Shown: positions 1 through 64,000 of the stretch, piece by piece
How positions within the stretch are numbered: position 1 is the first letter of the stretch
Layout: the number at the start of each line of letters is the position of its first letter
NCBI GenBank assembly: GCA_016464795.1
Contig: JAEKNN010000005.1
Span: forward strand, 65,483-129,482
Direction: 5' to 3'
Source: Candidatus Amunia macphersoniae
Lineage (GTDB): Bacteria; Chloroflexota; Dormibacteria; Aeolococcales; Aeolococcaceae
Length of the DNA: 64,000 nucleotides
Program-made: the position numbers and the translations under genes
The notes under the pieces: generated by a model
Told to the model about the DNA's origin: nothing
Databases searched by the model: none
The model's input: the letters and a program-made list of their open reading frames with translations, nothing else

Positions 1-1
1 C

Positions 2-964
2 CTCCTCTCATGGCTGCGCTGGGCGTGCCGGATGGGCACGAGTGCGGCCGCGAGACGGCTGCACATGGCCCGGCAGCTCATCGAGTTGCCCCAGACCGAG
101 AGCGCCTGGCGGAGCGGAGCCATCAGCAGCGGCCATGCCGCGGTGATCGGCCGCGCGGTGGACGAGGTGGGCGCCGAGCACGCCCGTAGCGCCGAGCCGA
201 CCCTTCTTGAAGCCGCTGAGCATATGAACCCGGGGCATGTGTGGTTGGTGGGGCAGCAGATTCGCCATACCGTCGACCCTGACGGTGCGCTGGCAGCGAG
301 CAACGCTGCGTACGCCCGGCGCCGGCTCAACCTCACCACCAACATCGACGGGGCGCTGGAGCTCGCCGGGCTGTTCGACGCCGAGGGGGGCGCTGTCCTG
401 CGCACGGCCATCGATGCCCTCACCCGACCTCTGCCGGGCGATCAACGCATCTCCGCGCAGCGTCGTGCTGACGCGCTTGTCGAGCTGGCGCGTCGCCAAC
501 TCGATGGCGGGGTCCTGCCAGGAGCTGGTGGCCAGCGACCACACCTGAACATCACCGTCTCCGCAGGCGCCCTTCGTCGGGAGGACGACGCGCCACCGGC
601 TGAGCTCGAGTGGGTCGGCCCGATCACCGCTGACACGGTCCGCCGCTTGGGATGCGACGCGGTCCGGTGTACGCTGGTCCTGGACGAGCGCGGCTCCCCC
701 TTGAGTGTCGGCCGAGCCACCAGAACCATCTCTCCGGCGTTGCGTCGCGCTCTGATCGTTCGTGACCGTGGCTGTCGCTTCCCCGGCTGCGACCGGCCGC
801 CGAGCTGGACGGATGCGCACCACCTGGTCCATTGGGCCGACGAAGGCGACACTGAGATCAAGAATCTGGTTCTGTTGTGCCGTCCCCACCATCGCTTCGT
901 CCATGAGGAGGGGTGGACGCTGCGGTGGGGCGATGGGGCAGAGGTCCTCGCTACCCCGCCGTAG
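2..964 (+). CDS. HNH endonuclease domain protein of the DUF222/13E12-repeat type, 5' end truncated by the window edge
   Basis: C-terminal motif CRFPGCDRP...DAHHLVHWADEGDTEIKNLVLLCRPHHRFVHEEGW is a canonical HNH nuclease signature. The upstream part matches the conserved DUF222 region (EPTLLEAA...DPDG). The reading frame is open to nt 2, so roughly 90 N-terminal residues lie outside the window. Confidence 0.75.
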   Translation, partial: LLSWLRWACRMGTSAAARRLHMARQLIELPQTESAWRSGAISSGHAAVIGRAVDEVGAEHARSAEPTLLEAAEHMNPGHVWLVGQQIRHTVDPDGALAASNAAYARRRLNLTTNIDGALELAGLFDAEGGAVLRTAIDALTRPLPGDQRISAQRRADALVELARRQLDGGVLPGAGGQRPHLNITVSAGALRREDDAPPAELEWVGPITADTVRRLGCDAVRCTLVLDERGSPLSVGRATRTISPALRRALIVRDRGCRFPGCDRPPSWTDAHHLVHWADEGDTEIKNLVLLCRPHHRFVHEEGWTLRWGDGAEVLATPP

Positions 965-1060
965 TTGAGGCCGTGGCGCCCTCACCATGGTCGACACCCG
1001 CGGTTCACGCCCCGACGGCGCCGGCCTTCGCTTCTCCAGCGGCCCTTATACTCGGCCCAC

Positions 1061-2443
1061 ATGGCCGACGGTCCGCGGGCAGTGATCCTCGCTGCCGGAG
1101 ACGGCACGCGGATGCGCAGTGCCCTTCCCAAGGTGTTGCACCAGCTTGCTGGCCGCGCCCTCATCGACCACGTCATCGATGCCGCCACCGCTGTCACCAG
1201 CCGGCAGCCTGTGGTCATCGTCGGCGCGGGAAGAACCGACGTGGTGGCGGCTATCGGTCCGCGTGCCGAGTGTGTGGAGCAGTCCGAAGCTAGCGGGACC
1301 GGTGACGCGCTCCGCTCCGTTCCGGAGAGGCTGCGCGGGCCCGGCGAGGTCCTGGTACTTTCCGGCGATGTGCCGCTGGTGCGCCCCCAAACCCTGGGGC
1401 GCCTGATCGACCATCACCGCCGCACCAGGGCGGCGGCCACGCTGCTCACGGCGATGCCGGCAAATCCCCGGGGTCTGGGCCGCGTTTACCGTGATCCTGA
1501 GACGGGTCGAGTGGTGCGCACCATTGAAGAGCGGGATCTCCCACCGGGCGCGTACGCGCCGCCCGAGGTGGCCGCGGGCGTTTACGTCTTCAACGCGGCC
1601 AAGCTGTGGCCTGCGCTCGGCCGCATCAACAACAGCAACGCCCAGGGCGAGTATTACCTGCCCGACGTCCTGCCCCTGCTTGGGGGCCACGTCGAGGCCA
1701 TGCTCCTCGCCGACGCAGAGGAGGCGCTCGGGGTCAACGATCGCTCGCAACTGGCCACAGCGGAATCCGTGATCCGCGCACGAATCCTGGAGCGGCTCAT
1801 GGCAGACGGCGTCACCATCGAAGATCCGACCAGCACGTACGTCGACGCGGCGGTTCGGGTGGGTCGCGATTCTGTGATCCGACCAATGTCCTTCCTCCGC
1901 GGAACCACAGTCCTCGGGGAGGGTTGCCAGATCGGTCCGATGGCACAGCTCACAGATGTCACGGCCGGTACCCGGGTGATCGTCGGTTCCTCACACGTCG
2001 AAGCCAGCGAGCTCGGAGACGGAGTCGTCATCGGATCATTCAATCGCGTGCGGCCGGGAAGCGTGCTGGCGCCGGGCGTATCGATGGGGACGCATGCCGA
2101 GGTCAAGAACAGCCACATCGGCGCAGGCAGCCGCATCAACCACCTCTCGTGCGTCCTCGACAGCGACCTCGGGGAGCAGGTGAACGTCGGTGCCGGCGCG
2201 GTCACCTGCAACTTCGACGGCAGCGGCAAGCACCGCACAGTGATCGAGGATGGGGTGTTCGTCGGAACCAACAGCACACTGGTTGCGCCCCTGACCATCC
2301 ACCGTGACGCCTACGTCGCGGCGGGCTCGATCGTCAACGAGGATGTCCCTGAGGGTGCCCTGGCGGTCGGCCGCGGCCGACAGCGGAACGTCGAGGGCTG
2401 GTCCGCACGCCGGCGCAACCGACCGGTGAAGGCGCCTGGATGA
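1061..2443 (+). CDS. glmU: Bifunctional UDP-N-acetylglucosamine pyrophosphorylase / glucosamine-1-phosphate N-acetyltransferase
   Basis: N-terminal nucleotidyltransferase motif ILAAGDGTRMRSALPKVLH. C-terminal left-handed beta-helix hexapeptide repeats. ATG at 1061 (MADGPRAV). Conserved pairing with the downstream prs gene. Confidence 0.93.
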   Translation: MADGPRAVILAAGDGTRMRSALPKVLHQLAGRALIDHVIDAATAVTSRQPVVIVGAGRTDVVAAIGPRAECVEQSEASGTGDALRSVPERLRGPGEVLVLSGDVPLVRPQTLGRLIDHHRRTRAAATLLTAMPANPRGLGRVYRDPETGRVVRTIEERDLPPGAYAPPEVAAGVYVFNAAKLWPALGRINNSNAQGEYYLPDVLPLLGGHVEAMLLADAEEALGVNDRSQLATAESVIRARILERLMADGVTIEDPTSTYVDAAVRVGRDSVIRPMSFLRGTTVLGEGCQIGPMAQLTDVTAGTRVIVGSSHVEASELGDGVVIGSFNRVRPGSVLAPGVSMGTHAEVKNSHIGAGSRINHLSCVLDSDLGEQVNVGAGAVTCNFDGSGKHRTVIEDGVFVGTNSTLVAPLTIHRDAYVAAGSIVNEDVPEGALAVGRGRQRNVEGWSARRRNRPVKAPG

Positions 2444-3405
2444 GCGAGCCCTACCAGTTCGGCGACCTCATGCTGCTCAGCGGCACCGGCAACCCGGAGC
2501 TGAGCGAAAGAATCGCGCGCGAGATCGACCTCCCGCTGGCGAGCATGGAGATCACCCGCTTCGAAGACGGTGAGTTCGATGTCAAGATCGCCGAGTCGGT
2601 GCGCGGCCGAGATCTCTTCCTCATCCAGCCCACCTGTCATCCCGTCAGCGACAACCTGATCCAGCTGTTCGTCATCCTCGATGCACTGCGGCGGGCGTCG
2701 GCATCGCGGATCACCGCAGTGATCCCGTACTACGGCTACCAGCGCAAAGAGAAGAAGACCCAACCGCGTGATCCCATCAGCGCCAAGCTGATGGCCAACA
2801 TCATCGAGCTGGCCGGCGCCAACAGGGTGATCGCGGTGGACCTTCATGCTGACGCCATCCAAGGATTCTTCGACATTCCCGTCGACGCCCTCACCGCCAC
2901 CAAGATCCTGGCCCGCCGGGTGCGCGAGCGCCATGGACACAACGTCGTCGTCGTCTCCCCGGACACCGGGGGGGCCCTGCGTGCCCGCCGGCTCGGCCGC
3001 ATCCTCGACGCACCGATAGCGATCATCGACAAGCGACGCCCGCGCGACGACCAGACCGAGGTGATCAACGTCATCGGTGACGTGGACGGCTCGCACTGCA
3101 TCATCGTCGACGATCTAATCAGCACCGGCTCGACTCTCGCCAACGCCGCCGTTGCCCTTCGCGGCAAGGGTGCCACCGGGGTTGACGTGGTGGCGACCCA
3201 CGGCGTGCTCACTGAAGGATCTCTCTCCCGTCTTCATGCGGCGCCGATCGACGAGATCTGCATCACCGACACCATCCCGCTCCACGACGGCTCGCGCAGC
3301 TTCGACGACCACCCGCGCCTGCGCGTTCTCAGCGTCGCCCCGCTGATCGCTGAAGCGATAGTGCGCGTCCACGAAGGTCGCAGTGTCAGCGAGCTTTTTC
3401 GGTGA
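2440..3405 (+). CDS. prs: Ribose-phosphate pyrophosphokinase (PRPP synthetase)
   Basis: Motifs FSGTGNPELSERIA, YYGYQRKEKK, PRPP-binding loop VDDLISTGST. The ATG overlaps the glmU stop (ATGA), indicating translational coupling. Confidence 0.95.
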   Translation: MSEPYQFGDLMLLSGTGNPELSERIAREIDLPLASMEITRFEDGEFDVKIAESVRGRDLFLIQPTCHPVSDNLIQLFVILDALRRASASRITAVIPYYGYQRKEKKTQPRDPISAKLMANIIELAGANRVIAVDLHADAIQGFFDIPVDALTATKILARRVRERHGHNVVVVSPDTGGALRARRLGRILDAPIAIIDKRRPRDDQTEVINVIGDVDGSHCIIVDDLISTGSTLANAAVALRGKGATGVDVVATHGVLTEGSLSRLHAAPIDEICITDTIPLHDGSRSFDDHPRLRVLSVAPLIAEAIVRVHEGRSVSELFR

Positions 3406-3460
3406 CCACACCGTCAGAGTCGCGCGCTGAACCCGCCAGCACGGCCACATCACGCCGGCA

Positions 3461-4771
3461 ATGAGCGCACTCGTAGGCCTCCTGGTGGTGGCTCTCATGC
3501 TCGCCGCGTTCGCCGCGGCATCCGAGACGGCGCTCACCTCGGTGAGCCGTCTGCGCATGCGGTTGATGGCTGAGGAGGGCAACCGTCACGCCGCCGTGGT
3601 GGTACGACTTCACAACGATCCCAACGCGTACCTGTCAACCATTCTCAGCGTCAACACGGTTGCCGTGATCGTGGCCTCGACCACCTCCACCCTGATCATC
3701 GCCAACACCCATCCCGACTTCCCCGAGGCAGCTGGGACGGCCATCCTCTCGGTGATCGTGCTGGTGTTCTGCGAGATCGCCCCGAAGTCGTTGGCGCTGC
3801 GCTTCAACGAACGTCTGGCGCTGGTGCTCGCCCGCCCCGTGGCAACGCTGACCCGTTTGTTGCGCCCGCTGGTCGGCCTGCTGACCCTGATCAGCAACTC
3901 ACTGTTGCGCGTGGCCACACGAGGCCGCAACGTTGTCGGTCCCTTCGTCACCGAGGAGGAGCTCAAGCTCATGGTCAGCCTCGGCCAGCAGCAGGGAGTC
4001 GTCGAGTACGGTGAGCAGGAGATGATTCACGGCATCCTGGAGATGACCGACATGACTGTGCGCGAGGTGATGGTCCCGCGCATCGATGTCATCGCCATCG
4101 AGTCCCACAGAACGGTCGCTGAGCTTATCGACCTGGTGATTCAGCACGGGCACTCGCGCATCCCGGTGTTCGAGGAGTCGATGGACAACATCGTCGGCGT
4201 GGTGTACGCCAAGGACCTGCTCCGCGCTGCTGCCCGTGCCGATGATCAACGACCGGTGACCACGTTGATGCGCGACACCTATTTCACCCCCGAGGTCAAA
4301 CACGTTGGTGAGCTTCTCAAGGAGATGCAACAGCGCAAGGTGCACATGGCCGTGGTCGTCGAGGAGCACGGTGGCACCGCTGGGATCGTCACCTTCGAAG
4401 ACCTGATCGAGGAGATCGTCGGCCCCATCCGTGACGAGTACGACGTCGCCGAGCAGGAAGAGGTGCAGTTTCTCAACGACTGCGAGGTACTCCTCAACGC
4501 TCGCTTTCCGGTGGACGACATCAAGGACTTGCTCCACCTCGACATCGGTGAGACCGAGTCCGACTCCATCGGTGGCCTTGTCTACGAACGCCTGGGCAGG
4601 ATCCCCGCTGTGGGAGCGACAGTTGCGCTCGGCGAGGCCACCCTCACGGTCGAGCAACTGCGCCGTCAGAGCATCCAGCTGGTGCGGATCACGTCGCCCA
4701 ATCCCTTCCTCAACGAGGTCAACGGCGCCGCTCGACCGCCCGTCGACCAGGAGCACGGGGGCACGGGGTAG
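3461..4771 (+). CDS. CNNM/CorC/TlyC-family membrane protein (DUF21 transmembrane domain + CBS pair + CorC_HlyC domain), putative Mg/Co efflux
   Basis: N-terminal 4-TM DUF21-like region (ALMLAAFAAASETAL...). Tandem CBS motifs (TVREVMVPRIDV..., HSRIPVF..., KVHMAVVVEEHGGTAGIVTFEDLIEEIVG). C-terminal CorC_HlyC-like segment. Confidence 0.85.
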   Translation: MSALVGLLVVALMLAAFAAASETALTSVSRLRMRLMAEEGNRHAAVVVRLHNDPNAYLSTILSVNTVAVIVASTTSTLIIANTHPDFPEAAGTAILSVIVLVFCEIAPKSLALRFNERLALVLARPVATLTRLLRPLVGLLTLISNSLLRVATRGRNVVGPFVTEEELKLMVSLGQQQGVVEYGEQEMIHGILEMTDMTVREVMVPRIDVIAIESHRTVAELIDLVIQHGHSRIPVFEESMDNIVGVVYAKDLLRAAARADDQRPVTTLMRDTYFTPEVKHVGELLKEMQQRKVHMAVVVEEHGGTAGIVTFEDLIEEIVGPIRDEYDVAEQEEVQFLNDCEVLLNARFPVDDIKDLLHLDIGETESDSIGGLVYERLGRIPAVGATVALGEATLTVEQLRRQSIQLVRITSPNPFLNEVNGAARPPVDQEHGGTG

Positions 4772-4834
4772 AGCGACCTCGCAGGCCGGCCCGAGCCCGA
4801 CGCCTGGTCCTCCCCAACCCCGACACTGATCCCC

Positions 4835-5587
4835 ATGCCGACCTACGTCACCGACGGCGTCATCCTGCGTCGGGTCGACTACGGCGAGGCCGACCGGATC
4901 CTCACCGTGCTGACCCGGGACCACGGCAAGATCGGCGTCATCGCGCGCGGCGTCCGCAAGTCGGGCAGCCGGATGGCTGCCCACACCGACCTGTTCGCGC
5001 GCAGCCGCATGCAACTGGCTCGTGGTCGGGGTGAGCTGGATGTCCTGACTCAGGCGGAGACGCTGGGTCCGCACGCGCCGCTCGGTGATGCCCGCCGCGC
5101 CGCTTGCGCATCGGTGTGCGCGGAGCTGGCCGACCGCGTGCTGGAGAGCAACCACCCCGACGAGGAGACCTTCCAACTCGTCGCCGACGCGCTTGCCGAC
5201 TGCACCGACGACGACCGCGACCCACGCGCAGCCCTGGTCTGGTTGAGTCGCCGGATGATCGACCGCCTCGGCTACGCACCCCAGCTGTACCGGTGCGCGT
5301 CGTGCTCGACGATCCTTCCCCAGGTGAGTGCCTGGTTCAGCGCCGTGGCCGGCGGACTGCTCTGCGTGGGTTGTGCCGTCGCTGATCTTGGCGCTGTCGA
5401 GTGCTCCGTGCGGGTGATCAAGGTCCTCCGTGTCGCCGCAGACGGCGATGCCGCCCTGTACCGCCGCCTGCGTCTCGACGAGGCTGAGCTGGTCACCCTG
5501 GAGATGGTCGCGGAGCGTGAGCTTGCCCAACATCTCGACCGTCAGCTGCGCTCGCTCCCCGTGCTGCGGGCCATCGAGCGACGCTGA
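4835..5587 (+). CDS. recO: DNA repair protein RecO
   Basis: N-terminal OB-fold signature VILRRVDYGEADRILTVLTRDHGKIGVIARG. Internal zinc-finger CASCS...CVGC. Length is typical of RecO. Confidence 0.9.
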   Translation: MPTYVTDGVILRRVDYGEADRILTVLTRDHGKIGVIARGVRKSGSRMAAHTDLFARSRMQLARGRGELDVLTQAETLGPHAPLGDARRAACASVCAELADRVLESNHPDEETFQLVADALADCTDDDRDPRAALVWLSRRMIDRLGYAPQLYRCASCSTILPQVSAWFSAVAGGLLCVGCAVADLGAVECSVRVIKVLRVAADGDAALYRRLRLDEAELVTLEMVAERELAQHLDRQLRSLPVLRAIERR

Positions 5588-5598
5588 GGAGATGCGGG

Positions 5599-7827
5599 TC
5601 AGCCGAGGCTGACCATGGAGTCGAAGATGGCGTCGCCGTTGCTGTGATCACCGTTCCACTGGTCGCTGGGTGCGAAGACCACGCCGATCACCACGGCGCC
5701 GTCGGCGGTCACTCCAGAGCCGATGCGAAGGTCGCCGTTGTTGTAGCTGTAGTACGCCTCGTTGGCGCCTGACAGGCCAAGGAAGTAGGGCGCCGTCTGC
5801 TCCTGCGTGAATTGTGGTGACACCCCGCCGGGGAGGAATCCGGTGAGGTTGAAGAACTGGTCGCGGAACGCCTTGGCCTCAGTGGCCTTGTCGGTGCCGG
5901 CGGCGACGCTCGGGTTCTGGAAGCGCAGCACGTAGACGCCGGAGGTGTGGTCCGAGCTGACCAGGCCGCCGGAGAATCCCTGCAACACGTTGGTGGTGTC
6001 CACCTTCCACTCCGGAGGCCGGCAGACTGAGGCACCGACATCAGCGAGCTGGGCCGCGCTCAGGGTGGGCAGGGTGGCATCTGTCCGGGCCGCCCCCGCG
6101 AGATGACCGTTGACGTACACCTCGACCTTATAGCTGCCGGGCTGCAGGCATTGCTGAGCCACCTGCAGATAGCGGGTGATGTAGTAGTAGCCGTTGACAC
6201 CGCCGGACGAGTTGGCCACCGGAGTCGAGTTGCCGCTGACTGGTTCGAGCACTGCCCAACCGAGCTTGGCGGGCCCCTGGTAGTACCACTGCGTGGAGAT
6301 CTCGTCCTTGGTGGGGTCGTAGCCAGACAGTTTTGCCGTCCACTGCAGCTCCCCGCCGAACACCTGGATGGCGGTGTTGGCTAGTCGCACGGTGGCTTGG
6401 GAAGAAGGCATCGTGGGATTGTCGACACCGCCGATGATCAGCTCCTTCATCGCCGAGACCTGCGCTGCGAGGTCTGGTCGATGTGATGCCAGCAGGTCGA
6501 GCGGGGTCAACGCCCCACCTGCGTATCCCTCTTCGACGAAAGTATTGTTGCGCGGCGTCTTCTTGTCGACGTCCGTGTAGAGAGTGTGCGCAACCGCCTG
6601 CTGGTAGGCATCACGTGCGGCACTGAGGTCACCCGCGCCCAGGTGGGCGATCCCCTCGTTGTAGTAGAGGAGAGGATCAGCGCTGTCCAGCTTCAGAGCA
6701 TCGGCGAGGTAGCCGAGCGAGGTCGAGTAATCAACCGGGCGGTTGTCGGCGATGGCCAGCAGCAGGCGGTTGGCGGCGAGGTTGTTGAGCAATTGCTTGT
6801 CGCGATCACCAAGGCTGTACGCCATCTGCAGGTCGTCGCCCTGCGCCTGCAGGGCCTGCGCCGAGCTCACGCTGACGATGAGGTCGCTGCGCTGTGGTGA
6901 GCCGAGCAGGAAGCGCACCAGCGATCGGTGGAGGTATGCGTTGGCGAAGGTGGGACGCAGCGCGATCGCGCTGCTGAACGCGTCGTCGGCTGCGCGTAGA
7001 CCGCTGTCCCCGGGCTTCGAGTAGAAGGTGTTCATGGCCGCGACGCCATCGGCATATGCGTCCGCGGCAGCGTCGGGTGCCGCCACCGGGGTTCCGAACT
7101 GCAGCGCGACAGTCCACACCCCGCCCACGGCGACGAGCAGCAGCCCGAGCCCCACCAGCATCCGGCGCATCCGAGCCTGCAGGGTCAGCGACAGCCCGAA
7201 GAGGTAGATGGCCACGGCGAACAGGGTCAGCATCACTGACAGATAGCCGACCCTGGCCTGCCAGTCGGCCCGCAGCTGGTTGGAGGCGTCCTGCAAGGCG
7301 AAGAGGCGATCACTGGCGTGCTGCTTGGCGGTCAGCTCGAGGTTGGGGAACCTCGGGTCCTGCGCGGGCGCGCTGTTGCCGTCGGCCTTGAGGTCGGACA
7401 GCTGGCCGGTGAGCGCGGCGAGCTGGGTCCAGCGGGTCTCCTCGAGCTGGAGCAGGCCGGCCTGGGCGGAGCCCGCCGTGATGGTGGGCAGGAGGAACTG
7501 CTGGAAGGCGTTGCCTGCGCGTGCTCGCTGTTCGGCGCTGTACGCGAACGCCTCGATCTGGGTGCGCGCTGCATCGTTGGCCCGGACCAGCTCGCCCTGG
7601 CGCTGGATGCCGAGCAGCTGGGCCTCGCCGCCGGCGCGGTCGGCATTGTTGTCGGCAACGCTGTGCAGGTACTCGATGCAGGCCACACCGAGAGTGGACA
7701 CGACGATGAGAACCGCGAGCACCCTTGCGAATCTCTCGCGCATCTCGTGCGCCTCAGGGACCTCGATGCGCTCGGGCGGCTTGTACATGCCCACCCCTAG
7801 GCCCCCAGCTTGAGCACGACGAGCCAC
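5599..7827 (-). CDS. Large polytopic membrane protein with an N-terminal TM - coiled-coil - 2xTM module followed by a TPR-like region and a C-terminal extracytoplasmic domain (hypothetical)
   Basis: Hydrophobic helices VLAVLIVVSTLGVACIEYL, VGYLSVMLTLFAVAIYLFGLSL and MLVGLGLLLVAVGGVWTVALQF. Ala-rich helical repeats with TPR character (AYLHRSLVRFLLG, LYYNEGIAHLGAGDLSAARDAYQQA). The N-terminal module is paralogous to the downstream 291-aa ORF. Confidence 0.6.
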   Translation of the reverse strand: MARRAQAGGLGVGMYKPPERIEVPEAHEMRERFARVLAVLIVVSTLGVACIEYLHSVADNNADRAGGEAQLLGIQRQGELVRANDAARTQIEAFAYSAEQRARAGNAFQQFLLPTITAGSAQAGLLQLEETRWTQLAALTGQLSDLKADGNSAPAQDPRFPNLELTAKQHASDRLFALQDASNQLRADWQARVGYLSVMLTLFAVAIYLFGLSLTLQARMRRMLVGLGLLLVAVGGVWTVALQFGTPVAAPDAAADAYADGVAAMNTFYSKPGDSGLRAADDAFSSAIALRPTFANAYLHRSLVRFLLGSPQRSDLIVSVSSAQALQAQGDDLQMAYSLGDRDKQLLNNLAANRLLLAIADNRPVDYSTSLGYLADALKLDSADPLLYYNEGIAHLGAGDLSAARDAYQQAVAHTLYTDVDKKTPRNNTFVEEGYAGGALTPLDLLASHRPDLAAQVSAMKELIIGGVDNPTMPSSQATVRLANTAIQVFGGELQWTAKLSGYDPTKDEISTQWYYQGPAKLGWAVLEPVSGNSTPVANSSGGVNGYYYITRYLQVAQQCLQPGSYKVEVYVNGHLAGAARTDATLPTLSAAQLADVGASVCRPPEWKVDTTNVLQGFSGGLVSSDHTSGVYVLRFQNPSVAAGTDKATEAKAFRDQFFNLTGFLPGGVSPQFTQEQTAPYFLGLSGANEAYYSYNNGDLRIGSGVTADGAVVIGVVFAPSDQWNGDHSNGDAIFDSMVSLG

Positions 7828-8672
7828 AGCGCCACGCCGCTGACGGCAGCGACAGCGCCCGCCCCGGCGAACATCCGCCTGATCGTGGGGCGGGTGAACT
7901 GGGCGAGAGTGAGGAAGAGCAGCGCGGCGACGAAGAGGGTCACCAGCCCCACCAGGTTCACCGATTCGGTGTGCTTGGTGTCAGCCTGATCGCGGATCGC
8001 GTCAGGGCGCAGCTGTTGCAGGTCGGAGTTGTTGTTCTCGAGCGTCTGCAGCGCGGCTTTGGCGTCGTACTTGAGAGGGGCGGTGGCGTCGGTCGCGGAG
8101 GGCAGCGCGGCTTGGAAGAAACCCTGCCAGCTCCGCGCCAGGACGCGTTCGCTCTCGGCTTGGGCATGCAACAGGGCGGCGCTGGCGGGGTCGGATGACT
8201 GCAGCGCGGTGGCCTGGGCATCGAGTGTCTGGGCCGCCTTGATGTGCTCCTGGTAGGGCGCCAGGTAGCGCAGGTCCTCGTCGACAGTTGCCTGCAGGTC
8301 GGTGATGATCTGCTGCTGGCGAGAGGCATCCTGGATGCCCTGCTGGTCGAGCCGGCGGGCGTCCTGCTCGGTGAGGGTGGCGCTGAACGCGACCACGGCG
8401 CCGAGGATGGACACGACCGCGATGGCGATGGCCACCCAGGTGCGGAACCGATCCTCAGGCTCGCCGGCCTCCACCGTCGACTCGAGGTCGGCCATGGTCA
8501 TGGCGCCAGTCAACAGCGATGGTGTGGCGAGCGGCTCCTCGTCGCCGAGCTCGGACGGATGCTGATGCCGAGGGGAGAAAGGCGGAGGTGGCGGCGGGGG
8601 AGGAGGCGTCCACGCGTTGCTGTCGTCCGGCATGGCAACGGATCTTACGCACGCCCCGGCGGTTGCCTGCAA
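7797..8672 (-). CDS. Membrane protein, a paralog of the N-terminal module of the preceding gene (Pro-rich N-terminus, TM, coiled coil, two C-terminal TMs)
   Basis: PPPPPPPPPF run. TM helix WVAIAIAVVSILGAVVAF. Coiled-coil region with Q/A-rich heptads. C-terminal TMs LVGLVTLFVAALLFLTLAQF and AGAGAVAAVSGVALWLVVL. The segment RMFAGAGAV aligns with RRMLVGLGLL of the 742-aa protein. Confidence 0.55.
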   Translation of the reverse strand: MQATAGACVRSVAMPDDSNAWTPPPPPPPPPFSPRHQHPSELGDEEPLATPSLLTGAMTMADLESTVEAGEPEDRFRTWVAIAIAVVSILGAVVAFSATLTEQDARRLDQQGIQDASRQQQIITDLQATVDEDLRYLAPYQEHIKAAQTLDAQATALQSSDPASAALLHAQAESERVLARSWQGFFQAALPSATDATAPLKYDAKAALQTLENNNSDLQQLRPDAIRDQADTKHTESVNLVGLVTLFVAALLFLTLAQFTRPTIRRMFAGAGAVAAVSGVALWLVVLKLGA

Positions 8673-8840
8673 ACCTCCACAGCCGAACCCGCGCGCGGGA
8701 GGGGCGTCGGAGCCCGGCCGACACGGCTCGTCCGTGGTGTCACACAGGGCGCCGCTGCTGTCCTAGACTACCGCGAGCTTCGGCCGGTTCGGGCCGATTT
8801 CGGTAGGAGGGGGCGCCGATCGGCGGCGCGGAGGAAACAC

Positions 8841-9965
8841 GTGACTTGTGACCATTGCGGTCGCCAGGTGCCGGACGCCGTCTTCTGCACGGCCTGCGGT
8901 GCCCACCAGGGAACCACCGGGCAGAGTGGGAACCCGCGACTGCGGCACACGCATTACGCCGCGCATCCCGGCGAGCACGTCGGCCAACCGTCGGTGTTCT
9001 CCACCATCTTCCCCCATCTCGGCCACGGCCGCATCCACGAGTTCCGCTATGCCTTCCTGGGCGCCTTGGCCGTGCTGATCCTGCTGGTGGGCACGGGGCT
9101 GGTGGTGGCGGCGCTGCTCGGCGCCATCTTCCTGGTGCCAATCCTCTACCTCGTGTACCTGTACGAGGCCCAGGTGTACCGGGATGAGCCGGCGACAGTG
9201 CTCGGCTTCACCATCGGCGGCGGCGTCATCCTCGGCCTGGTGGTCAGCATCGTTGCCGACAAGGTGCTCCAGGGCACTGGCAAGGAAACCACCGTCGGCC
9301 AGATCGTCGGCCTCACTGTGATCCTGCCGATCGTGCAGGTCATCGCCATGGCGCTCCCCGCAGTTCTCCTGCGCGGCCGCCCGGCCTTCCCGGAGACCAT
9401 CGATGGCTTCGCCTTCGGCGTTGCCTCGGGCCTCGGATTCAGTGTCGCCGAGGGTCTGGTGCGATTCTCGAACGTGTTCACCGACCAGGGGCTGCAGACG
9501 GACTCAGCGAACTGGATCGCCCCGCTCCTCAGCGTCGCCATCCTCATCCCGCTGCTCCATGGCAGCGCCGGCGGCGTGGTCGCCGCCAGCCTGTGGCGGC
9601 GAGACCGTTCCGGCAACGCGCGCTCCCTCGGACTCGCCGGAGTTGTGGTCGCTGTGGCGCTGAGCATCGCCTTCTACCTCGTCGGTGAGCTGCTCCAGAT
9701 CAACGGTGTTGCCGCCCTCGTGGTGCTGGCGTTCCAGGTGCTGCCCGTCGCAGCACTGCTCGTGTACGCCCGGTTCCTGATGCACCACGCTCTCCTGGAG
9801 GAGGCAGCCGACATGGGATTCCGTCCTGCGGTGTGTCCGCACTGCCATCGCCACATCGTGGCCGCCGGCTTCTGTCCCAGCTGTGGGGTGGCGATCAGCG
9901 CGGGGCCACGATCCCAGGCGGACCTTGGTGACCCCATGGCCGCCGGCGCCGCGGAGGTCCGCTAG
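8841..9965 (+). CDS. PrsW-family-like polytopic membrane protein with N-terminal and C-terminal zinc-ribbon domains (module A)
   Basis: GTG start at 8841 preceded by GGAGG. N-terminal CDHCGRQVPDAVFCTACG and C-terminal CPHCHRHIVAAGFCPSCG ribbons. The core aligns to B. subtilis PrsW blocks: YLYEAQVYRDEP versus YFYLKDQYDNEP, FGVASGLGF versus YGASVSLGF, LLHGS versus LLHGS. It contains six or more TM helices. Confidence 0.7.
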   Translation: MTCDHCGRQVPDAVFCTACGAHQGTTGQSGNPRLRHTHYAAHPGEHVGQPSVFSTIFPHLGHGRIHEFRYAFLGALAVLILLVGTGLVVAALLGAIFLVPILYLVYLYEAQVYRDEPATVLGFTIGGGVILGLVVSIVADKVLQGTGKETTVGQIVGLTVILPIVQVIAMALPAVLLRGRPAFPETIDGFAFGVASGLGFSVAEGLVRFSNVFTDQGLQTDSANWIAPLLSVAILIPLLHGSAGGVVAASLWRRDRSGNARSLGLAGVVVAVALSIAFYLVGELLQINGVAALVVLAFQVLPVAALLVYARFLMHHALLEEAADMGFRPAVCPHCHRHIVAAGFCPSCGVAISAGPRSQADLGDPMAAGAAEVR

Positions 9966-10949
9966 ATGCCCCTCGGGTGCACCCGCTGCGGCACCGTCAA
10001 CCCCGATGGCAACGCCTTCTGCCAGAACTGCGGCGCTTCCCTGGCGGCCGCGGCACCACCGGGTCCTGCGCAGCAGTCTCCTCCGGCGACGCCGCAGCAG
10101 CCGGCACCTGCGTGGGCGCCTGGCCCGGCAGCCGCCGCGCCAGCGGCCGTCGTCGTCCCGCCGACGTACTACGCGAATCCCGCGCAGAGCCAGTACTACG
10201 CACCCCCGCTGGCCGCTCCTGGCGGTACGGGCCAAGTCCACCGGCTCTCGCGCAATGCACTGTTCGCGATCATCGGCAGTGCCGTCCTGGTAATCGCCGG
10301 CGTGGGAGCCATCGTCGCTCTCGCCGGCAAGGGGCCCAAGCCAACCCCGTACAGCCCACCGCCGGTGGTCTCAGCGGCCCCAGTCACATCCGGCCCAGTG
10401 ACCCCAAGTCCAACCAGCTCGGGCGCACCCCGGCCGACTCCACCGCCGGGCGGCCAGACCGGCCAGGTGATCAACGTGGGCTTCGCCTCCTTCCCGGCGA
10501 TCAGCGGGTTCACCCAGCAGACTGCTCAGGGCAACGTGACGGAGCTCGACCCCAATGACAAGAGTGGCCAGCTGTTCGTCGCCATGCTCCCCGCGGGCGC
10601 GATCACCACCAATCAGCAGGTGAGCGACAGCCTGCTCGCAGGTGATGCCAAGTCGTCTCCGGACGCGGTGCGGTGCTCGCCCGACGCTCCGGGACCGACG
10701 CTCGCCGGAACCGGCGGGGCGCAGATCGCCACCGTGGTGGTGACCATCTGCGAGACGCTGACCCCCCAGAACGGCCAGGCATTCAAAGCCGTCGATGCGT
10801 ACGTGGCCGGCCTCGCCAAGGACTCCAGCGGCGCCCCGGTGCAGGTGCTGATCAACCCCTTCGCACCCGACTCGAGCTTCGCCAACTTCGTCAAGGAGAT
10901 CCCGCAGGGCTGGGCCAGCCAGGTCCAATTCAACGCCACGGCGCGCTGA
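9966..10949 (+). CDS. Single-pass membrane protein: N-terminal cytoplasmic zinc ribbon, Pro-rich linker, TM helix, extracytoplasmic domain of unknown function (module A partner)
   Basis: CTRCGTVNPDGNAFCQNCG zinc-ribbon. Pro/Ala/Gln-rich low-complexity linker. TM helix ALFAIIGSAVLVIAGVGAIVALA. Globular C-terminal region of about 200 aa. The ATG directly abuts the stop of the PrsW-like gene (TAGATG). Confidence 0.65.
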   Translation: MPLGCTRCGTVNPDGNAFCQNCGASLAAAAPPGPAQQSPPATPQQPAPAWAPGPAAAAPAAVVVPPTYYANPAQSQYYAPPLAAPGGTGQVHRLSRNALFAIIGSAVLVIAGVGAIVALAGKGPKPTPYSPPPVVSAAPVTSGPVTPSPTSSGAPRPTPPPGGQTGQVINVGFASFPAISGFTQQTAQGNVTELDPNDKSGQLFVAMLPAGAITTNQQVSDSLLAGDAKSSPDAVRCSPDAPGPTLAGTGGAQIATVVVTICETLTPQNGQAFKAVDAYVAGLAKDSSGAPVQVLINPFAPDSSFANFVKEIPQGWASQVQFNATAR

Positions 10950-10975
10950 GGCGCCGAGCCGGAATATTCACGCCA

Positions 10976-12670
10976 GTGCCACACCGCCCGCGCAAGCTCA
11001 CCGCCTGCTTCGTCGTCCTCACCGCAGCGCTCGCGGGCTGCGCCTCGGCCACGTCCACGAATGGTCCGTCGCCGCGCCCCGCGCGCGTCGCTGAGGACCC
11101 GAGCCGCCCGTCGCTTGCCGCCGCCATCCGTCTGGGCAGAGACCTGGGCCCGATCGCGGCCGACCAGACGCTCACCGTCAGCCTCGGACTGCAGGGTCGC
11201 GATCAGGCGGCCCTGGCGGCGCTGGTCGCCCGCGGCGGGCGGGTCACGCCTGCGCAGTACGCGCAACGTTTCGGGCCCGCCCCCACAGCGGTCGCGGCGG
11301 TGGTGGCGACGCTCTCCGCCGCCGGGCTGCACGAGCAATGGCAGGCTGGTCAGCCGGTGCTCTCCGTGTCGGGCCCGGCCGGTGCCATCGAACGCACCTT
11401 CTCCGTGGCGGTTCACAACCACATCGGTCCTGACGGCACCCGGTTCCACGCTCCCACCCATGCGCCGACGGTGCCGGCCTCGCTGGCTCCCGAGGTGACC
11501 TCGGTCGCGGGACTGCAGGATTACCCCACCCACCGCACTCAGGACCTGACCAACCCCAGCGGCTTCCGGCCGACCGACGCCGCCGACTTCTACGACGTCG
11601 CGCCGCTGCAGAAGGCCGGGCTCAACGGGACAGGCCAGACGATCTACCTGGTGGAGATCGACGAGTTCGGCGCTCCGGCCCTCCAGGCCTACGCGTCCAA
11701 GTTCAACCTGCCGCCGTTCGACGTCACAGTCAAGCGGGACCCCACCAGCTGGGGTGATCCTGGCGCCGAGGGCAACAGCTCCAGCGAGACCGATCTCGAC
11801 CTCGAGATCATCCATGGCATTGCCCCCATGGCCAAGCTGGTCGTGTATTACGCCAGCGGCAAGGGGGACAACGTCGACAAGGCGCTCCGAGCTCTCGTGC
11901 AGGATCACCCGGCGAGCATCGTGACCATCAGCCTGGGGCAGTGTGAGGCCAGCGTCGACCCAGCCGTCCCGCCGCAGGACGATGCCGCCACCACCGCGGC
12001 CGCCGCCAGCGGGACCACCATCTTCGTCTCCAGCGGGGACCGGGGAGCGTATGAGTGCATCCCCAACGGTGACAACAACACCGTGTCGCCGAACTACATC
12101 TCGGCGCTGCCCTCGGTGACCTCAGTGGGCGGCACCACGGTGTACATGAGCGCGACCGGCGGCTACGGCCGCGAGTCTGCCTGGGGAGAACCCGCCGAGC
12201 AGTGGGGCTCGGGCGGCGGCAACAGCAAATTCTTCAAGCTGCCCGCCTGGCAGACCGGTCCCGGTGTCAAGAACCAGTTCTCCGATGGCAGCCGCCAGCA
12301 GCCCGACGTGGCTGCCAACGCCGACAGCCTCAGCGGCTGGGACATCTTCGGCTCGCAGCCCGGCGCCGAGGGTACGGTGGGCGGTACCTCCGCGGCCGCG
12401 CCGTTCTGGGCGGCGCTCACCGCGCTCGTCGACCAGAACCTTGCTCAGCTGAAGCTGCCCTCGGTCGGATTCGCCAATCCCCCGCTCTATGCCTTCGCCC
12501 AGAACCCCTCCGGGCTCCCCGCCAACCCGTTCCATGACATCGTCACCGGCACCAACCTGTTGAACCCGGCGACGCCGGGCTGGGACTACGCAACGGGCCT
12601 GGGCAGCCCCGACGCGGGCGCGCTGGCAGACGACTTCGAGTGGTACGAGAAGAACGTGGCGCCGCATTGA
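10976..12670 (+). CDS. S53 (sedolisin/kumamolisin-like) serine-carboxyl peptidase lipoprotein with an N-terminal pro-domain
   Basis: GTG start. Signal peptide with lipobox LTAALAGCAS. Pro-kumamolisin activation-like N-terminal domain. Catalytic-domain motifs IYLVEIDEFG, SSGDRGAYEC and the Ser-nucleophile block GGTSAAAPFWAAL. Confidence 0.82.
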   Translation: MPHRPRKLTACFVVLTAALAGCASATSTNGPSPRPARVAEDPSRPSLAAAIRLGRDLGPIAADQTLTVSLGLQGRDQAALAALVARGGRVTPAQYAQRFGPAPTAVAAVVATLSAAGLHEQWQAGQPVLSVSGPAGAIERTFSVAVHNHIGPDGTRFHAPTHAPTVPASLAPEVTSVAGLQDYPTHRTQDLTNPSGFRPTDAADFYDVAPLQKAGLNGTGQTIYLVEIDEFGAPALQAYASKFNLPPFDVTVKRDPTSWGDPGAEGNSSSETDLDLEIIHGIAPMAKLVVYYASGKGDNVDKALRALVQDHPASIVTISLGQCEASVDPAVPPQDDAATTAAAASGTTIFVSSGDRGAYECIPNGDNNTVSPNYISALPSVTSVGGTTVYMSATGGYGRESAWGEPAEQWGSGGGNSKFFKLPAWQTGPGVKNQFSDGSRQQPDVAANADSLSGWDIFGSQPGAEGTVGGTSAAAPFWAALTALVDQNLAQLKLPSVGFANPPLYAFAQNPSGLPANPFHDIVTGTNLLNPATPGWDYATGLGSPDAGALADDFEWYEKNVAPH

Positions 12671-12683
12671 TGGCGGCAATGCA

Positions 12684-13847
12684 ATGACCCAGCAACAGCC
12701 GCCGCCGCCGAGCGCTGCCGTGACCCTGGAGTCATGCCATCACTGCGGTGAGCTGGTCCCCGTCGGTGCCTTCTGTGGGCATTGCGGTTCCAACCTCGTC
12801 GACACCAGTGGCGGTCGTTCCCGCACCCATGCATTCGCGGCCGCGCCCCACGAACAGGTGGCCAGACCCGTGGTGATCAGCACCCTGTTCCCGCACCTGA
12901 CACGGCGTCACGCGCAGAGCTTTCAGCTGGTCCTGGCAGCCGGCATCCTGCTGGTGGTGGCTCTGGCGGCGCTGCAGCTGGTCGCGCCCGCCACCATCGC
13001 CGCCGCCGTGGTGCTGCCGGTGCTCTACCTGCTCTACCTGTATGAGGTGGAGGTGTACCAGCACGAGCCCGTCCAGGTCCTGCTCCTCACCGTGGTCGCC
13101 GGTGCCGCGCTTGGCGTCGCCTTCACACTGGTCACCGGCACATTCACCAGCGCCAGCCTCAACGGCACCCAACAGGGCGTCCTGGTGTCCGCTGTGCTGA
13201 TCCCGGTCATCGCCCAGGTGCTGATGGTGGCCACACCCCTGCTGCTGCTCTCCCACGCCCACTTCGACGAGACGCTCGACGGCCTCACCTTTGGCGTGGC
13301 CACGGCGTTGGGCTTCACCATGGCAACCGTCATCGGCGGCAACTGGCACCTGCTGACCGCGCCGCTGGTGGGCGGAGCCTCCAGCGAGGATGTGCTCAGG
13401 ATCCTTCGCGAGGGCGTGCTGGTGGCGGTGGTCAACGCCAGCACCACGGGCCTGGTGACGGCGGCCCTGTGGCTGCGGGTGCGCCGGCGCTCCCGCCGGC
13501 GTTTCGTCAGCCCCTGGCGTGGTCTCCAGGCCTCGGTGGTGGTGGCTTTCGCCGTGCAGATCGGCCTGGGCCTGGTGTCGTACTACGGACGCAGCCTGCT
13601 CGCGGTGGTGGTCGCGTATGCCATCGTCGCTCCGCTGCTGCTGATCTGGCTGCGCGTGGTGCTCCATTTCGCGCTCCTCGAGGAGGGCGCCGAGCTGGAG
13701 ATCGGTGACGCCACCGCCTGCCCCGAGTGCCATCGCATGGTGCCCACCATGGTCTTCTGCCCCGCCTGCGGCGTCGCCCGCTCGGCCAGCGCGCGTCAGG
13801 CCCGGCCCGAGCTGCCGATGCCGGCAGCAGCGGAGGCTCCGGCCTGA
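12684..13847 (+). CDS. PrsW-family-like polytopic membrane protein with N- and C-terminal zinc ribbons (module B, paralog of 8841-9965)
   Basis: CHHCGELVPVGAFCGHCG N-terminal ribbon and CPECHRMVPTMVFCPACG C-terminal ribbon. Shared blocks with module A (LYLLYLYEVEVYQHEP, LSHAHFDETLDGLTFGVATALGF, LHFALLEEG). The HAHFDE block is identical to B. subtilis PrsW HAHFDE. Confidence 0.7.
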   Translation: MTQQQPPPPSAAVTLESCHHCGELVPVGAFCGHCGSNLVDTSGGRSRTHAFAAAPHEQVARPVVISTLFPHLTRRHAQSFQLVLAAGILLVVALAALQLVAPATIAAAVVLPVLYLLYLYEVEVYQHEPVQVLLLTVVAGAALGVAFTLVTGTFTSASLNGTQQGVLVSAVLIPVIAQVLMVATPLLLLSHAHFDETLDGLTFGVATALGFTMATVIGGNWHLLTAPLVGGASSEDVLRILREGVLVAVVNASTTGLVTAALWLRVRRRSRRRFVSPWRGLQASVVVAFAVQIGLGLVSYYGRSLLAVVVAYAIVAPLLLIWLRVVLHFALLEEGAELEIGDATACPECHRMVPTMVFCPACGVARSASARQARPELPMPAAAEAPA

Positions 13848-14641
13848 TGGTGCAGGCACCCGTCATCGGTTTCTGCGGCCGCTGCGGAGCGCCCTTCACC
13901 GCTGCCTCCGGCAGCTTCTGTGGCCGCTGCGGCAACCCCGTGGCAGCCGCGCCGCCGGTGGCCTCGGGCTACACCTACCCGGTGGCGCCTCCCGGCAGCG
14001 TCCCGGCGATGCAGCACAAGCTCTCGCGGCAAAGGCTGTGGATCTTCGGCGCCGGCGCGGTCATCGCCCTGGTGGTGATCATGACCGTGGTGGTGGTGGT
14101 GGTCCGGCCGCTGGGCACGACCTGCCACTTCTCGTGCTCCAGCCAGCATGGACCGCCGCTGGTGGGCAACTCGCTCTACAAGAACGACAAGTTCGGCTAT
14201 TCCGTCGAGTACCTGGCGGCCAGCACCAAGGTCGCCTCGAGCGATGCCAACGGCGTCGTTCTGAACGTCGGTCAGGGATCGCAGATCAGCTTCACGGGCA
14301 CCTCGGGCACCGATGTGGATGGTGCCCTGCAGTCGGCCTTCAAGGGCATCGACTCCAACACCTTCCAGGACCTCCAGCCGGTCGGGCCGGTGCGCGGCGC
14401 GGAGATCGGCAACGTGCCCGCCAAAGGGACTGCCTACAAGGGCAACTTCGTCCCGCCCAACGGGGGGGCGAGCGGGCCGGTTGGCGCCATCGTCATGGCC
14501 GCATCCTTCAACAACGTGACGGTGGTCACCGTGATGTTCAGCGGCTACTCGACCGACCAGGCCAACCAGCCGTATGGGCTGGCGGAGGGCTCGTCGCTCG
14601 ACTACCCGATCACGCTGACCCACTTCCCCGGGTCGCCATAG
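13847..14641 (+). CDS. Single-pass membrane protein with an N-terminal zinc ribbon, TM helix and extracytoplasmic domain (module B partner)
   Basis: The ATG overlaps the upstream stop (ATGA). FCGRCGAPFTAASGSFCGRCG ribbon. TM helix IFGAGAVIALVVIMTVVVVVV. C-terminal globular region of about 180 aa. Confidence 0.65.
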   Translation: MVQAPVIGFCGRCGAPFTAASGSFCGRCGNPVAAAPPVASGYTYPVAPPGSVPAMQHKLSRQRLWIFGAGAVIALVVIMTVVVVVVRPLGTTCHFSCSSQHGPPLVGNSLYKNDKFGYSVEYLAASTKVASSDANGVVLNVGQGSQISFTGTSGTDVDGALQSAFKGIDSNTFQDLQPVGPVRGAEIGNVPAKGTAYKGNFVPPNGGASGPVGAIVMAASFNNVTVVTVMFSGYSTDQANQPYGLAEGSSLDYPITLTHFPGSP

Positions 14642-14652
14642 TCCGAGGCCCT

Positions 14653-16992
14653 TCAGCGGCCAGTCCGGGTGCGCCGGCGGCGGCGCCGCGCTGCCACTGA
14701 GGCGACGCCGATCACCAACCCGCCGGCGCCCATGGCGCCCAGGGCTCCCATCTCCGCGAGAGCAGTCGGCGGCGTGGATTGCGGGACAGTGGTCTCGATG
14801 GCGCTGACGCAGCCCGGCGGCGGTGTGCCGATCACCACGTACGCCGCAGCCCCCAGGTTGCCCCCGGCGCGGCCGGCGTTGTTGGTCGCCGACACGGCGA
14901 TGACCGCGGTGTTGGCCGGAACCTGGGACAGGGTGAGCTTCTCGGCGGTGCCGGCAGGGGATGCGGGTGCCACCAGGGCGGGCTCCGGGAACCCGGGAGA
15001 GGATCCCTCCGCCGAACAGGCGTAGGTGCGCACCTCGAAGTTGACAGCGTTGCCGCAGGCACCGTGACCGGTGGGCGCGGTGAAGGAGAGCGACTCACCG
15101 CCGCCAGTGGGGGCGCCGCTGAGGTCGGTGATGGTGGACGGCCGGTCCGCGACGGTGCTGAGGTTGCCGGTGTTCCAGCCGTCGTGACGGAACTTCGGCG
15201 ACGAGGCCACGGCGCAGGCGTTGGCCGGTGTGTTCCAGACGAACAGTGATCCCGATCGGGTCAGCGACACCAGCTTCAGGTTGGGGTCGGTGCCCAGGGT
15301 GGTCACCAGGGGCACGGCGATGGTCCAGTCGCCGGTGTTTTTGGTGAAGCCGGGGAGCTCGGCGCCTGCCGGCGTGATCGCGCGCAGGTCCGAGGTCGCC
15401 GAACCCTCGATGAGCTCCTGCAGGCCGGTCCCGCCCGGACCGATGTCGGCTGCTGCCGGTCCCGCGAGGAACTGCAGGTCGTTGACGAAGTGGGGGTAGG
15501 CAGGGTGCATCTTGCCGGTACTGACGCTCCAGGCGGCCAGCTGGTTCTGGGCGTTGAGCTGGTGATCGTTGATGGCCACGTCGAGCAGCTTCTTGGTGCC
15601 ACTGGTGGCGGTGGTGTAGACGATGTCCCCAGACCCGGTGAGGTCGGCGAACGCACCCTCACCGAAGGCCGGGACATAGGGTGAATCGACGCTGTTGCCA
15701 CCGCTGTTGACAGTGGAGTCCAGGGAGCGCTGCTGCGACGACGACCCGTCAGCGCCCGCCCCGGTGCCGTAGCAGGAGCTGCCGTCCGACTGGAACACGT
15801 ATGCAGGACCGGCAGCTGACGAGACGCCCACCTTGAGCCCCGGCTGGTTGCTGACCGGGCAGCTGAAGGCCGCCAGCGAGGCGCCGGTGTCGATGCCGGT
15901 CCCCACCTCGGGCAGGACCGACATGTCGGCGATGCCCACCTTCACCGGCCAGTGTGGCGCGTAGGCATTGCTCGGCACGGCCGCGGGTGGCGCGGCCATG
16001 CACGTTGAGAGTCCGTGGCAGTAGCCATCGGAGTACACCGCGTACAGTCGGCTGTTGCCGGTGGGAACCAGACCTGTCGACTGGAGGACCTGGGCGAGCG
16101 GGAATGAGTCGGCGGTGGCGTTGAAGCCGCCGTCACGGGCCGAGGCGTACTCTTCGTTGCGGCCGACGAGGATCTCCTGATGCCCATCACCGAGCAGGTC
16201 GCCGACAGCAGCCGTGCTGACGATCTTGGTACCGATATCCGCGCCACTGTTGGCCACCAGTGTCACCCGGTGGGTCACCGGGTCGACCGACTGCACCTTC
16301 TCGGGGGATGCGAGCAACACCGGGAAGCCCGGGCGCTGCGCACCGTCGCCGTTCCAGGCGTAGAGGTGCCGGTCCAGCGACCCGTCGATGATCGACAGCT
16401 GTCCGTTCTTGTCGAGGTCGGCCAGGGTCGGCGAGGCGAGGAAGCCGAACTGCACGCGGTTGTCGGTGTTGCGGTTGAAGAACGGCGGGGTTCCCTGGGC
16501 GCTGTAGTCGGGGTTGGCGCGCACCGGGAAGCCGGGGCGAAGACTGCCGTCCGCCTCGAAGGCGTAGATGTAGCCTGACATGTCGGCAGCGACCACCTCG
16601 AGGTGACCGGTGCGGTCGAGGTCGCCGACGGCGACGCTGGCGATGATCGCCGAGTGCACCCGCCCCGCCGCCGCGGCCACCTCAGGGTCCCTGAAGGCGG
16701 CCTCACCGGTGTGGTAGGCAAGCGGGCTCACCGACACCGGCCACCCCGGCAGTTCGGCGCCGTCGCTCCTGAGCGCGTGGACCTGGCCGTCGCTGGTGCC
16801 GAAGACTATCTCGTTCTGGTTGTTGCCGAGCAGGTCTGCCGCCGCCGGAGAGCTGGCCCCGTCGGCGCCGAGCTGCAGAGGAAAGTTGGCCGCCGACGTG
16901 CCCACACCCGCGACTGAGTCGTCGTGGTGCGACTGCAGGGTCTTGCGATCCTCGCCGGTCAGATGGTGGTCATCTGTCACCTGGACGCGCAC
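14653..16992 (-). CDS. FG-GAP/beta-propeller repeat surface-protein segment with a C-terminal membrane anchor. It is in the same reading frame as the upstream S8 peptidase, separated only by one TAG codon, so it is probably the C-terminal part of a split or read-through subtilase gene
   Basis: Repeated FG-GAP-like units (VAVGDLDRTGHLEVV, DLDKNGQLSIIDGS, AVGDLLGDGHQEILVG, ADLTGSGDIVY). No N-terminal signal peptide. C-terminal anchor [23 protein letters not shown]. 19020 and 16992 are congruent mod 3, and the 23 codons between the TAG and the first start codon contain no stop. Confidence 0.6.
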   Translation of the reverse strand: MRVQVTDDHHLTGEDRKTLQSHHDDSVAGVGTSAANFPLQLGADGASSPAAADLLGNNQNEIVFGTSDGQVHALRSDGAELPGWPVSVSPLAYHTGEAAFRDPEVAAAAGRVHSAIIASVAVGDLDRTGHLEVVAADMSGYIYAFEADGSLRPGFPVRANPDYSAQGTPPFFNRNTDNRVQFGFLASPTLADLDKNGQLSIIDGSLDRHLYAWNGDGAQRPGFPVLLASPEKVQSVDPVTHRVTLVANSGADIGTKIVSTAAVGDLLGDGHQEILVGRNEEYASARDGGFNATADSFPLAQVLQSTGLVPTGNSRLYAVYSDGYCHGLSTCMAAPPAAVPSNAYAPHWPVKVGIADMSVLPEVGTGIDTGASLAAFSCPVSNQPGLKVGVSSAAGPAYVFQSDGSSCYGTGAGADGSSSQQRSLDSTVNSGGNSVDSPYVPAFGEGAFADLTGSGDIVYTTATSGTKKLLDVAINDHQLNAQNQLAAWSVSTGKMHPAYPHFVNDLQFLAGPAAADIGPGGTGLQELIEGSATSDLRAITPAGAELPGFTKNTGDWTIAVPLVTTLGTDPNLKLVSLTRSGSLFVWNTPANACAVASSPKFRHDGWNTGNLSTVADRPSTITDLSGAPTGGGESLSFTAPTGHGACGNAVNFEVRTYACSAEGSSPGFPEPALVAPASPAGTAEKLTLSQVPANTAVIAVSATNNAGRAGGNLGAAAYVVIGTPPPGCVSAIETTVPQSTPPTALAEMGALGAMGAGGLVIGVASVAARRRRRRTRTGR

Positions 16993-17061
16993 CGTCAGCG
17001 CGAACTGGTCCCAGTCCGGTGTCAGCCGCGCGTTGGTGCTGACCGGCGCCGAGCGCCAGTC

Positions 17062-18987
17062 CTACTGGGCGCCGTTGGGGTCGACCGCATGCGCGTACGT
17101 CGCCGGGGTGTACGCCGCCATCGCAGCGTCGACCTGCGTGCCTGTGAGCGTGGTCAGGGTGCCGTCGATCGGCTGCGTCTGCTCGGTGCTGGTGTACACC
17201 GTTGACCAATCTGATTCGTGGGGTTGCACGCCGTATGCGATCTGCACCTTGTAGGTGTACGAGCCCGCGCGTGAGGCCGCCACGTGTCCGGTGATCGGAA
17301 AGCTCTGCTGGGTGGCGGTGTCGAGGTTGGAGAACCAGCCGGGTCCGTTGATCGCCGCCTCCGGTGGAACCTTGCCGTTCAGCACCGCGCGCACCATGCA
17401 GTTGGTGTTGACCCGGCCGTAGCCCGTGTACTGGTCCCACCCGGCGATGCTGTGGAATCGCTCACCGCCCTCGAGCGACGTGAAGTTGCCAGGAGGCCCG
17501 GCGGGGTACACCGGATGGGTCTCGCACCGGTTGGGCGAGTACGGGCTGGCCGCGTCCTCCAGGTCGAGGTCATCGGCGCTGCCGGCCACGATCTGCTTGG
17601 CCTCCTCCGCGCTGATGGCGATCCCCGGTGCATACGGCTTGAGCTTCCCCAGCGCCACCTGGTTGCGCGCCTCACTCTCCACCAGGCCGACCATGCCCGC
17701 CGCCTTGCCGGTGGCCTCGGAGCTGCACGACACCGAGGGCACGCTGACGATGGTGTGGCCGCCGAAGTTGGTGCAGCCGTTCAGCACCAGGTAGCTGCGC
17801 CCCGGTTGCGGCGCACCTGTCGATGGCGCGCTGTTGGCAACCTCCGCCGAGCGGATGCTGTTGACCACCAGGGTGTGGTTGTACGACGAGGGCCAGTTGT
17901 GGTGGCCGGCCTCCTCATCCGCCGCTGAGGCCACCACCACCACGCCATGGTTGTAGGCGTAGTCGACCGCCGCCTGCCCAAGGCTCGAGTGATTGAGGGT
18001 GCCCAGCGCCTCCTGGATCACCGAGACGCCCTGGTCGGTGGCGAACAGCGACGCCTGGGCAAAGTCGTTGACGTCCGCGATGAATGAGTCGCCGACCTTC
18101 AACGGCATCACCATGCAGCTGGGGCAGGTGCCCACATCGCCCCGGTTGGTGGGCTGCGCGTTGTTCGCCTCCGCGTTCGAGTCGCGCGCCTCACCGGTGC
18201 CGTGGCCGTAGTTGGGCTCGTCGTAGGGGTCGTTGGTACGCTCCATGAAGTTCCAGCCGGCGATGTCGTGGCTGAACCCGTCGCCGTCGTTGTCGACGTT
18301 CTCGGCGCCGTTGCTGCAGTGACGTGGTCCGGTGGGGGTGATGTTGGTGAACTGTCCCAGTGTGTTCGTGGCTGCGTCGTAGCACGAGAACACCTGGATG
18401 AGGTCCTCTGGAGTCAGCACGCCGGGCAGGAACAGGCTGTGGGCCGGAGCGTTCACCCGGGGATCGCCGGCGTAGTCGTCGATGTTGAAGACGCCGTCAC
18501 CGTTGATGTCGTAGCAGTGTGGGAAGGGCGTGTTGGCGTGTCGTGCCGGCAGGGCCACACCGGCGCACGCTGTGTGGAGCGTGCCCCCCGCTGTGTACTG
18601 CGGTGGCGGCAGCTCCGACCAGTTGAGGTAGACCTTCTTGCGCAGGTCGCTCATGGCGCCGGCGTTGTTCCACTCGATGCCCGAGTCGAGCACCGCGATG
18701 CGCACGTCAGGTCGCCCAGTGGTTACGTGCCACGCCTTGTCGACGGCCGGGCCCATCACCCCGCCGAGCTCCTGAGCGGTGGGTGGCACCGAGGGGTCGA
18801 CCGCCGAGTTCATCTTGAAGTCGTTGGGGTCGAAGTCGTTGGGTGGGGTGGGGGAGTGCAGGTAGTCCTGGTAGGCGTAGGGGTCCTGGCCCGCGGGCGC
18901 CTGGGGCCACGGCATCGATGCCGCCGCTGTCATTGGCGACAGCGCCACGCCCAGCACGGCCACGACAACCGAGAGCCGCCGCACCAT
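17062..18987 (-). CDS. Secreted S8 (subtilisin-like) serine peptidase domain protein. As annotated it is terminated by a TAG that is in frame with the downstream FG-GAP segment
   Basis: Signal peptide MVRRLSVVVAVLGVALSPMTAAAS. Catalytic Asp block RIAVLDSGIEW, His block NYGHGTGEA, and a Ser-region / P-domain-like C-terminus. Confidence 0.8.
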   Translation of the reverse strand: MVRRLSVVVAVLGVALSPMTAAASMPWPQAPAGQDPYAYQDYLHSPTPPNDFDPNDFKMNSAVDPSVPPTAQELGGVMGPAVDKAWHVTTGRPDVRIAVLDSGIEWNNAGAMSDLRKKVYLNWSELPPPQYTAGGTLHTACAGVALPARHANTPFPHCYDINGDGVFNIDDYAGDPRVNAPAHSLFLPGVLTPEDLIQVFSCYDAATNTLGQFTNITPTGPRHCSNGAENVDNDGDGFSHDIAGWNFMERTNDPYDEPNYGHGTGEARDSNAEANNAQPTNRGDVGTCPSCMVMPLKVGDSFIADVNDFAQASLFATDQGVSVIQEALGTLNHSSLGQAAVDYAYNHGVVVVASAADEEAGHHNWPSSYNHTLVVNSIRSAEVANSAPSTGAPQPGRSYLVLNGCTNFGGHTIVSVPSVSCSSEATGKAAGMVGLVESEARNQVALGKLKPYAPGIAISAEEAKQIVAGSADDLDLEDAASPYSPNRCETHPVYPAGPPGNFTSLEGGERFHSIAGWDQYTGYGRVNTNCMVRAVLNGKVPPEAAINGPGWFSNLDTATQQSFPITGHVAASRAGSYTYKVQIAYGVQPHESDWSTVYTSTEQTQPIDGTLTTLTGTQVDAAMAAYTPATYAHAVDPNGAQ

Positions 18988-19145
18988 CTTTGCCACGGGA
19001 CATGCCCTCCCTTCCTTCACCTTCCCGGCCGGAACTATCGTGGTTCAGGGCAGGTCCTGTAAAGCGCTCTCCGCGGCCGTCGGGGGGTCGAGGCGATGCT
19101 CATCCAGCGCCGAGCGTCCGGCGGCGGCCGGTACACTCGCCGCCG

Positions 19146-20582
19146 ATGCCACCACCAGACCCAGTCGCCCCCGATCTGCTCGAGCGGCTGGTCTCGCTGT
19201 GCAAGCAGCGCGGCTTCTTCTTCGGCTCCAGCGAGATCTACGGCGGCATCAATGCGCTCTACGACTACGGTCCGCTGGGGGCACGGATGCGTCGCAACGT
19301 GCGCAATCTCTGGTGGCGGGCCATGGTCGAGCTGCGCGACGACGTCGAGCCCATCGAGACCTCGATCATCATGAACCCGCAGGTCTGGGTGGCCAGCGGC
19401 CACGTGGCCACGTTCACCGACCCGCTGGTGGACTGCACGGGCAGCTGTCGCAAGCGCTGGCGCGCCGACCACCTGGGCGACCTGCGCCGCGAGCGTGGCA
19501 AGCCGGAGGATGCCCCGGGGTGTCCTGAGTGTGGCGGCCGGCTCACCGAGGCGCGCCAGTTCAACCTCATGTTCCGCACCCACCTCGGCCCCGTTGCCGA
19601 CGACGCCGCCCAGGTGTACCTGCGACCGGAGACCGCGCAGGGGATGTTCGTCGACTTCGCCACGGTGGTCCAGGCGACCCGCCGCCGCCTGCCGTTCGGC
19701 ATCGCCCAGCAGGGCAAGTCGTTCCGCAACGAGATCTCGCCGAGCAACTCCATCTTCCGTACCCGCGAGTTCGAGCAGATGGAGATGGAGTTCTTCTGCA
19801 AGCCGGGCACCGACCTGGACTGGCACTCGTACTGGTGCACGGAGCGAATGCGCTGGTGGATCGAGGATTGCGGGGTTCGCGCCGGCCGGCTGCGTCTTCG
19901 CGCCCACGATGAGGACGAGCTGTCGCACTACAGCGTCGCCACCAGCGATGTGGAGTACCTCTTTCCATGGGGCTGGGGCGAGCTCGAGGGCATCGCCGAC
20001 CGCACCGACTTCGACCTGCGCAGCCACATGGAGGCGAGCGGTCGCGACCTCAGCTACTTCGAGACCGAGACCAACGAGCGCTACGTCCCCTACGTCGTCG
20101 AGCCGGCGGCCGGGCTCGACCGCGGTTTCCTGACCATGCTCATGGACGCGTACCACGAGGAGGAGGTGCGCGGCGAGAAGCGGGTGGTGCTGCGGCTCCA
20201 TCCCGACGTCTCACCGTGGCAGGTGGCGGTGCTGCCATTGAGCAAGAAGCCGCAGCTCACCGAGGTGGCGCGCTCCCTCGAGCAGCGGCTGCGTAACCGG
20301 TTTCGCACCGAGTACGACGAGACCCAGTCGATCGGCCGCCGTTACCGCCGCCAGGACGAGATCGGCACGCCGTTGGCGATCACCGTCGATTTCGACACCC
20401 TTGACGACAACGCGGTCACCATCCGCGAACGCGACGGGATGACCCAGGTGCGCGTGCCCATCGATACCCTGGAGCAGGCCTGTGAGGATCAGCTGGTCGC
20501 CAGCCGTGCCGCCGCACTGGATCGCGCGCGCACCGCCGCAGACCAAGCAGGTCAGTCGGCGCAGCCCCAGCGGCAGGGCTGA
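19146..20582 (+). CDS. glyQS: Glycine--tRNA ligase (class II, dimeric GlyQS type)
   Basis: LVSLCKQRGFFFGSSEIYGGINALYDYGPLG, class II motifs (FRNEISP, RTREFEQMEMEFF), and a C-terminal anticodon-binding domain. ATG at 19146, in frame with the tool ORF. Confidence 0.9.
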   Translation: MPPPDPVAPDLLERLVSLCKQRGFFFGSSEIYGGINALYDYGPLGARMRRNVRNLWWRAMVELRDDVEPIETSIIMNPQVWVASGHVATFTDPLVDCTGSCRKRWRADHLGDLRRERGKPEDAPGCPECGGRLTEARQFNLMFRTHLGPVADDAAQVYLRPETAQGMFVDFATVVQATRRRLPFGIAQQGKSFRNEISPSNSIFRTREFEQMEMEFFCKPGTDLDWHSYWCTERMRWWIEDCGVRAGRLRLRAHDEDELSHYSVATSDVEYLFPWGWGELEGIADRTDFDLRSHMEASGRDLSYFETETNERYVPYVVEPAAGLDRGFLTMLMDAYHEEEVRGEKRVVLRLHPDVSPWQVAVLPLSKKPQLTEVARSLEQRLRNRFRTEYDETQSIGRRYRRQDEIGTPLAITVDFDTLDDNAVTIRERDGMTQVRVPIDTLEQACEDQLVASRAAALDRARTAADQAGQSAQPQRQG

Positions 20583-20636
20583 GCACACGCGGAGACGTCG
20601 GCTGCTGTGGCCCCGTGCCGCTCAAACCCCTCACGG

Positions 20637-21668
20637 TCAGGCGCGGCGCGCCTCCTGGGACTCGCGTGGGGTACCGGCAGACGACCTCGCTGTCGACGTC
20701 TCGCCGCTGGCGGCACCCCGGCGCCGGCTGGGCGCTTCGTGCAGATGGCCCCGACGAATCAGTACCAGGAACACAGCGCCCATACCGGCCATGAGGACGT
20801 CGTTGAAGCCGCGGAACAGCAGGCCGGCGGCTGCCCCGGCGGCCACGGGCACGCCGTTGGCGATCACCAGCACTGTGAGCAGGCCCTCAAAAAGTCCCAC
20901 CCCGCCAGGGATCAAGCTGATTCCGGAGATCACGAAGCTCAGCGCCAGCACGAACATGGCAGCGATGAAGCTCACCTGATTCGCACCGACGGCGTGCAGC
21001 GCCAGGTAGAACAGGAGGTACGACAGGAACACCGCCAGGGCGTTGCAGAGCAGCACGGGCACGACCACGCGCAGGTGCAGCAGCTCGACGAATGCCGGCC
21101 GGATGGAGCGCAGCTGCGAATCGAAGCGGCGCAGCAGCTTCACCTTCTCCACCAGCCCGATCGCCCAGTCGTATGCGGGCTTCCAGATGATCACTGTGAG
21201 GATGAGCAGGTGGATCAGCACCATGGCAATGACCAGCAGGGCGATGTCGGGGTGCCGCGCCACCCGGGGCAGCACCCCGAGCCCCATCAGGGTCATGAAG
21301 AGCAGCTCTTGGAAGGCGATGGTCGCGGTCAGCTCGCCGGATGTTCGCGGCGTGCCGGTGACCTCCTTGATCAGGGCGATGCGCGCCAGGTCCCCGGTCG
21401 GCATGAACACCATGGTCTGGCCGGCGAACTCCACCGCGACGGAGTGGGGGATGTCTACGTCGACGCCCACCCTGCGGAGCGTGAACCACCACCCCAGCGA
21501 ACGCGCCAGATAGGTGCCAATGGTCACCGGCAGCATCAGCAGCACGAGGGCCACGTCGGTTCTCGCGAAGACGCCGCCCAGGGCGGCGGGATTGACGGCG
21601 AGCACCAGCGCCAGCAGACACAGCACAGCGATGATCTCCATCGTGTGGTGCTTGAGCAAACGCGCCAT
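20637..21668 (-). CDS. Lysylphosphatidylglycerol-synthase-TM / flippase-like (UPF0104) membrane protein
   Basis: Eight predicted TM helices. Characteristic of the PF03706-like family (RSLGWWFTLRRVG..., GVGLFEGLLTVLVIANGV). Start taken at MARLLKHH. Confidence 0.55.
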   Translation of the reverse strand: MARLLKHHTMEIIAVLCLLALVLAVNPAALGGVFARTDVALVLLMLPVTIGTYLARSLGWWFTLRRVGVDVDIPHSVAVEFAGQTMVFMPTGDLARIALIKEVTGTPRTSGELTATIAFQELLFMTLMGLGVLPRVARHPDIALLVIAMVLIHLLILTVIIWKPAYDWAIGLVEKVKLLRRFDSQLRSIRPAFVELLHLRVVVPVLLCNALAVFLSYLLFYLALHAVGANQVSFIAAMFVLALSFVISGISLIPGGVGLFEGLLTVLVIANGVPVAAGAAAGLLFRGFNDVLMAGMGAVFLVLIRRGHLHEAPSRRRGAASGETSTARSSAGTPRESQEARRA

Positions 21669-21981
21669 CGCGCCCAGGGTGCGGTGTCGCTGCGAGGCAT
21701 CCCAGGCAGCATGCACGGCTCCAGCGACGCGGCCGAGGGCGCGATTGATCACGCTGCCGCGCCACCGGTGTAAGCCACGCTGGCACCATACGCGAAGGCG
21801 CGAGGATGCGCGTCGCAGCACCACCCGGCGCACGCTGTCCTGGTGGAGGGTGACGTCAGGGTGAGCTGCATGGCCGCAGCCGCAGTGGCAGGGGAGGTGA
21901 TCGCCAGCCACGAGGTAGGGGCGCGACCCCGGTCAGATGTTGCGCGTCTTCTGAGGCGCGACGGCGCTCATGGTCGCATTG

Positions 21982-23025
21982 TCACCTCTTCCGCTTGCGT
22001 GACAGTGCGGCTCCCAGGGCAGCGACGGCCACACCCGCACCAACGACGATGCGAGCCTCCCCGGGGCTGCGATGCGCCGGTGCCGCACCGTCTGCGACGC
22101 GGTAGCCCTCATGGTCCTCGGTACGGGCTTGGCGGCCGCTTCCCCTGATGGCACTTCCCTGCGTCTCGCGCTTCTCGTCCTCGATTGCGTCAGCCGGGTC
22201 CTTGCTCTCACGGCCCTCGGCCGGCGACGCGGCCACGATTCCCTCGTCCTGCGGAACGCCGAGGCGCAGCTTGTTGAACACCGCGCCGACCAGGATGAAC
22301 TGGCTCATGAAGGAGAGCCAGGTCGCCAGCAGGAAGAAGAGCGCGAAGTTCTGGCCATAGGTGCCGAAGCCCTTGGACAGCTTGGCGTACAGGGGAAACA
22401 CCAGTGAGAACACCTCGATCAGGGCTCCCGCGAGCAGCGCTCCGGGCCAGATGTCCTTGAGGGCAAAGGTGCGGTTGGGCACCCAGCGATAGATAAGAAC
22501 CATCAGTGCGATCAGCACCACGGCGCCGAGGATCGCGCCCAGCACGCCGGCCCCGGGGGACGCCGCGGCCGCGCTGTTGGCAGTCACCGCTAGCAACACG
22601 GCGGCGATGAACACCACCACCATGACCAGGCCCATGAAACGCTGGCGCAGGGTGTCACGCTGTTCGGTTCCGAAGATCTTGGTGAGCGCGAACTCCATGG
22701 CGGCGAAGAGGCTGGTGCCACTCCACAGCAAGCCCACGATGGAGACAACTCCGAGGATGCCCGCGTGATCCTTGACCCCGCTCAACGCGCCCGCGATCGC
22801 ATCGTGGGACTCGCGGGGAAACACCGACACGATGCCGTCGTAGAGCTTCGTCTGGGTCGCCTGGTCGTGGATCACCAGGCCGACGATCGAGAGCATGCCG
22901 AGGATCAGCGGGAACATCGCCAGGAAGGCCCTGAAGGCGAGGCCGCTGGCGTAGTTGCCGGCCTGGCTGGCGCCGTAGGCGGCGATCACCTGGAACGGTC
23001 GGGTCGCCTTGAGGCGGTTCAACAT
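21982..23025 (-). CDS. YihY/BrkB (virulence factor BrkB / RNase BN-like) family membrane protein
   Basis: N-terminus MLNRLKATRPFQVIAAYGASQAGNYASGLAFRAFLAMFPLILG is typical of the YihY family. Six TM helices. Acidic and basic C-terminal tail. Confidence 0.8.
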   Translation of the reverse strand: MLNRLKATRPFQVIAAYGASQAGNYASGLAFRAFLAMFPLILGMLSIVGLVIHDQATQTKLYDGIVSVFPRESHDAIAGALSGVKDHAGILGVVSIVGLLWSGTSLFAAMEFALTKIFGTEQRDTLRQRFMGLVMVVVFIAAVLLAVTANSAAAASPGAGVLGAILGAVVLIALMVLIYRWVPNRTFALKDIWPGALLAGALIEVFSLVFPLYAKLSKGFGTYGQNFALFFLLATWLSFMSQFILVGAVFNKLRLGVPQDEGIVAASPAEGRESKDPADAIEDEKRETQGSAIRGSGRQARTEDHEGYRVADGAAPAHRSPGEARIVVGAGVAVAALGAALSRKRKR

Positions 23026-23174
23026 TGGCGGGCCGGTGCCTCCTCGGTCAATGGGCTGAACAGCTGTCGATTGTGCTGATGGGGAAGGGCGCGAATACTA
23101 GCCGTCGCACGTGCGCTGCCCTGGCGACCGCGTGGGCGCGGCAGGGGACGGGAACATCCCGCCCCCTTTGTCGG

Positions 23175-23750
23175 CTACGTCTGCAAGGCCGATTGGGCCT
23201 CCTTGGCCGCCTCCTGCGTGTTCGTCTGTGCGGTCTCCGCAAGCTGCTCAGCGTGTGCCTGACCGCTCTCCTGCGCGGTTTGCGCAGCGGCCTGCAGCGA
23301 GTCCTGGGCGACGGCCTTGCCATGCTCCACGGCCTGCTGACCGGTTTCAACCAGGCGGCTCTTGACCTGGTCCGCGGCTGCGCCCAACCGCTCGTCCTCC
23401 ATCCGGCTAGATGGGACCGCCATCCCGGCCAGAAAGCCGAGCGCAACCGCGCCCAGGGCGAGCCCGAGCGGATTCTGCTGGGCGACGCTGATCGCCTGGC
23501 GTGCCGTCTGCTGGACGGCGGCCGGGTCGGGCAGGGCATCACCGACGGTGCCGCCGACCGCTCCCGCTTGTCCCACGACGGCGTCCTTCAGCCCCGTCAT
23601 CCGGCTCACCACCGCGTCCTTCTTGTCATTGATGGCGTCCTTGGTTCGCGCCGGCACGTCGGTCTTGTAGCTGAGAGCCTCCACGGTCTCGCCCATGCGC
23701 TGACGAGTGTCGGCTATCTCCTCCCTGATTCGGCTCGGGTCTTCGCCCAT
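23175..23750 (-). CDS. DUF3618 domain protein (stress-associated)
   Basis: N-terminal MGEDPSRIREEIADTRQRMGETVEALSYKTDVPARTKD matches the DUF3618 signature. One TM helix follows, then an Ala/Gln-rich helical tail. Confidence 0.7.
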   Translation of the reverse strand: MGEDPSRIREEIADTRQRMGETVEALSYKTDVPARTKDAINDKKDAVVSRMTGLKDAVVGQAGAVGGTVGDALPDPAAVQQTARQAISVAQQNPLGLALGAVALGFLAGMAVPSSRMEDERLGAAADQVKSRLVETGQQAVEHGKAVAQDSLQAAAQTAQESGQAHAEQLAETAQTNTQEAAKEAQSALQT

Positions 23751-24151
23751 TCCACGTCCTCCTTCACTGTCTGCACTGTTTGTTCTGGTGCGGGTGGCAG
23801 CGCCTCCTGCACCTGCTTCTTGCCTCTCAACGCGAGGATCCCCGCAGCCGCTCCGTACACGAGGGCGACGATCAAGGCGGCGAGCCACACCTGCGCCGCC
23901 AGGCTCAACGCGGCGATGATGCAGGCGGTCAACGCGGCCAGAGCGTAGAGGGCGAGGAGGCCGCCGGCGCCAACCATCCCGACCCCGAGCCCCGCTCGCT
24001 TGCCCTTGTCGGTCATCTCGGCCTTGAAGAGTTGAAGCTCCTGCTGAACCAGCGTGCTCGTCTCTTCGGCGAGCTGGCTCAACAACTCCCCGATCGGACG
24101 GTCGTGGCGGGGTGGAGGAGCCTGCGACCCCACTGGCGCGTTGTCAGCCAT
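23714..24151 (-). CDS. Phage-holin-family (actinobacterial Holin-X / DUF1469-like) small membrane protein
   Basis: IGELLSQLAEETSTLVQQELQLFKAEMTDKGKRAG followed by two TM helices (GVGMVGAGGLLALYALAALTACIIAAL and WLAALIVALVYGAAAGILAL). This is the typical Holin-X architecture. Confidence 0.65.
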   Translation of the reverse strand: MADNAPVGSQAPPPRHDRPIGELLSQLAEETSTLVQQELQLFKAEMTDKGKRAGLGVGMVGAGGLLALYALAALTACIIAALSLAAQVWLAALIVALVYGAAAGILALRGKKQVQEALPPAPEQTVQTVKEDVEWAKTRAESGRR

Positions 24152-24153
24152 TC

Positions 24154-24594
24154 TCAGATCCCAGGAGCCGGTGACTGCGACTCCTCGTAGCGCCGGCTGC
24201 TCGACGCCTTGAGGAAGCGAGAGGCGGCGAAGCCGACGAAGACGCCACCGGCGATCACCGCCCACGGCTGCTCACGGCCGAACCGTTCGACGTCGCCGAT
24301 GATCTGCTCGCCGTTGGAGGACCGCAGATACTGGCCCAGCTGCTCCACCCTCTCGGCGGCCTGCTCGATGACGCGAGCGGGCAGATCCTGGCCTTGCGAG
24401 CGCAGCTCGTCCGCTGAATGCCGCGCCGCCTCACTGATGGTGCCGACGCTCTCGCCGGCGGACGTCGACCGCTCGTCCAGCTTCTGCTTGATGGTGTCGC
24501 CAGCCTGTCCCGCCACCTGCTGAAGGGACTCCTGAGCCTGCCCGGCCACGTCCTGAACTTTCCCCTGAAGGTCGCTTGTCGGTGTCTGCGTCAT
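24154..24594 (-). CDS. Small stress-response-type membrane-anchored protein (DUF883/ElaB-YqjD-like: long amphipathic helix plus C-terminal TM)
   Basis: Gln/Ala-rich helical region. C-terminal PWAVIAGGVFVGFAASRFL helix followed by a basic tail. Tightly stacked with the Holin-X-like and DUF3618 genes. Confidence 0.5.
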   Translation of the reverse strand: MTQTPTSDLQGKVQDVAGQAQESLQQVAGQAGDTIKQKLDERSTSAGESVGTISEAARHSADELRSQGQDLPARVIEQAAERVEQLGQYLRSSNGEQIIGDVERFGREQPWAVIAGGVFVGFAASRFLKASSSRRYEESQSPAPGI

Positions 24595-24660
24595 GGTTGT
24601 CTACCTCTGAAAGAGCTGGATGTTGCAGTTAAACGAGCGGACAGATCGGGTTGCCCGAGG

Positions 24661-25377
24661 TCACAGAGCCTCCCTCTCGACGTCGACGCGTTCCTTGCGA
24701 AGGGACGCCTCGATCGGCCAGTCCGCGGTGACCCGGACGGTGCGCACTCGCACGTGCTCGTACGGCACGAGGCGCTTGTGGATGACCAGCTCCTCGCGGT
24801 GCAGGACCATGTCGATGTCCTCGTTCGCCGCCAGCCTGGCGGTGCCGAAGGAAACCTCGAGACGCTCGACCGCGCTGATCGGAAGGTCCTCGATGACGAG
24901 CTCCTCGTGGCGAACTGTGATGACCTCGGTGATCTCCTCGGTGCGGATCACCTTGCTGATTCGCAGCCGCTGGTAGGGCCGCCACTCCAACGTGCTGACG
25001 GACAGCCGTTCCTCGCTGCGGATCATGGTGAGAAGCGGCTCGGTGCCGGGTCGGGGCGGCGCTGGGGACGACTGTCTGGTGACGCCATCACCGAGCCCGT
25101 AGTGGGCGATCAGGGCCGTCTCCTCAGACCTGTACATCCGTTTGGGCTCGCCCAACACGGGAGCGCTCAACACCTGGGCCGCGTCATACGGCACGTGCAG
25201 GCCGTCCCCTTGGTTGATCGCCTGGACGATGGGCACGACCAAGAAACGGTGCTCTGCGTCTCCGCTGTCCAGCACCGCCCACCTCGCCCCTTTGGTGTCG
25301 GCGTCGCGATGGATGCCGACGATCGAGCCGAGCATGACGCCGTCGCTGCTCAGGCACGAGCGAACCGGCTGCTGCAT
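24661..25377 (-). CDS. PRC-barrel + DUF2382 (YsnF/AvaK-type) stress protein
   Basis: PRC-barrel-like N-terminus (GSIVGIHRDADTKGARWAVLDSGDAEHRFLVVPI). C-terminal repeat E(E/T)VTVRHEELVIE...V..ERVDVERE is typical of DUF2382. Confidence 0.7.
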   Translation of the reverse strand: MQQPVRSCLSSDGVMLGSIVGIHRDADTKGARWAVLDSGDAEHRFLVVPIVQAINQGDGLHVPYDAAQVLSAPVLGEPKRMYRSEETALIAHYGLGDGVTRQSSPAPPRPGTEPLLTMIRSEERLSVSTLEWRPYQRLRISKVIRTEEITEVITVRHEELVIEDLPISAVERLEVSFGTARLAANEDIDMVLHREELVIHKRLVPYEHVRVRTVRVTADWPIEASLRKERVDVEREAL

Positions 25378-25379
25378 TC

Positions 25380-26036
25380 TCAAACCCTGCGCAGCGCACG
25401 GTCGACCCGCTGGTGGTAACGAAGACCCATGGTGCCGCCGAGGATCGCCGCGGCCAGGGTGAGGATGGCGAGAGCGGCGAGCGCGATCGCCCCGCCGGTG
25501 GCGAAGGACTGGCCGTTGACAGGAATCGACGGCAGCCGCAGCTGCGCCAGCACGTTGTACTTGGACCCGGCCACGACTCCGGCGATCGCCAGAGCGACGG
25601 TGATCAGCAGGCCGATCACCCATACCCCGAATCCCTGAACGCCGCCAGAGAAGCGTGACAGCCGGCCGGCGACGTACCCGCCCGCGTAGTAGGCGAGCAG
25701 CAGGATCACCGCGAGCAGGACGGCCCCGGTGATGGTGAGGGTGAGGGTGGTGGTGGTGCTGGTGCTGCTCAGTGCGTCCTTGGTGAGCGTCAGAGCGGCG
25801 CCGGCCGCTCCCAGCACGGCCGCCAGCAGAGCGGCGATGCCGACCGCCACCAGCCAGCCGAAGAACGCGGCTCCGAGGTTGAGGCCACGGAAGCGGTTCA
25901 GCTCACGGTGGCGCGGGTCCTCCCGCTCGTCGGACTGGCGCGCCGCCACCGCCCCGCGTGCGTCGGCAGGCAGGGTGACCACCTGCTCGGCGGGCGGCGG
26001 CGCGTCCGCCCGCTGATACTCCGGAGTGGTGCTCAC
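25380..26036 (-). CDS. Hypothetical polytopic membrane protein
   Basis: Four hydrophobic helices. The stop abuts the start of the downstream gene. No recognisable catalytic motif. Confidence 0.45.
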   Translation of the reverse strand: MSTTPEYQRADAPPPAEQVVTLPADARGAVAARQSDEREDPRHRELNRFRGLNLGAAFFGWLVAVGIAALLAAVLGAAGAALTLTKDALSSTSTTTTLTLTITGAVLLAVILLLAYYAGGYVAGRLSRFSGGVQGFGVWVIGLLITVALAIAGVVAGSKYNVLAQLRLPSIPVNGQSFATGGAIALAALAILTLAAAILGGTMGLRYHQRVDRALRRV

Positions 26037-26770
26037 CGCTGCGGCTCGCGATCGACCTCGATCTGCTCCTTGCGGACCTCGCCGGTGACCTCGCGCTCCT
26101 CGGTGGTGACGTCCTTCTCGACGCGGACGCGCTCGACCGGAACCGTTGTCTTCTCGACCACGGGCTCCTCGCGGCTGAGGGTGACCTCGTGGACCTGCTC
26201 GGAGATCTCAGCCCCGGGGACGGCGCCGCCCTCGGTGATCGGCTCGCGCTCGACGCGGACCTCCTCGCGCTGCAATGGAATGGTCTCCGACACTGGTTCG
26301 GTGACCACTGTCTTGCGCAGCCGAACGAGCTCGGACGGGCGGCGCATCGCGCCGACGCGCATCTGCTCCTCCGAACGGGTGATCGATGCGTCGCTCTCGG
26401 CCCCGGTGGCGCCTGTCGTGGGAACTGGACGGCCCCCGGTGACAAGGCCGGTGCTCGACTGCTCGGTGGAGACACCGAGGCCGTAGTACCGAGCCAATTC
26501 CTCCTCATCTTCGATGGACAGCTCCCCGTCCGCCTCCATGCGGGGCGCATCGTTGATCTGAGACTTCTCGTAGGGGACGCGCAACTGGTCGCCCTCGGGG
26601 GTTGCGCCAACCAGCGGCACGAAGGTCTGCTTGGTGCCGAAGAGTCCGGTGTGAATCAGCCCCCACTGCGGTGCCTGGGTCTGGTCATCGACGTAGACCT
26701 CGCTGATCTTGCCGACCTTGTTGCCCTGGTTGTCGAGCACGGTGGTGCCTTCGTACTGCGTATGGTCCAT
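26033..26770 (-). CDS. PRC-barrel + DUF2382 stress protein (paralog of 24661-25377)
   Basis: MDHTQYEGTTVLDNQGNKVGKISEVYVDDQT matches the PRC barrel. C-terminal repeats REEVRVEREPITE and VERVRVEKDVTTEEREVTGEVRKEQIEVDRE. Confidence 0.7.
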   Translation of the reverse strand: MDHTQYEGTTVLDNQGNKVGKISEVYVDDQTQAPQWGLIHTGLFGTKQTFVPLVGATPEGDQLRVPYEKSQINDAPRMEADGELSIEDEEELARYYGLGVSTEQSSTGLVTGGRPVPTTGATGAESDASITRSEEQMRVGAMRRPSELVRLRKTVVTEPVSETIPLQREEVRVEREPITEGGAVPGAEISEQVHEVTLSREEPVVEKTTVPVERVRVEKDVTTEEREVTGEVRKEQIEVDREPQR

Positions 26771-26816
26771 GTCCTTCTCCTTGTTTCTTGTTGCTGGTTC
26801 GTTTTTTGTGGCTGTC

Positions 26817-27608
26817 TTACTGTCGGCGATAGGTATCGGTGGTTGGCGGTATGACGGTGGGCGGCCTGGACGCGCCGGGCGCCAGCTGAGGCGGTGTGGT
26901 GCTCGACGACTGTGGCGAGCTCTTGAGCTGCTGGGTGGCCTGCTGACCCTTGTCATACGCACCGGAGAGCATCTTTGCGGCGACCTCACGGCCACCGAGC
27001 CCGAAGGCCAGGCCGGCTGCCAGCGCCACAGCCACCAGAACGGCGATCAGCAGCTCGTTGACCAGCGTCTCGGCGACGTGCACTTGCTGTAGGGCGGCCA
27101 CGAAGACGAGCACGAGGACGGTGGCCTGGGTGATCTTGCCCAGCGCGTCGGCGTTGCTGAAGCCGGCGCCCTGGGCAATGCCCCGCACCGCCTCCGCGGC
27201 CAGCTTGGCCAGGAACGCCCCAATGAGGATGATGACCAGAGCGGCGATGATCGACGGGATGAAGGCGACGATCTTGTCCAGGGTGGTGGTGATTGCCGAG
27301 ATACCCAGCGCGGGAATGGCCACCTCAAGGACGATCAGGCGGATCCACCATTTGACGACGAAGCCCATCACCGACCCGGCCGAAGCGTCCTTGACTCCGG
27401 CCTTCTGCAGAAAGCCGTCGATTCCCGCGCGCTGGGTGAGGCGATCTGCGCCCGCCTTGTCGAGGAGCTTCTGGACCACACGCCCGACGATGCCGGCGAT
27501 GATCCAGCCGATGACCAGGAGGACGAGCGCCCCGAGGATCTGGGGGATCGCCCGGAAGAAGGTGTCGAAACCCCCGGTCACGGAGTCATTGAACGTCAAA
27601 CCAACCAT
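26817..27608 (-). CDS. Membrane protein with two 'conserved TM helix' (PF05552-like, MscS-associated) repeats
   Basis: Two copies of the FxxF..IP.I.GALVLLVIGWIIAG.VGRVVQKLL pattern (FDTFFRAIPQILGALVLLVIGWIIAGIVGRVV and IVAFIPSIIAALVIILIGAFLAKLAAEAVRGI). Pro/Ser-rich tail. Confidence 0.55.
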   Translation of the reverse strand: MVGLTFNDSVTGGFDTFFRAIPQILGALVLLVIGWIIAGIVGRVVQKLLDKAGADRLTQRAGIDGFLQKAGVKDASAGSVMGFVVKWWIRLIVLEVAIPALGISAITTTLDKIVAFIPSIIAALVIILIGAFLAKLAAEAVRGIAQGAGFSNADALGKITQATVLVLVFVAALQQVHVAETLVNELLIAVLVAVALAAGLAFGLGGREVAAKMLSGAYDKGQQATQQLKSSPQSSSTTPPQLAPGASRPPTVIPPTTDTYRRQ

Positions 27609-27755
27609 ACCCGTCGCTCCCCTTAAATATTATGGTCCACTTATCAGGTTTGCTTCACGAAGCAGTACCAGCTTTAAGGACCGTCCTGTATCAGCTATAG
27701 ATATGGACGTGGTGAAGCCGTTCGGATTACGCTCAGACCTCAGCTTGCCGGGACT

Positions 27756-29468
27756 TCAGCTCGCCGGCATGACGAAGGCGATGGCGCGGCCAGCCGGGTC
27801 GACGACCAGCGGAGTGGCGCCCGGCGGCGGGGTGAAGGCGGTGTGCAAGTAATTCTGCGCTTCGTCGCCGTTGCTGAGGCCCAGGGCGCCGGCGGCCGCG
27901 GTGACGGTGACGCCCACCTCGTACTCGCTCAGCGCTGCGGCGCTCATGGCGGTGGGGAGGAAGCCGAAAAACCCATGGCTGGTGGTCGGCGCTGAGCCCT
28001 GGGCCGCGGTCGCCCCAGCCTCGGCGAAGGCGACGATGCCGCCGCCGGCCCGAGCGAAGCTGGCCAGCTCCGCCTGGCGTGCGTCGAGGACGTCGAGCTC
28101 TGCTTGCCGCAGCCAACCGCCGAAGTCGGAGGCCACGATGACGGCGTCGTAGTCGGCGAAGCGAACGGTGTGGAGGTCCAGGACACCAGTCGCGCCGGAC
28201 CCGTCGTCGGCGACATCGACGGTGAACCCGGAGTCGTGGAGGCCGAGGCGGGGATCGCCGTGCAGCGACCCACCGGGATCCCGCAGGTCGGTGACCAAGA
28301 GCAGCCTGGGAGCGGTCTTCCCGGAGGTGACGTAGCCCACTGCCACCTGAATGAGGTGCTGGGCGCCGGCGGCGTTGGGGCCGTAGTGGGCGTGAACATC
28401 GGGATCGTCACCGGTGACGAAGATGCGTCCTCCGGGCGGTGGTGTTGCCGGGGTGGAGACTGGGATGGCCGAGGTCGAGTGAGTCGGGCTGGGGCCGGCC
28501 GGGGCGGCCGGTAGGAAGATGACAGCAGCTGCGGCGGCAACTCCCGCCAGGGTCACCCCGGCCGAGGCAAGGTGCGCGGCATGCCACGAATCGCGTGCCC
28601 CCTCGGCGACCGCGTTCGCGGCACCGGTTGCCGCCCCCGGGACAGCCCCGCCCGCGTGACCGATGGCCGCTTGGAGGGCATGGAGCCCGCCGGCGGCCAT
28701 TCCCGTCGGTGGCGCCAGCAGGGGGAGGGTGCCGAAGAGTCGCGCCGGCTCGGTCAGCCGGTCGGCCGCGGCGGCGCATGCCGGGCAGCGGCGCATGTGG
28801 TGCTCGACGGCGGCATGTTCACGGCGAGACAGCACGTGCAGCCCAGTCGGCACCAGTCGTTGCAGTCCGGCGCACTCCCGGGCGCCAGTGGTCACCAACA
28901 GAGTCCGGACGGCGATGCGGAGCGCCCGCTTGGCGCGATGGACGAGGACGGCGGCGTGCCCCGCCGAGACGCCGAGAACTGTCGCCACCTCGGGGCTCGA
29001 GAGATCCTCACCGACGGAGAGGTGGAGCACCTCCCGCTGACGCGGCTCGAGGCTGGACGCGGCCTTCCACACCAGCGCGGCTGCCTCGGAGACGACCATC
29101 GTGGCCTCGGTGTTGGCGGTCGATGCCAGCTCAGCCCAATCCGCCTCCTGCCATTGCATGCTCCGGCGCAGGTTCTGCTGCGACCGGCGTAGATGATCGA
29201 GGGCGAGGTTGCGCGCGGTCGCCAGCAACCAGGCGCGAAACTTGTCCGGGTCGCGAAGCCGGTCGCGGCGTTCCCAGGCACGGAGGAAGGCTGCCTGGAC
29301 CAGGTCGTCGGCGTCGGCCTGGCCGGCCACCCGCGCCACCACGCGATACACCGACGGACAGTGACGGCTGTAGAGCCGGCCCAGCGCATCGGCATCACCG
29401 TTGCGGAAACGCTCGGCCAGCACCGCCTCGTCGTCTGCCGAGACGTGCGGCGGTGTTTCAATGGTCAT
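27756..29468 (-). CDS. ECF sigma-70 factor fused to a ZAS-type anti-sigma zinc motif, a transmembrane helix and a C-terminal extracytoplasmic (ThuA/GATase1-like) domain (ECF52-like architecture)
   Basis: Sigma region 2 (DDLVQAAFLRAWERRDRL...FRAWLLATARNLALDHLRR). Region 4 (EVLHLSVGEDLSSPEVATVLGVSAGHAAVLVHRAKRAL). HHMRRCPAC matches the HxxxCxxC ZAS motif. TM helix VTLAGVAAAAAVIFLPAAP. C-terminal domain of about 260 aa. Confidence 0.8.
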   Translation of the reverse strand: MTIETPPHVSADDEAVLAERFRNGDADALGRLYSRHCPSVYRVVARVAGQADADDLVQAAFLRAWERRDRLRDPDKFRAWLLATARNLALDHLRRSQQNLRRSMQWQEADWAELASTANTEATMVVSEAAALVWKAASSLEPRQREVLHLSVGEDLSSPEVATVLGVSAGHAAVLVHRAKRALRIAVRTLLVTTGARECAGLQRLVPTGLHVLSRREHAAVEHHMRRCPACAAAADRLTEPARLFGTLPLLAPPTGMAAGGLHALQAAIGHAGGAVPGAATGAANAVAEGARDSWHAAHLASAGVTLAGVAAAAAVIFLPAAPAGPSPTHSTSAIPVSTPATPPPGGRIFVTGDDPDVHAHYGPNAAGAQHLIQVAVGYVTSGKTAPRLLLVTDLRDPGGSLHGDPRLGLHDSGFTVDVADDGSGATGVLDLHTVRFADYDAVIVASDFGGWLRQAELDVLDARQAELASFARAGGGIVAFAEAGATAAQGSAPTTSHGFFGFLPTAMSAAALSEYEVGVTVTAAAGALGLSNGDEAQNYLHTAFTPPPGATPLVVDPAGRAIAFVMPAS

Positions 29469-29563
29469 GCTTCCCCCACCTGCTCGTACTGGCTCCTCTC
29501 ACGACAACGTCCAGCACACCGTACCAAGCGTGGCCCGCGACGGCGGGTGTTGGAGTCGTGGGT

Positions 29564-29591
29564 GGTTGCCGGCAACGCCGCGCCGGTTGCC
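29564..29591. promoter_or_regulatory. Palindromic GGTTGCC/GGCAACC repeat cluster in the promoter region of the ECF sigma-fusion gene
   Basis: GGTTGCCGGCAAC is a perfect palindrome at 29564-29576, and GGTTGCC occurs again at 29585-29591. The gene start codon is at 29468, so the cluster sits about 100 nt upstream. Confidence 0.35.
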
Positions 29592-29601
29592 TGCGCCTTG
29601 G

Positions 29602-31323
29602 TCAGGTCCTCACGAGACGATCAGGTGAGGCGCCGCGACCACGGCGGCGATGGCGGATGACCACCGCGGCAGTCAACAGGCCGGCCACCGCAAGAGGCAG
29701 CAGCACCACCCGCGGCGCCTCAGGCAGAGCCGGGCCGATGGTGACCAGCCCACCGTTCGCGCACCAGCGGTTGTCAGGCACGCCGCTGCACGGGTTGGGC
29801 ATGGTGGTCTGGCTGGGAATTGGCAGAAGTAGAGCTACCTTCTCCTGCTTTGGGTACTCGGCTGCAGGTGTGGTCGGGCATGAAGTGACCACTCCCGAGG
29901 CGCAGGCCAGCTGCGCCGCCAGCACGGCGTCGGGGCTGCTGCCTGGCTGGCTGCTCGGGCACGGACCGCCGTCCAGGGTCTGGATCGCCGGCGGCTCCGA
30001 CGCGAGCCCGGCGGTGTCGGTGTTGCCGGCGAAGCAGTCCTTCGGGATGTCCTTCACGGAGACGAGGGCCAGATCGCCATTGGTCGGGTTCTTGAAGTAG
30101 CCGTTGTTGCTGAGGGTATTGTTGGTGATCACGTTCCCCTGAGCCGGGAAGAGGCACACGTACGTTGAGCCCGACCCGCTGCCGGTACCGCCCTGACAAT
30201 TCGAGAGGCCGCTCGCAGGGGGGGTCTCGGTGTCGGGAAAGTCATGCACCACGATGCCCCAGCTGCCCTGGTTGTAGACGGTGTTGCCATCGACGGTGTC
30301 AAAGGACGCACCGGCGAGCTCGATGCCAGAGCCGATGGGCGCGGCTCCGGCGATCCCGGAGCCGGGCACGTTGGGATTGTTGTTGTCGTGGACCTGGTTG
30401 CCGGTGATTCGTGTGCAGGACGCCGTCGTGGACCCTGGGCACAGCCCGTTCTGCGGGGGCGGGGCATCGTCGTTGTTCAACGAGTTGGGGACGATGCCGG
30501 CCTTGTTGTGATCCCACTCCGAGTTCTCGATGATCAGGTGACCGCCCGCGTTGGTGCCCGAGTACCCGAGCGCGCTGTTCTGCGCGTGCACGTGGTCGAG
30601 GGTGGCGTGGCAATCCGGGCAGGCGCCGACGTAGAACGCCGAGTCGCCCATGTTTGAGGCGTATGCATAGGAGATGGTTCCGGGACCGCTGGAATTGCTG
30701 ACAAAGATCCCGTACATGCCCATGTGGTCCGCGTTGTAGTACGTCGAGGTGCCGGTGATGTACGAGCCGTTGTACTTCCCGAGGCCGACCTTGCCGCTGC
30801 CGTCGCCCCCGTTCCACCAGATCTGGTTGCCCTGCGCGTCATGACCGTTGAGGAAGTTGCAGGCGGTGAGGTTCTCGATGGAGGTGCCGTCCACCTTCTT
30901 GACCACGATGCCGTTGCGCCCGCCGGTGTCCTGATCCCCAGGCTTGTCCGAACAGGGGCCGTTGGCGTTGGCGTTGGTGCCGTCGATGACGACCCCGTTG
31001 CGGTCCATGCCGCGCAGGTGGAGGCCGGGCGTGGTGATGGAAACGCCGACCCCGGTGCCACCACCCTTTTCGTGGTAGACGCCGGGTGCAACCAGCACCC
31101 AGTCACCGGGGCCGGCAGCGTCGACGGCGGCCTGGATCGACCTGTAGGGGCTGCCTGAGCAGTCGAGCTGGGGACCGGTGAGACCGGGTCCGTCATTTGG
31201 GCTCGACGGGCACACCAGCAGGACGTTCGGGCCGGTGGCGTGGGCGACAGGCGCGCCGCCGGCGACCCCGAACAGCAGGATCGCTCCGATCGCCGGGAGC
31301 ACAAGCCGACTGCGTCTGGACAT
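29602..31323 (-). CDS. Secreted right-handed parallel beta-helix (pectate-lyase/NosD-like) repeat protein with a C-terminal membrane anchor
   Basis: Signal peptide MSRRSRLVLPAIGAILLFGVAGGAPVAHA. PbH1-type repeats (ITGNQVHDNNN, VDGNTVYNQGSWGIVVHDF, IIENSEWDHNKAGIV). C-terminal LLPLAVAGLLTAAVVIRHRRRGRG anchor. Confidence 0.7.
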   Translation of the reverse strand: MSRRSRLVLPAIGAILLFGVAGGAPVAHATGPNVLLVCPSSPNDGPGLTGPQLDCSGSPYRSIQAAVDAAGPGDWVLVAPGVYHEKGGGTGVGVSITTPGLHLRGMDRNGVVIDGTNANANGPCSDKPGDQDTGGRNGIVVKKVDGTSIENLTACNFLNGHDAQGNQIWWNGGDGSGKVGLGKYNGSYITGTSTYYNADHMGMYGIFVSNSSGPGTISYAYASNMGDSAFYVGACPDCHATLDHVHAQNSALGYSGTNAGGHLIIENSEWDHNKAGIVPNSLNNDDAPPPQNGLCPGSTTASCTRITGNQVHDNNNPNVPGSGIAGAAPIGSGIELAGASFDTVDGNTVYNQGSWGIVVHDFPDTETPPASGLSNCQGGTGSGSGSTYVCLFPAQGNVITNNTLSNNGYFKNPTNGDLALVSVKDIPKDCFAGNTDTAGLASEPPAIQTLDGGPCPSSQPGSSPDAVLAAQLACASGVVTSCPTTPAAEYPKQEKVALLLPIPSQTTMPNPCSGVPDNRWCANGGLVTIGPALPEAPRVVLLPLAVAGLLTAAVVIRHRRRGRGASPDRLVRT

Positions 31324-31449
31324 CTCTTCCCTCCTCCCTCGCTTTCGCGTGAGGGTACAACCTCGCCCCCGCCGTCCACCAGGCACCCCGCCATCGGGTG
31401 ATTGTGGTGGCCGCCATGGCTCGGGTCCCCACGGCTCGGGCCGTCATCG

Positions 31450-32631
31450 TCAAGGCAAGCCGGCCGTACCGATCACCTCTGCGATGGTGCCCAGAGACTC
31501 GCGCCACACCTGGTCGTCGATGATCAGCGGGGGCAGCAGGCGGATCACCGTTCGTCCGCCCCGCAGCACCAGGATGCCCCGCCGCTGCAGCTCGGCGATC
31601 AGCGGTGTCGCGGGCACGCGAAGGTCGATGCCGATCATCAGGCCGCGACCTCGCACCTCGCGGACGAGCGGCGCGGGGAGCGCGCCCAGGCTGTTCACGG
31701 CTTCTGAGCCCAGCTCGGCCACCCGCCGATGCAGCAGCGGGTCGGCGAGGATCCGCAGCGTCACCGAGCCGGCGGCGCACACCAGCGGGCTGCCGGCGAA
31801 GGTGCTGCCGTGCCCGCCTGTGGGCATCCTCGCACCGACTGCTTCAGTGCACCCCGTCACCGCCATGGGAAGTCCGTTGGCGATGCCCTTGCCCAGGCAG
31901 ACGATGTCGGGGATGACCCCGTCGTGGCTGCATGCCAGGATGGCGCCGGTGCGCAGCCCGGTCTGCACCTCGTCGGCGACCAGCAGCGCGCCCGCGGCCG
32001 TGCACCGCTGCCGCAGCCCAGCCATGTACCCCGAGCTGGGCACGCGAACGCCCGCCTCTCCCTGCAGGGGTTCGACGACGACCGCCGCCACGCTCTCGTC
32101 GAGCACTCCGTCGAGGGCGTCGAGGTCGTCGTAGGCGACGTGGTTGACGCCCGGGAGCAGCGGGCCGAACGGGTCGCGGTAGGCCGCACTCGCCGTCAGG
32201 CTGAGTGCACCGAGAGTCCTGCCGTGGTAGCCGCGGTGCATGGCGACGATGCGCTCGCGGCCGGTGGCGACCCGGGCCAGCTTGATCGCCACCTCCAACG
32301 ACTCGCTGCCGGAGTTGAGGAAGCACACCTGGGTCAGCGCCGCCGGCAGCAGCGACCCGAGCGCCTCCAGAAACTCACCGCGCACCGGGCTGTCGAACGA
32401 CTGGTGCGCGTTGGTGAGGGTCGCCGCCTGGGCGGTGATCGCCGCCGTCACCGCCGGATGCGCGTGGCCCAGCACGTTGACCCCATAGTTGCTGACAAGG
32501 TCGACATATTCACGGCCATCCCTGTCGACCAGCGTGCAACCGTGACCGCTGACCAGGCTGATGCCGCGGCCGGTGAGCAGCGCCATGGCACGCAGCCGTG
32601 GTTCGGTCGCGGCCCCAGCGGTGGCCGTCAT
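31450..32631 (-). CDS. lysJ: Class-III aminotransferase, [LysW]-aminoadipate semialdehyde / acetylornithine aminotransferase
   Basis: PLP-fold motifs (LVADEVQTGLRTG, CLGKGIANGLP) and VNHVAYDDLDAL. Last gene of the lysW operon. The start overlaps the lysZ stop. Confidence 0.85.
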   Translation of the reverse strand: MTATAGAATEPRLRAMALLTGRGISLVSGHGCTLVDRDGREYVDLVSNYGVNVLGHAHPAVTAAITAQAATLTNAHQSFDSPVRGEFLEALGSLLPAALTQVCFLNSGSESLEVAIKLARVATGRERIVAMHRGYHGRTLGALSLTASAAYRDPFGPLLPGVNHVAYDDLDALDGVLDESVAAVVVEPLQGEAGVRVPSSGYMAGLRQRCTAAGALLVADEVQTGLRTGAILACSHDGVIPDIVCLGKGIANGLPMAVTGCTEAVGARMPTGGHGSTFAGSPLVCAAGSVTLRILADPLLHRRVAELGSEAVNSLGALPAPLVREVRGRGLMIGIDLRVPATPLIAELQRRGILVLRGGRTVIRLLPPLIIDDQVWRESLGTIAEVIGTAGLP

Positions 32632-33512
32632 CACACCGAGACCGCCGTCCCCGCGGCCGCCGCGGCCTGCGGCGCTGCGCCCGACGTCGCCTCCGCCTCC
32701 ATTGCCGGCGCGGTGAACCACGTGCCCTCGCCGTCCAGTGCGCGGCACAGCGGCCGAGCTCCGCGCCCGTCGCAGAGGGCTACCGCATCGATCCCCGCGC
32801 GCAGCGCGCGCTCGACCGCCGCCAGCTTGACCCGGACGCGGCCGCGCGCCGAGCCAGCCAACCCGCCGAGATCCTCAAGAGACGCGCGCGGCAGTGTGCT
32901 CCCGGCGTCGTCGGGGTCGGCGAGGAAACCGGCGGTGTCCGAGAAGATGATCAGCCGCTCTGCACCGATGGCGATCGCCAGCTCGGCGGCAAGCCGGTCG
33001 CCATCGACGTTGATCGGGCTGCCGTCGTCGCCGAGCGCCGGCGGGCACAGCACCGGGGTGTGGCCGGCCTCGAGCAGCGAGGTCAGCACGGTCGTGTCGA
33101 CGCTCTCGATGCTGCCGGCGTGGTCGCCGTGCAGCATCAGCGTGCGGCCGTCCTCGCGGATGCGCAGGTCCGTCCTGCGGCGACCGCGAACCATCCCCGC
33201 GTCCATGGCAGCGAGCCCGATCGCCCGCACGTCCCTGGCCAACAACTGCTGCACCAGGCGCTTGTTGACCAGCCCGCAGTACGCCATCAGGAAGTGGTCC
33301 ATCGCTGCCGCGTCCGTGTAGCGGCTGCTCTCTCCCCGCGCGGAGGTGACCAACCGTGGCGGGTGGCCGAGCCGCCGGGCGAGCTCATCGAGCACGCGGT
33401 GAGCCCCGTGGACGATGACCAGCGGCCCCTGGTGGGCGGCGATGTCATCGAGGAGGGTGGTGGGGTCCTCGAGGCTGCCGCCGATCTTGACCACCAAGGG
33501 AGGACCGCTCAT
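32631..33512 (-). CDS. lysZ: Amino-acid kinase family, [LysW]-aminoadipate kinase / acetylglutamate kinase-like
   Basis: LVVKIGGS nucleotide-binding N-terminus, VIVHGAH, a C-terminal domain typical of ArgB/LysZ. ATGA overlap with lysY. Confidence 0.8.
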   Translation of the reverse strand: MSGPPLVVKIGGSLEDPTTLLDDIAAHQGPLVIVHGAHRVLDELARRLGHPPRLVTSARGESSRYTDAAAMDHFLMAYCGLVNKRLVQQLLARDVRAIGLAAMDAGMVRGRRRTDLRIREDGRTLMLHGDHAGSIESVDTTVLTSLLEAGHTPVLCPPALGDDGSPINVDGDRLAAELAIAIGAERLIIFSDTAGFLADPDDAGSTLPRASLEDLGGLAGSARGRVRVKLAAVERALRAGIDAVALCDGRGARPLCRALDGEGTWFTAPAMEAEATSGAAPQAAAAAGTAVSV

Positions 33513-34543
33513 ATTGGGTAGAGCCCGGTGAAGTCGAGGCCACAGCACTCGTCGATGCCCGCGTGCACGTTGAGCGCGTGCACCGCCTGGCCGGCGCTGC
33601 CCTTGCCCAGGTTGTCGATGGCGGCAAGCACGACGGCGCGCGGCGCCCAGGGGTCGCGCTCGAAGCCCACGTCGCAGATGTTGGTGCCCGACAGCAGCTT
33701 CGGCTCCGGATGACGGTGGAGTCCCTGCGCCTCATGGACGACGCGGACGAAGGGCTCGGAGGCAAATGCCTCGCGGAGGAGGGCGCGCAGCCGGCGATCG
33801 TCGACTGCGTCGTCGGCCAGCGGCACGTGGGCGGTGACCAGCACGCCGCGGACAGCTTCGACAGCGGTCACCGACAGTGCCACGTTGTGCAGGCCCGTCT
33901 CCTGGACGATCTCGGCTGTGTGCCGGTGCCCGGTCGGTGCGAATGAGCGCATGGTCCCGCTGCGGTGGGGATGATGCGAGGACCCGCCCGGCTGTGCGCC
34001 GGCCGCCGACGATCCCACCTTGGCGTCGACGACCAACTGCTGGGTGGTGTCGACGACCCCAGCCCGCGCCAGGGGCAGGAGGGCCAGGATCGCCGCCGTG
34101 GCGACGCAACCGCCGGTGGCGAGGAGGCCGGCGCTGCGCACGCGATCGCGGTCGACCTCGGGCAGCGCGTACACCGCCTGAGCGAGCAGCTCCGGGCGCG
34201 AGTGCTTGCGGCCATACCAGCGCGGGTAGTCAGCGGGGTTGCGGAGCCGGAAGTCTGCGGAGAGGTCGATGACCAGCGGCGCGTGCTCCGCGAGCGAGTC
34301 GATGAACGCTTCGGATTCACCGTGGGGCAGGGCGCTGAAGAGCACGTCGCACTCCGGCAGGTCCGAGCGCTGGGTGAAACGAAGCGATGTCCGGCCACGG
34401 AGCACCGGATGGGTGTGGTGGACGAACCGTCCGGCCAGGCGCTCGCTGCTGGCGCCGACGACCTCGACGTGCGGGTGCTGGATGAGCAACCGCAACAGCT
34501 CGCCGCCGGTGTACCCGGCGGCGCCGGCCACGGCGACATTCAT
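33509..34543 (-). CDS. lysY: [LysW]-aminoadipyl-phosphate reductase / N-acetyl-gamma-glutamyl-phosphate reductase-like
   Basis: MNVAVAGAAGYTGGELLRLL Rossmann N-terminus. Catalytic Cys block LLATGGCVATAAILALLPL. C-terminal GKGSAGQAVHALN. Confidence 0.88.
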   Translation of the reverse strand: MNVAVAGAAGYTGGELLRLLIQHPHVEVVGASSERLAGRFVHHTHPVLRGRTSLRFTQRSDLPECDVLFSALPHGESEAFIDSLAEHAPLVIDLSADFRLRNPADYPRWYGRKHSRPELLAQAVYALPEVDRDRVRSAGLLATGGCVATAAILALLPLARAGVVDTTQQLVVDAKVGSSAAGAQPGGSSHHPHRSGTMRSFAPTGHRHTAEIVQETGLHNVALSVTAVEAVRGVLVTAHVPLADDAVDDRRLRALLREAFASEPFVRVVHEAQGLHRHPEPKLLSGTNICDVGFERDPWAPRAVVLAAIDNLGKGSAGQAVHALNVHAGIDECCGLDFTGLYPI

Positions 34544-34548
34544 CCTGC

Positions 34549-35661
34549 TCAACTGCCAGCTCCGCGCTGCGCTGGGGCACCGGGCCCGAACTCCCGGCTC
34601 GCCCCTGATGACAATGACCTCAGGGCCGTCTCGAGAACGTCGGCTCCGCGGCGCAGCTCGTCGATGTCGATGGACTCGTGCGGCGTGTGGTCGAGGCTGC
34701 AGTCGCCGGGGCCGTACACGGCCGCGTCACACCCCCACCGGGGGAGTACGACGTTGAGGTCCGAGGTCCCGGTCTTGCTGGTGTACCGCGGTCTTCCGCC
34801 GCTGGCGGCGACGCCTCTGGCCAGCGCACGCGCCACCGCGTTGCCGCGAGAGACGGCCACAGCGTCGCAGGCCGACTCGACCTGCACGCGCGCCTCCTTC
34901 ATCAGCGCCGCGACGCGCGCTGCGATGTCCTCGACGGCGACGCCCATGGGCATGCGCAGCTCGATCCCCGCCACCGCATGCTCGACGGTGCCGTTGTCGT
35001 TTGACCTCAGGGTGTTGACCCGAACCTGCACGCGGTCGACGGCGCGCTCGCCACCGGTCGGCAGCGAGCGCTGCAGCTCGGCAAGCCCCGCCACCAGACG
35101 GTCGGCGGCACCGGCGTGGGGCCCCGCGTGGTGCGCGGACTGGCGAGTGACAGTGGCCGTCAACCGCACGCAGCCGCGGTAGCCGGTGGTGACCGTGTCC
35201 CAGCCACTGGGCTCGAGGACGATGAGGTGTGACGGCGGCTTGCGGTCGCGCAGATACCGCGCGCCCAACGACGGACCCTCTTCGTCACAGGCGGCGATGA
35301 CTGTGATCCGCCGTCCGATGGGGCGTGGCAAGCGCGACACCGCCGCCAGAGCCGCTGCCAGCGGCCCCTTGGCGTCGACAGCCCCGCGTCCGTGCAGCCT
35401 GCCGTCCTGCTCGCGCACCTCGATGTGTCCGGGCACCGTGTCGAGGTGGCCGAGCAGCACGATCTCGTCCTCAATGGGCCCGTCGCCCCAGATCATCACC
35501 AGGTTGCCGGCCCCGTCGCGCTGCGCGTGATATCCGGCCTCCCGTGCACGGTGCAGCAACCGCGTCGCGGCCGCGTCCGTGTCTCCCGTCACCGAGGGGA
35601 TGCGCAGCAGCTCGTCGAGCAGGGTCAACGGGTCGAGCGCGAGGGTGACCGCCGCCGTCAT
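34549..35661 (-). CDS. lysK: M20-family metallohydrolase, [LysW]-lysine hydrolase (ArgE/LysK-like)
   Basis: LLGHLDTVP metal-binding His/Asp block, ACDEEG, and a dimerisation domain. The start, inferred at MTAAVTLALD, overlaps the lysX stop (ATGA). The longer tool ORF is an upstream extension that overlaps lysX. Confidence 0.78.
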   Translation of the reverse strand: MTAAVTLALDPLTLLDELLRIPSVTGDTDAAATRLLHRAREAGYHAQRDGAGNLVMIWGDGPIEDEIVLLGHLDTVPGHIEVREQDGRLHGRGAVDAKGPLAAALAAVSRLPRPIGRRITVIAACDEEGPSLGARYLRDRKPPSHLIVLEPSGWDTVTTGYRGCVRLTATVTRQSAHHAGPHAGAADRLVAGLAELQRSLPTGGERAVDRVQVRVNTLRSNDNGTVEHAVAGIELRMPMGVAVEDIAARVAALMKEARVQVESACDAVAVSRGNAVARALARGVAASGGRPRYTSKTGTSDLNVVLPRWGCDAAVYGPGDCSLDHTPHESIDIDELRRGADVLETALRSLSSGASREFGPGAPAQRGAGS

Positions 35662-36545
35662 CCGCTCAGCCCTGCGAGAACGCCGTCCGAAGCTGCCTGC
35701 CCAACCCTGCCTCCCACCTGGTCGCGAACGTGGGCGAGCGTGTACTCGACGATGCGCCCCGCGATGTCGACACCGGTCACCGCCTCGGAGTTGCGGAACT
35801 CCATGGAGTGGTTGACCTCGCTGACCAGCAGGCGCTTGCCATCCTCGAGCAGGTCGACGGCGAGCAGCCCTCCTCCCACCGCGCCGGCGGCGCGCAGTGC
35901 AACATCGGCGATAGCTGCGCTGACGGGGCGGTTGCGGGTGCTCGCGCCCCTGGCGGTGTTGGTGATCCAGTGCTCGGAGAGCCTGTCGACAGCGCAGATC
36001 ACCTCGCCGCCGGCAACGAACGCACGGATGTCGCGGCCCGGCTTGGCGACGTGTTCCTGCACGTAGTACACGTGATGTGCCGGCGAACCGAGGGTTGCCT
36101 TGTGGTCGAGCAGCGCCTCGGCGGCGTCGCGGTCGTTGACCCGCGCCAGGAGACGCCCCCACGACCCCACCGGTGGCTTGATTACCGCCGGATAGCCGAC
36201 GGTCTCGACGGCCTTCAGCCCACCCTCGACCGAGAAGGCCACCACTGTTCGCGGCACCGGAACCCCGGCGGCGGCGAGCAGCGCGGTGGTCACCACCTTG
36301 TCTGCACAGTTGGCGACCGCGCGGTGCTGGTTCACGGTGATGACGCCGCGACTCTCCAGCAGCTGGAGGACCGCCAGGGCATGGGACTGTTGCAGGCAAC
36401 GGTCCAGGACCACGTCCCATCGCGGCGTGTCCGCGTGCGTGTCCACCAGCAGATGGCGCACGTCGACCACCTCGACGGCCACCCCACGTGCCGAGAACGC
36501 CGCCAGGATCAGCTTCTCCTCGACACGCACGCGTGACACCAGCAT
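35658..36545 (-). CDS. lysX: RimK-type ATP-grasp ligase, alpha-aminoadipate--LysW ligase
   Basis: ATP-grasp blocks (GYPAVIKPPVGSWGRLLARV, LAVDLLEDGKRLLVSEVNHSMEF). ATG at 36545 (MLVSRVRVEEK). Located immediately downstream of lysW. Confidence 0.85.
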   Translation of the reverse strand: MLVSRVRVEEKLILAAFSARGVAVEVVDVRHLLVDTHADTPRWDVVLDRCLQQSHALAVLQLLESRGVITVNQHRAVANCADKVVTTALLAAAGVPVPRTVVAFSVEGGLKAVETVGYPAVIKPPVGSWGRLLARVNDRDAAEALLDHKATLGSPAHHVYYVQEHVAKPGRDIRAFVAGGEVICAVDRLSEHWITNTARGASTRNRPVSAAIADVALRAAGAVGGGLLAVDLLEDGKRLLVSEVNHSMEFRNSEAVTGVDIAGRIVEYTLAHVRDQVGGRVGQAASDGVLAGLSG

Positions 36546-36633
36546 GGCGACGCGCGGGTCACTCACCCCAGTCCTCCTCACGCACGCGTGACACCAGCAT
36601 GGCGACGCGCGGGTCACTCACCCCAGTCCTCCT
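36524..36633. repeat. Perfect 55-bp direct tandem duplication (2 copies) spanning the lysW 3' end / lysX 5' end junction
   Basis: The 55-nt unit CACGCACGCGTGACACCAGCATGGCGACGCGCGGGTCACTCACCCCAGTCCTCCT occupies 36524-36578 and repeats exactly at 36579-36633. Confidence 0.85.
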
Positions 36634-36781
36634 CCTCGGGCGGGGCGAGCACCAGCACCGGCGGTTGCAGAGCGGTCACCTCCAGGTCGGCTCCACAGTC
36701 GGGGCAGGGGACAACCTCACCCACCACCGTCCGCTCGTCGAGCGGAACGGCGGCGTCGCACTCCGGGCAGGGCATTGTCAT
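36614..36781 (-). CDS. lysW: LysW amino-group carrier protein (zinc-ribbon, C-terminal EDWGE tail)
   Basis: MTMPCPECDAAVPLDERTVVGEVVPCPDCGADLEVTALQPPVLVLAPPEEEDWGE. Features are the CxxC...CxxC ribbon and the hallmark C-terminal EDWGE. Confidence 0.9.
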   Translation of the reverse strand: MTMPCPECDAAVPLDERTVVGEVVPCPDCGADLEVTALQPPVLVLAPPEEEDWGE

Positions 36782-37278
36782 GCCCGGCTCTCCTCGAGGG
36801 CCGCCCACCCGGAGTCGTGAATCAGCTCGACCAGCCCGCCCGCGTCGGCGATACGCACCGCCAGCTGGGACGGGGCCTCGCCGTCGAAGCGGCGTCCGCC
36901 GCTGATCACAGTGCCGGTGCGAAGGTCGACCTCCACGCTGTCGCCATCGACGATGGCGGCCGCAGCTGCCGGGCAGCGAATCACCGGCAGGCCAATGTTG
37001 ACGGCGTTGCGCGCGAAGATGCGCGCGAAGCTGGCAGCAACCACTGCCACCACACCTGTCTCGCGGATCGACACCGGGGCGTGCTCACGCGAGGAGCCGC
37101 AACCGAAGTTGCGGCCCGCGATGATGACGTCGCCAGGTTGCACGCCGGCGGCGAAGTCCGGCCGCGCCTCGCAGAGGCAGGCGTGCGCCAGCGTCTTGGG
37201 GTCGGTGGTGAGGTTGAACCGGCCGGGCATGACCGCGTCGGTGGAGACGCCATCGCCAAGCACCCATGCACGTCCCAT
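36778..37278 (-). CDS. hacB: Homoaconitase / 3-isopropylmalate dehydratase small subunit (LeuD-like)
   Basis: MGRAWVLGDGVSTDAVMPGRF...IIAGRNFGCGSSREHAP is the LeuD fold signature. The true gene is about 166 aa, and the longer tool ORF is an upstream extension. It overlaps the lysW start. Confidence 0.85.
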   Translation of the reverse strand: MGRAWVLGDGVSTDAVMPGRFNLTTDPKTLAHACLCEARPDFAAGVQPGDVIIAGRNFGCGSSREHAPVSIRETGVVAVVAASFARIFARNAVNIGLPVIRCPAAAAAIVDGDSVEVDLRTGTVISGGRRFDGEAPSQLAVRIADAGGLVELIHDSGWAALEESRA

Positions 37279-38513
37279 CAGCGAGCACTCCGTGGATCGG
37301 TGATGCAGCCCGCGACAGCTGTGGCGGCCGCCACAGCGGGGCTGGTCAGGTAGATCTCCGCGTGTGGGCTGCCCATGCGCCCGGGGTAGTTGCGATTGCT
37401 GGTGGAGACGACACGTTCGCCGGCGGCGACCACGCCGTGTTGCCGGCCGAGACACGGTCCGCAGCCCGGATTCATCACCAGCGCACCCGCCTCGACGATG
37501 GTCTCGATCCAACCCCGGCGCAGTGCCTCTGTGTAGATGCGCCGCGACGCCGGCACCACCACCGTGCGGGTGTTCGGATGCACGGTGTGCCCCGACAGAT
37601 ACCGCGCGATCACCTCCATGTCCTCGAGACGGCCGTTGGTGCAGCTGCCGATGTAGACCTCGTCGATCGGTGTGCCCGCGACGTCGGCGATGTCGTGAAC
37701 GTTGTCGGCGGCCGGGGGCATGGCGATCTGCGGTTGCAGGTGAGTGACATCGACGTGCAGCGTGTCCGCGTAGCGCGGTGAGCGCGGCTGCGGGATGGGC
37801 ACGCCGTCGATCGGCGTGGTCCCCTCCAGGGTGGTCTCGTCGACCTCGCACAGCCCCGTCTTGCCGCCCATGTCTGCGGCCATGTTGGCGAGGGTGAGGC
37901 GCTGGTCGAGGGTCATCCGTGCCACGGTCTCGCCACCCCATTCGACGGCCATGTAGTCGGCACCGTCGCCGCCGATGCTCCCGAGCACGTGCAGGGCCAC
38001 GTCCTTGGCGGTCAGCGGCGCCCGCAGCTCTCCGGTGACCTCGACGCGCAGTGTCTGCGGAACCCTGAACCAGGTGCGCCCGGTGGCCAGGATCACCCCC
38101 ACGTCGGTGCTGCCCATGCCTGTCGAGAAGCAGCCCAGGCCGCCGTAGGTGGTGCTGTGCGAGTCGGCGCCGACGACGATCCCGCCCGGCCGTGCGTAGC
38201 CGCGCTCGACCATGATGATGTGGCAGATCCCCTCCGCGAAGAGGTTGCGGACCTGATGATCTGCGGCGAACCTGCGGATGCGCTGGTGCAGCTCGGCCGC
38301 GGCCACGGTTGCCGCCGGCATGACGTGGTCGAAGACCAGCACCACCCGCTGCGGGTCGTGCAGTGGCATCTCCATGCGTTCGAATGCCTCGATTGCCAGC
38401 GGGGCGGTGACGTCGTGGGCGAAGGCGCAATCGACAGGCGCGACCACTGTGTCGCCCGCGCTCACTGAACGCCCGAGCCGGTTGCCGATGATCTCCTCGA
38501 CGAGGGTTCCCAT
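37278..38513 (-). CDS. hacA: Homoaconitase / 3-isopropylmalate dehydratase large subunit (aconitase family, LeuC-like)
   Basis: Aconitase-family Cys ligands (GADSHSTTYGGLG, IGSCTNGRLED, NPGCGPCLG). The start is inferred at MGTLVEEIIG. Confidence 0.85.
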   Translation of the reverse strand: MGTLVEEIIGNRLGRSVSAGDTVVAPVDCAFAHDVTAPLAIEAFERMEMPLHDPQRVVLVFDHVMPAATVAAAELHQRIRRFAADHQVRNLFAEGICHIIMVERGYARPGGIVVGADSHSTTYGGLGCFSTGMGSTDVGVILATGRTWFRVPQTLRVEVTGELRAPLTAKDVALHVLGSIGGDGADYMAVEWGGETVARMTLDQRLTLANMAADMGGKTGLCEVDETTLEGTTPIDGVPIPQPRSPRYADTLHVDVTHLQPQIAMPPAADNVHDIADVAGTPIDEVYIGSCTNGRLEDMEVIARYLSGHTVHPNTRTVVVPASRRIYTEALRRGWIETIVEAGALVMNPGCGPCLGRQHGVVAAGERVVSTSNRNYPGRMGSPHAEIYLTSPAVAAATAVAGCITDPRSAR

Positions 38514-38517
38514 CTCC

Positions 38518-39645
38518 TCAGGCCCCCGCCGACGCGCGCAGCAGCGCGTCGACCTCGTCGTCGCGCAGGAGCCGTTCGCCCGCATGGCGCTTGACCTCGG
38601 CGGTGACGCGGCGCAGCCAGGTGTCGTCACCGGCAATTCCCAGCGCGGCCGCCCGCTGGCGCACCGCGTGGCGCCCCACCAGTTGATGGTTGACGAGCAG
38701 GCGGCGCTCGATGCCGAAGCGCTCTGGGGCAAAGGGCTCGTAGCTGCGCGGGTCTCCGAGCACCGCCTTGGTGTGCATCCCGGCCTTGTGGTGGAACGCG
38801 TAGGGGGAGGTGATCGGAGCGGTGAGCGGGATGTCGACGTCGAGGATCCCCGCGACCATGGCATCGAGCGCAGCCAGCCGTTCCAGTGCGTAGTGGTCAA
38901 CCAGCTCGGGCTGCACGGTGTGCAGCCGGGCGATCAACCCGGAGAGCGGGACGATGCCATTGCGCTCACCGATGCCCAGGACCGTGGTGTCGATGTGCGT
39001 GGCACCCGCCTGCAGCGCGGCCAGCGCGTTGGCCACCGCACAGCCGTTGTCGTTGTGGGCATGGAACTCGATGTCGCAGTCGACAGCATCGCGGAGCTGG
39101 GTGATCAGGGCGGTGACCTGCGCGGGTGTGGCGATGCCGACAGTGTCGGCGAGGCCGACGCGATCGACCCCGAGCGCGGCAACGGCGGCGAGGATGCGGA
39201 GCAGGTCGGCCGGCTCGGTGCGGAAGGAGTCCTCGCAGCTGAAACGCACCTCGAGCCCGGCGGCGCGGACCAAGGCGATGCAGTCGGCCGCAGCCACCAC
39301 GATGTCGTCGAGCTCCAACCCGTGGGAGTTAGACCGCAACCAGGACGAGGTGCCGAAGAGCAGGTCGACACCGCCCACACCGCAGTCGATGGCGAGGAGC
39401 ACGTCGTCGACAACGCAGCGTGTGTGCGTGAGCACTATGGCGCGCAGCGGCAGGGCTGCGATCTCGCGGCAGGACCTTTGCGCGGTGGGTGACGCCACCG
39501 GCGTGGTCAGCTCGATGTGCTCGACCCCGAAGTCGTCGACCGCGTGGGCGATCTGCCGGCGTTGGGCGAGGGTGAAGTGGGCGCCGGCGAACTGTTCACC
39601 CTCACGGAGGGTGGACTCGATGATGGAGAGGCGGCGGATTGGCAT
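38518..39645 (-). CDS. hcs: Homocitrate synthase (short LeuA/NifV-family enzyme without the LeuA regulatory domain)
   Basis: IIESTLREGEQ N-terminal motif of the DRE-TIM metallolyase family, plus HAHNDNG and ERNGI motifs. It is 375 aa and heads the lysW operon. Confidence 0.8.
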   Translation of the reverse strand: MPIRRLSIIESTLREGEQFAGAHFTLAQRRQIAHAVDDFGVEHIELTTPVASPTAQRSCREIAALPLRAIVLTHTRCVVDDVLLAIDCGVGGVDLLFGTSSWLRSNSHGLELDDIVVAAADCIALVRAAGLEVRFSCEDSFRTEPADLLRILAAVAALGVDRVGLADTVGIATPAQVTALITQLRDAVDCDIEFHAHNDNGCAVANALAALQAGATHIDTTVLGIGERNGIVPLSGLIARLHTVQPELVDHYALERLAALDAMVAGILDVDIPLTAPITSPYAFHHKAGMHTKAVLGDPRSYEPFAPERFGIERRLLVNHQLVGRHAVRQRAAALGIAGDDTWLRRVTAEVKRHAGERLLRDDEVDALLRASAGA

Positions 39646-39686
39646 GTGGATGAGTCCGATCTGTGGTGATGACGATGCAGTGGGAG

Positions 39687-39714
39687 AAACAAAAAAGAAC
39701 CCCCGCGGGGGTTC
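39687..39714 (-). terminator. Rho-independent terminator-like hairpin (GAACCCCCG-CGGGGGTTC followed by a U-tract on the minus strand)
   Basis: Perfect 9-bp GC-rich inverted repeat at 39697-39714 with an A6 run at 39691-39696 on the plus strand (U6 on the minus strand). It lies about 150 nt downstream of the cupredoxin-like gene and about 45 nt upstream of the hcs start. Confidence 0.6.
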
Positions 39715-39874
39715 TCTTCAGTGCTTTGGTCGCTTGCTGAGCTGTCGGTCAGCGTGCGGAGTCGCAGGGCACGTCAGGTTTCCCGGCGGGGAACGACGGT
39801 GCCATCGATTTGCGAATCAGGTGCGACATCTGCATGACGATGGCGCCAAGGGTACGGGACGATGGCGCTCTTCG

Positions 39875-40666
39875 TCAAACCACTGGCGGTCGCGATCTCA
39901 GCTGGCGGTATGCCAGAGCGCCAACCCCACTCAGTGCCATGAGCACCAGCGCGATCACCAGCAGCGATGACGCGCCGCCACCCTTGTCGATGGCGCCGAC
40001 GACTCCAGAGGGGGAGGGGGAGGAGGACGCCAGGGAGCTCGGGGTGACCAGGGCGACCGGCCCGGTGTCCGAGGGGGAGGGCGTGTCGCTGGGCGTGGGG
40101 GCCGGCGTCGGCGTGGGCGACGGTGGCGCGGTCGGCGGCGGCCCATTGCCTGGTGGGAGGGAGAACACCAAGGGAGTGGATGCTGGCGACGGTGTGGCCG
40201 CCGTGACGGAGACGTCTCCATGCAGGGCGGCGTAGCCGTCAGGGACCGAGTAGTAGACGTACGTGCCGGGGCTTGTGAAGGTGAAGGTGTATGACCGGCT
40301 CGGCGGGATGTCGGCCGTCGAACCGAAGCCGGTGTCGCCGCCTGTTCCACCGTCCTGCCCGGCGCATGGTTGGGGCGTGGGTTTGGCCTGCGCCTTGGTG
40401 GGGCATCGCGTGACCGTGTGCACCGCTCCCGTGTCGTTGGTCCAGGTCACGGTCGTCCCTGACGCGACCGTCAGTGAAGGCGGCTGGTAGCAATAGCTGC
40501 CCAGCGATTTGACGTCACCGGCGCAGGTCGTGCTGGGCCCGGCGACGGCGATCTTCACGCTCGCCGATTCGGCGGCCAGCGACGAACGCGGGCTCAGCAG
40601 CACGGCAGCGGCGACGATCAGCGAAGCCAGAGCCGCAAGCCCTGCCGCTCGGCGACGATGCGTCAT
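39875..40666 (-). CDS. Secreted cupredoxin-like domain protein with a Pro/Ser/Thr-rich linker and a C-terminal membrane anchor
   Basis: Signal peptide. GTTVTWTNDTGAVHTVT beta-sandwich motif, but no evident Cys/His/Met copper ligand set. PTPAPTPSDTPSPS linker. C-terminal GGGASSLLVIALVLMALSGVGALAYRQLRSR. Confidence 0.5.
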   Translation of the reverse strand: MTHRRRAAGLAALASLIVAAAVLLSPRSSLAAESASVKIAVAGPSTTCAGDVKSLGSYCYQPPSLTVASGTTVTWTNDTGAVHTVTRCPTKAQAKPTPQPCAGQDGGTGGDTGFGSTADIPPSRSYTFTFTSPGTYVYYSVPDGYAALHGDVSVTAATPSPASTPLVFSLPPGNGPPPTAPPSPTPTPAPTPSDTPSPSDTGPVALVTPSSLASSSPSPSGVVGAIDKGGGASSLLVIALVLMALSGVGALAYRQLRSRPPVV

Positions 40667-40675
40667 CAGCCGCCT

Positions 40676-40963
40676 TCAGGCCGCCTCGACCGTGACGCCC
40701 TTCCAGAAGGCGACGTGGTCGGCGATCTCCTTGGCTGCGTCCTTCGGTTCTGGGTAATACCAGGCCGCGTCGGTGTTGACGTCGTCACCGATCACGATGT
40801 CGTAATAGCTGGCCTCGCCCTTCCATGGGCAGGTGCTGTGCGTGGAGCTGGGCAGCAGCAGCTCGGTCTTCACCGCTGCCGGCGGAAAATAGTGGTTGCC
40901 TTCGACGACGACTGTGTCGTCGCCCTCGGCGATGACCGTGCCGTTCCATGTTGCGCGTGGCAT
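40676..40963 (-). CDS. DUF427 domain protein
   Basis: VVVEGNHYFPP and AWYYPEPK motifs are characteristic of DUF427. 95 aa. Confidence 0.7.
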   Translation of the reverse strand: MPRATWNGTVIAEGDDTVVVEGNHYFPPAAVKTELLLPSSTHSTCPWKGEASYYDIVIGDDVNTDAAWYYPEPKDAAKEIADHVAFWKGVTVEAA

Positions 40964-41132
40964 TGAGCGTCTCCTGTCGCGTGACGGGCTGGTTCCGTTG
41001 TCGGTTGTTGCCCGGCGGCCTGGCCGGTGGCCTGGTGGTCTCGCGGCTCGGTTGACGTCCCGGCCGAGGGGTCATCTTGCACTGCAGGCCATCAGGACGG
41101 CAGGGCCGCCTCACCGCGCTGGCCAACCCGGC

Positions 41133-41861
41133 TCACGACGGCAGCGCCGCCATCACCGCGCTGGTCACCGCGTTGGTCCCGGCAGTCCCGCCGAGGTCGG
41201 GCGTCAACACGCCCGCGGCGATCACCGAGTCGACAGCGGCCCGAACCTCGGCTGCCGCCCGTGGCTGGTCGAGCGAGTGCTCCAGCAAAAGACCTGCGCT
41301 GAGAATCGCGCCGATTGGATTGGCGATGCCACGGCCGGCAATGTCCGGGGCGCTTCCGTGAACCGGCTCGTACAGGGCTGGTCGCGAAGCGCCACCCCCT
41401 GCGTCGGCGGGCAGGCTCGCCGACGGGAGCAGACCGATGGAGCCGGACAGGGCGGCGGCCTCGTCGCTGAGGATGTCGCCGAACAGGTTCGCGGCGAGCA
41501 CGACGTCGAGTTCGAGCGGTCGTTGCACCAGGCGCAGGGCGAAGCTGTCCACGAGGGCGTGCTCGAGGGCCACCTTCGGATGATGGTCTGCGACCTCGGT
41601 GACCACCTCTCGCCAGAAGCGACTGCTGGTGGCGCCGAAGAGGATGGCGCGCGCCTGCTTGCACGAGGCGACGGTCTGCTCGGAGATCGGTGCGCCCTCT
41701 GCCCGGATGGCCGCGCCACCGATGTGGCGGTGCTCGACGCGCAGCGGGATGTCGCGCGCTGCGCAGACGGCCAGCAACACCCGTTCGGCGGCATCGACGA
41801 CCTCGGGGCCGACACCGTCGCCGGGCAGGATCACGATGGCGGCGGGCGGCGCGGCGGTCAT
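41133..41861 (-). pseudogene. Isocitrate/isopropylmalate/homoisocitrate dehydrogenase-family gene with a large in-frame internal deletion (probably inactive)
   Basis: N-terminal [13 protein letters not shown] and ILFGA blocks, and C-terminal [26 protein letters not shown] and [20 protein letters not shown] blocks, are intact. Aligned to E. coli LeuB, about 120-150 central residues are absent. Those residues include the substrate-binding Arg residues, the catalytic Lys/Tyr and the first metal Asp. The ORF is 242 aa versus a typical ~340-360. Confidence 0.6.
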
Positions 41862-42029
41862 TGGCGTGGCCAGTGTCGCGGGTGCGAGGCGCTCCGCGGA
41901 GCCGGGCGCGGCGGTTGATCGGGTGGCGGCGAGGCAGTTCGGCTCAGTCCGGGAACGAGACAGTTCAAGGCGGCCGGCGACGAGACAGTCGGCCCGGGCA
42001 GCGGGTCCCGCAATTCAGCCCAGGCGGGC

Positions 42030-43271
42030 TCAGGATCCTTCTGGGTGCGGCTCCGTGATCCTGGCGACGAACAGTGGCACCCCTGTGGCCGTGTCCTCGA
42101 CGACGAACAGGAACGGCCTGTCCACTGTCATACGGATGGGCTGCCGGATCAGCGCGGCGCCGGTTTCCACAGAGATGCCGGTGGCCGCGGACGCCTTGGT
42201 ACCGGCTTCGTCCACAGACATCCACGCCTTGTGCACTGCCCAGGCCACGCGCAGGTCGCCCGGTGCTCCAGCGATGCCGGAGAGGTCGGGGAACCGAAAG
42301 AGATCAGCGAGGCCAAGAGCGCCCAGCGATGACCTGAGGTCCGTTGACGTCTCGGCGGCGAACCGCGGCATGGCCAGCTGAACGGCGTGAGATGACAGCT
42401 GCGAGGTGATCCCCGGCAACCTGCCCAGAAGAGTCAGCGGGTCGGCGGCGGTGTCGGCGGACAGAACCACGAGGGCATCGAGACCGCCGGTCGCGTAGGG
42501 GAGGCGCACCGCCTGCGCATCGGCGGTCTGAACGTACTCCATGCTCGTGACAAGGTTCATGGTGGGCACTGACCGAGGCCCAGCCGGCGTGGTGAATGGC
42601 GCGTCCTGGGTGTCTCGCTGCGGGAACGGGGTCACCCACTGCGCGGTGAGCGCGACAGCGTTGGCGAGCACCAGGCGTGTGGTGTCGCTGATCGTTCCAG
42701 GTGCGAAGAGGTTGTCGATGCGGTTGCCGGTGTGGCCCAACACCCACTGGTTGATGGTCTGGCGTGCGCCGTCAGGGTCAGATATGAAGTCGAGCGCTTG
42801 CGGTGCCGCGCCGGCATCGGTCAGCAACTGGCGATAGCCGCTGACGATCTGATAACTCTGCTGCAGCCATGCTGCCGAGGCCATCGCCACGGTGCCGTCA
42901 GCGGTGCCGAGATGCTGTTCGAGGCCGACCAGGTCGGCGATGAGCTGACGTGATGAGCCGGCGGCGTGGAGCGCTCGGGTGAGCTGCGCGGAGGTCTGTC
43001 CCCGCGCGCCCGGCGCGAGGAGGCTGAGGGCGTCGAAGATGCTGGCAGGGGAGACGACCAGGTTGCCGCTGTGTTCTGCTGCGAGCGCTGCGACCAGGTC
43101 CTGTGCGAAGGCTCGCTCGCTGGCGGCGGCGGCCTCGGTGTGCGAGAGCGCGAGGAGCTGCGCAGTGGGCGCGGGCCGTCCGCTACCGAGGACTGTGGTG
43201 GCGGCACTGCCGCTGAGCGCGACCGACAGTGCGGCCGCCAGCCCGGCGGCGACGAGCGGCAGCCTCTTCAT
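42030..43271 (-). CDS. Serpin (serine/cysteine protease inhibitor) with a signal peptide
   Basis: Serpin signature blocks NAVALTAQWVTPF and MTVDRPFLFVVED. Hinge region DEAGTKASAATG. Signal peptide MKRLPLVAAGLAAALSVALSGSAA. Confidence 0.85.
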   Translation of the reverse strand: MKRLPLVAAGLAAALSVALSGSAATTVLGSGRPAPTAQLLALSHTEAAAASERAFAQDLVAALAAEHSGNLVVSPASIFDALSLLAPGARGQTSAQLTRALHAAGSSRQLIADLVGLEQHLGTADGTVAMASAAWLQQSYQIVSGYRQLLTDAGAAPQALDFISDPDGARQTINQWVLGHTGNRIDNLFAPGTISDTTRLVLANAVALTAQWVTPFPQRDTQDAPFTTPAGPRSVPTMNLVTSMEYVQTADAQAVRLPYATGGLDALVVLSADTAADPLTLLGRLPGITSQLSSHAVQLAMPRFAAETSTDLRSSLGALGLADLFRFPDLSGIAGAPGDLRVAWAVHKAWMSVDEAGTKASAATGISVETGAALIRQPIRMTVDRPFLFVVEDTATGVPLFVARITEPHPEGS

Positions 43272-43653
43272 GGGTGTGACCGAGGCTAGCACCGGTCACG
43301 GTGCGGCGCATCACCCCAGTGGGTGACCAGCACGGCTGTTCGCCTCAATCATCGTGCCGGTCGTCTCGCCGCACGTGACGCCGCTTCAGATGGCGGCAAG
43401 GAAGCTGGTGAGACAACGCTGCCAGCGATCTGGCTGTTCCAGGTGCAGGTCGCGGCCGGCGCCGGGTATCTCCACCACCGGCCACGTCGTAAGCCAGCGC
43501 ATCACCTGATCGCGACACGCCGGATCGGGCTCGGGCGTTGCCTCCACCACCACACCGTGCTGTCGCGGTGGAAGTGGTCGATGCACGCCAGCCGCACAGC
43601 CTCGCGCTCAGCGTGACGCCAGAGGTTCGCCTCGGCGCCCTCGGCCGGCGCGG

Positions 43654-44508
43654 TCAGGCTGAGTCGTCCTCAGCACGCTGGCTCGCCGATCCGGTGTGGC
43701 GCACCTTCAGGGGCGGACCGCCTGGGGCTGCCTGGATCGTCCAGAAGTCGGCGGCGAGGCCCCCGTCCAGCATGTACGCGTACGGCATGTACCCGTAGCC
43801 CGCGTCGCCCCACCCCGCGCCCCAGGAGTTGCGGATCGTGAACGCCTGACGTGCATCGTCGTAGCCGACGCAGACCACCGCGTGACCACCGACAGGGCTC
43901 TCCGACGGCTGCGGCAGCGGGATGATCCCGGTGGTGGCGACATCGGTCGCCTCGAATGAGCTGAACACCGTGAACCCGAAGACGAATGGGAACTCGGACG
44001 CCAGGCACGTCTTCAGCTGCACCAGTGACTGAGTGACCCGCTGGTAGCTGCCAACGCTCTCGTGCAGCGCGTCGGTGTAGGCCTGTTGCGGTGGGCGCTC
44101 GGCGAACTTGGTGACGTCGTACGGCCAGTCGGACTCCGGGCAGACGCCGTCGGCCGCGATCACCTTGATGCCGTCGCGCAGCTGCGCACCACTGTCGCTG
44201 CTGACGGTGCCCTCCACGTCGCGCTCGTTGTAATAGATGAAGAGGCGCGAGGGCGTCCAGCTCGGCGAGGTCCCGGTGCGGATCTCGTCGTACTCGAGCG
44301 CCCCGGCAATGGCGTTGGCAGTACACGAGCCGAGCTGGCCCTGGTCATACACCCCGGGACATTGCCGGCGCAGGTCGACCGATGTGGGGAGCTGAGCCGA
44401 GGCCAGGGGAGGAGCCAGCCACTGGCGGTCACGGTGGTCGGGGAGGTCGCGGACCCACCCGTATCGGGCAGTCTTCACGACCACGGATTCTGCGCGCTCG
44501 CCGGCCAT
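43654..44508 (-). CDS. Papain-like (C1A family) cysteine peptidase, no obvious signal peptide
   Basis: Gln/Cys block QGQLGSCTANA, His block GGHAVVCVGYDD, Asn block NSWGAGWGDAGYGYM. Confidence 0.8.
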   Translation of the reverse strand: MAGERAESVVVKTARYGWVRDLPDHRDRQWLAPPLASAQLPTSVDLRRQCPGVYDQGQLGSCTANAIAGALEYDEIRTGTSPSWTPSRLFIYYNERDVEGTVSSDSGAQLRDGIKVIAADGVCPESDWPYDVTKFAERPPQQAYTDALHESVGSYQRVTQSLVQLKTCLASEFPFVFGFTVFSSFEATDVATTGIIPLPQPSESPVGGHAVVCVGYDDARQAFTIRNSWGAGWGDAGYGYMPYAYMLDGGLAADFWTIQAAPGGPPLKVRHTGSASQRAEDDSA

Positions 44509-44763
44509 CTTGGGTGCCGGCCGCCGAGGTGCTACGCTCGGCCGACCCGCACTCGACGCACGTAGTCATGAGGTTCGTTCTTGCCCACGCGCACACCCAG
44601 CGCTCGCACTCGCCGGACGTCGACAGCGTCGGCCCCCAAGGCCGCGACCGCCGCGACCAACCGGCAGAAAGCGGCGAGCACGTCCGCGAGCTCCACCGCC
44701 GGCGAGACCGGTGCCGGCGCCAATGGCGCCAGACCGCGCCGCCGGAGCAGCGCGCATCGCTGG

Positions 44764-47403
44764 GTGTACCTCTTCGAGGATGGTGACGCCTCGATGCGGG
44801 ACCTTCTCGGCGGCAAGGGTGCGGGCGTTGCCGAGATGACCCGCGCCGGGCTTCCCGTCCCGCCTGGCTTCACCATCACCACCCAGGCCTGCAACGCCTT
44901 CTACGAGAGTGGACAGACGTTTCCCGACGGCATGTGGAAGCAGGTGCTCACCGCGCTCACCGAGACCGAGCGCAAGACGGGCAAGGGGTTCGGCGACCCG
45001 CGCAATCCATTGCTGGTGAGCGTGCGCAGCGGTGCCAAGTTCTCGATGCCGGGGATGATGGACACCGTCCTCAACCTCGGTCTCAACGCCGAGACTCTCC
45101 GCGGGCTGGCCGCGCTCACCGGCGACGAGCGTTTTGCCAAGGACGCCTACCGTCGCTTCATCCAGCTTTTCAGCAAGATCGTGCTCGGCATCGACGGTGA
45201 CCTGTTCGAGCACGAGCTCGACGCTGTCAAGCGACAGACCAAGGCGGGCACCGACGCCGACCTCACGCCCGCCGCCCTCGATCAGGTGATCGAGCGCTAC
45301 CGCGTGCTGGTGCGCGCGCACGCCGGGATCGAGTTCCCGGAAGACCCGATGGACCAGCTGCGCCAGGCGATTGGCGCGGTGTTCTCGTCCTGGAACAACA
45401 AGCGGGCCACTGACTACCGCAACTTCAACAAGATCCCCCACGACCTCGGCACTGCCGTCAACGTGCAGTCGATGGTCTTCGGCAACATGGGCGATGACTC
45501 CGGCACCGGGGTCGCCTTCACACGTGATCCGTCCACGGGTGAGCACGTGCTCTACGGCGAATACCTCACCAACGCCCAGGGGGAGGACGTGGTGGCCGGA
45601 ATCCGCACCCCCCGGCCGATCAGCGCCATGGCCGAGGACCTGCCCGCGGCGTACAAGCAGTTCGCCACCATCGCCAAGCGGCTCGAGAAGCACTATCGCG
45701 ATGTGCAGGACATGGAGTTCACCATCGAGCGCGGGCGCCTGTACATGCTGCAGACCCGCAGCGGCAAGCGCACCGCCGAGGCTGCCGTGAAGATCGCCGT
45801 CGACATGGTGCGCGAGCGGCTGATCAGCAAGCGAGAGGCGGTGCTCCGCGTCGAGCCCACCCACGTCGACCAGCTTCTGCACACCCGCCTCGACCCCGCC
45901 GCCAAGGTGGTGGTGCTCGCCACCGGCCTGGCGGCGTCGCCGGGCGCGGCGTACGGCAGGGCCGTGTTCGACGCCGACCGCGCCGAGTCCCTGGCCGCCA
46001 AGGGCGAGAGGGTGATCCTGGTGCGCATCGAGACCAATCCCGACGATGTCCACGGAATGATCGCTGCGCAGGGGGTGCTGACCGCGCGCGGCGGCCGCAC
46101 CTCCCACGCTGCTGTGGTCGCCAGAGGGATGGGCAAGCCGTGCGTTGCCGGGGCCGAGACGGTGCGCGTGGACCTCATCAAGCGACAGTTCCTGGCCGGC
46201 GGCACCACTGTCAGGGAGGGCGAGCATTTCACCCTCGACGGCAGCACCGGTCGCGTCATCGCGGGCCAGGTGGCGATGATCGACCCCGAGATCTCGGGTG
46301 AGCTGAAGGAACTGTTGCGCTGGGCTGACTCGTTCCGGCGCATGCAGGTGTGGGCCAACGGCGACTACCCGCACGACGCGGTGCTGGCTCGGGACTTCGG
46401 CGCCCAGGGCATCGGGCTCTGCCGCACCGAGCACATGTTCATGGAGCAGTCGCGGCTGCCCATCGTGCAGACCATGATCCTGGCGGAGACGGAGGCGCAG
46501 CGTCGCGCCGAGCTGGCCAAGCTGCTGCCATTCCAGCGCGACGACTTCTACGGGATCCTCAAGGCGATGAAGGGGTTGCCGGTGGTGATCCGGCTCATCG
46601 ACCCGCCGCTGCACGAGTTTCTCCCCTCACTGGAGGACCTGTTGGTGGAGGTGACCACCGCCCAGGCCAAGGGTGAGCCCGAGCGGAAGTGGAGGAAGAG
46701 CGCGCAGATGCTCGAAGCGGTGCGCCGGCTGCACGAGCAGAACCCGATGCTGGGCATGCGCGGGTGTCGCCTCGGCCTGACCTTCCCGGAGATCATCGAG
46801 ATGCAGGTGCGAGCGATCATCGAAGCGTCGGTGCGACTGCGCAAGGAGCGCGTCGACGTGCATCCCGAGATCATGATCCCGCTGGTGGGCACGCTCGAGG
46901 AGCTGCGGCGCACTCGCCGCTATCTCGAGGCAACTGTGAAGACGGTGCTCAGCGAGTCCAAGACCAAGGTCGACTACAAGTTCGGCACCATGATCGAGCT
47001 GCCCCGCGCGGCCCTGACCGCCGGCGAGATCGCCGAGGATGCGGAGTTCTTCTCCTTCGGCACCAACGATCTGACTCAGACGACGTTCGGATACTCGCGT
47101 GACGACGCCGAGGGCAAGTTCCTGCTCAGGTACGTCGAGGACAAGATCCTCCCCGCCAACCCCTTCGAGACCATCGACCGCAACGGCGTCGGCAGGCTGA
47201 TGCGGATCGCGGTGGAGGAGGGGCGGGCGACGCGTCCGGGGATGACCATCGGCATCTGCGGTGAGCACGGCGGCGATCCCGAGTCGATCGCGCTGTGCGA
47301 GGAGCTGGGGCTCGACTATGTGTCGTGCTCGCCGTATCGCGTGCCGGTGGCACGGCTGGCCGCAGCGCACGCGCGGCTGGCGGCGGTGGAGCGCGATCGC
47401 TGA
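44764..47403 (+). CDS. ppdK: Pyruvate, phosphate dikinase
   Basis: WVYLFEDGDASMRDLLGGKGAGVAEM N-terminus. Phospho-His domain GGRTSHAAVVARGMGKPCV. C-terminal PEP/pyruvate-binding TIM barrel (GLCRTEHMF, NDLTQTTFG). GTG start chosen at 44764. The N-terminal low-complexity extension in the tool ORF is probably not translated. Confidence 0.9.
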   Translation: MYLFEDGDASMRDLLGGKGAGVAEMTRAGLPVPPGFTITTQACNAFYESGQTFPDGMWKQVLTALTETERKTGKGFGDPRNPLLVSVRSGAKFSMPGMMDTVLNLGLNAETLRGLAALTGDERFAKDAYRRFIQLFSKIVLGIDGDLFEHELDAVKRQTKAGTDADLTPAALDQVIERYRVLVRAHAGIEFPEDPMDQLRQAIGAVFSSWNNKRATDYRNFNKIPHDLGTAVNVQSMVFGNMGDDSGTGVAFTRDPSTGEHVLYGEYLTNAQGEDVVAGIRTPRPISAMAEDLPAAYKQFATIAKRLEKHYRDVQDMEFTIERGRLYMLQTRSGKRTAEAAVKIAVDMVRERLISKREAVLRVEPTHVDQLLHTRLDPAAKVVVLATGLAASPGAAYGRAVFDADRAESLAAKGERVILVRIETNPDDVHGMIAAQGVLTARGGRTSHAAVVARGMGKPCVAGAETVRVDLIKRQFLAGGTTVREGEHFTLDGSTGRVIAGQVAMIDPEISGELKELLRWADSFRRMQVWANGDYPHDAVLARDFGAQGIGLCRTEHMFMEQSRLPIVQTMILAETEAQRRAELAKLLPFQRDDFYGILKAMKGLPVVIRLIDPPLHEFLPSLEDLLVEVTTAQAKGEPERKWRKSAQMLEAVRRLHEQNPMLGMRGCRLGLTFPEIIEMQVRAIIEASVRLRKERVDVHPEIMIPLVGTLEELRRTRRYLEATVKTVLSESKTKVDYKFGTMIELPRAALTAGEIAEDAEFFSFGTNDLTQTTFGYSRDDAEGKFLLRYVEDKILPANPFETIDRNGVGRLMRIAVEEGRATRPGMTIGICGEHGGDPESIALCEELGLDYVSCSPYRVPVARLAAAHARLAAVERDR

Positions 47404-47595
47404 GCACACAGGCCACACAGGTCCGCGTCCCGGTGGAGGTGGCGACGGAGCGCGTGTTGCCTCGGCAGCGGGCGCGGGTCTGACGTCGACGCCATGCACG
47501 CATCTCGCCGACGTGGCGGTCACACGTTTCGCTCCGCGCTTGAGCACGCGTGTCCGCGTCCTGCGTGAGCCTGGCGTCGAGGCCACCGGTCGCGA

Positions 47596-48291
47596 CTACG
47601 GCTCCCACACGGCGTTGTCGTGCGCGAAGACGACCCGAGCCGGGTCCATCTGATGCAGCCGCTCCATCCACGCGGGAGTGACAGGTAGCGGCTCCCCGTG
47701 GCCATCTCGTCGGGCGCGCCAGGCGAGCACGTCGGCGCTGAATGCGGTGGCCGTGTCGTGGCTCTGGCCTGCAAGCACCACCACTGTACCGTCACCGCCA
47801 CGCACCACCATCGACTGGTGGCCGCCGGTGTGCCCGGGAGTTGGCAGCAGAAGCACGCCAGGCAGCACCTCTGACTCGCCCGACAGCTCCTCGTAGAGCA
47901 CACCCGGGGCATCGATCAGATCGGGCAATGTGTAGTCCGGAGTGTGCCGGGCGGCGTCCAGCTCGATGGCCTGGGTGAAGACTGGCCGCCCCGACAGCTG
48001 CGGATTGCCGCCGCAATGGTCGAAGTGCAGATGACAGTTGGCCACCATCCGCACATGCTCCACAGCCGCCCCGCTGGCCGCCAGAGCTGCCCCCAGCGGT
48101 TGACGACGCGGCCGGTAGTGAAGATCGACCTCGGGATCATTGCCCATGCCGGTGTCGAAGAGCAGCAGCCCGTCAGGGTGGTCGACGAGATAACCGAGGC
48201 AACTCTCCACTCGTGGCGACCCAGTCCCTGTCTCCTCCGCCGGCCTCACGAAGTACCCGAAGTGCACCCGCCGAACTTGGACGTCAGCCAC
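47596..48291 (-). CDS. MBL-fold metallo-hydrolase (lactonase-like)
   Basis: HLHFDHCGG is the HxHxDH zinc motif. Downstream His/Asp ligands (TPGHTGGH, FAHD). Confidence 0.8.
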   Translation of the reverse strand: MADVQVRRVHFGYFVRPAEETGTGSPRVESCLGYLVDHPDGLLLFDTGMGNDPEVDLHYRPRRQPLGAALAASGAAVEHVRMVANCHLHFDHCGGNPQLSGRPVFTQAIELDAARHTPDYTLPDLIDAPGVLYEELSGESEVLPGVLLLPTPGHTGGHQSMVVRGGDGTVVVLAGQSHDTATAFSADVLAWRARRDGHGEPLPVTPAWMERLHQMDPARVVFAHDNAVWEP

Positions 48292-48300
48292 AACGCAAGA

Positions 48301-49047
48301 CTACTGATCGTTCCTGGGTTTCCGGTGGCTGACCCCCCGTCGGGGGAATCGCGACGACGGGTACTGTCGACCCGGTGACGTCCTGCCCTCGCCGGTGTCA
48401 GTGGGCCGCGGCCCGACGATCGCAACCTCCGAGACCGGCGTCGCATGTGGCTGACGCCGACCGCTGTCGACCGCAAGCATCGGCACGAAGATCTGCGCCA
48501 GCGGGCCGATGCCCAGCGCGTACACCACGGTCCCGATCCCCACGGTGCCACCGAGCAGCCAGCCGCACACCAGGACCGCCGCCTCGATGCACGTCCTCAC
48601 CACTCGCAGTGAATGACCGCGAACGGCCAGGCCCGTCATCAGCCCGTCGCGCGGTCCGGGACCGAGGCCGGCACCGATGTAGGCACCGGTGGCCACACCG
48701 TTGAGCCCCACACCGCCGAGCATCACCACCAGTTGCAGCGGCCAGCCGTGAGGTGCAGGGACGGTGGCGAGCATCAGGTTGATCACCAACCCGATCACCA
48801 CCACGTTGGCGACGGTGCCCAGCCCCGGACGCTGCCGCAGCGGTATCCAGAGCAGCATCACCACGGCGCCGACCACGATCGCCCAGGTGCCCACTGCCAC
48901 GCCGGTGCGCCGGGACAGGCCCTGGTGGAACACGTCCCAGGGGTCGACGCCGAGGCCGCCCAGCAACAGCATGCCATCGCTGACGCCGTAGAGCACCAAT
49001 CCTGCGGCCAGCTGAAGCAGGCGCCTGGTGCGTGGGCGAGGGAGCAT
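48301..49047 (-). CDS. YczE/YyaS/YitT-family membrane protein
   Basis: GVDPWDVFHQGLSRRTG motif and 5-6 TM helices are typical of the YczE-like family. Confidence 0.6.
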   Translation of the reverse strand: MLPRPRTRRLLQLAAGLVLYGVSDGMLLLGGLGVDPWDVFHQGLSRRTGVAVGTWAIVVGAVVMLLWIPLRQRPGLGTVANVVVIGLVINLMLATVPAPHGWPLQLVVMLGGVGLNGVATGAYIGAGLGPGPRDGLMTGLAVRGHSLRVVRTCIEAAVLVCGWLLGGTVGIGTVVYALGIGPLAQIFVPMLAVDSGRRQPHATPVSEVAIVGPRPTDTGEGRTSPGRQYPSSRFPRRGVSHRKPRNDQ

Positions 49048-49170
49048 GGCTGAGATGATGACTCCCCGGCCTTCATGTCAGGACTGGCAACAACAGAGCA
49101 CCTGCACTGGCGCAGCGGCCCCATCGCCATGGGCTACCATGATCAGGAGGCACAACTCAGGAGTCGACAC

Positions 49171-49743
49171 ATGCCCGCACCACGGGGCGCCAAACCGACA
49201 GGGGGCAGGCCCGGACGTCCGGGCAAGAAGGCAGGGCCACGCCCCGCGCGCCCACCGGCGCCGCGCGTTCCGATGCCTTCCGACGACACCGAGGATGGCA
49301 GGGCAGGCCCGCTGCGCCCGTTTCGCGGCGGTTCTGACTATCGCATCGAGTCGCCGAGCGGGCTGCGCCATGAGATTGCCGACCTCCGCATCGAGGTGCA
49401 CCGCCTCGCTGCCGAGATCGACAAGCTCTGGGCGCGGGAACGGGGTCGCGGCGTGGCCACTCCCGCCCGCACCGCGCGCAGCATTGCCGGCAAGCCGGTG
49501 CGCACCGGGACCAGAGCCTCTCGCCCCGGCGGCCGGCTGGCTCCTCCCGCGGGAGCGTCGGCCGGGCCCACGCGGCCGGCTGGAACCGGTCGGGCACCCG
49601 CGTCGCGGCCGGCGGGCTCAGGGAGCACGAGAAGCGCAGGTGCCAAGCGAACCGGGACCGGTGGCAAGCGCAGTTCTGGGTGGGCCAAGCCCAAGAGCAA
49701 GTCGCGTCGGTCGGGCACCACGCCCCCTCGTCGCGGCGGCTGA
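49171..49743 (+). CDS. Highly basic, low-complexity hypothetical protein (possible nucleic-acid-binding)
   Basis: ATG at 49171 preceded by AGGAGG. Composition is Arg/Lys/Pro/Gly-rich, with one predicted helix (LRHEIADLRIEVHRLAAEIDKLW). Confidence 0.45.
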   Translation: MPAPRGAKPTGGRPGRPGKKAGPRPARPPAPRVPMPSDDTEDGRAGPLRPFRGGSDYRIESPSGLRHEIADLRIEVHRLAAEIDKLWARERGRGVATPARTARSIAGKPVRTGTRASRPGGRLAPPAGASAGPTRPAGTGRAPASRPAGSGSTRSAGAKRTGTGGKRSSGWAKPKSKSRRSGTTPPRRGG

Positions 49744-49797
49744 CGGCGGCTGCCCCCAGCAGCGTGTGCCTGGGTCACTGCGGCTATCCTCACCCGC

Positions 49798-50064
49798 GTG
49801 GCAGAGCACGTCCGTGTCCGCAAGGTGTCGACCCGCGATGGTCGGCCGGTGATGCTCGACGACGGTCACGTGGTGGAGGGCGATGAGCTCCAGTCCCCGA
49901 CGCCGGGCATGCCCTACAGCGTGCGTCGCAGCGTGGCCGAGCACGACGATGCGCCGGACGTGTTCATGACCTCGCCCATCCGGGCGGTGATCACCGACGA
50001 CGGTGGCGCGATCATGCTGCTCACAGACAACTCTCGCTACGTGGTCGAGGTGATCGGCCGCTGA
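49798..50064 (+). CDS. DUF3107 domain protein
   Basis: C-terminal IMLLTDNSRYVVEVIG matches the DUF3107 signature. 88 aa with a GTG start. Confidence 0.55.
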   Translation: MAEHVRVRKVSTRDGRPVMLDDGHVVEGDELQSPTPGMPYSVRRSVAEHDDAPDVFMTSPIRAVITDDGGAIMLLTDNSRYVVEVIGR

Positions 50065-50136
50065 TGAGGCGGCGGAGAGCACTGGAATCGCCTACCCTTA
50101 CGTCGCAAGCTGATCTCCTCGGTTGATGACTTCCAC

Positions 50137-51486
50137 ATGTCCGACCACGTGACCAACAACGACGAGCCGTATCTCCTCGTTGAGGAGGTCGCGAAACGAC
50201 TTGGCCTTCCGCTGTCGGTGCTGTTGCGTCGCGTGGAGGCAGGTGACGTGCCCTCGAAGCGTGTCGAGCGCGACGACGGAACCCACTATGCCCTGCGACT
50301 CAGTGACCTCGGCATCGACACCGATGACCTCACATCGGCTGTGGGCGGTGACGAGGACGACGAAGCGGATCCCATCAGCCTCTTCGACACCTCGAGCTCG
50401 GGGGCACGGGAGCGCGAGGGACTCGACATCGCCGATGTCGCGGCCTGGCTCCGCGAAGCCGATGACCTCGCCGCGCCTCAGCAGGAGGTCGCGGGTCAGC
50501 GGGAGCTCGATTCTGCTGCCCGCGCAACCGAGCCGAGCGGGTCGTCCCCTGGCTGGGCTGAGCGGGTCCCCGCGGACGTCGCGTCGCCATCTGAGGAGGC
50601 CCAACCAGCCTGGGAGGACCCGGAGGACGCCTGGCGAAGTGGCCACACTTGGCCGCCCCAGCAGCCGGGCTCGCCGCCGCCGTCGTCTCGCCCGCTCGAG
50701 CCCCAGCAGCCGCCCGCATGGATCATCCCCCAGGCGCCGGCTGAAAGCGTCGTCGGCCCGGCACTTGCCCAGCCGCGACCCAGGTCGCTGTTCGACACCC
50801 CGGGGACGGATGCTGCGGGTGACCGGGAGTCGCAGGCGGAACCCGCGGAGGCGCACACGGCGGCACGGTCCACGTCGGAGCAGCCCTCAGCCGAGCAGGC
50901 CACAGAAGAGTCGCCTGCGGACGAAGCGCCGGCAGCCCAGCCGGGCGCTCCCAGGCCTCCAGAAGACGAGCGGCAGCACGCGCCGGCGGCACATGCCGGC
51001 CCCCACGACGACGCCCAGAGCACCGCCGATCACCAGGCGGTGGTTCCCGAGCTGGCGATGCCCGACCGACGCCGCGATCCCGCTCGTGGACTCTTCGATG
51101 CGGCGGCCGGCACATCGCGGAACGACCTGTCGTCGATGTCCTTGGACGCGCGAGACCTGGTCGCCGGTTTGCTCGACCGATGGGAGCGCACCCTGGAGCA
51201 GCGCATCTACACCGAGCAGCGGCAACGCTTCCAGGGTGAGCTGATGGCCCGCCAGAACATGGTCAAGCAGCTGCAGATGGAGCTTCAGACGGCCCGCGCG
51301 GAGCACGCCGCGGCCCAGGCGGAGAAGGACCGCGCTCTCGCCGAGAAGGAGCGTGAACTGGCTGAGCGCGAGCGTGACCTGGCCCACTCGCGGCGTCTCG
51401 CTGACGACCAGGGGCGACCGGTGGCGCCGGTGGCAGCTGCCGCATTGCGCCGGCGCCGCTGGTTCCGAGCCCGCGGCGACGACTGA
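50137..51486 (+). CDS. Hypothetical protein with an N-terminal helix-turn-helix (excisionase/MerR-like HTH_17) domain, a long acidic disordered region and a C-terminal coiled coil
   Basis: YLLVEEVAKRLGLPLSVLLRRVEAGDVPSKRV is an HTH. A Glu/Asp/Pro/Ala-rich low-complexity middle section. A heptad-rich C-terminus (ELQTARAEHAAAQAEKDRALAEKERELAERERDLA). Confidence 0.5.
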   Translation: MSDHVTNNDEPYLLVEEVAKRLGLPLSVLLRRVEAGDVPSKRVERDDGTHYALRLSDLGIDTDDLTSAVGGDEDDEADPISLFDTSSSGAREREGLDIADVAAWLREADDLAAPQQEVAGQRELDSAARATEPSGSSPGWAERVPADVASPSEEAQPAWEDPEDAWRSGHTWPPQQPGSPPPSSRPLEPQQPPAWIIPQAPAESVVGPALAQPRPRSLFDTPGTDAAGDRESQAEPAEAHTAARSTSEQPSAEQATEESPADEAPAAQPGAPRPPEDERQHAPAAHAGPHDDAQSTADHQAVVPELAMPDRRRDPARGLFDAAAGTSRNDLSSMSLDARDLVAGLLDRWERTLEQRIYTEQRQRFQGELMARQNMVKQLQMELQTARAEHAAAQAEKDRALAEKERELAERERDLAHSRRLADDQGRPVAPVAAAALRRRRWFRARGDD

Positions 51487-52942
51487 TCCAGCGCCGCTGG
51501 GGCCGAGCCCGCCGCGTATTGCGGCGGCCGGGGCACGCTACCGAAGCGCCGCTGGGCGCTGGATCATCGCGGCCACAGTTCTCGGCTCCGGTGTGGCATT
51601 CCTCGACTCCACTGTGGTCAACGTGGCGCTGCCGACCGTGGCCCGTGACCTGCACAGCGGGCTCACCGACCTGCAATGGATCTCGGACGCCTACCTCCTG
51701 ACCCTCGGAGCGCTGATCGTCCTGGGAGGCTCGCTTGGCGACCGGTTCGGCCGGCGCCGGGTCTTCGTCTTCGGGCTGACGTCCTTCACCGCCGCGTCCG
51801 TGATCTGCGGTTTGGCGCCGAACACCCTGGTGTTGATCGTCGCCCGGGCGTTGCAGGGGGTCGGCGGCGCCCTTCTGGTACCGGGCAGCCTGGCGATCAT
51901 CTCGGCATGCTTCGTGGCGGAGGACCGGTCGCGCGCGGTTGGGCTGTGGTCGGGGATGAGCGGGGTGACCACCGCCGCGGCACCATTCATCGGGGGCTGG
52001 CTGGTGGATTCGGTGTCTTGGCGAGCCATCTTCTTCATCAACGTGCCGCTCGCCGCGGGCGCCGTCGCTGTGGCTCTGCGGCACGTGCCCGAGACCCGAG
52101 ACGAGTCGGCCACCGGAAGCATCGACGCGGTCGGGGCGATCACCATCTCGGTGGGTCTCGCCGGGCTTGTCTACGCGCTCATCGGAGGCCCGGGGAACGG
52201 ATGGTCGGCGCCGACGGTGCTGGCGGGCATCGTCGGCGCGGTCCTGCTGCTGGCCTTCCCGCTGATCGAGCTGCGCCGTCGCAACCCGATGATCCCGATG
52301 GGCATCTTCGTGTCCAGGCAGTTCAGCGGCGCCAACCTCACCACCTTCGCGGTCTACGCGGCACTCTCGGCGACCGCGTTCCTGCTGGTGCTGCACCTCC
52401 AGCAGGACCTGCGCTACTCGGCTCTCCAGGCCGGCCTCGCCTTTCTCCCCGCATCGGTGCTGCTGATCCTGCTCTCGTCGCGGGCCGGAGCGCTGGCGCA
52501 ACGCATCGGCGCCCAGTTGCCGATGACCGTCGGTCCCATCGTGGCCGCGGCGGGCCTGCTGCTGCTCGGCGGCATCCGTCCCCACGATTCGTATCTCACC
52601 GCCATCCTCCCCGGCGTGCTGGTGTTCGGTGCCGGGCTGACGCTGACGGTCGCCCCGCTGACCGCGGCAGTGATGGCCGCCGTGGGCGCGCGCCATCTGG
52701 GGGTGGGCTCGGCGATCAACAACGCCACGGCGCGAATCGGCGGCCTCCTGGCAGTGGCGGTCGTGCCGGCACTGGCGGGGCTGACCGCCGCCTCGTCGCA
52801 CCTCGCCGGGGTGTCGCTCACCGACGGGTTCACCGCCGCCATGCGCATCTCCGCGGGGTTGCTGGTGGCCGGCGGCCTGATGGCCGCGCTGACCATACGC
52901 AGGGTGCCGCCCGCGCCTGAGCGGACGGGTGCAGCAGCCTGA
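51374..52942 (+). CDS. MFS transporter, DHA2-like (14-TM drug:H+ antiporter family); start codon uncertain
   Basis: LDSTVVNVALPTVARDL, GSLGDRFGRRRVF, LQGVGGALLVPGSLAIIS motifs. 14 predicted TM helices. The only in-frame ATG/GTG/TTG codons upstream of TM1 lie inside the preceding gene. Confidence 0.75.
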   Translation: MTWPTRGVSLTTRGDRWRRWQLPHCAGAAGSEPAATTDPAPLGPSPPRIAAAGARYRSAAGRWIIAATVLGSGVAFLDSTVVNVALPTVARDLHSGLTDLQWISDAYLLTLGALIVLGGSLGDRFGRRRVFVFGLTSFTAASVICGLAPNTLVLIVARALQGVGGALLVPGSLAIISACFVAEDRSRAVGLWSGMSGVTTAAAPFIGGWLVDSVSWRAIFFINVPLAAGAVAVALRHVPETRDESATGSIDAVGAITISVGLAGLVYALIGGPGNGWSAPTVLAGIVGAVLLLAFPLIELRRRNPMIPMGIFVSRQFSGANLTTFAVYAALSATAFLLVLHLQQDLRYSALQAGLAFLPASVLLILLSSRAGALAQRIGAQLPMTVGPIVAAAGLLLLGGIRPHDSYLTAILPGVLVFGAGLTLTVAPLTAAVMAAVGARHLGVGSAINNATARIGGLLAVAVVPALAGLTAASSHLAGVSLTDGFTAAMRISAGLLVAGGLMAALTIRRVPPAPERTGAAA

Positions 52943-52987
52943 GGACGTGGTCGCCGGTGGCCGGCGGGACCGCCCTACCATCGTGGG

Positions 52988-54838
52988 ATGGCTCGTGACG
53001 CAGTCGCTGAGATCAAGGGCCGCCTCGACATCGTCGATGTCGTCGGCGGCTACGTCACCCTGCAGCGGGCGGGTCGCCAGCACCGTGCGCTCTGCCCCTT
53101 CCACTCGGAGAAGACCCCCTCGTTCAACGTCAGCCAGGAGCGGCAGGCGTGGTACTGCTTCGGTTGCCAGGAGGGTGGCGACATGTTCACCTTCGTGGAG
53201 AAGGTCGAGCACACCGAGTTTCGCCAGGCACTCGAGCTGCTCGCCGAGAAGGCGGGTGTCGAGCTCGAGGCGCAGGCGCAGAGCCCCGCGCGCCGCGGAG
53301 CAGCCCAGCGGCGCAAACGCACCCTCGAGCTGAACTCCCGGGCCGGCGCCTTTTTCCAGCATGTGCTCTGGTCGAGCCCGGCGGGCCGGGACGGGCGCGA
53401 CCTGCTGGCCGCCCGCGCCGTGGATGAGTCGGCGGCGCGGCGATTCGGGGTCGGATTCGCGCCCGCAGGCGGTGCCGGCGAGGACGCGTTATCGCGGTAC
53501 CTGGCGGGCCGGGCGGCCGCCACCGTCGACGAAATCGTCGAGGCCGGGCTGGGCCATCACGCGCGCGGCGGCCGGCTTCGCGACCGGTTCAGGCACCGCC
53601 TGGTGTTTCCCATCCGTGAGGAGCGCGGCGAGGTGATCGCGTTTGGGGCGCGCGCGCTCGGCGACGACGTCCCCAAGTACCTGAACTCTCCCGAGACCGC
53701 CGTCTACCACAAGGGCAGCGCGCTGTTCGGCATCGACCTGGCACGCACCGCCATGCACGAGCGCCGCGTGGCGGTGATCGTGGAGGGCTACTTCGACGTC
53801 ATGGCCGCGCACCTCGCCGGCCTTGCCAACACCGTTGCCAGCAGCGGCACCGCCTTGAGCCGCGAACAGGCCAAGGTGCTCACCCGGCATGCCGACACCG
53901 TGGTGCTCTGCTTTGATGCCGACGAGGCCGGCCGAGCCGCTGCGTCGCGGGCCGTCGATGTCGTCGCTGCCGAGGGGCTGCCCGCGCGGATCTGCATCCT
54001 GCCCGAGGACGTCAAGGATCCGGACGAGCTGGTGCGCCGCGACCCGGCCGCCTTCACGGTGGCTGTCAACGAAGCTCCGCCGGAATGGCAGGTGCTGCTC
54101 GATCGAGCGCTGGGCGGCGACGAGGGGGGCAGCATCGACGCGCGGCGGGTTGCGGCCGAACGTGCGGTTGCGGTGCTGGCGCGCATCCCCGAGGCATCGG
54201 CTCGCGAGATGTATGTGCAGCAGGCGGCGGGGCGGTTGCGCCTCACCGCCGCCACGCTGGCGTCCGACGTCGCCGCAGCGTTGCATGCGGTGGCGGCCGG
54301 CCGGCCCCTGCGGGTGAGCGTGGCGCCCCCGGCAGTCGCAGCGGCAGCCGATGCGACTGCCGAGACGAGTGCCCCATCGGTTGCGCCGGCGGCGTGGGAC
54401 GGCTATCTGGCGACGCTGTGCGTCCACCGGCCGGAGATCGCGTCCAGGCTGTCCACCGATTTCGGTCTCGACGTCGCCGCCATTCAGAGCCCGATGGCAC
54501 GGCGGATGATCGAGCTGGCCAGGGCGACGCCCCCGGGCCAGCGGTTCCCGTTGACCTCGCTGCCGGCGGCTGAACGTGACTTTGCGGCCGGTCTGCTCCT
54601 GCGCACGGTGCCGGAGCTGCTCCCGGAGAGCCGGCTGGCGGATCTGGACACCGCCATCGCCGACTGCGTGCGCCTGGTCGCCGAGGCGCAGCGCATCACC
54701 GAGATCTCCGACCTCAGCCGGCGGATGGCGTCGGCCAAGGAACGAGGGGACACGGGAGAGGTGGGTCGACTGGCTGCCCGGCTCCGCCAGCTGGCCACTG
54801 AGTCTCCGCGCCTTCGCCGCAGCGCCGGTACTGGTTGA
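52988..54838 (+). CDS. dnaG: DNA primase
   Basis: CHC2 zinc finger (CPFHSEKTPSFNVSQERQAWYCFGC). TOPRIM domain (VIVEGYFDVMA, LCFDADEAGRAA). C-terminal helicase-interaction region. Confidence 0.93.
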   Translation: MARDAVAEIKGRLDIVDVVGGYVTLQRAGRQHRALCPFHSEKTPSFNVSQERQAWYCFGCQEGGDMFTFVEKVEHTEFRQALELLAEKAGVELEAQAQSPARRGAAQRRKRTLELNSRAGAFFQHVLWSSPAGRDGRDLLAARAVDESAARRFGVGFAPAGGAGEDALSRYLAGRAAATVDEIVEAGLGHHARGGRLRDRFRHRLVFPIREERGEVIAFGARALGDDVPKYLNSPETAVYHKGSALFGIDLARTAMHERRVAVIVEGYFDVMAAHLAGLANTVASSGTALSREQAKVLTRHADTVVLCFDADEAGRAAASRAVDVVAAEGLPARICILPEDVKDPDELVRRDPAAFTVAVNEAPPEWQVLLDRALGGDEGGSIDARRVAAERAVAVLARIPEASAREMYVQQAAGRLRLTAATLASDVAAALHAVAAGRPLRVSVAPPAVAAAADATAETSAPSVAPAAWDGYLATLCVHRPEIASRLSTDFGLDVAAIQSPMARRMIELARATPPGQRFPLTSLPAAERDFAAGLLLRTVPELLPESRLADLDTAIADCVRLVAEAQRITEISDLSRRMASAKERGDTGEVGRLAARLRQLATESPRLRRSAGTG

Positions 54839-54945
54839 CCGTCCATCCGCGGAACCGCGCTGTGGCCCTCGCCGATGTTTGTGCCGCGCGCCGGTGAGGA
54901 ACCTTGGCGTGAAATGCGTGAGTGGTTCGCTGTGGCGATGATGGG

Positions 54946-56034
54946 ATGACCGCCGTGGTTGCCATCGATGCGCTTGCCGGCGCGGCGGAAACGCTGATCG
55001 TTCGCGGCAAGGAACAGGGCTTCCTCACGCCCGACGAGGTGCTGGCCGCGTTGCCCGAGATCGACGCGGAGCTTGAGGATCTCCAGAGGGTCTTTGCCGT
55101 CTTTCGCGATATGGGCATCATCGTCGTCGACGGTGACCGGGATCTCGACATCGTCGACGACAGCGACGACAGCTCTGCCGCCGTCCTCGAGGCCCCCGAC
55201 GCGGTGCCGCTCGATGATCCGGTGCGAGTCTACCTGCGCGAGATCGGTCGGGTTGCATTGCTCAATGCCGAGCAGGAGGTGCAGTACGCCAAGCTGATCG
55301 AGCAGGGTGACCCGGCCGCCAAGGATGCTCTCACCGAGGCCAATCTTCGCCTGGTGGTGTCGATCGCCAAGAAGCACATGGGTCGCGGCCTGAGCTTCCT
55401 GGACCTCATCCAGGAAGGCAACCTCGGGCTGATCCGCGCCGTCGAGAAGTTCGATCACCACAAGGGCTTCAAGTTCTCCACGTATGCCACGTGGTGGATC
55501 CGGCAGGCGATCACCCGCGCCATCGCCGACCAGGCGCGCACCATTCGTGTGCCTGTGCACATGGTCGACATGATCAACAAGCTGGTGCGGGTCTCGCGAC
55601 GGATGCACCAGGAGCTGGGCCGCGATCCCAGCGACGAGGAGATCGGCGAGGAGTTGGGCATCGCTCCGGAGCGTGTCCGGGAGATCCGCAAGATCTCCCA
55701 GGAACCGGTCTCGCTGGAGCTGCCGGTCGGCGAGGACGACGGCGCCCATCTCGGTGACCTCATCGAGGACAAGGAGGCGGTCCCGCCCGCAGATGCCGCC
55801 TCGCAGACGATGCTTCGAGTGGAGATGGACGGCCTCCTCGAGACCCTCTCGCCACGTGAGCGTCGTGTCCTCCAACTGCGTTTCGGGCTCACCGACGGAC
55901 ACGAGCGAAGCCTCGAGGAGGTGGGCCGACGTTTTGGCGTCACCCGCGAGCGCACTCGCCAGATCGAGGCCAAAGCCCTGCGCAAGCTGCGCCATCCCTC
56001 GCGCAGCCGCAAAGTGCGCGACTTCCTCGAGTAG
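54946..56034 (+). CDS. rpoD: Primary (group 1) RNA polymerase sigma factor RpoD/SigA, short Bacillus-like form
   Basis: Near-identical conserved regions 1.2-4.2 ([119 protein letters not shown]). Alternative GTG start at 54922. Confidence 0.92.
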
Positions 56035-56113
56035 CCGACGCTCGACGGTTCATACGAACGTCCGCTCCCTATACTTCGCGTACGTTCACCCCAATCGAGA
56101 ACCACTCACTCAT

Positions 56114-56188
56114 TCCGGGTTAGCTCAGCGGTAGAGCAGGCGGCTGTTAACCGCAAGGTCACTGGTTCGAATCCAGTACCCGGAGCCA
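56114..56188 (+). tRNA. tRNA-Asn (anticodon GTT), CCA encoded
   Basis: Cloverleaf with 7-bp acceptor stem TCCGGGT/ACCCGGA, D-arm GCTC/AGCGGTA/GAGC, anticodon loop CTGTTAA, T-arm CACTGG/TTCGAAT/CCAGT, discriminator G plus CCA. Closely resembles the E. coli tRNA-Asn body. Confidence 0.9.
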
Positions 56189-56210
56189 TCAACGTTCGAA
56201 GGGGAAGCAC

Positions 56211-57209
56211 ATGGCCGACGACGCAGCACACGTTCCAGGAGGGCCGGCACCCGACATCACCCGCGCAGACATCGCAGCCAGGCCCCGCGGGACAGGTCCG
56301 GTCAAGAGGGACTCACCGGAGGTGGTGCCCACCTTCGCGCAGTTCGCCGGCAAATTCGGCAGCGACGTCGAGCTTGTCGGGCGCACGCCCGGCGATGCCT
56401 CGGCGGCCGCCGACCGCGAGCTCGTCGCCACGGGCGCTGCCGCCTCGGCGACGGCTGACCCGTTGGGGTCGCGGCCCGCGCCCGCGCAGCCCTCACCATG
56501 GCACACAAGCGAGACGATCGCTGCCGATGACGGCCCCAAATGGACCTTCGGCGGCGCGGCGGCGACGCGCGAGGTGGTCGCACCAGGTGCCGAGGACGTC
56601 GGTCAAGCGGAACTGCCGTTCGCGGCTACGGCGGCAGCGCCCCTGGCCTCGAGGCCGCTGCCACTGTTCGGCCCCGTTGGCCGAGCTCGAGCAGCGCTGG
56701 TTGTCCCGCTGCTCTCGGTGGTCACCTTGGGTGTCTACGCCTTGGTCTGGCACCATCGCATCAACCGCGAGTTGGAGGAGTTCGACCCGAAGCTCCACGC
56801 GCGGCCGCGTCGGAGCATGGTTGCCCTCCTCGTCCCGTGGCTGATCGGCCTGGCGGTGTCGCTCGCCGGCGCGACCATGATCATCTCGTCGCGCGTGGGC
56901 GTCCAGCTGCCGATCGACCTCCACGTGACCACGCTGCAGGCCGCCTGCCTGCTCGGCGGGCTCGCCGTCGTCCCCTACCTGACGATGCTGCTGCCGTTCA
57001 GCATCGTCGCCGTGGTGATGACACTCGAGCGGCTCCGCTGCGTCGAGGAGCACATCGGCGCCACCACCGACCGTCAGGTCCGTCCGGTCGGAACCTCTCT
57101 GCTTCTGGCCGTGCCGTTGGTCGGCGGGCTGGTCCTCATCGGGCTCGAACAGCGCCGGCTCAACGCCGTCTGGCAGGCGGTGGCTCCGGCTGGGCACCTG
57201 TACAGCTGA
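56211..57209 (+). CDS. Hypothetical membrane protein with a DUF4234-like C-terminal TM module
   Basis: ATG preceded by GAAGGGGA. Ala-rich cytoplasmic N-terminal half. LGVYALVWHHRINREL motif followed by three TM helices. Confidence 0.5.
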   Translation: MADDAAHVPGGPAPDITRADIAARPRGTGPVKRDSPEVVPTFAQFAGKFGSDVELVGRTPGDASAAADRELVATGAAASATADPLGSRPAPAQPSPWHTSETIAADDGPKWTFGGAAATREVVAPGAEDVGQAELPFAATAAAPLASRPLPLFGPVGRARAALVVPLLSVVTLGVYALVWHHRINRELEEFDPKLHARPRRSMVALLVPWLIGLAVSLAGATMIISSRVGVQLPIDLHVTTLQAACLLGGLAVVPYLTMLLPFSIVAVVMTLERLRCVEEHIGATTDRQVRPVGTSLLLAVPLVGGLVLIGLEQRRLNAVWQAVAPAGHLYS

Positions 57210-57656
57210 GCAGCCTGGACCCGCCGCCCCCGCCCCCCCTTCCGCCGTCCCCGCCCCCATCCGTCGCGCCGCCACCGGATGACCGCGGGGGCGGGGAGCG
57301 CCACGCCCGGCGGCGGCGCAGCGCCGTCCAGACCCCGGCGTTCGTGGACCGCATCGACGTGGCCGATGACGCGGCGGGCCGGGTACTCATCTTCAGCGTG
57401 GACGGCGACCCCGGGCGTGGCCCTGGCCGCTCGTCGGACGCGGGCAGGCTCTCCACTCCAGAGACGGGGTTGGTGGTCGATGACTCCCGTCCTGACCGAT
57501 CCCGTGGGCTCCAGCGACTCCTCGACGTCTTCGACGATCCCGGCGGCGCCGTCATCGTGGGAGCCGTCCTGGTGGTCATCCTGGTCCTCGGCCTGGCATC
57601 GACTCGATAGGACCGCACTCCATCCAACACGGATCTGTGTGTTACACTCGTCTGTT

Positions 57657-58310
57657 ATGACTCCACGGTGGTCGGCGGTCCTGGAGGACGGGCTTCTCGC
57701 CCGTCGAAGCGACGCCGAGCTGATCGCCAGGGTGCTGGGCGGCCGGGCTCCGTCCCCGGCCATCACCGAGTGCGCCACCCTGGTGTCGCGGGTGCCGGTG
57801 TGGGAACGGCGAATGCTCGGGGCTGACGGCCTCGTCCACCAGCATGGGATCAGACCGGATCGCGCCGTCCGCCTGGCGGCAATGTGGGAGCTGGCGGAGC
57901 GATGGTTCCCGGACAACCGCCCCTCGATCACGTCGCCACGAGACGCAGTTCTCCTGCTTGGCGCTCTGCGCGCCGCACCCAGGGAGCAGGTGCGCGTGCT
58001 CATGCTCGACGCCAGGCACCGCCCGATCAGCTGCGAGACGGTGGCCGTCGGCAGCATCAACAGCTCGCGGCTCACCCCTCGCGACGTGCTCTCGCCGGTG
58101 CTCCGTGTCGCCGCCGCCGCCTTCGTGGTGGCCCACAACCATCCCTCGGGCGATCCGTCTCCGTCGCGGGCGGACAGGGTGGTCACCGAGGCGCTGCGGA
58201 GCGCGGCTGCGCTGGTGGGAGTGCCGATGCTCGACCACATCATCGTCGCCGCCCGCGGTCACCATTCCTTCCGTGAGGTGGAGGGCTGGGACGCTGCCAC
58301 CGCCGCCTGA
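57657..58310 (+). CDS. radC: RadC-family (JAB/MPN domain) protein
   Basis: C-terminal HNHPSGDPSPSRAD JAMM-like motif, plus the upstream RadC core (VLMLDARHRPISCETVAVGSIN). ATG at 57657. Confidence 0.85.
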   Translation: MTPRWSAVLEDGLLARRSDAELIARVLGGRAPSPAITECATLVSRVPVWERRMLGADGLVHQHGIRPDRAVRLAAMWELAERWFPDNRPSITSPRDAVLLLGALRAAPREQVRVLMLDARHRPISCETVAVGSINSSRLTPRDVLSPVLRVAAAAFVVAHNHPSGDPSPSRADRVVTEALRSAAALVGVPMLDHIIVAARGHHSFREVEGWDAATAA

Positions 58311-58314
58311 GCGG

Positions 58315-59532
58315 TCAGGAAAACGCGTCCTCGCCGGTGATCGCCTTGCCCAGGATGAGCGTGTGCACCTCTTCGGTGCCTTCATACGTGAGCACCGACT
58401 CGAGGTTGTTCATGTGGCGGATGACCGGGTACTCGAGGGTGATGCCATTGGCACCGAGGATGGTCCGAGCCTCCCGCGCAATGTCGATGGCCGCACGCAC
58501 GTTGGCGCGCTTGGCCAGCGATACCTGCACCGGGTGGAGGCGCCCAGAGTCCTTGAGGGTGCCCAGCCGATGCGCGACCAGCCGTCCCTGGACCAGCGAC
58601 GTTGCCATGGTGGCCAGCTTGGCCTGGGTCAGCTGGAAACGCGCGATCGACCGGTCGAACATGCGCCTGGTGCTGCTGTACTCGACCGCTGCCTCAAAAC
58701 AGGCACGTCCGGCGCCCAACGCGCCCCAGGCGATGCCGTAGCGTGCCTCGTTCAGGCACGACAGCGGGCCGCGCATGCCGGTGACTCCAGGCAGCGCCGC
58801 CGTCTCTGGCAGGTAAACACTGTCGAAGTGGAGCTCGCTGGTGACTGACGCCCGGAGTGACAGCTTGCGGTGGATGTCGGAGGTGGTGAAACCCGGGGTT
58901 CCCCGCTCCACGATGAAGCCGCGCACCCCGTCCTCGGTCGCCGCCCAGACCACTGCCAGATCGGCGATCGAACCGTTGGTGATCCACATCTTGCTGCCGT
59001 TGAGAACCCAGCCCTCGCCTGCGCGCCGCGCGCTGGTTCGCATCCTGCCGGGATCGCTGCCCGCGTCTGCCTCGGTCAACCCGAAGCAGCCGATCATCGA
59101 GCCTGCTGCCATCTCCGGCAGAAACTTCTGCTTCTGCTCCTCGCTTCCGTAGGCGTGGATCGGGAACATCGCCAGCGAGCCCTGCACCGACACGAACGAG
59201 CGCAGCCCGCTGTCTCCCGCCTCGAGCTCCTCGCAGGCGATGCCGTACCCCACAGCGGAGGTTCCCGCGCAGCCATAACCGGTGAGGTGCATCCCGAGGA
59301 GCCCCAGCCCGGCCACCTCGGCGACGAGCTGGTGCGGGAAGGTGGCCGCCTCGAAATGATCAGCGATCACCGGGAGAACCCGCTCGCGCACCATCGCACG
59401 CACCGTGTCGCGGATGAGCCGCTCGTCGTCGCTGAGCAGATCGTCGACAGCGTAGAGGTCGCTGGCCGCGGGCAGCCTGAGCGTGGCCGGTGGCGATTGG
59501 GCGGTTGTCACCGCAGAATTGAAGCACGCCAC
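58315..59532 (-). CDS. Acyl-CoA dehydrogenase (glutaryl-CoA dehydrogenase-like)
   Basis: ACAD N-terminal helical, middle beta-barrel and C-terminal helical domains. Motifs GCFGLTEADAGSD, MWITNG, YEGTEEVHTLILGKAITG. Confidence 0.85.
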   Translation of the reverse strand: MACFNSAVTTAQSPPATLRLPAASDLYAVDDLLSDDERLIRDTVRAMVRERVLPVIADHFEAATFPHQLVAEVAGLGLLGMHLTGYGCAGTSAVGYGIACEELEAGDSGLRSFVSVQGSLAMFPIHAYGSEEQKQKFLPEMAAGSMIGCFGLTEADAGSDPGRMRTSARRAGEGWVLNGSKMWITNGSIADLAVVWAATEDGVRGFIVERGTPGFTTSDIHRKLSLRASVTSELHFDSVYLPETAALPGVTGMRGPLSCLNEARYGIAWGALGAGRACFEAAVEYSSTRRMFDRSIARFQLTQAKLATMATSLVQGRLVAHRLGTLKDSGRLHPVQVSLAKRANVRAAIDIAREARTILGANGITLEYPVIRHMNNLESVLTYEGTEEVHTLILGKAITGEDAFS

Positions 59533-59632
59533 CCGATCTGTCGGGACTGCGTGATGGGCGCGCTGTCGCGCGCTTGGGCCGAACGGCTACCCTCGGCCCA
59601 CCCACCAGACCAGCTCATCACGAGGATCGGCG

Positions 59633-60040
59633 GTGCCGGCGAAAGGTCGGGACATCACCTCACAGCTCCGCGAGGCCTTCGCCCGCGAGGCGGAGAGCGT
59701 GCTTCGCTGTCTCTTCTACGCCCGCCGGGCCGACGTCGAGGGGCGGGCAGACATCGCCGCAGCCCTGCGCTCGATCGCTGACGGCGAGATCAGCCAGGCC
59801 TTCGGCCACCTCGAGTTCCTCGAGGAGAGCGGTGATCCGCTTGCCGGTGGCGGCGATGCAGCCGGCGACCTGGCCGCCGTGATCGACGCCGAGGAGCGGG
59901 CGGTCGAGCGGTATGGAGAGCTGGCGGCCGCGGCCAGGGGAGCGGGTCAGGCGGATGCCGCGGACTGGTTCGACTCGCTTGTGGCGGCCGAGCAAGTCCA
60001 CCTGACTGTGCTCCGCCGGACGGCAGCCGTGGGCGACTGA
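59633..60040 (+). CDS. Rubrerythrin/ferritin-like diiron-fold protein
   Basis: Ferritin-like E...ExxH helical repeats (EAESVLRCLFYARRA, EISQAFGHLEFLEE, EERAVERYGEL, EQVHLTVL). Confidence 0.6.
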   Translation: MPAKGRDITSQLREAFAREAESVLRCLFYARRADVEGRADIAAALRSIADGEISQAFGHLEFLEESGDPLAGGGDAAGDLAAVIDAEERAVERYGELAAAARGAGQADAADWFDSLVAAEQVHLTVLRRTAAVGD

Positions 60041-60041
60041 G

Positions 60042-60605
60042 GTGGAACCGCTGCTTCCCCGGGTGGTGCGCACCGGAGCCGACTATGAGACGGAGCGCGC
60101 GGCCAGCAGGTTGCGACTGGCTGAGGCCGGCGAGGACCGCCGGGTCGATCTCGGCGGCGGCCTGGTGCTCGTCTTCGAGACCGCAGAGACGGTGCTGTCG
60201 GCATTGGAGGAGTGGCTGCGCGCGGAGCGTGTCGACGACCCCGATCGTATCGCGGCGGAGGCCACCGCCTTCTCTGCCCTGCTCGCCGGCGAGCAGGCGC
60301 TCGGGGCAACGCTCTACGTCGACGACGCCGATCCCGCAGGGCTGGCCGACAGGGTGGCCGAGCTCGAGGCCGTCGGGGCGGCGGTCTCGCTGGTCATCGC
60401 CGGGCGCCGCATCACCGCCCGCTCGGACGCTGAGGATGTTGGAGCCGGTGCCATGCCCCTGGCCTTTCCGCTCGACCAGTGGGAGCGACGCGCGCTCCTG
60501 GGTGGCGCCACGGTCGAGGTGGTGGTGGACCATCCCCGACACCGCGCCTCGGTGGCGCTCCGCGCTGAGCAGCTGCCGGCGATCAGCGTCGACGTCGAGA
60601 GGTGA
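60042..60605 (+). CDS. DUF3501 family protein
   Basis: Size, acidic composition and position immediately after a rubrerythrin-like gene match the DUF3501 context. GGGLVLVFETAETV and LYVDDADPAGLADRVAELE blocks. Confidence 0.5.
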   Translation: MEPLLPRVVRTGADYETERAASRLRLAEAGEDRRVDLGGGLVLVFETAETVLSALEEWLRAERVDDPDRIAAEATAFSALLAGEQALGATLYVDDADPAGLADRVAELEAVGAAVSLVIAGRRITARSDAEDVGAGAMPLAFPLDQWERRALLGGATVEVVVDHPRHRASVALRAEQLPAISVDVER

Positions 60606-61009
60606 GCTGGCCGGACTGGTCAGAGCCGCTGCGCCGGCTGGTTGGCTCGGTCGCGCCTGGGATGCTGGTCGTGGGCGTGGCCTGGCTGGCCCTGGCAGGT
60701 TGCGGCGACACCAGCTCCCAACCGGCGTGGGTCCCCGGTCATCCGGACACCTCCAGGCTGTCCTTCCAGACCACCGCTCCCGGCGTTTGTGCCATCACCG
60801 TCCGATACCCGAACGATGCTCCTGCGGCAATCGGGTACCTCGGCAACACCTATGTGCAGGTGGGTCGGCAGTCACACCCAGCCGCCCCCGGCGGCAGCGA
60901 GCTGGATCACTCCGGAGACTGGCACGTGTACCTGTCCGCGCCCAACGGTGACCTTCTCCTGGTGACTCCGGCTGACGCCTTCGACTACCGCCTCGAGAGC
61001 AATTGCTAG
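60602..61009 (+). CDS. Hypothetical lipoprotein
   Basis: Lipobox LALAGCG after a hydrophobic h-region. 135 aa. Confidence 0.5.
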
Positions 61010-61047
61010 CGAACGGCCGCTGGACGAGCCCCTGCGAGAATGGTCAG

Positions 61048-63228
61048 ATGAGGGAGCGAGGCGGGGTTCTGCCGTTCAGCGCACTGGTCGGACAGGAGGC
61101 CATGAAGCGCGCCCTGCTGCTCAACGCGGTCAACCCGGCGATCGGCGGTGTGCTCATCAGGGGCCAGAAGGGAACAGCCAAGTCCACGGCGGTGCGCGGC
61201 TTGATGGAGTTGCTTCCCGACATCGATGTGGTTGCCGGTTGTCGGTTCCACTGCGACCCTGGCGACGGCGCCCTGCTGTGCGACGAATGCCGGACGCGCG
61301 TCGTCTCTGGCGAAACGCTGCGCACCGAGTCCCGTCGCATGCGCCTGGTGGAGCTGCCCGTCAACGCCAGCGAGGATCGCGTGGTCGGGAGCATCGACGT
61401 CGAGGCGGCGATCAAGCGTGGTGAACGTCGTTTCGAGCCAGGGCTCCTGGCCGCCGCCAACCGGAACCTGCTCTACGTCGACGAGGTCAACCTGCTCGAC
61501 GACCATCTCGTCGACGTTCTTCTCGACGCCGCCGCGATGGGCATCAACACCGTGGAGCGCGAGGGTGTGTCCCTCTCGCACCCGGCCAGGTTGATGCTCG
61601 TCGGCACCATGAATCCCGAGGAGGGGGAGCTTCGGCCTCAGCTTCTCGACCGCTTCGGACTCTGCGTGGACGTCGGCGGGCTGCAGGCGCTGAGGGACCG
61701 CGTCAGCATCATGGAGCGGGCATCCGGCGGCCATCGCAACACCTCAGAGGCTGAACAGCTCGCCCAGCAACGGCTCCGCGGGCTGATCGCGCGGGCTGTG
61801 GAGTTGCTTCCCCTGGTGCGCATCCCGCCGGCGATGCGCCAGCTCATCGCCCTCATCTGCATCGACGCCGGCGCCGTGGGACACCGAGCCGACATCGTCA
61901 TCAGCCGCACGGCTCAGACTGTGTGCGCCTGGCGGGAGGCGGAAGCGCTCGCCGAGGCCGCCGCCATCGATGCGCCGGCCGGTGTCGACGCGCTCAGCGT
62001 CAGCGCAGACGACGTGATCGCCGCCGCCGAGCTGGCGCTGGCGCACCGCCGACGAGAACGCTCGTCACAGGATGCCAGCGGCTCGACCACCTCGCCGGTG
62101 GAAGCCGCCGCCGAGCGGATGGAGGAGATGCGCCGCCAGGCTGATGCCGCCGCCGAGTCCGAGGCAGCGCCGGACCCGGAGCCCTCCGAGGTGCCGGAGG
62201 CATCCAGTGGGTCCCCCGAGGAAGGGACCGGTTCGTCGCGGGGAGACGAGGCCAGGGCCACCGACTCGCCGGCTGCGGCGACGCCCCAGCTCTACGCGGG
62301 CGACCTCTTTCCGGTGCGCAAGATCAGCCTTCCCCGCGACCGGCGCAGCCGCAAGGCCAGCGGCAAGCGCAGCCAGTCGCGCAGCCAGGACCGGCGTGGG
62401 CGCTACGTGCGCGCCGTCCAGACGGACAAAACCACCGACGTGGCCTTCGACGCCACCGTTCGTGCCGCGGCGCCGCATCAACCGCGGAGGCGCAGCGAGG
62501 CGGCCGACGCCGGCGTGCTCGATGCTCCCGCCCTGCACCTGGAGCGTCAGGATCTGCGCCAGAAGGTGCGCAAGCGCCGCACCGGAACCCTGATCGTCTT
62601 TGTCGTCGACGCCAGCGCCTCGATGGACGCCGAGCAGCGGATGCAGGCGACCAAGGGAGCCGTTCTCTCGCTGTTGCGTGACGCCTACGTCCGTCGCGAC
62701 AAGGTCTCGTTGGTGGTCTTCTCGGGGCGGAGCGCGCGTGTGGTCCTGCAGCCCACCTCGAGCGTCGACCTCGCCGAAGAGCGGTTGCAGAGGCTTGCGG
62801 TCGGAGGCACCACGCCGTTGACCCACGGCTTGGTCGCAGGGCTCAAGGTGGTGCGCACGGAGAGGCTGCGCGACCCCTCGGTGTACCCGCTGGTGGTGCT
62901 GATCAGCGACGGCCGGGGCAACATCTCCCTCTTCGGCGAGGAGCCGCTGCTGGAAGCTCAGCGTCTCGCCGCTCAGATCGGCGCCGAGCACGTCCGCATG
63001 CTGGTCATCGACTCCGCGCGCGACCACATAGCGGCCACGCCCCTCCCCCGCGTCGGCACGGCGCCGTCGCCGTCGCCGCAGGCTCGCTCACCGCTCTTCA
63101 GCGGTGGCTACGGGTTCAATGCCTGCCTCGACCTGGCCGAGCGGTCCGGCGGCGAGTACCTGGGCCTCTACGATCTCAGTCAGGGCGCCATCCTCGCCGG
63201 GGTCGAGCGCAGCCTGCGCGGACGGTGA
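61048..63228 (+). CDS. Mg-chelatase subunit D-like protein (N-terminal AAA+ ChlI-like module, acidic/Pro-rich linker, C-terminal vWA domain with MIDAS)
   Basis: Walker [10 protein letters not shown], Walker [14 protein letters not shown], sensor [19 protein letters not shown]. Linker rich in E/A/P/S. v[14 protein letters not shown] (DxSxS MIDAS). Confidence 0.8.
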
Positions 63229-63277
63229 CGATCGCCGGTCGGGTCGTGGGAGGCGTTCCAGCGGCGACAATGCCCTT

Positions 63278-64000
63278 ATGCAGGTAGGTCGCGCCCTCTT
63301 CCCGTTCACCGCCATCGTGGGTCAGGAGCCGATGCGCCAGGCGCTGGTTCTCAACGCCATCAACCCCGCCATCGGCGGAGTGCTCATCCGCGGCGAGAAG
63401 GGCACCGCCAAGTCGACAGCGGTTCGGGCGCTGGCTCGCCTGCTTCCCGAGCAGGACGTGGTGGTCGGCTGCCAGTTCGGCTGCCCACCCGACGCCGGCG
63501 AGCAGCAGTGTGTCGACTGCAGCAGCCGCAGCGCCGCCGGCGAGGACCTGCCTCGCCAGGCTCGACAGATGCGCGTGGTCGAGCTGCCGATCAACGCCAG
63601 CGAGGATCGTGTTGTCGGCAGCATCGACATCGAGGCCGCCATCAAGACAGGAGAGAAGCGATTCGAGCCGGGAGTCCTGGCCGAGGCCAACCGCAACATC
63701 CTGTACGTGGATGAGGTCAACCTTCTCGACGACCACATCGTCGACGTCCTCCTCGACGCGGCGGCGATGGGCCTCAACACCGTCGAGCGCGAGGGGGTGT
63801 CCGTGTCCCACCCGTCGCGCTTCATCCTGGTCGGCACCATGAACCCGGAGGAGGGCGACCTGCGTCCCCAGCTGCTCGACCGCTTCGGGCTGTGCGTCGA
63901 CGTCGCCGGCATCCGCGATTTGGGTCGCAGGGTGGAGATCGTCGAGCGTCGCGAGCAGTTCGAGGAGGATCCCGAAGCGTTCGCCGTGCGTTTCGAGGCA
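63278..64000 (+). CDS. Mg-chelatase subunit I-like AAA+ ATPase, 3' end truncated by the window edge
   Basis: [50 protein letters not shown], Walker [33 protein letters not shown]. The frame is open to nt 64000. Confidence 0.8.

Follow-up and report, generated by a model that had tools for sequence, protein, structure and literature searches.

Gene layout of the locus

Five genes lie on the forward strand of the 64,000-nucleotide stretch analysed here (the window), which stems from a Candidatus Dormibacteraeota MAG: A1, B1, a gene for an S53 sedolisin, A2 and B2, all at the coordinates given in the initial annotation. A1 (8841..9965) encodes a 374-residue protein with eight transmembrane (TM) helices, in which a PrsW/APH-1-fold core sits between two four-cysteine zinc ribbons. 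The N-terminal ribbon (C3, C6, C16, C19; 8847..8897), whose cysteines are invariant or nearly so, is followed by a membrane domain of residues 62–324 (9024..9812), made up of an additional helix, TM0, and a 7-TM PrsW-like core, and then by the C-terminal ribbon (C332, C335, C345, C348; 9834..9884). The NCBI model of this gene (P0001, 365 aa) starts nine codons late and loses C3 and C6. Directly behind A1 lies B1 (9966..10949), which encodes a 327-residue type-II bitopic partner with a zinc ribbon (C5–C22; nt 9978–10031), a TM helix at residues 98–121 (nt 10257–10328) and a Mog1/PsbP-like ectodomain (nt 10461–10946).

The sedolisin gene (10976..12670) separates this first module from the second. 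A2 (12684..13847) encodes a 387-residue, more degenerate paralog of A1, again with two zinc ribbons (nt 12735–12785 and 13719–13769). Its bitopic partner B2 (13847..14641; 264 residues) carries a zinc ribbon (C10–C28; nt 13874–13930), a TM helix at approximately residues 64–86 (nt 14036–14104) and an ectodomain (nt 14126–14638). Two details of the initial annotation needed correction. The A2/B2 junction, given there as ATGA, reads TGATG, the two genes overlapping by 1 nt at 13847. It is a gene for an FG-GAP protein (14653–16992, minus strand) that directly converges on B2, and the S8 subtilase that had been named as the converging gene lies behind it; neither is kept beside the module in any of 80 related loci.

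PrsW fold and catalytic motifs of component A

A1 and A2 are paralogs, as had been proposed (36% identity over 364 residues, E 2e-43), and both belong to the PrsW family by the Pfam model PF13367, scoring 40.4 and 33.0 bits, respectively, against a gathering score of 23.5. Many fused relatives that are more distant do not reach that cutoff. The family comprises 1,719 representative clusters at E <= 1e-3. The architecture of A1 runs from the N-terminal ribbon through a conserved cytoplasmic motif, the extra TM helix and the 7-TM core to the C-terminal ribbon. The predicted four-cysteine ribbons at both termini were borne out: all eight A1 cysteines are invariant or nearly so among 121 homologues, and 98–99% conserved in distant family members. 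Conservation is high in the N-terminal ribbon (0.84), the motif at residues 35–61 (0.85), the DEP loop (0.93) and the helix after TM7 (0.85), and in distant relatives it likewise falls mainly on cytoplasmic-face residues. Polar residues still conserved in A include E109, E116, D188, E204, H315 and E321. The conserved N-terminal motif of A1 is predicted to be disordered (pLDDT 40–45).

In a structure model of A1, the nearest neighbours are APH-1 and TMEM147, and a 7-TM fold is common to all three. To our knowledge, PrsW itself is without a solved structure, so an active PrsW-fold protein would find its closest PDB matches in these two just as an inactive one would. Both are non-catalytic scaffolds. 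APH-1 and TMEM147 each pack the helix of a single-pass partner (PMC7505659).

The initial annotation likened A and B to PrsW and RsiW, a protease and its anti-sigma substrate. In B. subtilis PrsW, motif 1 is E75-E76-x-x-K79, motif 3 is H138 and motif 4 is H175xxxD/N; the E75A/E76A double mutant and H175A are both inactive (PMC12943098). The alignment of A to this protein is robust for A1 residues 91–206 only, and for the C-terminal half of A no confident alignment can be made. Within the robust half, the motif 1 site reads Q166-V-I-A-M170 in A1 and A-Q-V-L-M in A2, so that neither window protein has a glutamate there and the helix holds no acidic residue at all. Among the best 150 family representatives, two have EE at these positions, 45 have a single E and 103 have none.

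The remaining motifs are mixed. Motif 2 (F110xxxE114 in PrsW) is present in A1 as F200xxxE204, with the glutamate in 118 of 121 homologues, and its conservation across A1-type proteins favours an active protease; A2 has FxxxT, most A2-type orthologues also lack the motif, and distant relatives do not conserve it. Where PrsW has two histidines in TM5–7, H138 and H175, A1 has one (H240) and A2 has none. H240 is replaced by glutamine in the majority subclade, and although its match to either PrsW motif is uncertain, both cannot be present. Orthologous subclades swap between two states, Q-L-x-x-M with H240 and Q-E-x-x-K with Q240. The latter is that of the majority subclade, one member of which (L046) has EEALK, and this too speaks for catalysis. 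Across the best 150 representatives, positions 166, 167, 170, 204 and 240 are unconserved, and the full PrsW motif set was found in no member of A.

The block alignment of the initial annotation thus holds for family membership, but it overlooked the missing EExxK block. Its equation of LLHGS in A1 with motif 4 is doubtful, since that segment lies outside the robustly aligned residues. As judged from its sequence, A no longer has the residues on which the protease activity of PrsW depends. Loss of canonical residues is not proof of lost activity, and the catalytic residues may have migrated.

The bitopic partner, its pairing with A and the sedolisin

Both B proteins carry, as first described, a CxxC-x10-11-CxxC ribbon at the N-terminus and a single TM helix, and cytoplasmic zinc ribbons are conserved in A and B alike. 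The cytoplasmic part of B is a PF13240 ribbon of ~23 residues with a Pro-rich linker. B1 has this linker together with an HR juxtamembrane motif and a Pro-rich stalk; B2 has an HKLSR juxtamembrane motif and, in the ortholog alignment, an outer cysteine pair (C93, C97). The TM helix of B1 presents a conserved G-x-G-x-x-x-A face, whose G, G and A positions are 90% conserved, next to the HR motif.

The ectodomain of B1 has a Mog1/PsbP/LpqN/DcrB-like fold, an alpha-beta-alpha sandwich that can be superposed on those of Mog1, PsbP and LpqN. This fold is a common protein-binding module. The B1 and B2 ectodomains, initially called non-homologous, are distant homologues (profile-profile E 5e-4); a bridging protein (P0293) matches the profiles of both, and an iterated profile of the fusion ectodomains described below matches the window B2 at 5.8e-19. 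Neither B protein matches a curated Pfam or NCBIfam ectodomain family (PsbP, DUF1795, LpqN), and B2 has no match among PDB sequences. Zinc-ribbon models are the only Pfam and NCBIfam models to match B1 and B2, and none of the matches is to an anti-sigma domain. Compared with Mog1/PsbP-like envelope proteins such as LpqN, Mtc28, Apa, DcrB and cyanobacterial PsbP, B differs in being anchored by a zinc ribbon and TM helix rather than by lipid, and in always being coupled to A.

Gene neighbourhoods upheld the conserved, translationally coupled pairing of A and B. Across 80 related loci from species-level genomes, 77 of 89 A genes are followed by a B gene that starts within 23 nt of the A stop (-23 to +23 nt); 46 junctions abut exactly, seven overlap as ATGA and six as TGATG. 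The module has also been duplicated as a unit, with two pairs each in the window and in two related loci (L016 and L047). The pair is kept while its flanking genes differ completely among related loci, and the pairing is far beyond chance. Dormibacterota/Chloroflexota-type bacteria are the hosts of the module.

Natural fusions join the two proteins. Among the best 150 family representatives (50% identity), 39 have an extra TM helix beyond the C-terminal ribbon, and the iterated profile finds a B-type ectodomain in 34 of these 39 extensions; none of the 39 holds a second zinc ribbon. Such fusions suggest, from sequence, that A and B are 1:1 structural partners.

The sedolisin is a kumamolisin-like lipoprotein with its own pro-domain, carrying Pfam domains Pro-kuma_activ (PF09286) and Peptidase_S8 (PF00082) behind an LAGC lipobox. 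It matches kumamolisin 1t1e at E 1.6e-41 with the SSETDLDLE, SSGDRG and GGTSAAAP motifs in place; the catalytic E..D, GD and GGTS motifs are intact, which supplies the required Glu/Asp/Asp/Ser residues. As a member of MEROPS S53 it is ordinary and catalytically intact, and it is set apart from the usual kumamolisin/sedolisin by being a lipoprotein conserved beside A2–B2. Its position between the modules was correctly noted, but it is no mere intermediary: S53-A2-B2 is a conserved unit. Of the 80 loci, 12 have a B2-like gene, and 11 of these also have the peptidase, which the other 68 all lack; wherever a B2-type module is complete, the peptidase gene lies beside it, on one side or the other, even after rearrangements. 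One 1041-residue protein (P0313; three cluster members on four contigs of one lineage) combines A, a TM helix, a B-like ectodomain and an S53 catalytic domain, the last without a pro-domain, in a single chain. The sedolisin hence belongs to module 2. No protease accompanies module 1 (A1–B1), and the S53 link therefore cannot explain what the pair does in general.

Candidate functions of the A–B pair

We favour, at a probability of roughly 50%, the reading that two paralogous copies of a scaffold complex are encoded here, each formed by a PrsW-fold pseudoprotease and its bitopic partner, one of which is linked to the sedolisin. A and B would be made together and form a stable nine-helix complex in which A, a non-catalytic scaffold, grips the TM helix of B. 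An inner platform for docking and output would consist of the zinc ribbons together with the conserved motifs on the cytoplasmic side, and the PsbP-like ectodomain would bind a partner outside the cell. For module 2, this partner would most likely be the co-encoded lipoprotein sedolisin, tethered or regulated at the membrane surface. We infer physical contact of A and B through the TM helix and the ribbons, binding or regulation of S53 by the A2–B2 complex, and whatever signalling output the complex may have.

A more specific reading is tentative. The complex could be a transmembrane device not described before, in which a single-pass receptor with a PsbP-like ectodomain, docked on the pseudoprotease by zinc ribbons, controls the sedolisin in module 2 or another envelope partner in module 1. 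Such a device would be a bacterial counterpart of APH-1/nicastrin and TMEM147/nicalin, perhaps relaying the state of the envelope to the cytoplasmic zinc-ribbon platform. In those systems, from gamma-secretase and the multipass translocon, respectively, a scaffold holds a single-pass partner, and A–B may be likened to them by analogy; they differ in being eukaryotic, in lacking zinc ribbons and in having aminopeptidase-like partner ectodomains where that of B is PsbP-like.

An analogy may also be drawn to the CAAX/CPBP homologues SpdC, SpbR/SpsB, LnsB and Abx1/CovS, which like A have a degenerate polytopic protease fold and which act by binding or regulating membrane-anchored partners. SpdC, LnsB and SpbR are degenerate CAAX homologues with non-catalytic roles (PMC12260438), SpbR being a binder and inhibitor of the signal peptidase SpsB; the function of Abx1 is independent of its own catalytic residues (PMC3578759). 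Control of an extracytoplasmic peptidase by SpbR would parallel the S53 link of module 2. These proteins differ from A in belonging to the Abi/CPBP branch rather than PrsW, in having partner enzymes encoded elsewhere, and in lacking zinc ribbons, a dedicated co-translated partner and known fusions.

In the PrsW/RsiW analogy, B would be the substrate of A, an active site-1 protease of the PrsW type, in a switch based on regulated proteolysis, and the ribbons would serve recognition or carry the released signal. We consider this unlikely. A shares its Pfam family with PrsW (YpdC; MEROPS M82) and scores above the PF13367 threshold, which favours an active enzyme, and the two have in common a 7-TM core with a DEP loop, an FDE..DG loop and a GLGFxxxE motif. 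B resembles a substrate, being type-II bitopic, tightly coupled to A and, like RsiW, endowed with a zinc-binding cytoplasmic part. However, A lacks EExxK, has an incomplete or absent histidine pair, does not conserve the catalytic positions family-wide and, unlike PrsW, is extended by one more TM helix at the N-terminus and by a ribbon on either flank. The NCBIfam PrsW equivalog model NF033739 (cutoff 225 bits), which gives the reference B. subtilis PrsW 320 bits, scores A2 at 30.6, far under the cutoff, and does not match A1. B has a simple CxxC..CxxC ribbon instead of the ZAS anti-sigma domain of RsiW. The proteins scanned around the cluster, from ~8.8 kb upstream to 12 kb downstream, included no sigma factor, and neither did the conserved neighbours in related loci; no regulator gene is nearby, and the stable fusions suggest structural partnership rather than cleavage. 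A–B may instead be a sensor/transducer pair.

PrsW domains with zinc ribbons had been noted in general terms by Zhang et al. 2012 (PMC3482391), whose proposed signalling-peptidase role counts towards the protease reading. That account assumes active peptidases and describes neither the degenerate motifs and obligate bitopic partner nor the PsbP-like ectodomain and sedolisin association. The A–B arrangement is, as initially stated, not a recognised named system.

We hold it improbable that A is an autoprocessing or export device that extrudes and then releases the ectodomain or sedolisin, whether fused or separately encoded. The fusions do carry an N-terminal PrsW-like domain and C-terminal extracytoplasmic cargo, a polarity that fits PrsW-dependent toxin processing, and the autoprocessing model also predicts such fusions (PMC3482391). 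Against this, the catalytic motifs of A are degenerate, and the cargo, being a conserved PsbP-like domain, is no polymorphic toxin. The cargo has a TM helix and S53 a lipoprotein signal peptide of their own, so a special export route is unneeded.

Equally improbable to us is a principal function at the cytoplasmic face, where the ribbons and the His/Glu/Asp motifs (P43–E45, P58–H59, the DEP loop, the LDG loop and R311-H315-LLEE) would form a metal-binding or catalytic/sensor site modulated by B and its ectodomain. The highest conservation does lie in cytoplasmic elements, in distant relatives too, and predicted disorder in the N-terminal motif is what one would expect if this segment folds upon binding a partner. 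The argument is nevertheless one from conservation patterns, there is no homology to a known cytoplasmic enzyme or sensor domain, and such a site could exist alongside the scaffold reading rather than displace it.

That A, B and S53 are functionally unlinked neighbours, by coincidence or inherited gene order, is effectively refuted by the natural A–B and A–B–S53 fusion proteins: some synteny is expected by descent among loci that all come from one phylum, and msrA and MMPL are likewise conserved neighbours in one subclade, but the stop/start abutment or overlap of most A–B pairs, their retention amid wholly different flanks and the persistence of S53 by A2–B2 through rearrangements leave this reading almost no weight.

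Database entries label the A family 'PrsW family intramembrane metalloprotease' or 'RsiW-degrading proteinase'. For this large family the protease label is probably wrong, given that its catalytic residues are unconserved. If the scaffold reading is true, the theme of a degenerate intramembrane protease holding a single-pass partner, so far represented by eukaryotic APH-1 and TMEM147 and by staphylococcal CAAX homologues, would reach the PrsW branch. With natural versions of one complex both split and fused, the family offers a clean system for studying how a scaffold binds a partner helix and what the ribbons do. For the Dormibacterota, an abundant uncultured soil phylum, the locus would indicate a specific, regulated surface sedolisin.

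Organization of the cluster and its surroundings

The cluster comprises five co-directional, nearly gapless genes on the forward strand, in a window of 66–72% G+C. It opens with A1 (8841–9965), encoding a polytopic PrsW-like protein, which is followed across a TAGATG junction by B1 (9966–10949), encoding its zinc-ribbon, single-TM partner. After 26 nt comes S53 (10976–12670), a lipoprotein sedolisin gene, and 13 nt further on A2 (12684–13847), which B2 (13847–14641) overlaps by 1 nt. The A1/B1 junction is as initially annotated; the one at A2/B2, described as ATGA, reads TGATG. With small corrections, the duplicated A–B cluster is confirmed.

Consistent with the initial annotation, A1 and A2 are paralogs (36% identity, E = 2e-43), both exceed the 23.5-bit cutoff of the PrsW-family Pfam HMM (40.4 and 33.0 bits, respectively), and both carry a zinc ribbon at each end, the eight cysteines being invariant or nearly so across 121 homologues. 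A search of A1 against PDB sequences returned no relevant match. A1 is 100% identical to a database protein labelled 'PrsW family intramembrane metalloprotease' from a Candidatus Dormibacteraeota MAG. The public A1 model (P0001, 365 aa) starts 9 codons 3′ of GTG 8841 (window 8841–8867) and so lacks C3 and C6 of the N-terminal ribbon, residues kept in 115 of the 121 homologues; GGAGGA sits 6 nt upstream of this GTG. A promoter and terminator scan gave no match, and such a scan carries little information at 69% GC.

Distant A members keep the eight cysteines, structural Pro and Gly, and certain polar residues. The conserved polar residues, mainly on the cytoplasmic face, are E45, the DEP loop, D188-G189, R311, H315 and E321. 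One of the best-conserved segments of A is cytoplasmic, at A1 residues 35–61 (window 8943–9023; R35..YAAxPxEHVxxPxxxSTLFPHL; mean top-residue frequency 0.85), and distant relatives retain it as well. Confidence in the A1 model is low in part, with pLDDT below 50 at residues 20–48 and about 72 at 51–60. The segment resembles a binding motif that takes up its fold on contact with a partner.

Flanking genes are housekeeping in character (GlmU-like, Prs, CNNM/CorC, RecO, glycyl-tRNA synthetase-like, MprF-like and BrkB; the glycyl-tRNA synthetase-like gene was named from its translation alone), with no sigma factor or regulator among those scanned. The S8 subtilase does converge on the cluster from the opposite strand, as annotated, though not as its direct neighbour: an FG-GAP repeat gene comes first (14653–16992, minus strand) and the subtilase lies behind it. 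At the C-terminus of the 779-aa FG-GAP protein ('...[37 protein letters not shown]'), an LAxTG-like motif (LAEMG) precedes a TM helix and a tail rich in Arg, an arrangement that looks like a sortase-type C-terminal sorting signal. Directly upstream of the cluster, also on the opposite strand, lie genes for two membrane proteins, overlapping by 31 nt: one of 742 aa whose TPR matches are weak and sub-threshold (5599–7827, minus strand) and one of 291 aa with a Pro-rich N-terminus (7797–8672, minus strand). Neither is kept beside A–B elsewhere. None of these four genes, nor recO or glyS, occurred in any of 80 related loci, and the S8 and FG-GAP genes are accordingly rejected as parts of the system.

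Conservation of the A–B pair and its link to a sedolisin

Relatives of A turned up in 196 genomes when one genome per GTDB species was scanned by pattern, and the best 80 loci are essentially all Dormibacterota. The pairing is conserved: 77 of the 89 A genes in these loci adjoin a zinc-ribbon, single-TM gene that starts no more than 23 nt before or after the A stop. The junction is an exact abutment in 46 pairs, an ATGA overlap in 7 and a TGATG overlap in 6. Among the other 12 A genes, most are cut short where the contig ends or escaped the regular expression. Some genomes (loci L016 and L047) carry two tandem pairs.

The S53 product is kumamolisin-like and intact as an enzyme, and it has both a pro-domain and an LAGC lipobox. 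Of the 12 loci with a B2-type gene, 11 also carry S53 and the twelfth is truncated at a contig end; the remaining 68 all lack S53. In the nearest relatives, A1–B1 converges on B2-A2-S53 or on S53-B2-A2. The internal order of S53, A2 and B2 and their orientation relative to A1–B1 thus vary, and these varied layouts indicate one unit kept together.

Other neighbours recur in the majority subclade. In 51 of the 80 loci (for example, L013 9429–9968), the gene just before A, in the same orientation, is msrA-like and encodes a GGCFWG motif; in 27 (for example, L014 7739–10018), the gene just after B encodes an MMPL-like transporter. Both are conserved there yet absent from this window, and we set them aside as functional partners. 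The B ectodomain has a structural neighbour in LpqN, an MmpL partner in mycobacteria; a partnership of msrA or MMPL with A–B is a lead only.

By BLAST, what B1 has in common with B2 is limited to the N-terminal ribbon and a basic motif next to the membrane. Their extracytoplasmic domains had been called non-homologous, a view that profile-profile comparison overturns: the B2 domain is a distant homologue of that of B1 (E = 5e-4, 129 columns). Both ectodomain profiles also match the fused protein P0293, in the same region (4e-12 and 9e-17). A single-sequence search with B1 recovered only 7 homologues, owing to low-complexity linkers, and the ectodomain profile was used instead. The B2 profile had no match in PDB or Pfam. 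The B TM helix bears a conserved G-x-G-x-x-x-A face and adjoins a juxtamembrane motif, HR in B1 and KLS in B2. Directly after the helix, on the outer side, B2-type proteins carry a conserved C-x3-7-C pair (C93–C97, window 14123–14137) that could be a disulfide or metal site. The pair recurs in the fusions P0293, P0298, P0300, P0304, P0307, P0313 and P0325; in B1-type proteins a Pro-rich stalk takes its place.

When the A alignment was used as a profile in an exhaustive search, 1,719 representative clusters matched at E ≤ 1e-3, of which 251 reached E ≤ 1e-30. Among the best 150 A representatives, 39 extend at least 180 residues beyond the C-terminal zinc ribbon. All 39 extensions contain a TM helix, none a second ribbon, and 34 have ectodomains matching the B family by iterated profile (window B2 match, 5.8e-19). 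The extended proteins are natural A–B fusions. B has a ribbon of its own only where it is a separate chain, which suggests that this ribbon is a docking element. One fusion, P0313 (1041 aa; a cluster of three near-identical members on four contigs), places an S53 catalytic domain without a pro-domain behind the B-like ectodomain, and so physically ties A, B and S53.

Degenerate catalytic motifs in the A family

The published PrsW motifs are E75E76xxK79, F110xxxE114, H138 and H175xxxD/N, and E75A/E76A and H175A each abolish activity (PMC12943098). Our reference B. subtilis PrsW sequence was validated by its score of 320 bits against the NCBIfam equivalog, and its robust alignment is limited to A1 residues 91–206. 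There, EExxK is replaced by Q166-V-I-A-M170 in A1 and by A-Q-V-L-M in A2, in a helix without an acidic residue. F200xxxE204 is retained in A1 and lost in A2. Global MAFFT and hhalign alignments proposed the A1 'LLHGS' as motif 4; topology, the colinear Pfam match and local hhalign do not support this PrsW block of the initial annotation, so histidines were counted, not assigned to motifs. TM5–7 contain one in A1 (H240) and none in A2.

Orthologous subclades alternate: that of the window has Q-L-x-x-M with H240, the majority one Q-E-x-x-K with Q240. Of 150 family representatives, 2 have EE at the motif-1 positions, 45 have one E there and 103 have none. Separately, a single member among the 80 loci (L046, A gene 9995–11149) has a canonical motif 1, EEALK, and its residue at position H240 is still Q; an intermediate state or a reversion could explain it. 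On sequence grounds, the conservation pattern of A is that of a pseudoenzyme, and activity through other residues is possible.

Interpretation of the A–B modules

That A is a protease and B its substrate retains some probability, given the kinship of A with PrsW, the single Glu and the Lys of motif 1 in part of the family, and the interpretation of PrsW–cargo fusions as autoprocessing devices (PMC3482391). The anti-sigma/RIP model is rejected because A lacks the catalytic motifs, B lacks an anti-sigma domain and the flanking proteins scanned include no sigma factor.

PrsW domains fused to Zn ribbons were noted in 2012 and taken to be signalling peptidases (PMC3482391). Our literature search found no PrsW pseudoproteases, and no description of degenerate motifs in PrsW–Zn-ribbon proteins, of an obligate co-translated or fused bitopic partner, of its PsbP-like fold, or of a sedolisin link. 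Direct precedents for non-cleaving protease-fold proteins, to which we liken A, are the membrane proteins SpdC, SpbR and LnsB, which bind rather than cleave (PMC12260438), and Abx1, which works by binding, without cleavage (PMC3578759).

Taken together, the best-supported reading is a stable A–B membrane complex. A would serve as a PrsW-fold pseudoprotease scaffold and B would contribute an extracytoplasmic PsbP-like binding domain, with the zinc ribbons and conserved motifs forming a cytoplasmic platform; module 2 (A2–B2) would operate with its co-encoded sedolisin.

Follow-up and report, generated by a model that had tools for sequence, protein, structure and literature searches.

How should a stop codon be understood that falls in the middle of what otherwise reads as a single gene for an exported S8 protease? 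On the reverse strand of the window (the whole stretch of DNA analysed, 64 kb long), the frame at 14653-19020 comprises 1,456 codons with one internal stop when translated. A sequence-only reading of this DNA had claimed that an S8 peptidase ORF and an FG-GAP ORF lie in the same frame with TAG 17062-17064 as the single stop between them, and translation confirmed both the shared frame and the single stop. The start that it had placed at 19020 is probably not the true one: translation more likely begins at GTG 18996, which has the Shine-Dalgarno-like GGAAGGGAGGG, for a product of 644 aa. The terminal stop of the frame is a TGA at 14653-14655 on the same strand, and besides the TAG neither frameshifts nor further stops occur in the 14653-19020 frame. 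The GC3 value is 0.87-0.96 in the upstream part, in the 23-codon linker and in the downstream part, and the coding character is thus uninterrupted across the TAG. The features of the locus, in the direction of transcription, are the following:

19005..19015, reverse strand: Shine-Dalgarno-like sequence, 8 nt upstream of GTG 18996
17065..18996, reverse strand: upstream fragment of 644 codons, covering the predicted signal peptide, the S8 catalytic domain and five strands at the beginning of the beta-sandwich
18916..18996, reverse strand: predicted Sec signal peptide (MAKMVRRLSVVVAVLGVALSPMTAAAS), the top hydropathy window of the whole frame
17566..18708, reverse strand: predicted Peptidase_S8 (subtilase) domain, Pfam PF00082, residues 105-485
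16933..17361 (approximate bounds), reverse strand: predicted beta-sandwich domain holding the TAG, from an AlphaFold2 model of a segment of the ortholog P0001
17062..17064, reverse strand: premature in-frame stop TAG, codon 653 if counting begins at 19020, codon 645 if it begins at the likely start, 18996
17041..17061, reverse strand: stable hairpin GACUGGCGC-UCG-GCGCCGGUC, beginning at the first base after the TAG
14656..17061, reverse strand: downstream remainder of 802 sense codons, encoding the two final sandwich strands, then the FG-GAP/VCBS beta-propeller and further domains, and lastly the anchor
16390..16623, reverse strand: best FG-GAP_3 repeat match (Pfam PF13517, 30.3 bits, cut-off 26.9), covering downstream-part residues 147-224
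14656..14763, reverse strand: C-terminal hydrophobic segment and poly-Arg tail, a predicted membrane anchor and the second-highest hydropathy region

Relatives of the gene revealed what stood at the site before. In more than 100 homologs, a continuous protein of ~1,150-1,630 aa spans both halves and covers 83-99% of the read-through sequence, and because these homologs align colinearly through the junction, a chance same-frame adjacency of two ORFs is excluded. The site is a sense residue in 60 of 60 aligned homologs, none of which breaks at the TAG column; in the 22 homologs from the Dormibacteria clade this residue is Thr, Ser, Ala, Val or Pro. Likewise, one long open frame is present at 17 of the 18 related loci that are uncut by contig ends, the exception (L020) being possibly disrupted near its 5' end. 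The ortholog P0001, which is syntenic and adjoins GlyRS, is 75% identical over 97% of the length and carries ACC at the site, and the orthologs L001 and L002 have an intact gene with ACC (Thr) at the TAG position. Closest of all is a sister population (L038, from SRR22405878; 94.9% nucleotide identity), whose intact gene of 1,449 aa (P0124) carries TCA (Ser) at the site. These full-length homologs, the ACC of the syntenic ortholog and the TCA of the sister support the earlier claim of one ancestral cell-surface S8 protease of ~1,450 aa that has been cut by a single TAG, and the comparison with orthologs suggested at the time uncovered continuous ORFs in relatives and no homolog arranged as two genes. 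On the basis of colinear similarity over the full length, of the domain order (S8, propeller, Arg-rich tail) and of catalytic motifs matching those of the members, the window copy is a disrupted member of a family of S8 - FG-GAP propeller - TM/Arg-tail fusions. Among GTDB representative genomes the same species was absent and the best identity was 54-61%, and a codon-degenerate junction pattern gave no match in JGI metagenome contigs, although this pattern demanded Ala at codon 658 and would miss L038-like alleles.

With a probability of roughly 0.72, we favour a recent Ser-to-stop nonsense mutation over a recoding signal as the explanation of the TAG, which would make the gene a truncated allele or young pseudogene. 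Nonsense mutation was thus the strongest of the options that the sequence-only reading had listed, and sequencing or assembly error, programmed read-through and phase variation fared poorly. The ancestor would have been a single gene of ~1,447 codons whose Sec-exported product combined the S8 protease, the beta-sandwich, the FG-GAP/VCBS beta-propeller and a C-terminal TM and poly-Arg anchor. In this 'Candidatus Amunia macphersoniae' population, a serine codon (TCA or TCG) would have changed to TAG, so that ribosomes coming from GTG 18996 would stop at 17062-17064 and release an exported 644-aa fragment that keeps the triad but has lost propeller, anchor and the two final strands of the sandwich. 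Anchored function would be lost in this way, and the 802 downstream codons would most likely go without useful translation, any product of them being cytoplasmic. The TAG is one step from TCG and two base changes from the TCA of the sister; because the path from TCA needs two changes, a TCG intermediate is assumed. That the double base change was copied from a template, through gene conversion or template switching, was rejected, as the 15-mer around the TAG has no direct or inverted copy in the window at up to 3 mismatches. No paralog that could act as compensator or donor was found in the 64-kb window.

The upstream fragment, whose 644-aa product is called identically in the NCBI MAG (MBJ7607986.1) and in a Logan contig (L039), is a predicted S8 peptidase by profile, triad motifs and the fold of an ortholog model. 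The PF00082 match scores 62.2 bits against a cut-off of 21.8 (E = 6.6e-17), and the catalytic Asp, His and Ser follow each other in subtilase order (DSG112, HGTG273, SSEATG433) in motif columns shared without exception by 52 family members. The model of the P0001 segment (the ortholog, and not the window protein) has a subtilisin fold with a pTM of 0.89, and Foldseek gave it TM-scores, normalised to the target, of 0.66-0.74 against thermitase and subtilisin BPN'. The signal peptide, a call that rests on hydropathy and on reading of the sequence, would consist of a basic n-region, a core of hydrophobic residues and a c-region rich in Ala (...TAAAS). Scanned in 15-aa windows, the hydropathy of the frame has its two highest peaks at this signal near the N-terminus (residues 12-20) and at the anchor near the C-terminus (~1425-1440), in agreement with the earlier claim that the upstream part has a signal peptide and that the downstream part has a C-terminal anchor and no signal peptide.

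At the break itself, the predicted order of the beta-sandwich is five strands, the TAG, a clade-specific disordered loop and two further strands. In the model of the P0001 segment, the strand blocks at residues 460-532 and 580-602 have a mean pLDDT of 96-98, and the loop at 559-573 (pLDDT <50) begins at Thr559, the residue equivalent to the TAG. Distant homologs are without the loop and have the two parts of the sandwich joined directly. According to this model, the break is predicted to fall within a domain, in a loop of the beta-sandwich, and not between domains. Beyond it, the downstream remainder is colinear with the C-terminal 55% of full-length homologs, and the family consensus ends in the RRRR tail. 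In existing annotation this remainder is a separate CDS of 775 or 779 aa (775 aa in the MAG, beside the CDS of 644 aa), and the starts called for it (GTG 16992 and 16980) sit within a conserved beta-strand (FTFTVRVQ...). None of the in-frame GTGs scanned after the TAG has a Shine-Dalgarno sequence of the kind seen at 18996, and a search by hydropathy for a signal peptide at the start of the downstream part found none (maximum 0.89). Judged from these sequence features, the downstream part has no credible start.

We then considered the age of the lesion. Relative to L038, dN/dS is 0.18 in the upstream and 0.125 in the downstream part, and neighbouring genes have values of 0-0.18. Since both halves have low dN/dS and carry no other lesions, the stop is likely to be evolutionarily young, which would explain why the gene otherwise looks undamaged so far. 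Relaxed selection on the whole gene was rejected, as omega (0.13-0.18) is within the range of neighbouring genes. The low downstream dN/dS would, on the other hand, be equally expected were the region still translated. Derived amino-acid changes downstream number 17 in the window and 8 in L038, versus 17 and 19 upstream, an excess that is non-significant (Fisher p = 0.12). Three columns in which 22 of 22 homologs agree are moreover altered in the window alone (P774A, V1021A and Y1328F), as is one that 21 of 22 share (P658A). Together, the directional signal may be a weak hint of decay or relaxation downstream of the TAG.

Among the rival explanations, the one that survives best, unlikely as it is, holds that the nonsense allele has been kept since a soluble, unanchored S8 protease of 644 aa is useful and that the downstream part has been discarded. 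The upstream fragment does retain its signal peptide, a strong Shine-Dalgarno sequence and the D-H-S triad, its derived changes are balanced (17 vs 19) with 0 at invariant columns, and the TAG allele was found in two assemblies. However, truncation cuts off two confidently predicted sandwich strands after the catalytic domain, which would likely be destabilising, no natural short form ending here occurs among the homologs listed, and a mutation too recent for decay explains the same pattern equally.

Quite improbable, and ranking behind such an adaptive truncation, is that the TAG is an artefact in an organism that truly has a sense codon, having arisen through an error of sequencing or consensus calling or through the assemblers' choice of a minority variant. 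The source is a metagenome-assembled genome, analysed here at the level of its assembled sequence. An assembler glitch is nonetheless unlikely because a second assembly, the Logan assembly of SRR31090145, carries the identical TAG within 14,515 bp of 100.000% identity. These are the outputs of two assembly pipelines under different accessions, although the two might come from related or identical material. Moreover, the TAG differs from the sister codon at two adjacent bases, which is atypical of a single-base consensus error, and no homopolymer or repeat is present at the site. Within ~600 nt of the TAG no tandem repeats were found and no homopolymer is visible, and phase variation at a slipped-strand contingency locus was rejected on the same ground, there being no repeat at the TAG site.

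Lower still ranks read-through, programmed or leaky, by which some ribosomes would decode the UAG, perhaps aided by the hairpin, such that the gene yields a soluble protease alongside the complete anchored form. The hairpin has 9 bp and a predicted stability of -15.2 kcal/mol, making it the most stable 21-nt segment of the gene, and ~14 such sites occur per 64-kb strand; its position directly after the UAG amounts to a coincidence of ~0.2-0.5%, judged post hoc. A window-specific change from CCG to GCG (the P658A substitution) strengthens it, and the downstream part, with its low dN/dS and no further lesions, looks as it would if it were read. The unusually stable hairpin abutting the stop plays no part in the nonsense-mutation explanation. 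Against read-through, the stop is unconserved, with Ser in the 95%-identical sister and Thr in orthologs, and L038, with its sense codon, already has a weaker hairpin (-12.2 kcal/mol), which is missing in the more distant orthologs L001 and L002. With the UAG in the A site, furthermore, the 5' arm of the hairpin would be inside the ribosomal mRNA channel and the hairpin must therefore be melted at this point; known read-through stimulators are located several nucleotides further downstream of the stop. A search of the 64-kb window for tRNAs found a single tRNA-Asn and no suppressor, and no Rfam element was matched in 14000-20000 at E up to 1. TAG also terminates other genes normally: it ends 8 of ~40 high-GC3 ORFs, CorC stops at a TAG at full domain length, and L038 keeps the same TAG there, with RecO following as a separate gene. 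Genome-wide reassignment of TAG was rejected on these grounds, as TAG ends CorC and others at the expected length, and as CorC (3461-4771) and RecO (4835-5587), which lie in the same frame across a TAG, are two complete and unrelated genes. Known recoding sites (the bacterial SECIS at UGA, the PYLIS at UAG, viral read-through signals) have in common with this locus an in-frame stop that is closely followed by a stable stem-loop. By contrast, the stop in the window is unconserved, its hairpin predates the stop, is unconserved past the sister and leaves zero spacer, no dedicated tRNA or machinery was seen in the window and no Rfam family matched in 14000-20000. The neighbourhood of hairpin and TAG is probably coincidental. 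The specific form of this idea, a very young switch in which partial, hairpin-aided UAG read-through, strengthened by the lineage-specific substitution, yields released protease and a little anchored enzyme, is more doubtful again than read-through at large.

Least probable of all is functional fission into two separate working genes for an S8 peptidase and a VCBS-repeat protein, for although NCBI and the Logan gene caller each call both CDS and both halves are under purifying selection relative to L038, the called downstream starts fall within a conserved beta-strand and are not preceded by a Shine-Dalgarno sequence, the downstream product has no signal peptide despite an extracytoplasmic-type domain with a C-terminal anchor, the break is intra-domain in the model and the two-gene arrangement occurs in no homolog.

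Where does the recent nonsense mutation leave the gene with respect to known systems? Its closest kin are the uncharacterised S8 - FG-GAP/VCBS - TM/poly-Arg proteins (P0001, P0124), with which it shares colinearity over 83-99%, domain order, motifs and tail, and from which it differs in that only the window copy has the TAG, the others having Ser or Thr. Public annotation names the members of this family either 'S8 family serine peptidase' or 'FG-GAP-like repeat-containing protein'. Top matches in the fold search included multi-domain S8 proteases, namely a Streptococcus pyogenes serine protease (PDB 7edd, 5xyr), Vpr (8jmw), furin (1p8j) and fervidolysin (1r6v), which, like the window family, are exported and carry beta-sandwich domains behind the subtilase catalytic domain. 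Unlike the window family, these enzymes are anchored through LPXTG and sortase or are soluble, and they are without an FG-GAP propeller; at an identity of 10-13%, the resemblance is one of architecture and not of membership. We take the nearest functional analogues to be the cell-envelope proteinases of Gram-positive bacteria, such as SpyCEP/ScpC and lactocepin. Cell-envelope proteinases also have a C-terminal cell-surface anchor. The best NCBIfam match was to the mycosins, S8 proteases associated with type VII secretion (TIGR03921), which likewise carry a membrane anchor at the C-terminal end of an S8 protease, but membership was rejected at 52.3 bits against a cut-off of 278.75, mycosins are without the propeller that the window protein has, and the neighbouring genes examined included none for type VII secretion. 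With ordinary young nonsense pseudogenes the locus shares one premature stop at a sense site, no other lesions and conserved sequence, the adjacent hairpin being its only unusual feature.

The in-frame TAG is therefore also the origin of two proteins in public annotation, MBJ7607986.1 ('S8 family serine peptidase') and MBJ7607985.1 ('hypothetical / VCBS repeat-containing protein'), which should be corrected to pieces of one gene and should not count as separate families or architectures. A wider mechanistic significance would arise only if read-through were demonstrated. The locus is also a small case of how strains of an uncultured, slow-growing soil lineage lose genes: the surface protease went in one population through the probable nonsense mutation, and the sister population has apparently lost an adjacent 8-kb block that is rich in protease genes.

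The minus-strand frame at 14653-19020 comprises 1,456 codons, and translation revealed a single internal stop, the TAG at 17062-17064, before the terminal TGA. Of the options raised by the sequence-only reading, a genuine and recent Ser-to-stop nonsense mutation is by far the best supported (probability about 0.72), whereas sequencing error and programmed read-through receive low probabilities and slipped-strand phase variation falls for want of a repeat. As that reading had proposed, the S8 and FG-GAP open frames share one frame with this TAG as the sole stop between them, and the 23 codons after it are open; coding character is unbroken across the TAG, since GC3 lies at 0.87-0.96 in the part upstream of it, in these 23 codons and in the downstream part. 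The elements discussed here are as follows:

Upstream part, minus strand: Peptidase_S8 domain (Pfam, 62.2 bits)
Downstream part, minus strand: FG-GAP_3 repeats (Pfam)
14656-14763, minus strand: C-terminal hydrophobic segment and Arg run (hydropathy, family alignment)
17041-17061, minus strand: 9-bp hairpin with a 3-nt loop, GACUGGCGC-UCG-GCGCCGGUC, -15.2 kcal/mol, starting at the first base past the TAG

Hydropathy across the whole frame is highest in two places, a signal-like segment at the N terminus and a C-terminal segment that runs into RRRRRR, and the beginning of the downstream part has no comparable segment, which bears out the assignment of the signal peptide to the upstream and of the anchor to the downstream part only. 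The frame of the S8 open frame stood, but its proposed start at 19020 is probably not the true one: GTG 18996, preceded by the Shine-Dalgarno sequence GGAAGGGAGGG, is the more likely start and gives a 644-aa product matching the public annotation. Between the window (18996-19020, minus strand, GCATGTCCCGTG) and L038 (770-800, GCATGCCCGTG), a Logan contig from a sister population with an intact gene, a 1-bp indel near the 5' end alters the usable start codon (ATG in L038, GTG 18996 forced in the window) and leaves the signal peptide untouched.

Searches with the read-through protein carrying X at the stop returned >2,000 matches across several phyla to a large, uncharacterised S8/FG-GAP protease family, including >100 uninterrupted proteins, about 1,150-1,630 aa long, that cover 83-99% of the query. 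The best matches were P0001 (75% identity, 1,437 aa) and P0002 (69% identity), followed by ~20 Candidatus Dormibacteria proteins at 50-55% identity. None of 60 aligned homologs ends or starts at the junction, and the TAG column is part of a motif, NGDQ-[T/S/A/V/P]-DW, that is conserved within the Dormibacteria clade. As in the window, the neighbour of the P0001 gene is a glycyl-tRNA synthetase gene transcribed divergently from it, which makes P0001 a syntenic ortholog; the codon at the TAG site is ACC in both P0001 and P0002. Among the 18 related genomic loci that contig ends leave complete, 17 have a single long open frame running through the gene. The continuous orthologs for which a search had been suggested thus exist, and together with the sense codons at the site they support one surface protease of ~1,450 aa that is interrupted once, by the TAG. 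In the remaining locus, from an Acidobacteriota genome (L020), the open frame begins ~450 nt after the start of the tblastn match, and this copy may be disrupted near its 5' end. The Dormibacteria MAG TH_ant_mag_192 carries two paralogs of the family (L003 and L005, 59% and 55% identity to the window). The C-terminal hydrophobic segment and Arg run are conserved across this multi-phylum family (consensus end RRRR, alignment A1), for which we found no solved structure or characterised member outside the S8 domain.

An AlphaFold2 model (pTM 0.89) of the segment of P0001, the ortholog rather than the window protein, equivalent to window residues 90-800 comprises a subtilisin domain, five beta-strands, two short helices, a low-confidence loop, two strands (pLDDT 96-98) and the propeller. 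Because the first residue of the loop is the exact counterpart of the TAG, and distant homologs lacking the loop join the flanking segments directly in the alignment, the TAG most likely sits in a loop specific to this clade, within a single beta-sandwich domain and not in an inter-domain linker. Fold searches matched subtilisins, Vpr, a Streptococcus pyogenes serine protease (7edd, 5xyr), furin and fervidolysin, and the domain architecture resembles that of cell-envelope proteinases; mycosin was rejected (52 bits against a cut-off of 279).

Identity of L038 to the window is 94.9% within the gene and 95.5-97.7% in the flanks, and this contig encodes an uninterrupted 1,449-aa protein with TCA (Ser) at the TAG site. 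In the simplest history, the deeper lineage would have had Thr (ACC) and the Amunia lineage Ser (TCA or TCG), from which the window population acquired TAG; one C-to-A change separates TCG from TAG. Nei-Gojobori comparison of window and L038 gave dN/dS of 0.18 (dS 0.165) for the upstream and 0.125 (dS 0.132) for the downstream part, both within the range of neighbouring genes (RecO 0.18, CorC 0.04, Prs 0). Identity to P0001 is equal in the halves (upstream 74.8%, downstream 75.3%), and the frame contains no further stops or frameshifts. Derived changes, polarised with 22 homologs, were distributed as follows:

Upstream of the TAG: 17 in the window, 19 in L038; no invariant (22/22) column changed by one lineage only
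Downstream of the TAG: 17 in the window, 8 in L038; invariant (22/22) columns changed by one lineage only, three in the window (P774A, V1021A, Y1328F), none in L038

The downstream excess in the window is not significant (Fisher p = 0.12), its direction fitting relaxed constraint past the TAG. With dN/dS in the neighbours' range, no further lesions and no significant relaxation, the nonsense mutation is recent. A variant of it, in which the truncated, soluble form of the protease would bring a benefit of its own, is rather improbable. The protease region (14653-19789; 95.5% identity to L038, dS 0.13-0.17) is more diverged than the housekeeping flank 1-6240 (RecO, CorC, Prs, GlmU; 97.7%, dS 0.05-0.10), and faster evolution or recombination at this surface-protein locus could account for the difference.

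Exact-sequence look-ups matched the window's RecO, CorC, DnaG and PrsW proteins to those of an NCBI MAG, from a contig of 129,918 bp. The same 90% cluster includes two Logan assemblies, L038 (run SRR22405878) and L039 (run SRR31090145), the latter 100.000% identical to window 5144-19658, including the TAG. A sequencing or assembly error is unlikely because two assemblers agree on two adjacent differing bases, even if the two read sets are possibly not biologically independent. The NCBI annotation of this MAG, whose name Candidatus Amunia macphersoniae is credited to Montgomery et al. 2021 (PMC12281948), records two CDS, MBJ7607986.1 (644 aa, S8 peptidase) and MBJ7607985.1 (775 aa); correcting it is the chief value of the finding, the phenomenon itself being ordinary.

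Translation through the TAG would restore the full protein, and the adjoining hairpin is the most stable 21-nt segment within the gene, but read-through is very doubtful. First, TAG is a normal terminator in this genome: it ends 8 of ~40 high-GC3 open frames in the window, and CorC terminates in a TAG at full domain length, shares this TAG with L038 and has behind it a RecO gene that is complete and independent. Second, a tRNA search of the window found tRNA-Asn only, and the gene region has no Rfam match. Third, a role for the hairpin is doubtful because a weaker form (-12.2 kcal/mol) already stands beside the sense codon in L038, P0001 and P0002 lack it at the equivalent site, and by established ribosome geometry its 5' arm would lie inside the ribosomal mRNA channel with UAG in the A site. 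Such sites number ~14 per 64-kb strand. In the window the hairpin gains a base pair through CCG to GCG (P658A), a change that removes a Pro found in 21 of 22 homologs; this resembles drift, or quasi-palindrome perfecting within a dead segment, more than it does a signal under selection, and the hairpin beside the TAG is probably an unexplained coincidence. A slipped-strand phase switch is excluded, as no repeat was found at the TAG site. Fission into two working genes is highly improbable: the in-frame GTGs 24, 28 and 53 codons past the TAG lack a Shine-Dalgarno sequence, the first two, the called starts, fall inside the conserved beta-strand FTFTVRVQ (homolog alignment), and the downstream product has no signal peptide by hydropathy.

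The CorC/HlyC-family transporter (3461-4771, plus strand) and RecO (4835-5587, plus strand) share a frame with one TAG and 63 nt between them, superficially like the split protease, yet are two complete, independent genes. Compared at L038 5490-5500, the intact-protease contig lacks an 8,052-bp block (window 6241-14292) containing two PrsW-family membrane proteases, a zinc-ribbon protein and a sedolisin-like (Pro-kuma_activ + S8/S53) peptidase, its junction reading CCGAGGTG|GCTGTG|GTCAGCGG. Of two divergent genes (window 5599-7788, minus strand; 13847-14641, plus strand) L038 retains the 3' ends alone, so the gap looks like either a deletion in L038 or chimerism of the Logan contig; unless the contig is chimeric, the two populations have different lesions in one protease-rich neighbourhood, the TAG in the window and the block loss in L038.

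What the first reader, a model, noticed from the sequence alone, without database searches (positions are those of the whole stretch)
31450..39645. Nine-gene LysW-carrier alpha-aminoadipate lysine biosynthesis operon with near-continuous start/stop overlaps
The operon is hcs, hacA, hacB, lysW, lysX, lysK, lysY, lysZ and lysJ, all on the minus strand, and the junctions ATGA/TGATG at 37278, 36778-81, 35658-61, 33509-12 and 32631 indicate translational coupling. This pathway is characteristic of Thermus/Deinococcus, Chloroflexi and archaea rather than most high-GC Gram-positive bacteria, so it is informative about lineage and metabolism. The gene order (lysK between lysX and lysY) differs from the Thermus order I recall.
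Basis: partly seen in the sequence, partly recalled or inferred. Interest (0 to 1): 0.55.

Follow-up and report, generated by a model that had tools for sequence, protein, structure and literature searches.

The report
LysW-type lysine synthesis operon, Dormibacteria
This is a real but ordinary nine-gene operon that makes lysine by the "Thermus-type" aminoadipate route using a small carrier protein, in an uncultured soil bacterium (Dormibacteria, not an actinobacterium) that appears to have no other way of making lysine.

Summary
Observation confirmed. Nine co-directional minus-strand genes (hcs, hacA, hacB, lysW, lysX, lysK, lysY, lysZ, lysJ; 31450-39645) match the expected families, and all five listed start/stop overlaps are present.

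Interpretation supported, with one correction: the genome is a Candidatus Dormibacteria MAG (Chloroflexota-related), not a high-GC Gram-positive.

The refutation test fails.
- dapA, dapB, dapF and lysA were not found in the 91%-complete genome.
- Separate argC-J-B-D and leuA-CD-B sets exist.
- The single LysX carries the aminoadipate-type specificity motif (F-V-T-NS), not the ArgX motif.

The lysX-lysK-lysY order holds in two Dormibacteria families but not a third, and differs from the W-X-Y-Z-J-K order of the other phyla sampled.

New context:
- hcs is preceded by a conserved promoter, a 28-codon leader ORF with two rare AAA lysine codons and a terminator. This is a probable lysine attenuator.
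- A sister family has a lysine (AAA) T-box at the same place.
- Among 81 Dormibacteria genomes, LysX (34) and LysA (36) never co-occur.

Caveats: the tenth ancestral gene (homoisocitrate dehydrogenase, 41133-41861) is internally deleted, and a 55-bp duplication splits lysW from lysX.

Earlier scan notes had already flagged the duplication, the deletion and the hairpin. Verdict: new member of a known kind.

The parts
39849..39878 (-). Promoter-like element: -35 TTGACG (39878-39873, overlapping the stop codon of the upstream cupredoxin-like gene), 18-nt spacer, -10 TACCCT (39854-39849)
   Evidence: The sequence is. The TTGAC and TAnnCT blocks are conserved at the same spacing in five related Dormibacteria loci and in the tandem-Lys leader clade. 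The function is inferred.
39749..39835 (-). Leader ORF of 28 codons (MQMSHLIRKSMAPSFPAGKPDVPCDSAR*) with AAA lysine codons at 39811-39809 (K9) and 39781-39779 (K19), starting about 13 nt after the -10 box (near-leaderless)
   Evidence: The ORF is kept in frame in the window, L001, L002, L004 and L005 at 28-30 codons, and both AAA codons are invariant. AAA is 5.6% of Lys codons and 0.09% of all codons in this genome. The N-terminus (MQMS...K) is shared with the tandem AAA-AAA leaders of related genera.
39683..39719 (-). Intrinsic terminator (12-bp G+C-rich stem, U-tract) 47 nt upstream of the hcs start; proposed attenuator terminator
   Evidence: It is the only terminator-like site in 31000-42100. 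The stem is conserved with compensatory changes in five relatives. With a ribosome masked at K9, the consensus fold pairs the 3' half of the upstream hairpin with the terminator's 5' arm.
38518..39645 (-). hcs, homocitrate synthase
   Evidence: TIGR02146 2e-123, 411.9 bits against a cut-off of 413.6; Pfam HMGL-like plus HCS_D2. It is distinct from the genome's true leuA (C7, 679 bits on TIGR00973; the window gene scores only 187).
37278..38513 (-). hacA, homoaconitase large subunit
   Evidence: TIGR01343 hacA_fam 519 bits, above the cut-off. A separate leuC lies on contig C7.
36778..37278 (-). hacB, homoaconitase small subunit
   Evidence: TIGR02087 177 bits, above the cut-off. There is a 1-nt TGATG overlap with hacA.
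36614..36781 (-). lysW, amino-group carrier protein (55 aa; CPEC...CPDC zinc ribbon; C-terminal EEDWGE)
   Evidence: TIGR01206 54.4 bits against 53.2; Pfam PF21344 1e-14. It is the only copy in the genome. 997 homologues were found, many of them named LysW by their sources.
36525..36634 (-). Perfect 55-bp tandem duplication (copies 36634-36580 and 36579-36525) spanning the lysW stop and the lysX start; it creates the mini-ORF 36600-36559 (MLVSRVREEDWGE*)
   Evidence: Sequence; TRF period 55, score 222. It is absent from five related loci, which have a single copy with a 13-nt spacer. Both flanking genes stay intact.
35658..36545 (-). lysX, LysW:alpha-aminoadipate ligase (ATP-grasp)
   Evidence: TIGR02144 306 bits against 276. 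The best solved relative is T. thermophilus LysX 3VPD at 251 bits; Sulfurisphaera ArgX 3VPB scores 156 bits. The specificity motif is F-V-T-NS.
34549..35661 (-). lysK, [LysW]-lysine hydrolase (M20 family), unusually placed between lysX and lysY
   Evidence: NF003367 319.5 bits, below its cut-off of 363; TIGR01902 246 bits against 163. The position is conserved in Dormibacteria families f1 and f2.
33509..34543 (-). lysY, [LysW]-aminoadipyl-phosphate reductase (ArgC family)
   Evidence: TIGR01850 344 bits. It is 37% identical to the genome's separate argC on C61.
32631..33512 (-). lysZ, [LysW]-aminoadipate kinase
   Evidence: NF010659 268 bits against 223. There is an ATGA overlap with lysY.
31450..32631 (-). 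lysJ, [LysW]-aminoadipate semialdehyde aminotransferase (class III)
   Evidence: Pfam Aminotran_3 8e-101. NF042418 LysJ 355 bits is below its equivalog cut-off, so the assignment rests on family plus operon position.
41133..41861 (-). Remnant of the tenth pathway gene, homoisocitrate dehydrogenase (LeuB-like), with an in-frame internal deletion of about 120 residues (junction near 41631)
   Evidence: Pfam Iso_dh matches in two stretches that skip roughly model positions 75-192. Full-length orthologues sit at the same place in L001, L002 and L005.

Best explanation
The cluster is a lysine-specific, LysW (amino-group carrier protein)-mediated alpha-aminoadipate (AAA) pathway operon of the Thermus type, and probably the only lysine route of this Dormibacteria genome. 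HCS condenses acetyl-CoA with 2-oxoglutarate, and HacAB isomerises homocitrate. After oxidative decarboxylation and transamination by enzymes encoded elsewhere, AAA is ligated by LysX to the C-terminal glutamate of LysW. The bound AAA is then phosphorylated (LysZ), reduced (LysY), transaminated (LysJ) and released as lysine (LysK). The genes form one transcription unit with mostly overlapping or abutting reading frames. Transcription most likely starts at a conserved promoter about 200 nt upstream of hcs and is gated by a leader-peptide attenuator: a ribosome stalling at a rare AAA lysine codon prevents formation of the terminator just before hcs. Gene identities, operon layout, the LysX motif and the absence or presence of the other pathways are shown. 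The enzymology is taken from the characterised T. thermophilus system. The attenuation mechanism is inferred.
For: - Family assignments hold for all nine proteins.
- LysW has the zinc ribbon and the EDWGE tail.
- Aligned to T. thermophilus LysX, the LysX signature residues are F-V-T-NS. The published types are LysX F-I-T-NS, ArgX I-Y-V-GF and bifunctional Y-I-T-NA (PMC12998189). 81 orthologues in related loci are F-I-T-NS, whereas the second LysX paralogue of a sister family is I/L-I-T-GF.
- dapA, dapB, dapF and lysA were not found in the genome, which is 91.4% complete with 0.18% contamination.
- Separate sets exist for arginine and leucine: argC-argJ-argB-argD on C61 and leuA-leuC-leuD-leuB on C7.
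- In 81 Dormibacteria genomes, LysX above cut-off (34) and LysA above cut-off (36) never co-occur.
- The leader ORF with invariant AAA codons plus a terminator is conserved, and AAA is rare in this genome.
- Related genera carry a tandem AAA-AAA leader with a clear antiterminator when the ribosome is placed on the Lys codons.
- A sister family has a T-box with specifier AAA at the same position (RF00230, 92.7 bits, E 4e-21; AAA in 18 of 19 leaders).
Against: - The adjacent homoisocitrate dehydrogenase gene has lost about 120 central residues, so that step must be covered by another enzyme. The candidate is LeuB on C7, 58-60% identical to intact orthologues. Otherwise the pathway is incomplete.
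- No LysN (AAA aminotransferase) was identified specifically; there are only nine generic class I/II aminotransferase hits.
- HCS, LysK and LysJ score below their equivalog cut-offs.
- The genome is a 72-contig draft, so absence of the DAP genes is not proven.
- In the window's own leader there is a single sensing codon upstream of the hairpin, the predicted antiterminator is weak and imperfect, and the terminator could simply belong to the upstream gene.
- There are no expression or biochemical data.
Confidence: 0.88

Rival explanations
1. The LysW module works for arginine/ornithine, or for both lysine and arginine, as in Sulfolobus or Thermococcus, rather than for lysine alone.
For: LysZ, LysY, LysJ and LysK of T. 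thermophilus are promiscuous towards the glutamate-derived intermediates (PMC12998189). Position 192 of the LysX motif is V rather than I. A sister Dormibacteria family does seem to run a dual system: it has a second, ArgX-like LysX paralogue and no ArgJ.
Against: This genome has one LysX, with the F-V-T-NS motif. It also has a complete separate argC-argJ-argB-argD cluster. The operon includes hcs and hacAB. The leader carries Lys codons, and the relatives' T-box has an AAA specifier.
Confidence: 0.05
2. The operon is a decaying or non-functional remnant. With homoisocitrate dehydrogenase deleted, the organism is a lysine auxotroph that scavenges lysine.
For: The HICDH orthologue is internally deleted. 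A 55-bp duplication sits inside the operon. Three small genomes of the same family have neither LysX nor LysA.
Against: All nine genes are intact, with no frameshifts or stops, and are 70-90% identical to their orthologues. The duplication spares both neighbouring genes. A close LeuB paralogue is available. The leader is conserved. Both lesions could also be recent variants or assembly artefacts of a MAG.
Confidence: 0.06
3. It is an amino-group-carrier-protein cluster for a secondary metabolite, that is, a non-proteinogenic amino acid building block as in some Streptomyces clusters (recalled from memory).
For: LysW/LysX/LysZ/LysY/LysJ/LysK homologues are reused in such clusters, and the gene order here is atypical.
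Against: No tailoring, NRPS/PKS or transketolase-type genes are adjacent; the neighbours are a beta-helix protein, an ECF sigma fusion, a cupredoxin-like protein, DUF427 and a serpin. The cluster is conserved across two Dormibacteria families in genomes lacking LysA. It is preceded by Lys-sensing leaders.
Confidence: 0.01

Closest known systems
Thermus thermophilus LysW-mediated AAA lysine pathway (hcs, lysT/U, lysW, lysX, lysY, lysZ, with lysJ and lysK)
   Same: It has the same enzyme set and the same carrier with the EDWGE tail. The LysX-type specificity motif is shared, and the closest solved LysX is the Thermus enzyme (251 bits). It coexists with a separate acetyl-type arginine pathway (PMC12998189). 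Expression is likewise proposed to be controlled by a lysine leader peptide; the Thermus case is recalled from Tsubouchi et al. 2005, J Biol Chem, and was not checked here.
   Different: All nine genes lie in one operon, with lysK between lysX and lysY and lysJ last. In Thermus, from memory, lysJ and lysK lie outside the main cluster. The host is a mesophilic soil Dormibacteria lineage. HICDH is adjacent but broken. Motif position 192 is V.
Chloroflexota, Acidobacteriota, Planctomycetota and Actinomycetota lysW clusters (loci L008-L080)
   Same: The LysX orthologues are 50-59% identical with the same F-I-T-NS motif, and hcs-hacAB-(hicdh) is often linked.
   Different: Their order is lysW-X-Y-Z-J-K, or X-Y-Z-K. 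The X-K-Y order is seen only in Dormibacteria loci of families f1 and f2. One Dormibacteria family (locus L128) keeps X-Y-Z-K.
Sulfolobus/Sulfurisphaera LysW system with LysX plus ArgX (lysine and arginine on one carrier)
   Same: It uses the same carrier chemistry. The sister Dormibacteria family f2 resembles it: two LysX paralogues, one of them ArgX-like, and no ArgJ.
   Different: The window's genome has a single LysX-type ligase and its own argCJBD, so it does not fit this type.
Leader-peptide transcription attenuators (trp, his, leu and thr operons; Thermus lys cluster)
   Same: It has a short ORF with codons for the end-product amino acid, followed by a terminator directly before the first biosynthetic gene. 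Alternative 1:2, 2:3 and 3:4 pairings are predicted, clearly so in the tandem-Lys relatives.
   Different: In the window only one Lys codon lies upstream of the pause hairpin and the second lies inside it. The mRNA is apparently near-leaderless, and the antiterminator is weak. Untested.
T-box riboswitch (Rfam RF00230)
   Same: In family f2 the orthologous operon is preceded by a full-length T-box with specifier AAA, so it responds to the same signal, tRNA-Lys charging.
   Different: There is no T-box in the window. The score in relatives is 92.7 bits, 0.3 below Rfam's gathering score.

Membership tests
LysW/AmCP-mediated alpha-aminoadipate lysine pathway | Carrier protein LysW: about 54 aa, zinc ribbon (two CxxC), acidic C-terminal EDWGE ending in Glu | tested here: met
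   55 aa with CPEC, CPDC and the ending ...EEEDWGE. TIGR01206 is above its cut-off and PF21344 scores 1e-14.
LysW/AmCP-mediated alpha-aminoadipate lysine pathway | LysX ATP-grasp ligase with the AAA-type specificity signature (TtLysX F182, I192, T203, N258, S259) | tested here: met
   F-V-T-NS from the alignment to 3VPD/1UC8. The motif definition comes from PMC12998189. Four of five residues are identical and one is conservative (I to V). The ArgX-type and bifunctional residues are absent.
LysW/AmCP-mediated alpha-aminoadipate lysine pathway | Co-encoded LysZ kinase, LysY reductase, LysJ aminotransferase and LysK hydrolase | tested here: met
   NF010659, TIGR01850 and TIGR01902 are above their cut-offs. 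LysJ is assigned by family plus position.
LysW/AmCP-mediated alpha-aminoadipate lysine pathway | AAA supply: homocitrate synthase, homoaconitase, homoisocitrate dehydrogenase and AAA aminotransferase | tested here: inconclusive
   HCS (1.6 bits below the equivalog cut-off) and HacAB are present. The cluster-linked HICDH is internally deleted, and a LeuB paralogue 58-60% identical to intact orthologues exists. LysN was not specifically identified.
LysW/AmCP-mediated alpha-aminoadipate lysine pathway | Lysine, not arginine, is the product: an independent arginine route is present and the DAP route is absent | tested here: met
   argC, argJ, argB and argD lie on C61. No dapA, dapB, dapF or lysA was found. 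The caveat is genome completeness of 91.4%.
LysW/AmCP-mediated alpha-aminoadipate lysine pathway | Demonstrated covalent LysW-AAA intermediates and lysine output | not testable with these tools
   This needs biochemistry or genetics.
ArgX/LysW-glutamate (arginine/ornithine) system | Ligase with the ArgX signature I-Y-V-GF (or bifunctional Y-I-T-NA), and absence of acetyl-cycle arg genes | tested here: not met
   The motif is F-V-T-NS and ArgJ is present at 436 bits.
Leader-peptide transcription attenuator | Short translated ORF enriched in the regulatory codon, directly upstream of an intrinsic terminator, conserved in relatives | tested here: met
   The ORF is kept in frame in five loci, the two AAA codons are invariant, and the terminator shows compensatory changes. 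AAA makes up 0.09% of codons genome-wide.
Leader-peptide transcription attenuator | Mutually exclusive antiterminator that forms when the ribosome stalls at the regulatory codon | tested here: inconclusive
   It is clear in the tandem-Lys clade. In the window clade the consensus fold gives only an imperfect helix between the hairpin's 3' half and the terminator's 5' arm.
T-box leader (RF00230) / lysine riboswitch (RF00168) | Match to the covariance model upstream of hcs in the window | tested here: not met
   The only Rfam hit in the whole window is a tRNA. The T-box is found only in family f2 relatives.

The most novel reading that the evidence does not exclude
Within one bacterial class the same lysine operon is governed by interchangeable sensors of tRNA-Lys charging. 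Some genera have a near-leaderless leader peptide with tandem AAA codons. The window's genus has a diverged single/dual-AAA version with a conserved hairpin. A sister family has a Lys-specifier T-box. The class as a whole is partitioned, without overlap, into DAP users, Thermus-like LysW (lysine only) users and Sulfolobus-like LysW users (a LysX-type ligase plus an ArgX-like paralogue, and no ArgJ in the four family-f2 genomes tested). The window's leader would then be a new lysine attenuator type and a natural case of turnover between a T-box and a leader peptide.
Probability: 0.5. Interest if true: 0.55.

Novelty: new member of a known kind. Interest (0 to 1): 0.38.

Why it matters
It settles lysine metabolism for an uncultured, globally common soil lineage. 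This Dormibacteria genome makes lysine by the carrier-protein aminoadipate route and evidently lacks diaminopimelate. That also predicts a peptidoglycan without meso-DAP (lysine or ornithine type), as in Thermus, Deinococcus and Chloroflexota, and is useful for designing cultivation media.

The comparative context is the more interesting part. Sampled genomes of one class show a clean either/or split between the DAP and AAA routes. The same operon also carries Lys-sensing leaders of different kinds. Together these offer a compact system for studying pathway replacement and regulatory turnover. The operon itself is a routine annotation that public pipelines already name correctly.

Tried and rejected
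- **Rfam on the window:** at gathering thresholds there is no lysine riboswitch, T-box or other known leader upstream of hcs.
- **BLAST of the leader DNA across 201 genomes of the GTDB phylum:** only the same genus was found, so leaders had to be collected through hcs and LysX loci instead.
- **Metagenome pattern scan for the conserved hairpin:** one new leader (L119), one duplicate of L002 (L123) and three chance matches.
- **Full-length thermodynamic folding with ribosome masks:** the terminator is kept in every condition, so this was uninformative. Only folds truncated before the 3' arm discriminate.
- **Literature:** nothing on Dormibacteria lysine biosynthesis is in the held library. The Thermus leader-peptide paper and Miyazaki 2001 are not held, so the Thermus gene order and attenuator are cited from memory.
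- **Considered and rejected:** hcs-hacAB as leucine or citramalate genes, because true leuA, leuCD and leuB lie elsewhere; and a secondary-metabolite AmCP cluster, because of the neighbours.
- **Not attempted:** a LysX/LysW phylogeny with experimentally characterised references, because no reference sequences could be brought in by id; the signature-motif test was used instead. No structure or complex prediction was run, since these are textbook families.


Full report
**1. The observation**

The window is uniformly G+C-rich (65-72%). Between 31450 and 39645 the minus strand carries nine consecutive open frames. Choosing starts by position and by family alignment gives:
- hcs 38518-39645
- hacA 37278-38513
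- hacB 36778-37278
- lysW 36614-36781
- lysX 35658-36545
- lysK 34549-35661
- lysY 33509-34543
- lysZ 32631-33512
- lysJ 31450-32631

Most proteins score above the curated cut-offs. HCS misses its equivalog cut-off by 1.6 bits, and LysK and LysJ reach only subfamily or family level.

The remaining junctions are a 4-nt gap (hcs/hacA), a 5-nt gap (lysK/lysY) and a 68-nt gap (lysW/lysX). Such overlaps suggest translational coupling but are commonplace in high-GC operons.

**2. Whose genome it is**

The window lies on contig C70 of a 2.92-Mb, 72-contig assembly that is 91.4% complete with 0.18% contamination. The closest LysX loci in the species-level genome collection are all Candidatus Dormibacter / Dormibacteria / Dormiibacterota MAGs, at 70-81% identity. 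The next tier, at 50-59%, comprises further Dormibacteria MAGs (57-59%) together with Chloroflexota, Acidobacteriota, Planctomycetota and some Actinomycetota.

The lineage is the Chloroflexota-related AD3 group, one of the groups where this pathway is expected. An earlier scan note names the species Candidatus Amunia macphersoniae. The name exists in NCBI taxonomy under Dormibacteria, but I did not verify the species assignment.

**3. Is it lysine, and is it the only route?**

Four DAP-specific families (lysA, dapA, dapB, dapF) find nothing in the genome, while each rings in most control genomes. The genome has:
- only one lysW, one lysX and one lysK;
- a separate argC-argJ-argB-argD cluster on C61;
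- a separate leuA-leuC-leuD-leuB cluster on C7.

The cluster is therefore not needed for arginine or leucine.

A published five-residue signature separates the ligase types: AAA-specific LysX (F-I-T-NS), glutamate-specific ArgX (I-Y-V-GF) and bifunctional enzymes (Y-I-T-NA) (PMC12998189). The residue-by-residue alignment to T. thermophilus LysX (3VPD, 251 bits) gives F-V-T-NS for the window protein. The Thermococcus bifunctional enzyme aligns with Y-I-T-NA as published, and the ArgX structure is a much weaker match at 156 bits.

Across the loci fetched, 81 orthologues are F-I-T-NS and the window is the one I-to-V variant.

**4. Comparative layout**

In all eight Dormibacteria loci from the public collection the order is hcs-hacA-hacB-lysW-lysX-lysK-lysY-lysZ, with lysJ last where the locus reaches that far. 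The same holds for regions fetched from families f1 and f2 of the class.

In L002, L005, L129 and L130 a LeuB-like dehydrogenase gene lies directly upstream of hcs; in L001 a cupredoxin-like gene separates them, as in the window. In several Chloroflexota/Actinomycetota loci it sits between hacB and lysW. This is the homoisocitrate dehydrogenase, the tenth gene of the ancestral unit.

In the window it lies at 41133-41861, separated from hcs by a cupredoxin-like gene and a DUF427 gene. It has lost about 120 central residues in frame, including the substrate-binding and catalytic stretch. The intact orthologues are 58-60% identical to this genome's LeuB, which is the obvious stand-in. Whether it serves as one is untested.

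**5. Class-wide distribution**

In the same sample of 81 Dormibacteria genomes, LysX above cut-off occurs in 34 and LysA above cut-off in 36, with no genome having both. An hcs orthologue also occurs in 34 genomes, none of which has LysA.
- Families f3 and f4 have LysA and neither LysX nor hcs (DAP-type).
- Family f2 is almost wholly AAA.
- The window's family f1 is mixed.

These tallies include three or four genomes flagged as unpublished (G164, G220, G258, G239). Removing them does not change the pattern. Kin are not independent, so this is a description and not a test.

**6. Regulation**

The only terminator-like hairpin in 31000-42100 lies 47 nt before hcs. Alignment of the region upstream of hcs in the window and four related loci shows three conserved elements:
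- a TTGACG / 18 nt / TACCCT promoter-like pair;
- a short ORF starting about 13 nt after it;
- the terminator.

The ORF is preserved in frame at 28-30 codons, and its few differences in the conserved core are mostly synonymous (TTC/TTT, CCT/CCG, CCC/CCG). Both lysine codons are AAA in every sequence. In this genome AAA is 5.6% of lysine codons and 0.09% of all codons.

The consensus fold has a strongly conserved hairpin inside the ORF, a small hairpin over the stop codon, and the terminator. Eight pairs show compensatory changes. With the ribosome placed on K9 and the transcript cut before the terminator's 3' arm, the freed 3' half of the hairpin pairs, imperfectly, with the terminator's 5' arm and its conserved GCAC flank.

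Other genera of the family have a homologous leader (it starts (V/M)QMS...) with tandem AAA-AAA codons. There the antiterminator is textbook-clear.

In family f2 the same position holds a full-length T-box (RF00230, 92.7 bits against a gathering score of 93, E 4e-21). The specifier-loop sequence GAA-AAA-G occurs in 18 of 19 leaders.

Three different devices that read tRNA-Lys status in front of orthologous operons are independent support for a lysine function. For the window itself I rate 'lysine attenuator' at about 0.6. The alternative is that the hairpin merely terminates the inserted upstream gene, but the element is equally conserved where the upstream gene is different (L002, L005).

**7. 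Lesions inside the unit**

A perfect 55-bp tandem duplication (36634-36580 and 36579-36525) is absent from five relatives. It repeats the last lysW codons, the 13-nt spacer and the first seven lysX codons. This yields a 13-codon mini-ORF ending in the LysW tail EEDWGE. Both genes and the lysX start context are intact, so the effect is probably neutral, a relay of termination and reinitiation. It may also be a population variant or an assembly artefact.

**8. Verdict**

The finding is real and correctly interpreted, but ordinary. It is a new member of the well-characterised LysW/AAA pathway in a lineage whose public MAG annotations already carry the LysW name. The added value lies in four results:
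- the corrected host;
- the evidence that this is the sole lysine route and is Lys-specific;
- the lineage-specific gene order;
- the comparative picture of leaders and of pathway partition within Dormibacteria.

Earlier notes of this scan had already flagged the duplication, the HICDH deletion and the hairpin. I re-derived each of them independently before reading those notes.

Noticed in passing
window 36525-36634: A perfect 55-bp tandem duplication at the lysW/lysX junction makes a 13-codon mini-ORF (36600-36559) that fuses the LysX N-terminus to the LysW EEDWGE tail. It is absent from five relatives.
   Followed up: yes
window 41133-41861: The LeuB-like homoisocitrate dehydrogenase gene upstream of the operon has an in-frame deletion of about 120 residues. 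Intact orthologues lie at this position in L001, L002 and L005.
   Followed up: yes
window 39875-40963: A cupredoxin-like gene (39875-40666) and a DUF427 gene (40676-40963) are inserted between the dehydrogenase remnant and the lys leader. L002 and L005 lack them. The leader's -35 box overlaps the cupredoxin gene's stop codon.
   Followed up: partly
L091-L103, L106, L108-L112, L114 (about 330 nt upstream of hcs): Family f2 Dormibacteria have a full-length T-box with specifier AAA (Lys) in front of the orthologous operon. One genome (L109) has CAA at the specifier position.
   Followed up: partly
L124:3-752, L126:3-659, L127:34-711: Family f2 carries a second LysX paralogue just upstream of the T-box, with an ArgX-like signature (I/L-I-T-GF). 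Four of four f2 genomes tested lack ArgJ. This suggests a Sulfolobus-like LysW route to both lysine and arginine in bacteria.
   Followed up: partly
class-level genome sample: LysX (34 genomes) and LysA (36 genomes) are mutually exclusive among 81 Dormibacteria genomes. Eleven genomes, several of them small (1.5-2.0 Mb), show neither.
   Followed up: partly
L038, L048, L049, L059: Thermomicrobiales/Chloroflexia loci carry three LysX paralogues with divergent signatures (FSTGL, YSAGL, LERSF) around a lysK. This may indicate several carrier-protein pathways.
   Followed up: no
L128 (G254:C48:49000-60500): One Dormibacteria family keeps the order lysX-lysY-lysZ-lysK-hicdh, so the X-K-Y rearrangement is not universal in the class.
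   Followed up: no
window 56114-56185: A single tRNA gene is the only Rfam match in the window.
   Followed up: no

Follow-up and report, generated by a model that had tools for sequence, protein, structure and literature searches.

A perfect 55-bp tandem duplication across the lysW–lysX boundary of Candidatus Amunia macphersoniae and the small chimeric reading frame that it creates

A perfect tandem duplication of 55 bp lies across the boundary between lysW and lysX in the lysine operon of an uncultured Antarctic-lineage soil bacterium, one strain of which carries it. Both genes are intact despite the duplication. Taken as a whole, the following account seems to us quite probable. The duplication is genuine, recent and strain-specific; coupling between the two intact genes would be relayed through a chimeric mini-ORF created by the repeat; the change would be neutral or mildly deleterious; and the encoded peptide would be a by-product. 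We see in the duplication most likely a common kind of mutation that the strain tolerates, and not a functional element of a new sort.

The lysine operon and the repeat

The minus strand of the window, by which we mean the whole 64-kb stretch of DNA that was analysed, carries a complete alpha-aminoadipate/LysW lysine operon, hcs-hacA-hacB-lysW-lysX-lysK-lysY-lysZ, whose products include homocitrate synthase and the large and small subunits of homoaconitase. The lysW product exceeds the NCBIfam equivalog cut-off for LysW/AmCP proteins, has the CxxC...CxxC Zn ribbon (MTMPCPEC...CPDC...EEEDWGE) and the EDWGE end, and shows full identity to MBJ7608004.1, the NCBI entry from Ca. Amunia macphersoniae. 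LysX scores above the TIGR02144 cut-off, contains the GSWGR motif ('VGSWGRLLA') and has lysW as its neighbour in an AAA-pathway operon; its 295-aa version, from the ATG at 36545, is MBJ7608003.1 of the metagenome-assembled genome (MAG) "Candidatus Amunia macphersoniae" (Dormibacterota, Aeolococcales). Since the two accessions are consecutive, nothing is annotated between lysW and lysX at NCBI. Elsewhere in the operon, stop and start codons overlap by 4 nt at hacB/lysW (36778-36781), lysX/lysK (35658-35661) and lysK/lysY (34549-34552), which suggests that translation is chained along the entire operon. In an Rfam scan of the full window, a tRNA at 56114-56185 (plus strand) was the sole match above the gathering score; near the operon there was neither a lysine riboswitch nor any other known RNA element or leader.

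Table 1. Features at the lysW–lysX boundary, in coordinates of the window
Feature	Coordinates	Strand	Description and basis
lysW, 55 aa, amino-group carrier protein	36614..36781	-	Intact; ends EEEDWGE*; TIGR01206 54.4 bits against a cut-off of 53.2; last 21 nt lie inside copy 1
Copy 1 of the 55-nt unit	36580..36634	-	GAGGAGGACTGGG + GTGAGTGACCCGCGCGTCGCCATGCTGGTGTCACGCGTGCGT; upstream in the direction of transcription; identical to copy 2; TRF period 55
Copy 2 of the 55-nt unit	36525..36579	-	Gives full-length lysX its native 5' end and ribosome-binding site; sister L092 equals the window minus one unit
GGAGG, Shine-Dalgarno-like	36628..36632	-	Read from sequence; lies within lysW (codons EEED), with the mini-ORF GTG 6 nt downstream
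GGAGG, duplicated	36573..36577	-	Read from sequence; 6 nt upstream of the lysX GTG 36566
Chimeric mini-ORF, probable 20-aa form	36559..36621	-	Predicted; GTG start (36621); ORF list and GTG-start model
13-aa reading of the mini-ORF	36559..36600	-	MLVSRVREEDWGE; internal ATG; from the sequence, frame shared with the 20-mer
lysX, probable true extent, 302 aa	35658..36566	-	GTG 36566; TIGR02144 306.2 bits against a cut-off of 275.6; start from alignment, codon pattern and L092 gene call
Incidental 319-aa ORF	35658..36617	-	GTG 36617, in GTGA overlap with the lysW stop; ORF list

Direct base-by-base comparison of the window shows the two head-to-tail 55-nt copies to be identical, each base equalling the one 55 nt further on over 56 consecutive positions (36524-36579), and TRF reports a period-55 array of 2.1 copies at 36517-36634. 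Two adjacent identical 55-mers cannot have arisen by chance, and direct comparison found no other perfect tandem duplication of period 10-1000 in the 64-kb window. A first reading of this DNA from sequence only had placed a perfect 55-bp tandem duplication at the lysW-lysX junction (36524-36633), with zero mismatches between the copies. Both analyses confirm the repeat, the comparison confirms the perfect match, and the earlier coordinates were at most one base off.

Read along the minus strand, lysW ends ...CCC GAG GAG GAG GAC TGG GGT GAG TGA, with its stop at 36616-36614. There follow 13 nt and then ATG CTG GTG TCA CGC GTG CGT GAG GAG GAC TGG GGT GAG TGA (36600-36559); the two copies meet as ...GTGCGT/GAGGAGGAC... 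After this mini-ORF the identical 13 nt recur, followed by ATG CTG GTG TCA CGC GTG CGT GTC GAG GAG AAG..., which opens the 295-aa ORF (36545). The order proposed from sequence only, in which lysW is followed by a 13-aa frame from ATG 36600 to TGA 36559 and then by the lysX ATG at 36545, is therefore that found in both the sequence and the ORF list.

Short tandem duplications in bacteria arise by replication slippage or by microhomology-mediated illegitimate recombination, and the present case is a new instance of this well-known type of mutation. Like others of its kind, it consists of identical head-to-tail copies of tens of base pairs, its ancestral allele is found in a close relative, and its boundary falls in a locally repetitive, GAG-rich stretch. 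Unlike them, it has exact microhomology of just 1 nt (G) at the unit boundary, so that the direct-repeat signature is weak, and its unit spans an overlapping gene boundary, so that no gene is disrupted. The boundary lies within an imperfect 8-nt match of 6/8 identity, GAGGAGGA in lysW versus GTCGAGGA in lysX. Slippage or another route of illegitimate recombination is plausible.

Presence in other assemblies and absence from relatives

It is useful to ask how well the repeat stands apart from the assembly in which it was found. Its source is a MAG, its copies have zero mismatches, and no assembly in the searched collections spans both of them (the 295-, 302- and 319-aa versions of LysX were looked up). 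These points would fit a genome that is truly single-copy, in which the MAG assembler or a chimeric read made the second copy. Logan assemblies speak against this. Logan contigs are built from a k=31 de Bruijn graph in which each 31-mer occurs once per accession and singleton k-mers are discarded, and a 55-bp tandem duplication must break such a contig at two defined nodes. A k=31 simulation of the duplicated window places these breaks at 36605, as the end of the upstream contig, and at 36553, as the start of the downstream one. Among the real contigs, SRR31090145_44623 matches the window with 100% identity over 39781..36605 and ends exactly at 36605; SRR31090145_12164, also 100% identical, starts at 36553; and SRR24198227_22722, from a separate run and again 100% identical, starts at 36553 as well. 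By comparison, the contig of a single-copy sister strain (L092), which serves as a control from the same Logan pipeline, passes through the junction unbroken. Breaks at 36605 and 36553 in both runs mean that the junction 31-mers are present at least twice in the reads of each run. Thus, beside the MAG assembly, the copy-to-copy junction is present in the reads of two runs, possibly not independent of the MAG libraries, on evidence that is indirect but specific. Going by SRA numbering, the numbers of SRR31090145 and SRR24198227 are presumably later than those of the MAG.

An assembly artefact, which the sequence-only reading had offered as an alternative, is barely credible given that two other runs, put through a different, k=31 assembler, break where the junction forces them to. 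The duplication is genuine, as judged from contig breakpoints rather than from direct read mapping. A copy number of two rather than three comes from the MAG assembly alone, and the population may be a mixture of one-copy and two-copy cells. SNPs between co-occurring strains were considered as a cause of the Logan breaks and rejected: across the unit, the sister strain does not differ from the window, and two runs would both need SNPs precisely at 36604 and at 36554/36523. The contig SRR24198227_22722 spans just 1483 nt and has its other end at 35071, within lysK, a point past which the contig of the other run extends. Its shortness points to lower coverage of that sample or to a variant that co-occurs in it.

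The sister strain also preserves the ancestral form of the junction. L092, a 21-kb Logan contig from SRR22405878, was found by homology search through its 97% identical LysX (P0016), and it shares 96.1-97.3% nucleotide identity with the window over 8.9 kb. It crosses the junction with one copy, and its sequence is exactly that of the window minus one 55-nt unit. Identical head-to-tail copies and a sister allele that equals the duplicated allele less one unit are the marks of a recent tandem duplication. All 12 Dormibacterota relatives that are more distant than L092 are single-copy. Within a LysX-based scan of one genome per species, the junction occurs once, as ...GAGGAGGAGGAYTGGGGTGAGTGA followed by 13 nt and ATGCT..., in each of the five closest Dormibacterota, whose LysX identity is 70-81%. 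Since L092 and these 12 relatives carry one copy, the duplication is recent and strain-specific and arose after the split from L092. The comparison with sister genomes for which the sequence-only reading had called thus upholds its suggestion of a very recent duplication. That the MAG and two further runs share the allele could be a sign of something more lasting than a transient mutation, although the runs are perhaps not independent.

The LysX-based scan gave 80 loci in all. Neither a junction duplication, as sought with TRF, nor a second xWGE* tail occurs in any of them. The exact core of the unit had 0 matches in JGI metagenome contigs, and a degenerate pattern of the junction found seven loci there, each single-copy. 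A period-15 array that TRF reported beside the LysX start of one locus (L065) was inspected and holds no real duplication. A small ORF at the position of the mini-ORF is absent from 13 of 13 close relatives and from 80 of 80 LysX loci, and it therefore does not behave as a conserved uORF or leader peptide would.

The sister contig differs from the window at the other end of lysX as well. A 1-nt indel separates ...GGGCAGGCAGCT... in the window (35658-35700, minus strand) from ...GGGCAGTAGCT... in L092 (4860-4910). As a result, the LysX of the window gains 12 residues relative to that of L092 and its gene overlaps lysK at an ATGA, and the lysX stop of L092 lies 31 nt before lysK.

The start of lysX and translation across the junction

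How the duplication affects expression depends on where lysX begins. We hold with good confidence that its start is the GTG at 36566, which would overlap the lysW stop (GTGAGTGA) and give an ancestral overlap of 8 nt. In all 12 relatives, the frame that opens at the GTG within ...TGG GGT GAG TGA (GTG AGT GA...) is stop-free into the ATG. Across these relatives, the codons of what had been described as a 13-nt spacer are GA[C/G]; CCG/CCA/GTG/GTC/GTT; CGC/CGG/CGA; GTC/CTC/ATC/GTG; and GCC/GCG/GGC, encoding D/E, P/V, R, V/L/I and A/G. All third positions vary, second positions are nearly fixed, and the Arg codon shows synonymous changes only. Because this substitution pattern resembles that of coding sequence, the supposed spacer most likely belongs to lysX, as the 5' portion of its coding region. 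In more distant Dormibacterota, the LysX start ATG aligns within the spacer stretch (MRIG-LLCSR); in alignments with the T. thermophilus LysX structures (PDB chains 1uc8, 3vpd), residue 2 of these pairs with residue 6 of the 302-aa LysX; and the Logan gene call on L092 has lysX overlapping lysW by 8 nt. Since both the codon patterns of the relatives and the homology to LysX proteins of solved structure favor the GTG, the NCBI start at ATG 36545 is probably mis-annotated, 21 nt too short.

Under the GTG-start model, the duplicated unit most likely consists of 13 nt of lysW (GAGGAGGACTGGG) and the first 14 codons of lysX. The sequence-only reading had composed it of the lysW tail, a 13-nt spacer and seven lysX codons; the coding pattern of the spacer, the structure alignment and the L092 gene call make it likely that the unit holds 14 lysX codons instead. 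Its account of the mini-ORF fares similarly. The frame and the EEDWGE tail were given correctly, and the likely product is not the 13-mer, which is the internal-ATG version, but a 20-mer from the GTG, MSDPRVAMLVSRVREEDWGE, in which MSDPRVAMLVSRVR (LysX residues 1-14) is joined in-frame to EEDWGE*, the LysW tail. The stop of the mini-ORF, TGA at 36561-36559, overlaps the lysX GTG at 36566.

These features suggest how the operon would accommodate the repeat. In the ancestor, the lysX GTG would have overlapped the lysW stop (GTGAGTGA) and been served by the GGAGG inside the EEED codons of lysW. The duplicated unit would run from that GGAGG to codon 14 of lysX, so that copy 1 would complete lysW and copy 2 would give lysX its full native initiation region, which is why both genes are intact. 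The mini-ORF, in turn, would have a ribosome-binding site like that of lysX and a stop/start overlap like that of lysW. Ribosomes most likely translate it and pass to lysX by termination-reinitiation. Operon expression would thereby be roughly preserved, the peptide being a by-product, and the duplication, not itself selected, would most likely be neutral and otherwise mildly deleterious. Its tolerance would follow from its having almost no effect on expression of the operon.

Coupled gene pairs have been studied in E. coli. There, 15 nt from the end of the upstream gene are enough for termination-reinitiation, which depends strongly on distance and is almost abolished by gaps of ~20 nt (Huber et al. 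2019, 2023; PMC6728339, PMC10666635). The lysW stop and the lysX start are now 47 nt apart, and with no relay ORF in that gap the two genes would be expected to be uncoupled. Like the coupled overlapping pairs of Huber et al., the ancestral lysW/lysX pair would have an 8-nt overlap and a Shine-Dalgarno sequence inside the upstream gene, and the mini-ORF repeats the last 21 nt of lysW (18 coding nucleotides plus the stop), more than the 15 nt of E. coli. Unlike those pairs, this locus, where coupling is a prediction, now has two stop/start overlaps in a row, separated by a relay ORF of 20 codons. The GTGAGTGA overlap and a GGAGG 6 nt upstream, the sequence features of a coupled pair, are present at both the lysW/mini-ORF and the mini-ORF/lysX junctions. 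Coupling is thus probably relayed from lysW to the mini-ORF and on to lysX, as the overlaps indicate, and the recreated stop/start overlap makes it plausible that the mini-ORF keeps ribosomes coupled.

The strong distance dependence of coupling also means that a second step of termination-reinitiation could lower lysX output. Either the relay ORF or the loss of the 8-nt overlap might then have been selected for a changed LysW:LysX ratio, and the recurrence of the allele in several runs would be in keeping with such tuning. However, the native initiation region of lysX is wholly kept and equally accessible: RNA folding gives its start a probability of being unpaired of 0.37 with the duplication and 0.40 without it, no meaningful change. 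No relative has acquired the duplication independently, and nothing distinguishes tuning from neutral persistence. We consider adaptive tuning of expression improbable, and neutral persistence of a relayed operon remains the preferred reading.

The duplication creates a further, longer frame. The GTG at 36617 opens the 319-aa ORF of Table 1 and is in frame with lysX only because 55 leaves a remainder of 1 on division by 3; in the single-copy ancestor, if the sequence is followed by hand, the frame would reach a stop after 17 codons. The potential 319-aa LysX would have a Cys/His-rich N-terminal extension (MTRASPCWCHACVRRTGVSDPRVA). The 319-aa ORF has no match on record in the searched collections, and the frame looks incidental.

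The chimeric peptide and the significance of the duplication

The sequence-only reading had also proposed that the mini-ORF product might mimic the tail of LysW. In its fullest form, this idea holds that the 13- or 20-aa EEDWGE peptide is bound or aminoadipoylated by LysX, serves as a mini carrier, competitive flux regulator or decoy, and is maintained by selection. Several observations give it substance. The last six residues are identical to those of the LysW tail, the translated peptide ending EEDWGE* with a terminal Glu; this LysX has the GSWGR motif, which is reported to recognise EDWGE; the peptide has a good ribosome-binding site; and the allele occurs in three data sets. If the idea were true, a function would explain the persistence of the allele in a natural population.

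The comparative evidence points the other way. The duplication is absent from the 97% identical sister and from all 12 other relatives, a second xWGE* ORF occurs in 0 of 80 loci, and the copies are undiverged, so that they hold no readable trace of selection. At either length the peptide has no Cys and no Zn-ribbon globular domain, and the enzymes that modify AmCPs are reported to rely on that domain in addition to the tail (PMC9303977). The peptide is unconserved and has no counterpart in the 80 related loci; tail mimicry is unsupported and, in our view, highly improbable. A new micro-protein that has the LysW tail but no carrier domain, onto which LysX would load or by which it would be occupied as a brake or side branch on lysine synthesis, is just as far-fetched.

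Comparison with known carriers sets the peptide apart in the same way. Like the LysW/ArgW AmCP proteins (TIGR01206), it ends in EEDWGE, the terminal Glu of which is the attachment site on LysW. Unlike them, it is unconserved and lacks the Zn-ribbon domain, its N-terminal half being the first beta-strand region of LysX. Thus, it is not a member of the LysW/AmCP family. A conceptual likeness, and no closer one, exists to the pearlin (PEARL) carrier peptides, short peptides whose C-terminus is a scaffold for amino-acid chemistry; in contrast to the mini-ORF product, PEARL peptides are conserved, belong to dedicated clusters, are recognised by their C-terminal sequence alone and undergo different chemistry (PMC9303977).

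Knowledge of lysine biosynthesis is left unchanged by the duplication, which bears on other questions. The breakpoints of k-mer assemblies can be used as a stand-in for read-level validation. Whether LysX can recognise the EDWGE tail by itself is a question for which the locus provides a ready-made test. More broadly, it is a clean natural example of how a short tandem duplication that spans the boundary of two overlapping genes restores the ends of both and can therefore persist. By separating two overlapping genes and creating a chimeric micro-ORF between them, such a duplication represents one route to the resolution of gene overlaps and to the origin of small ORFs.
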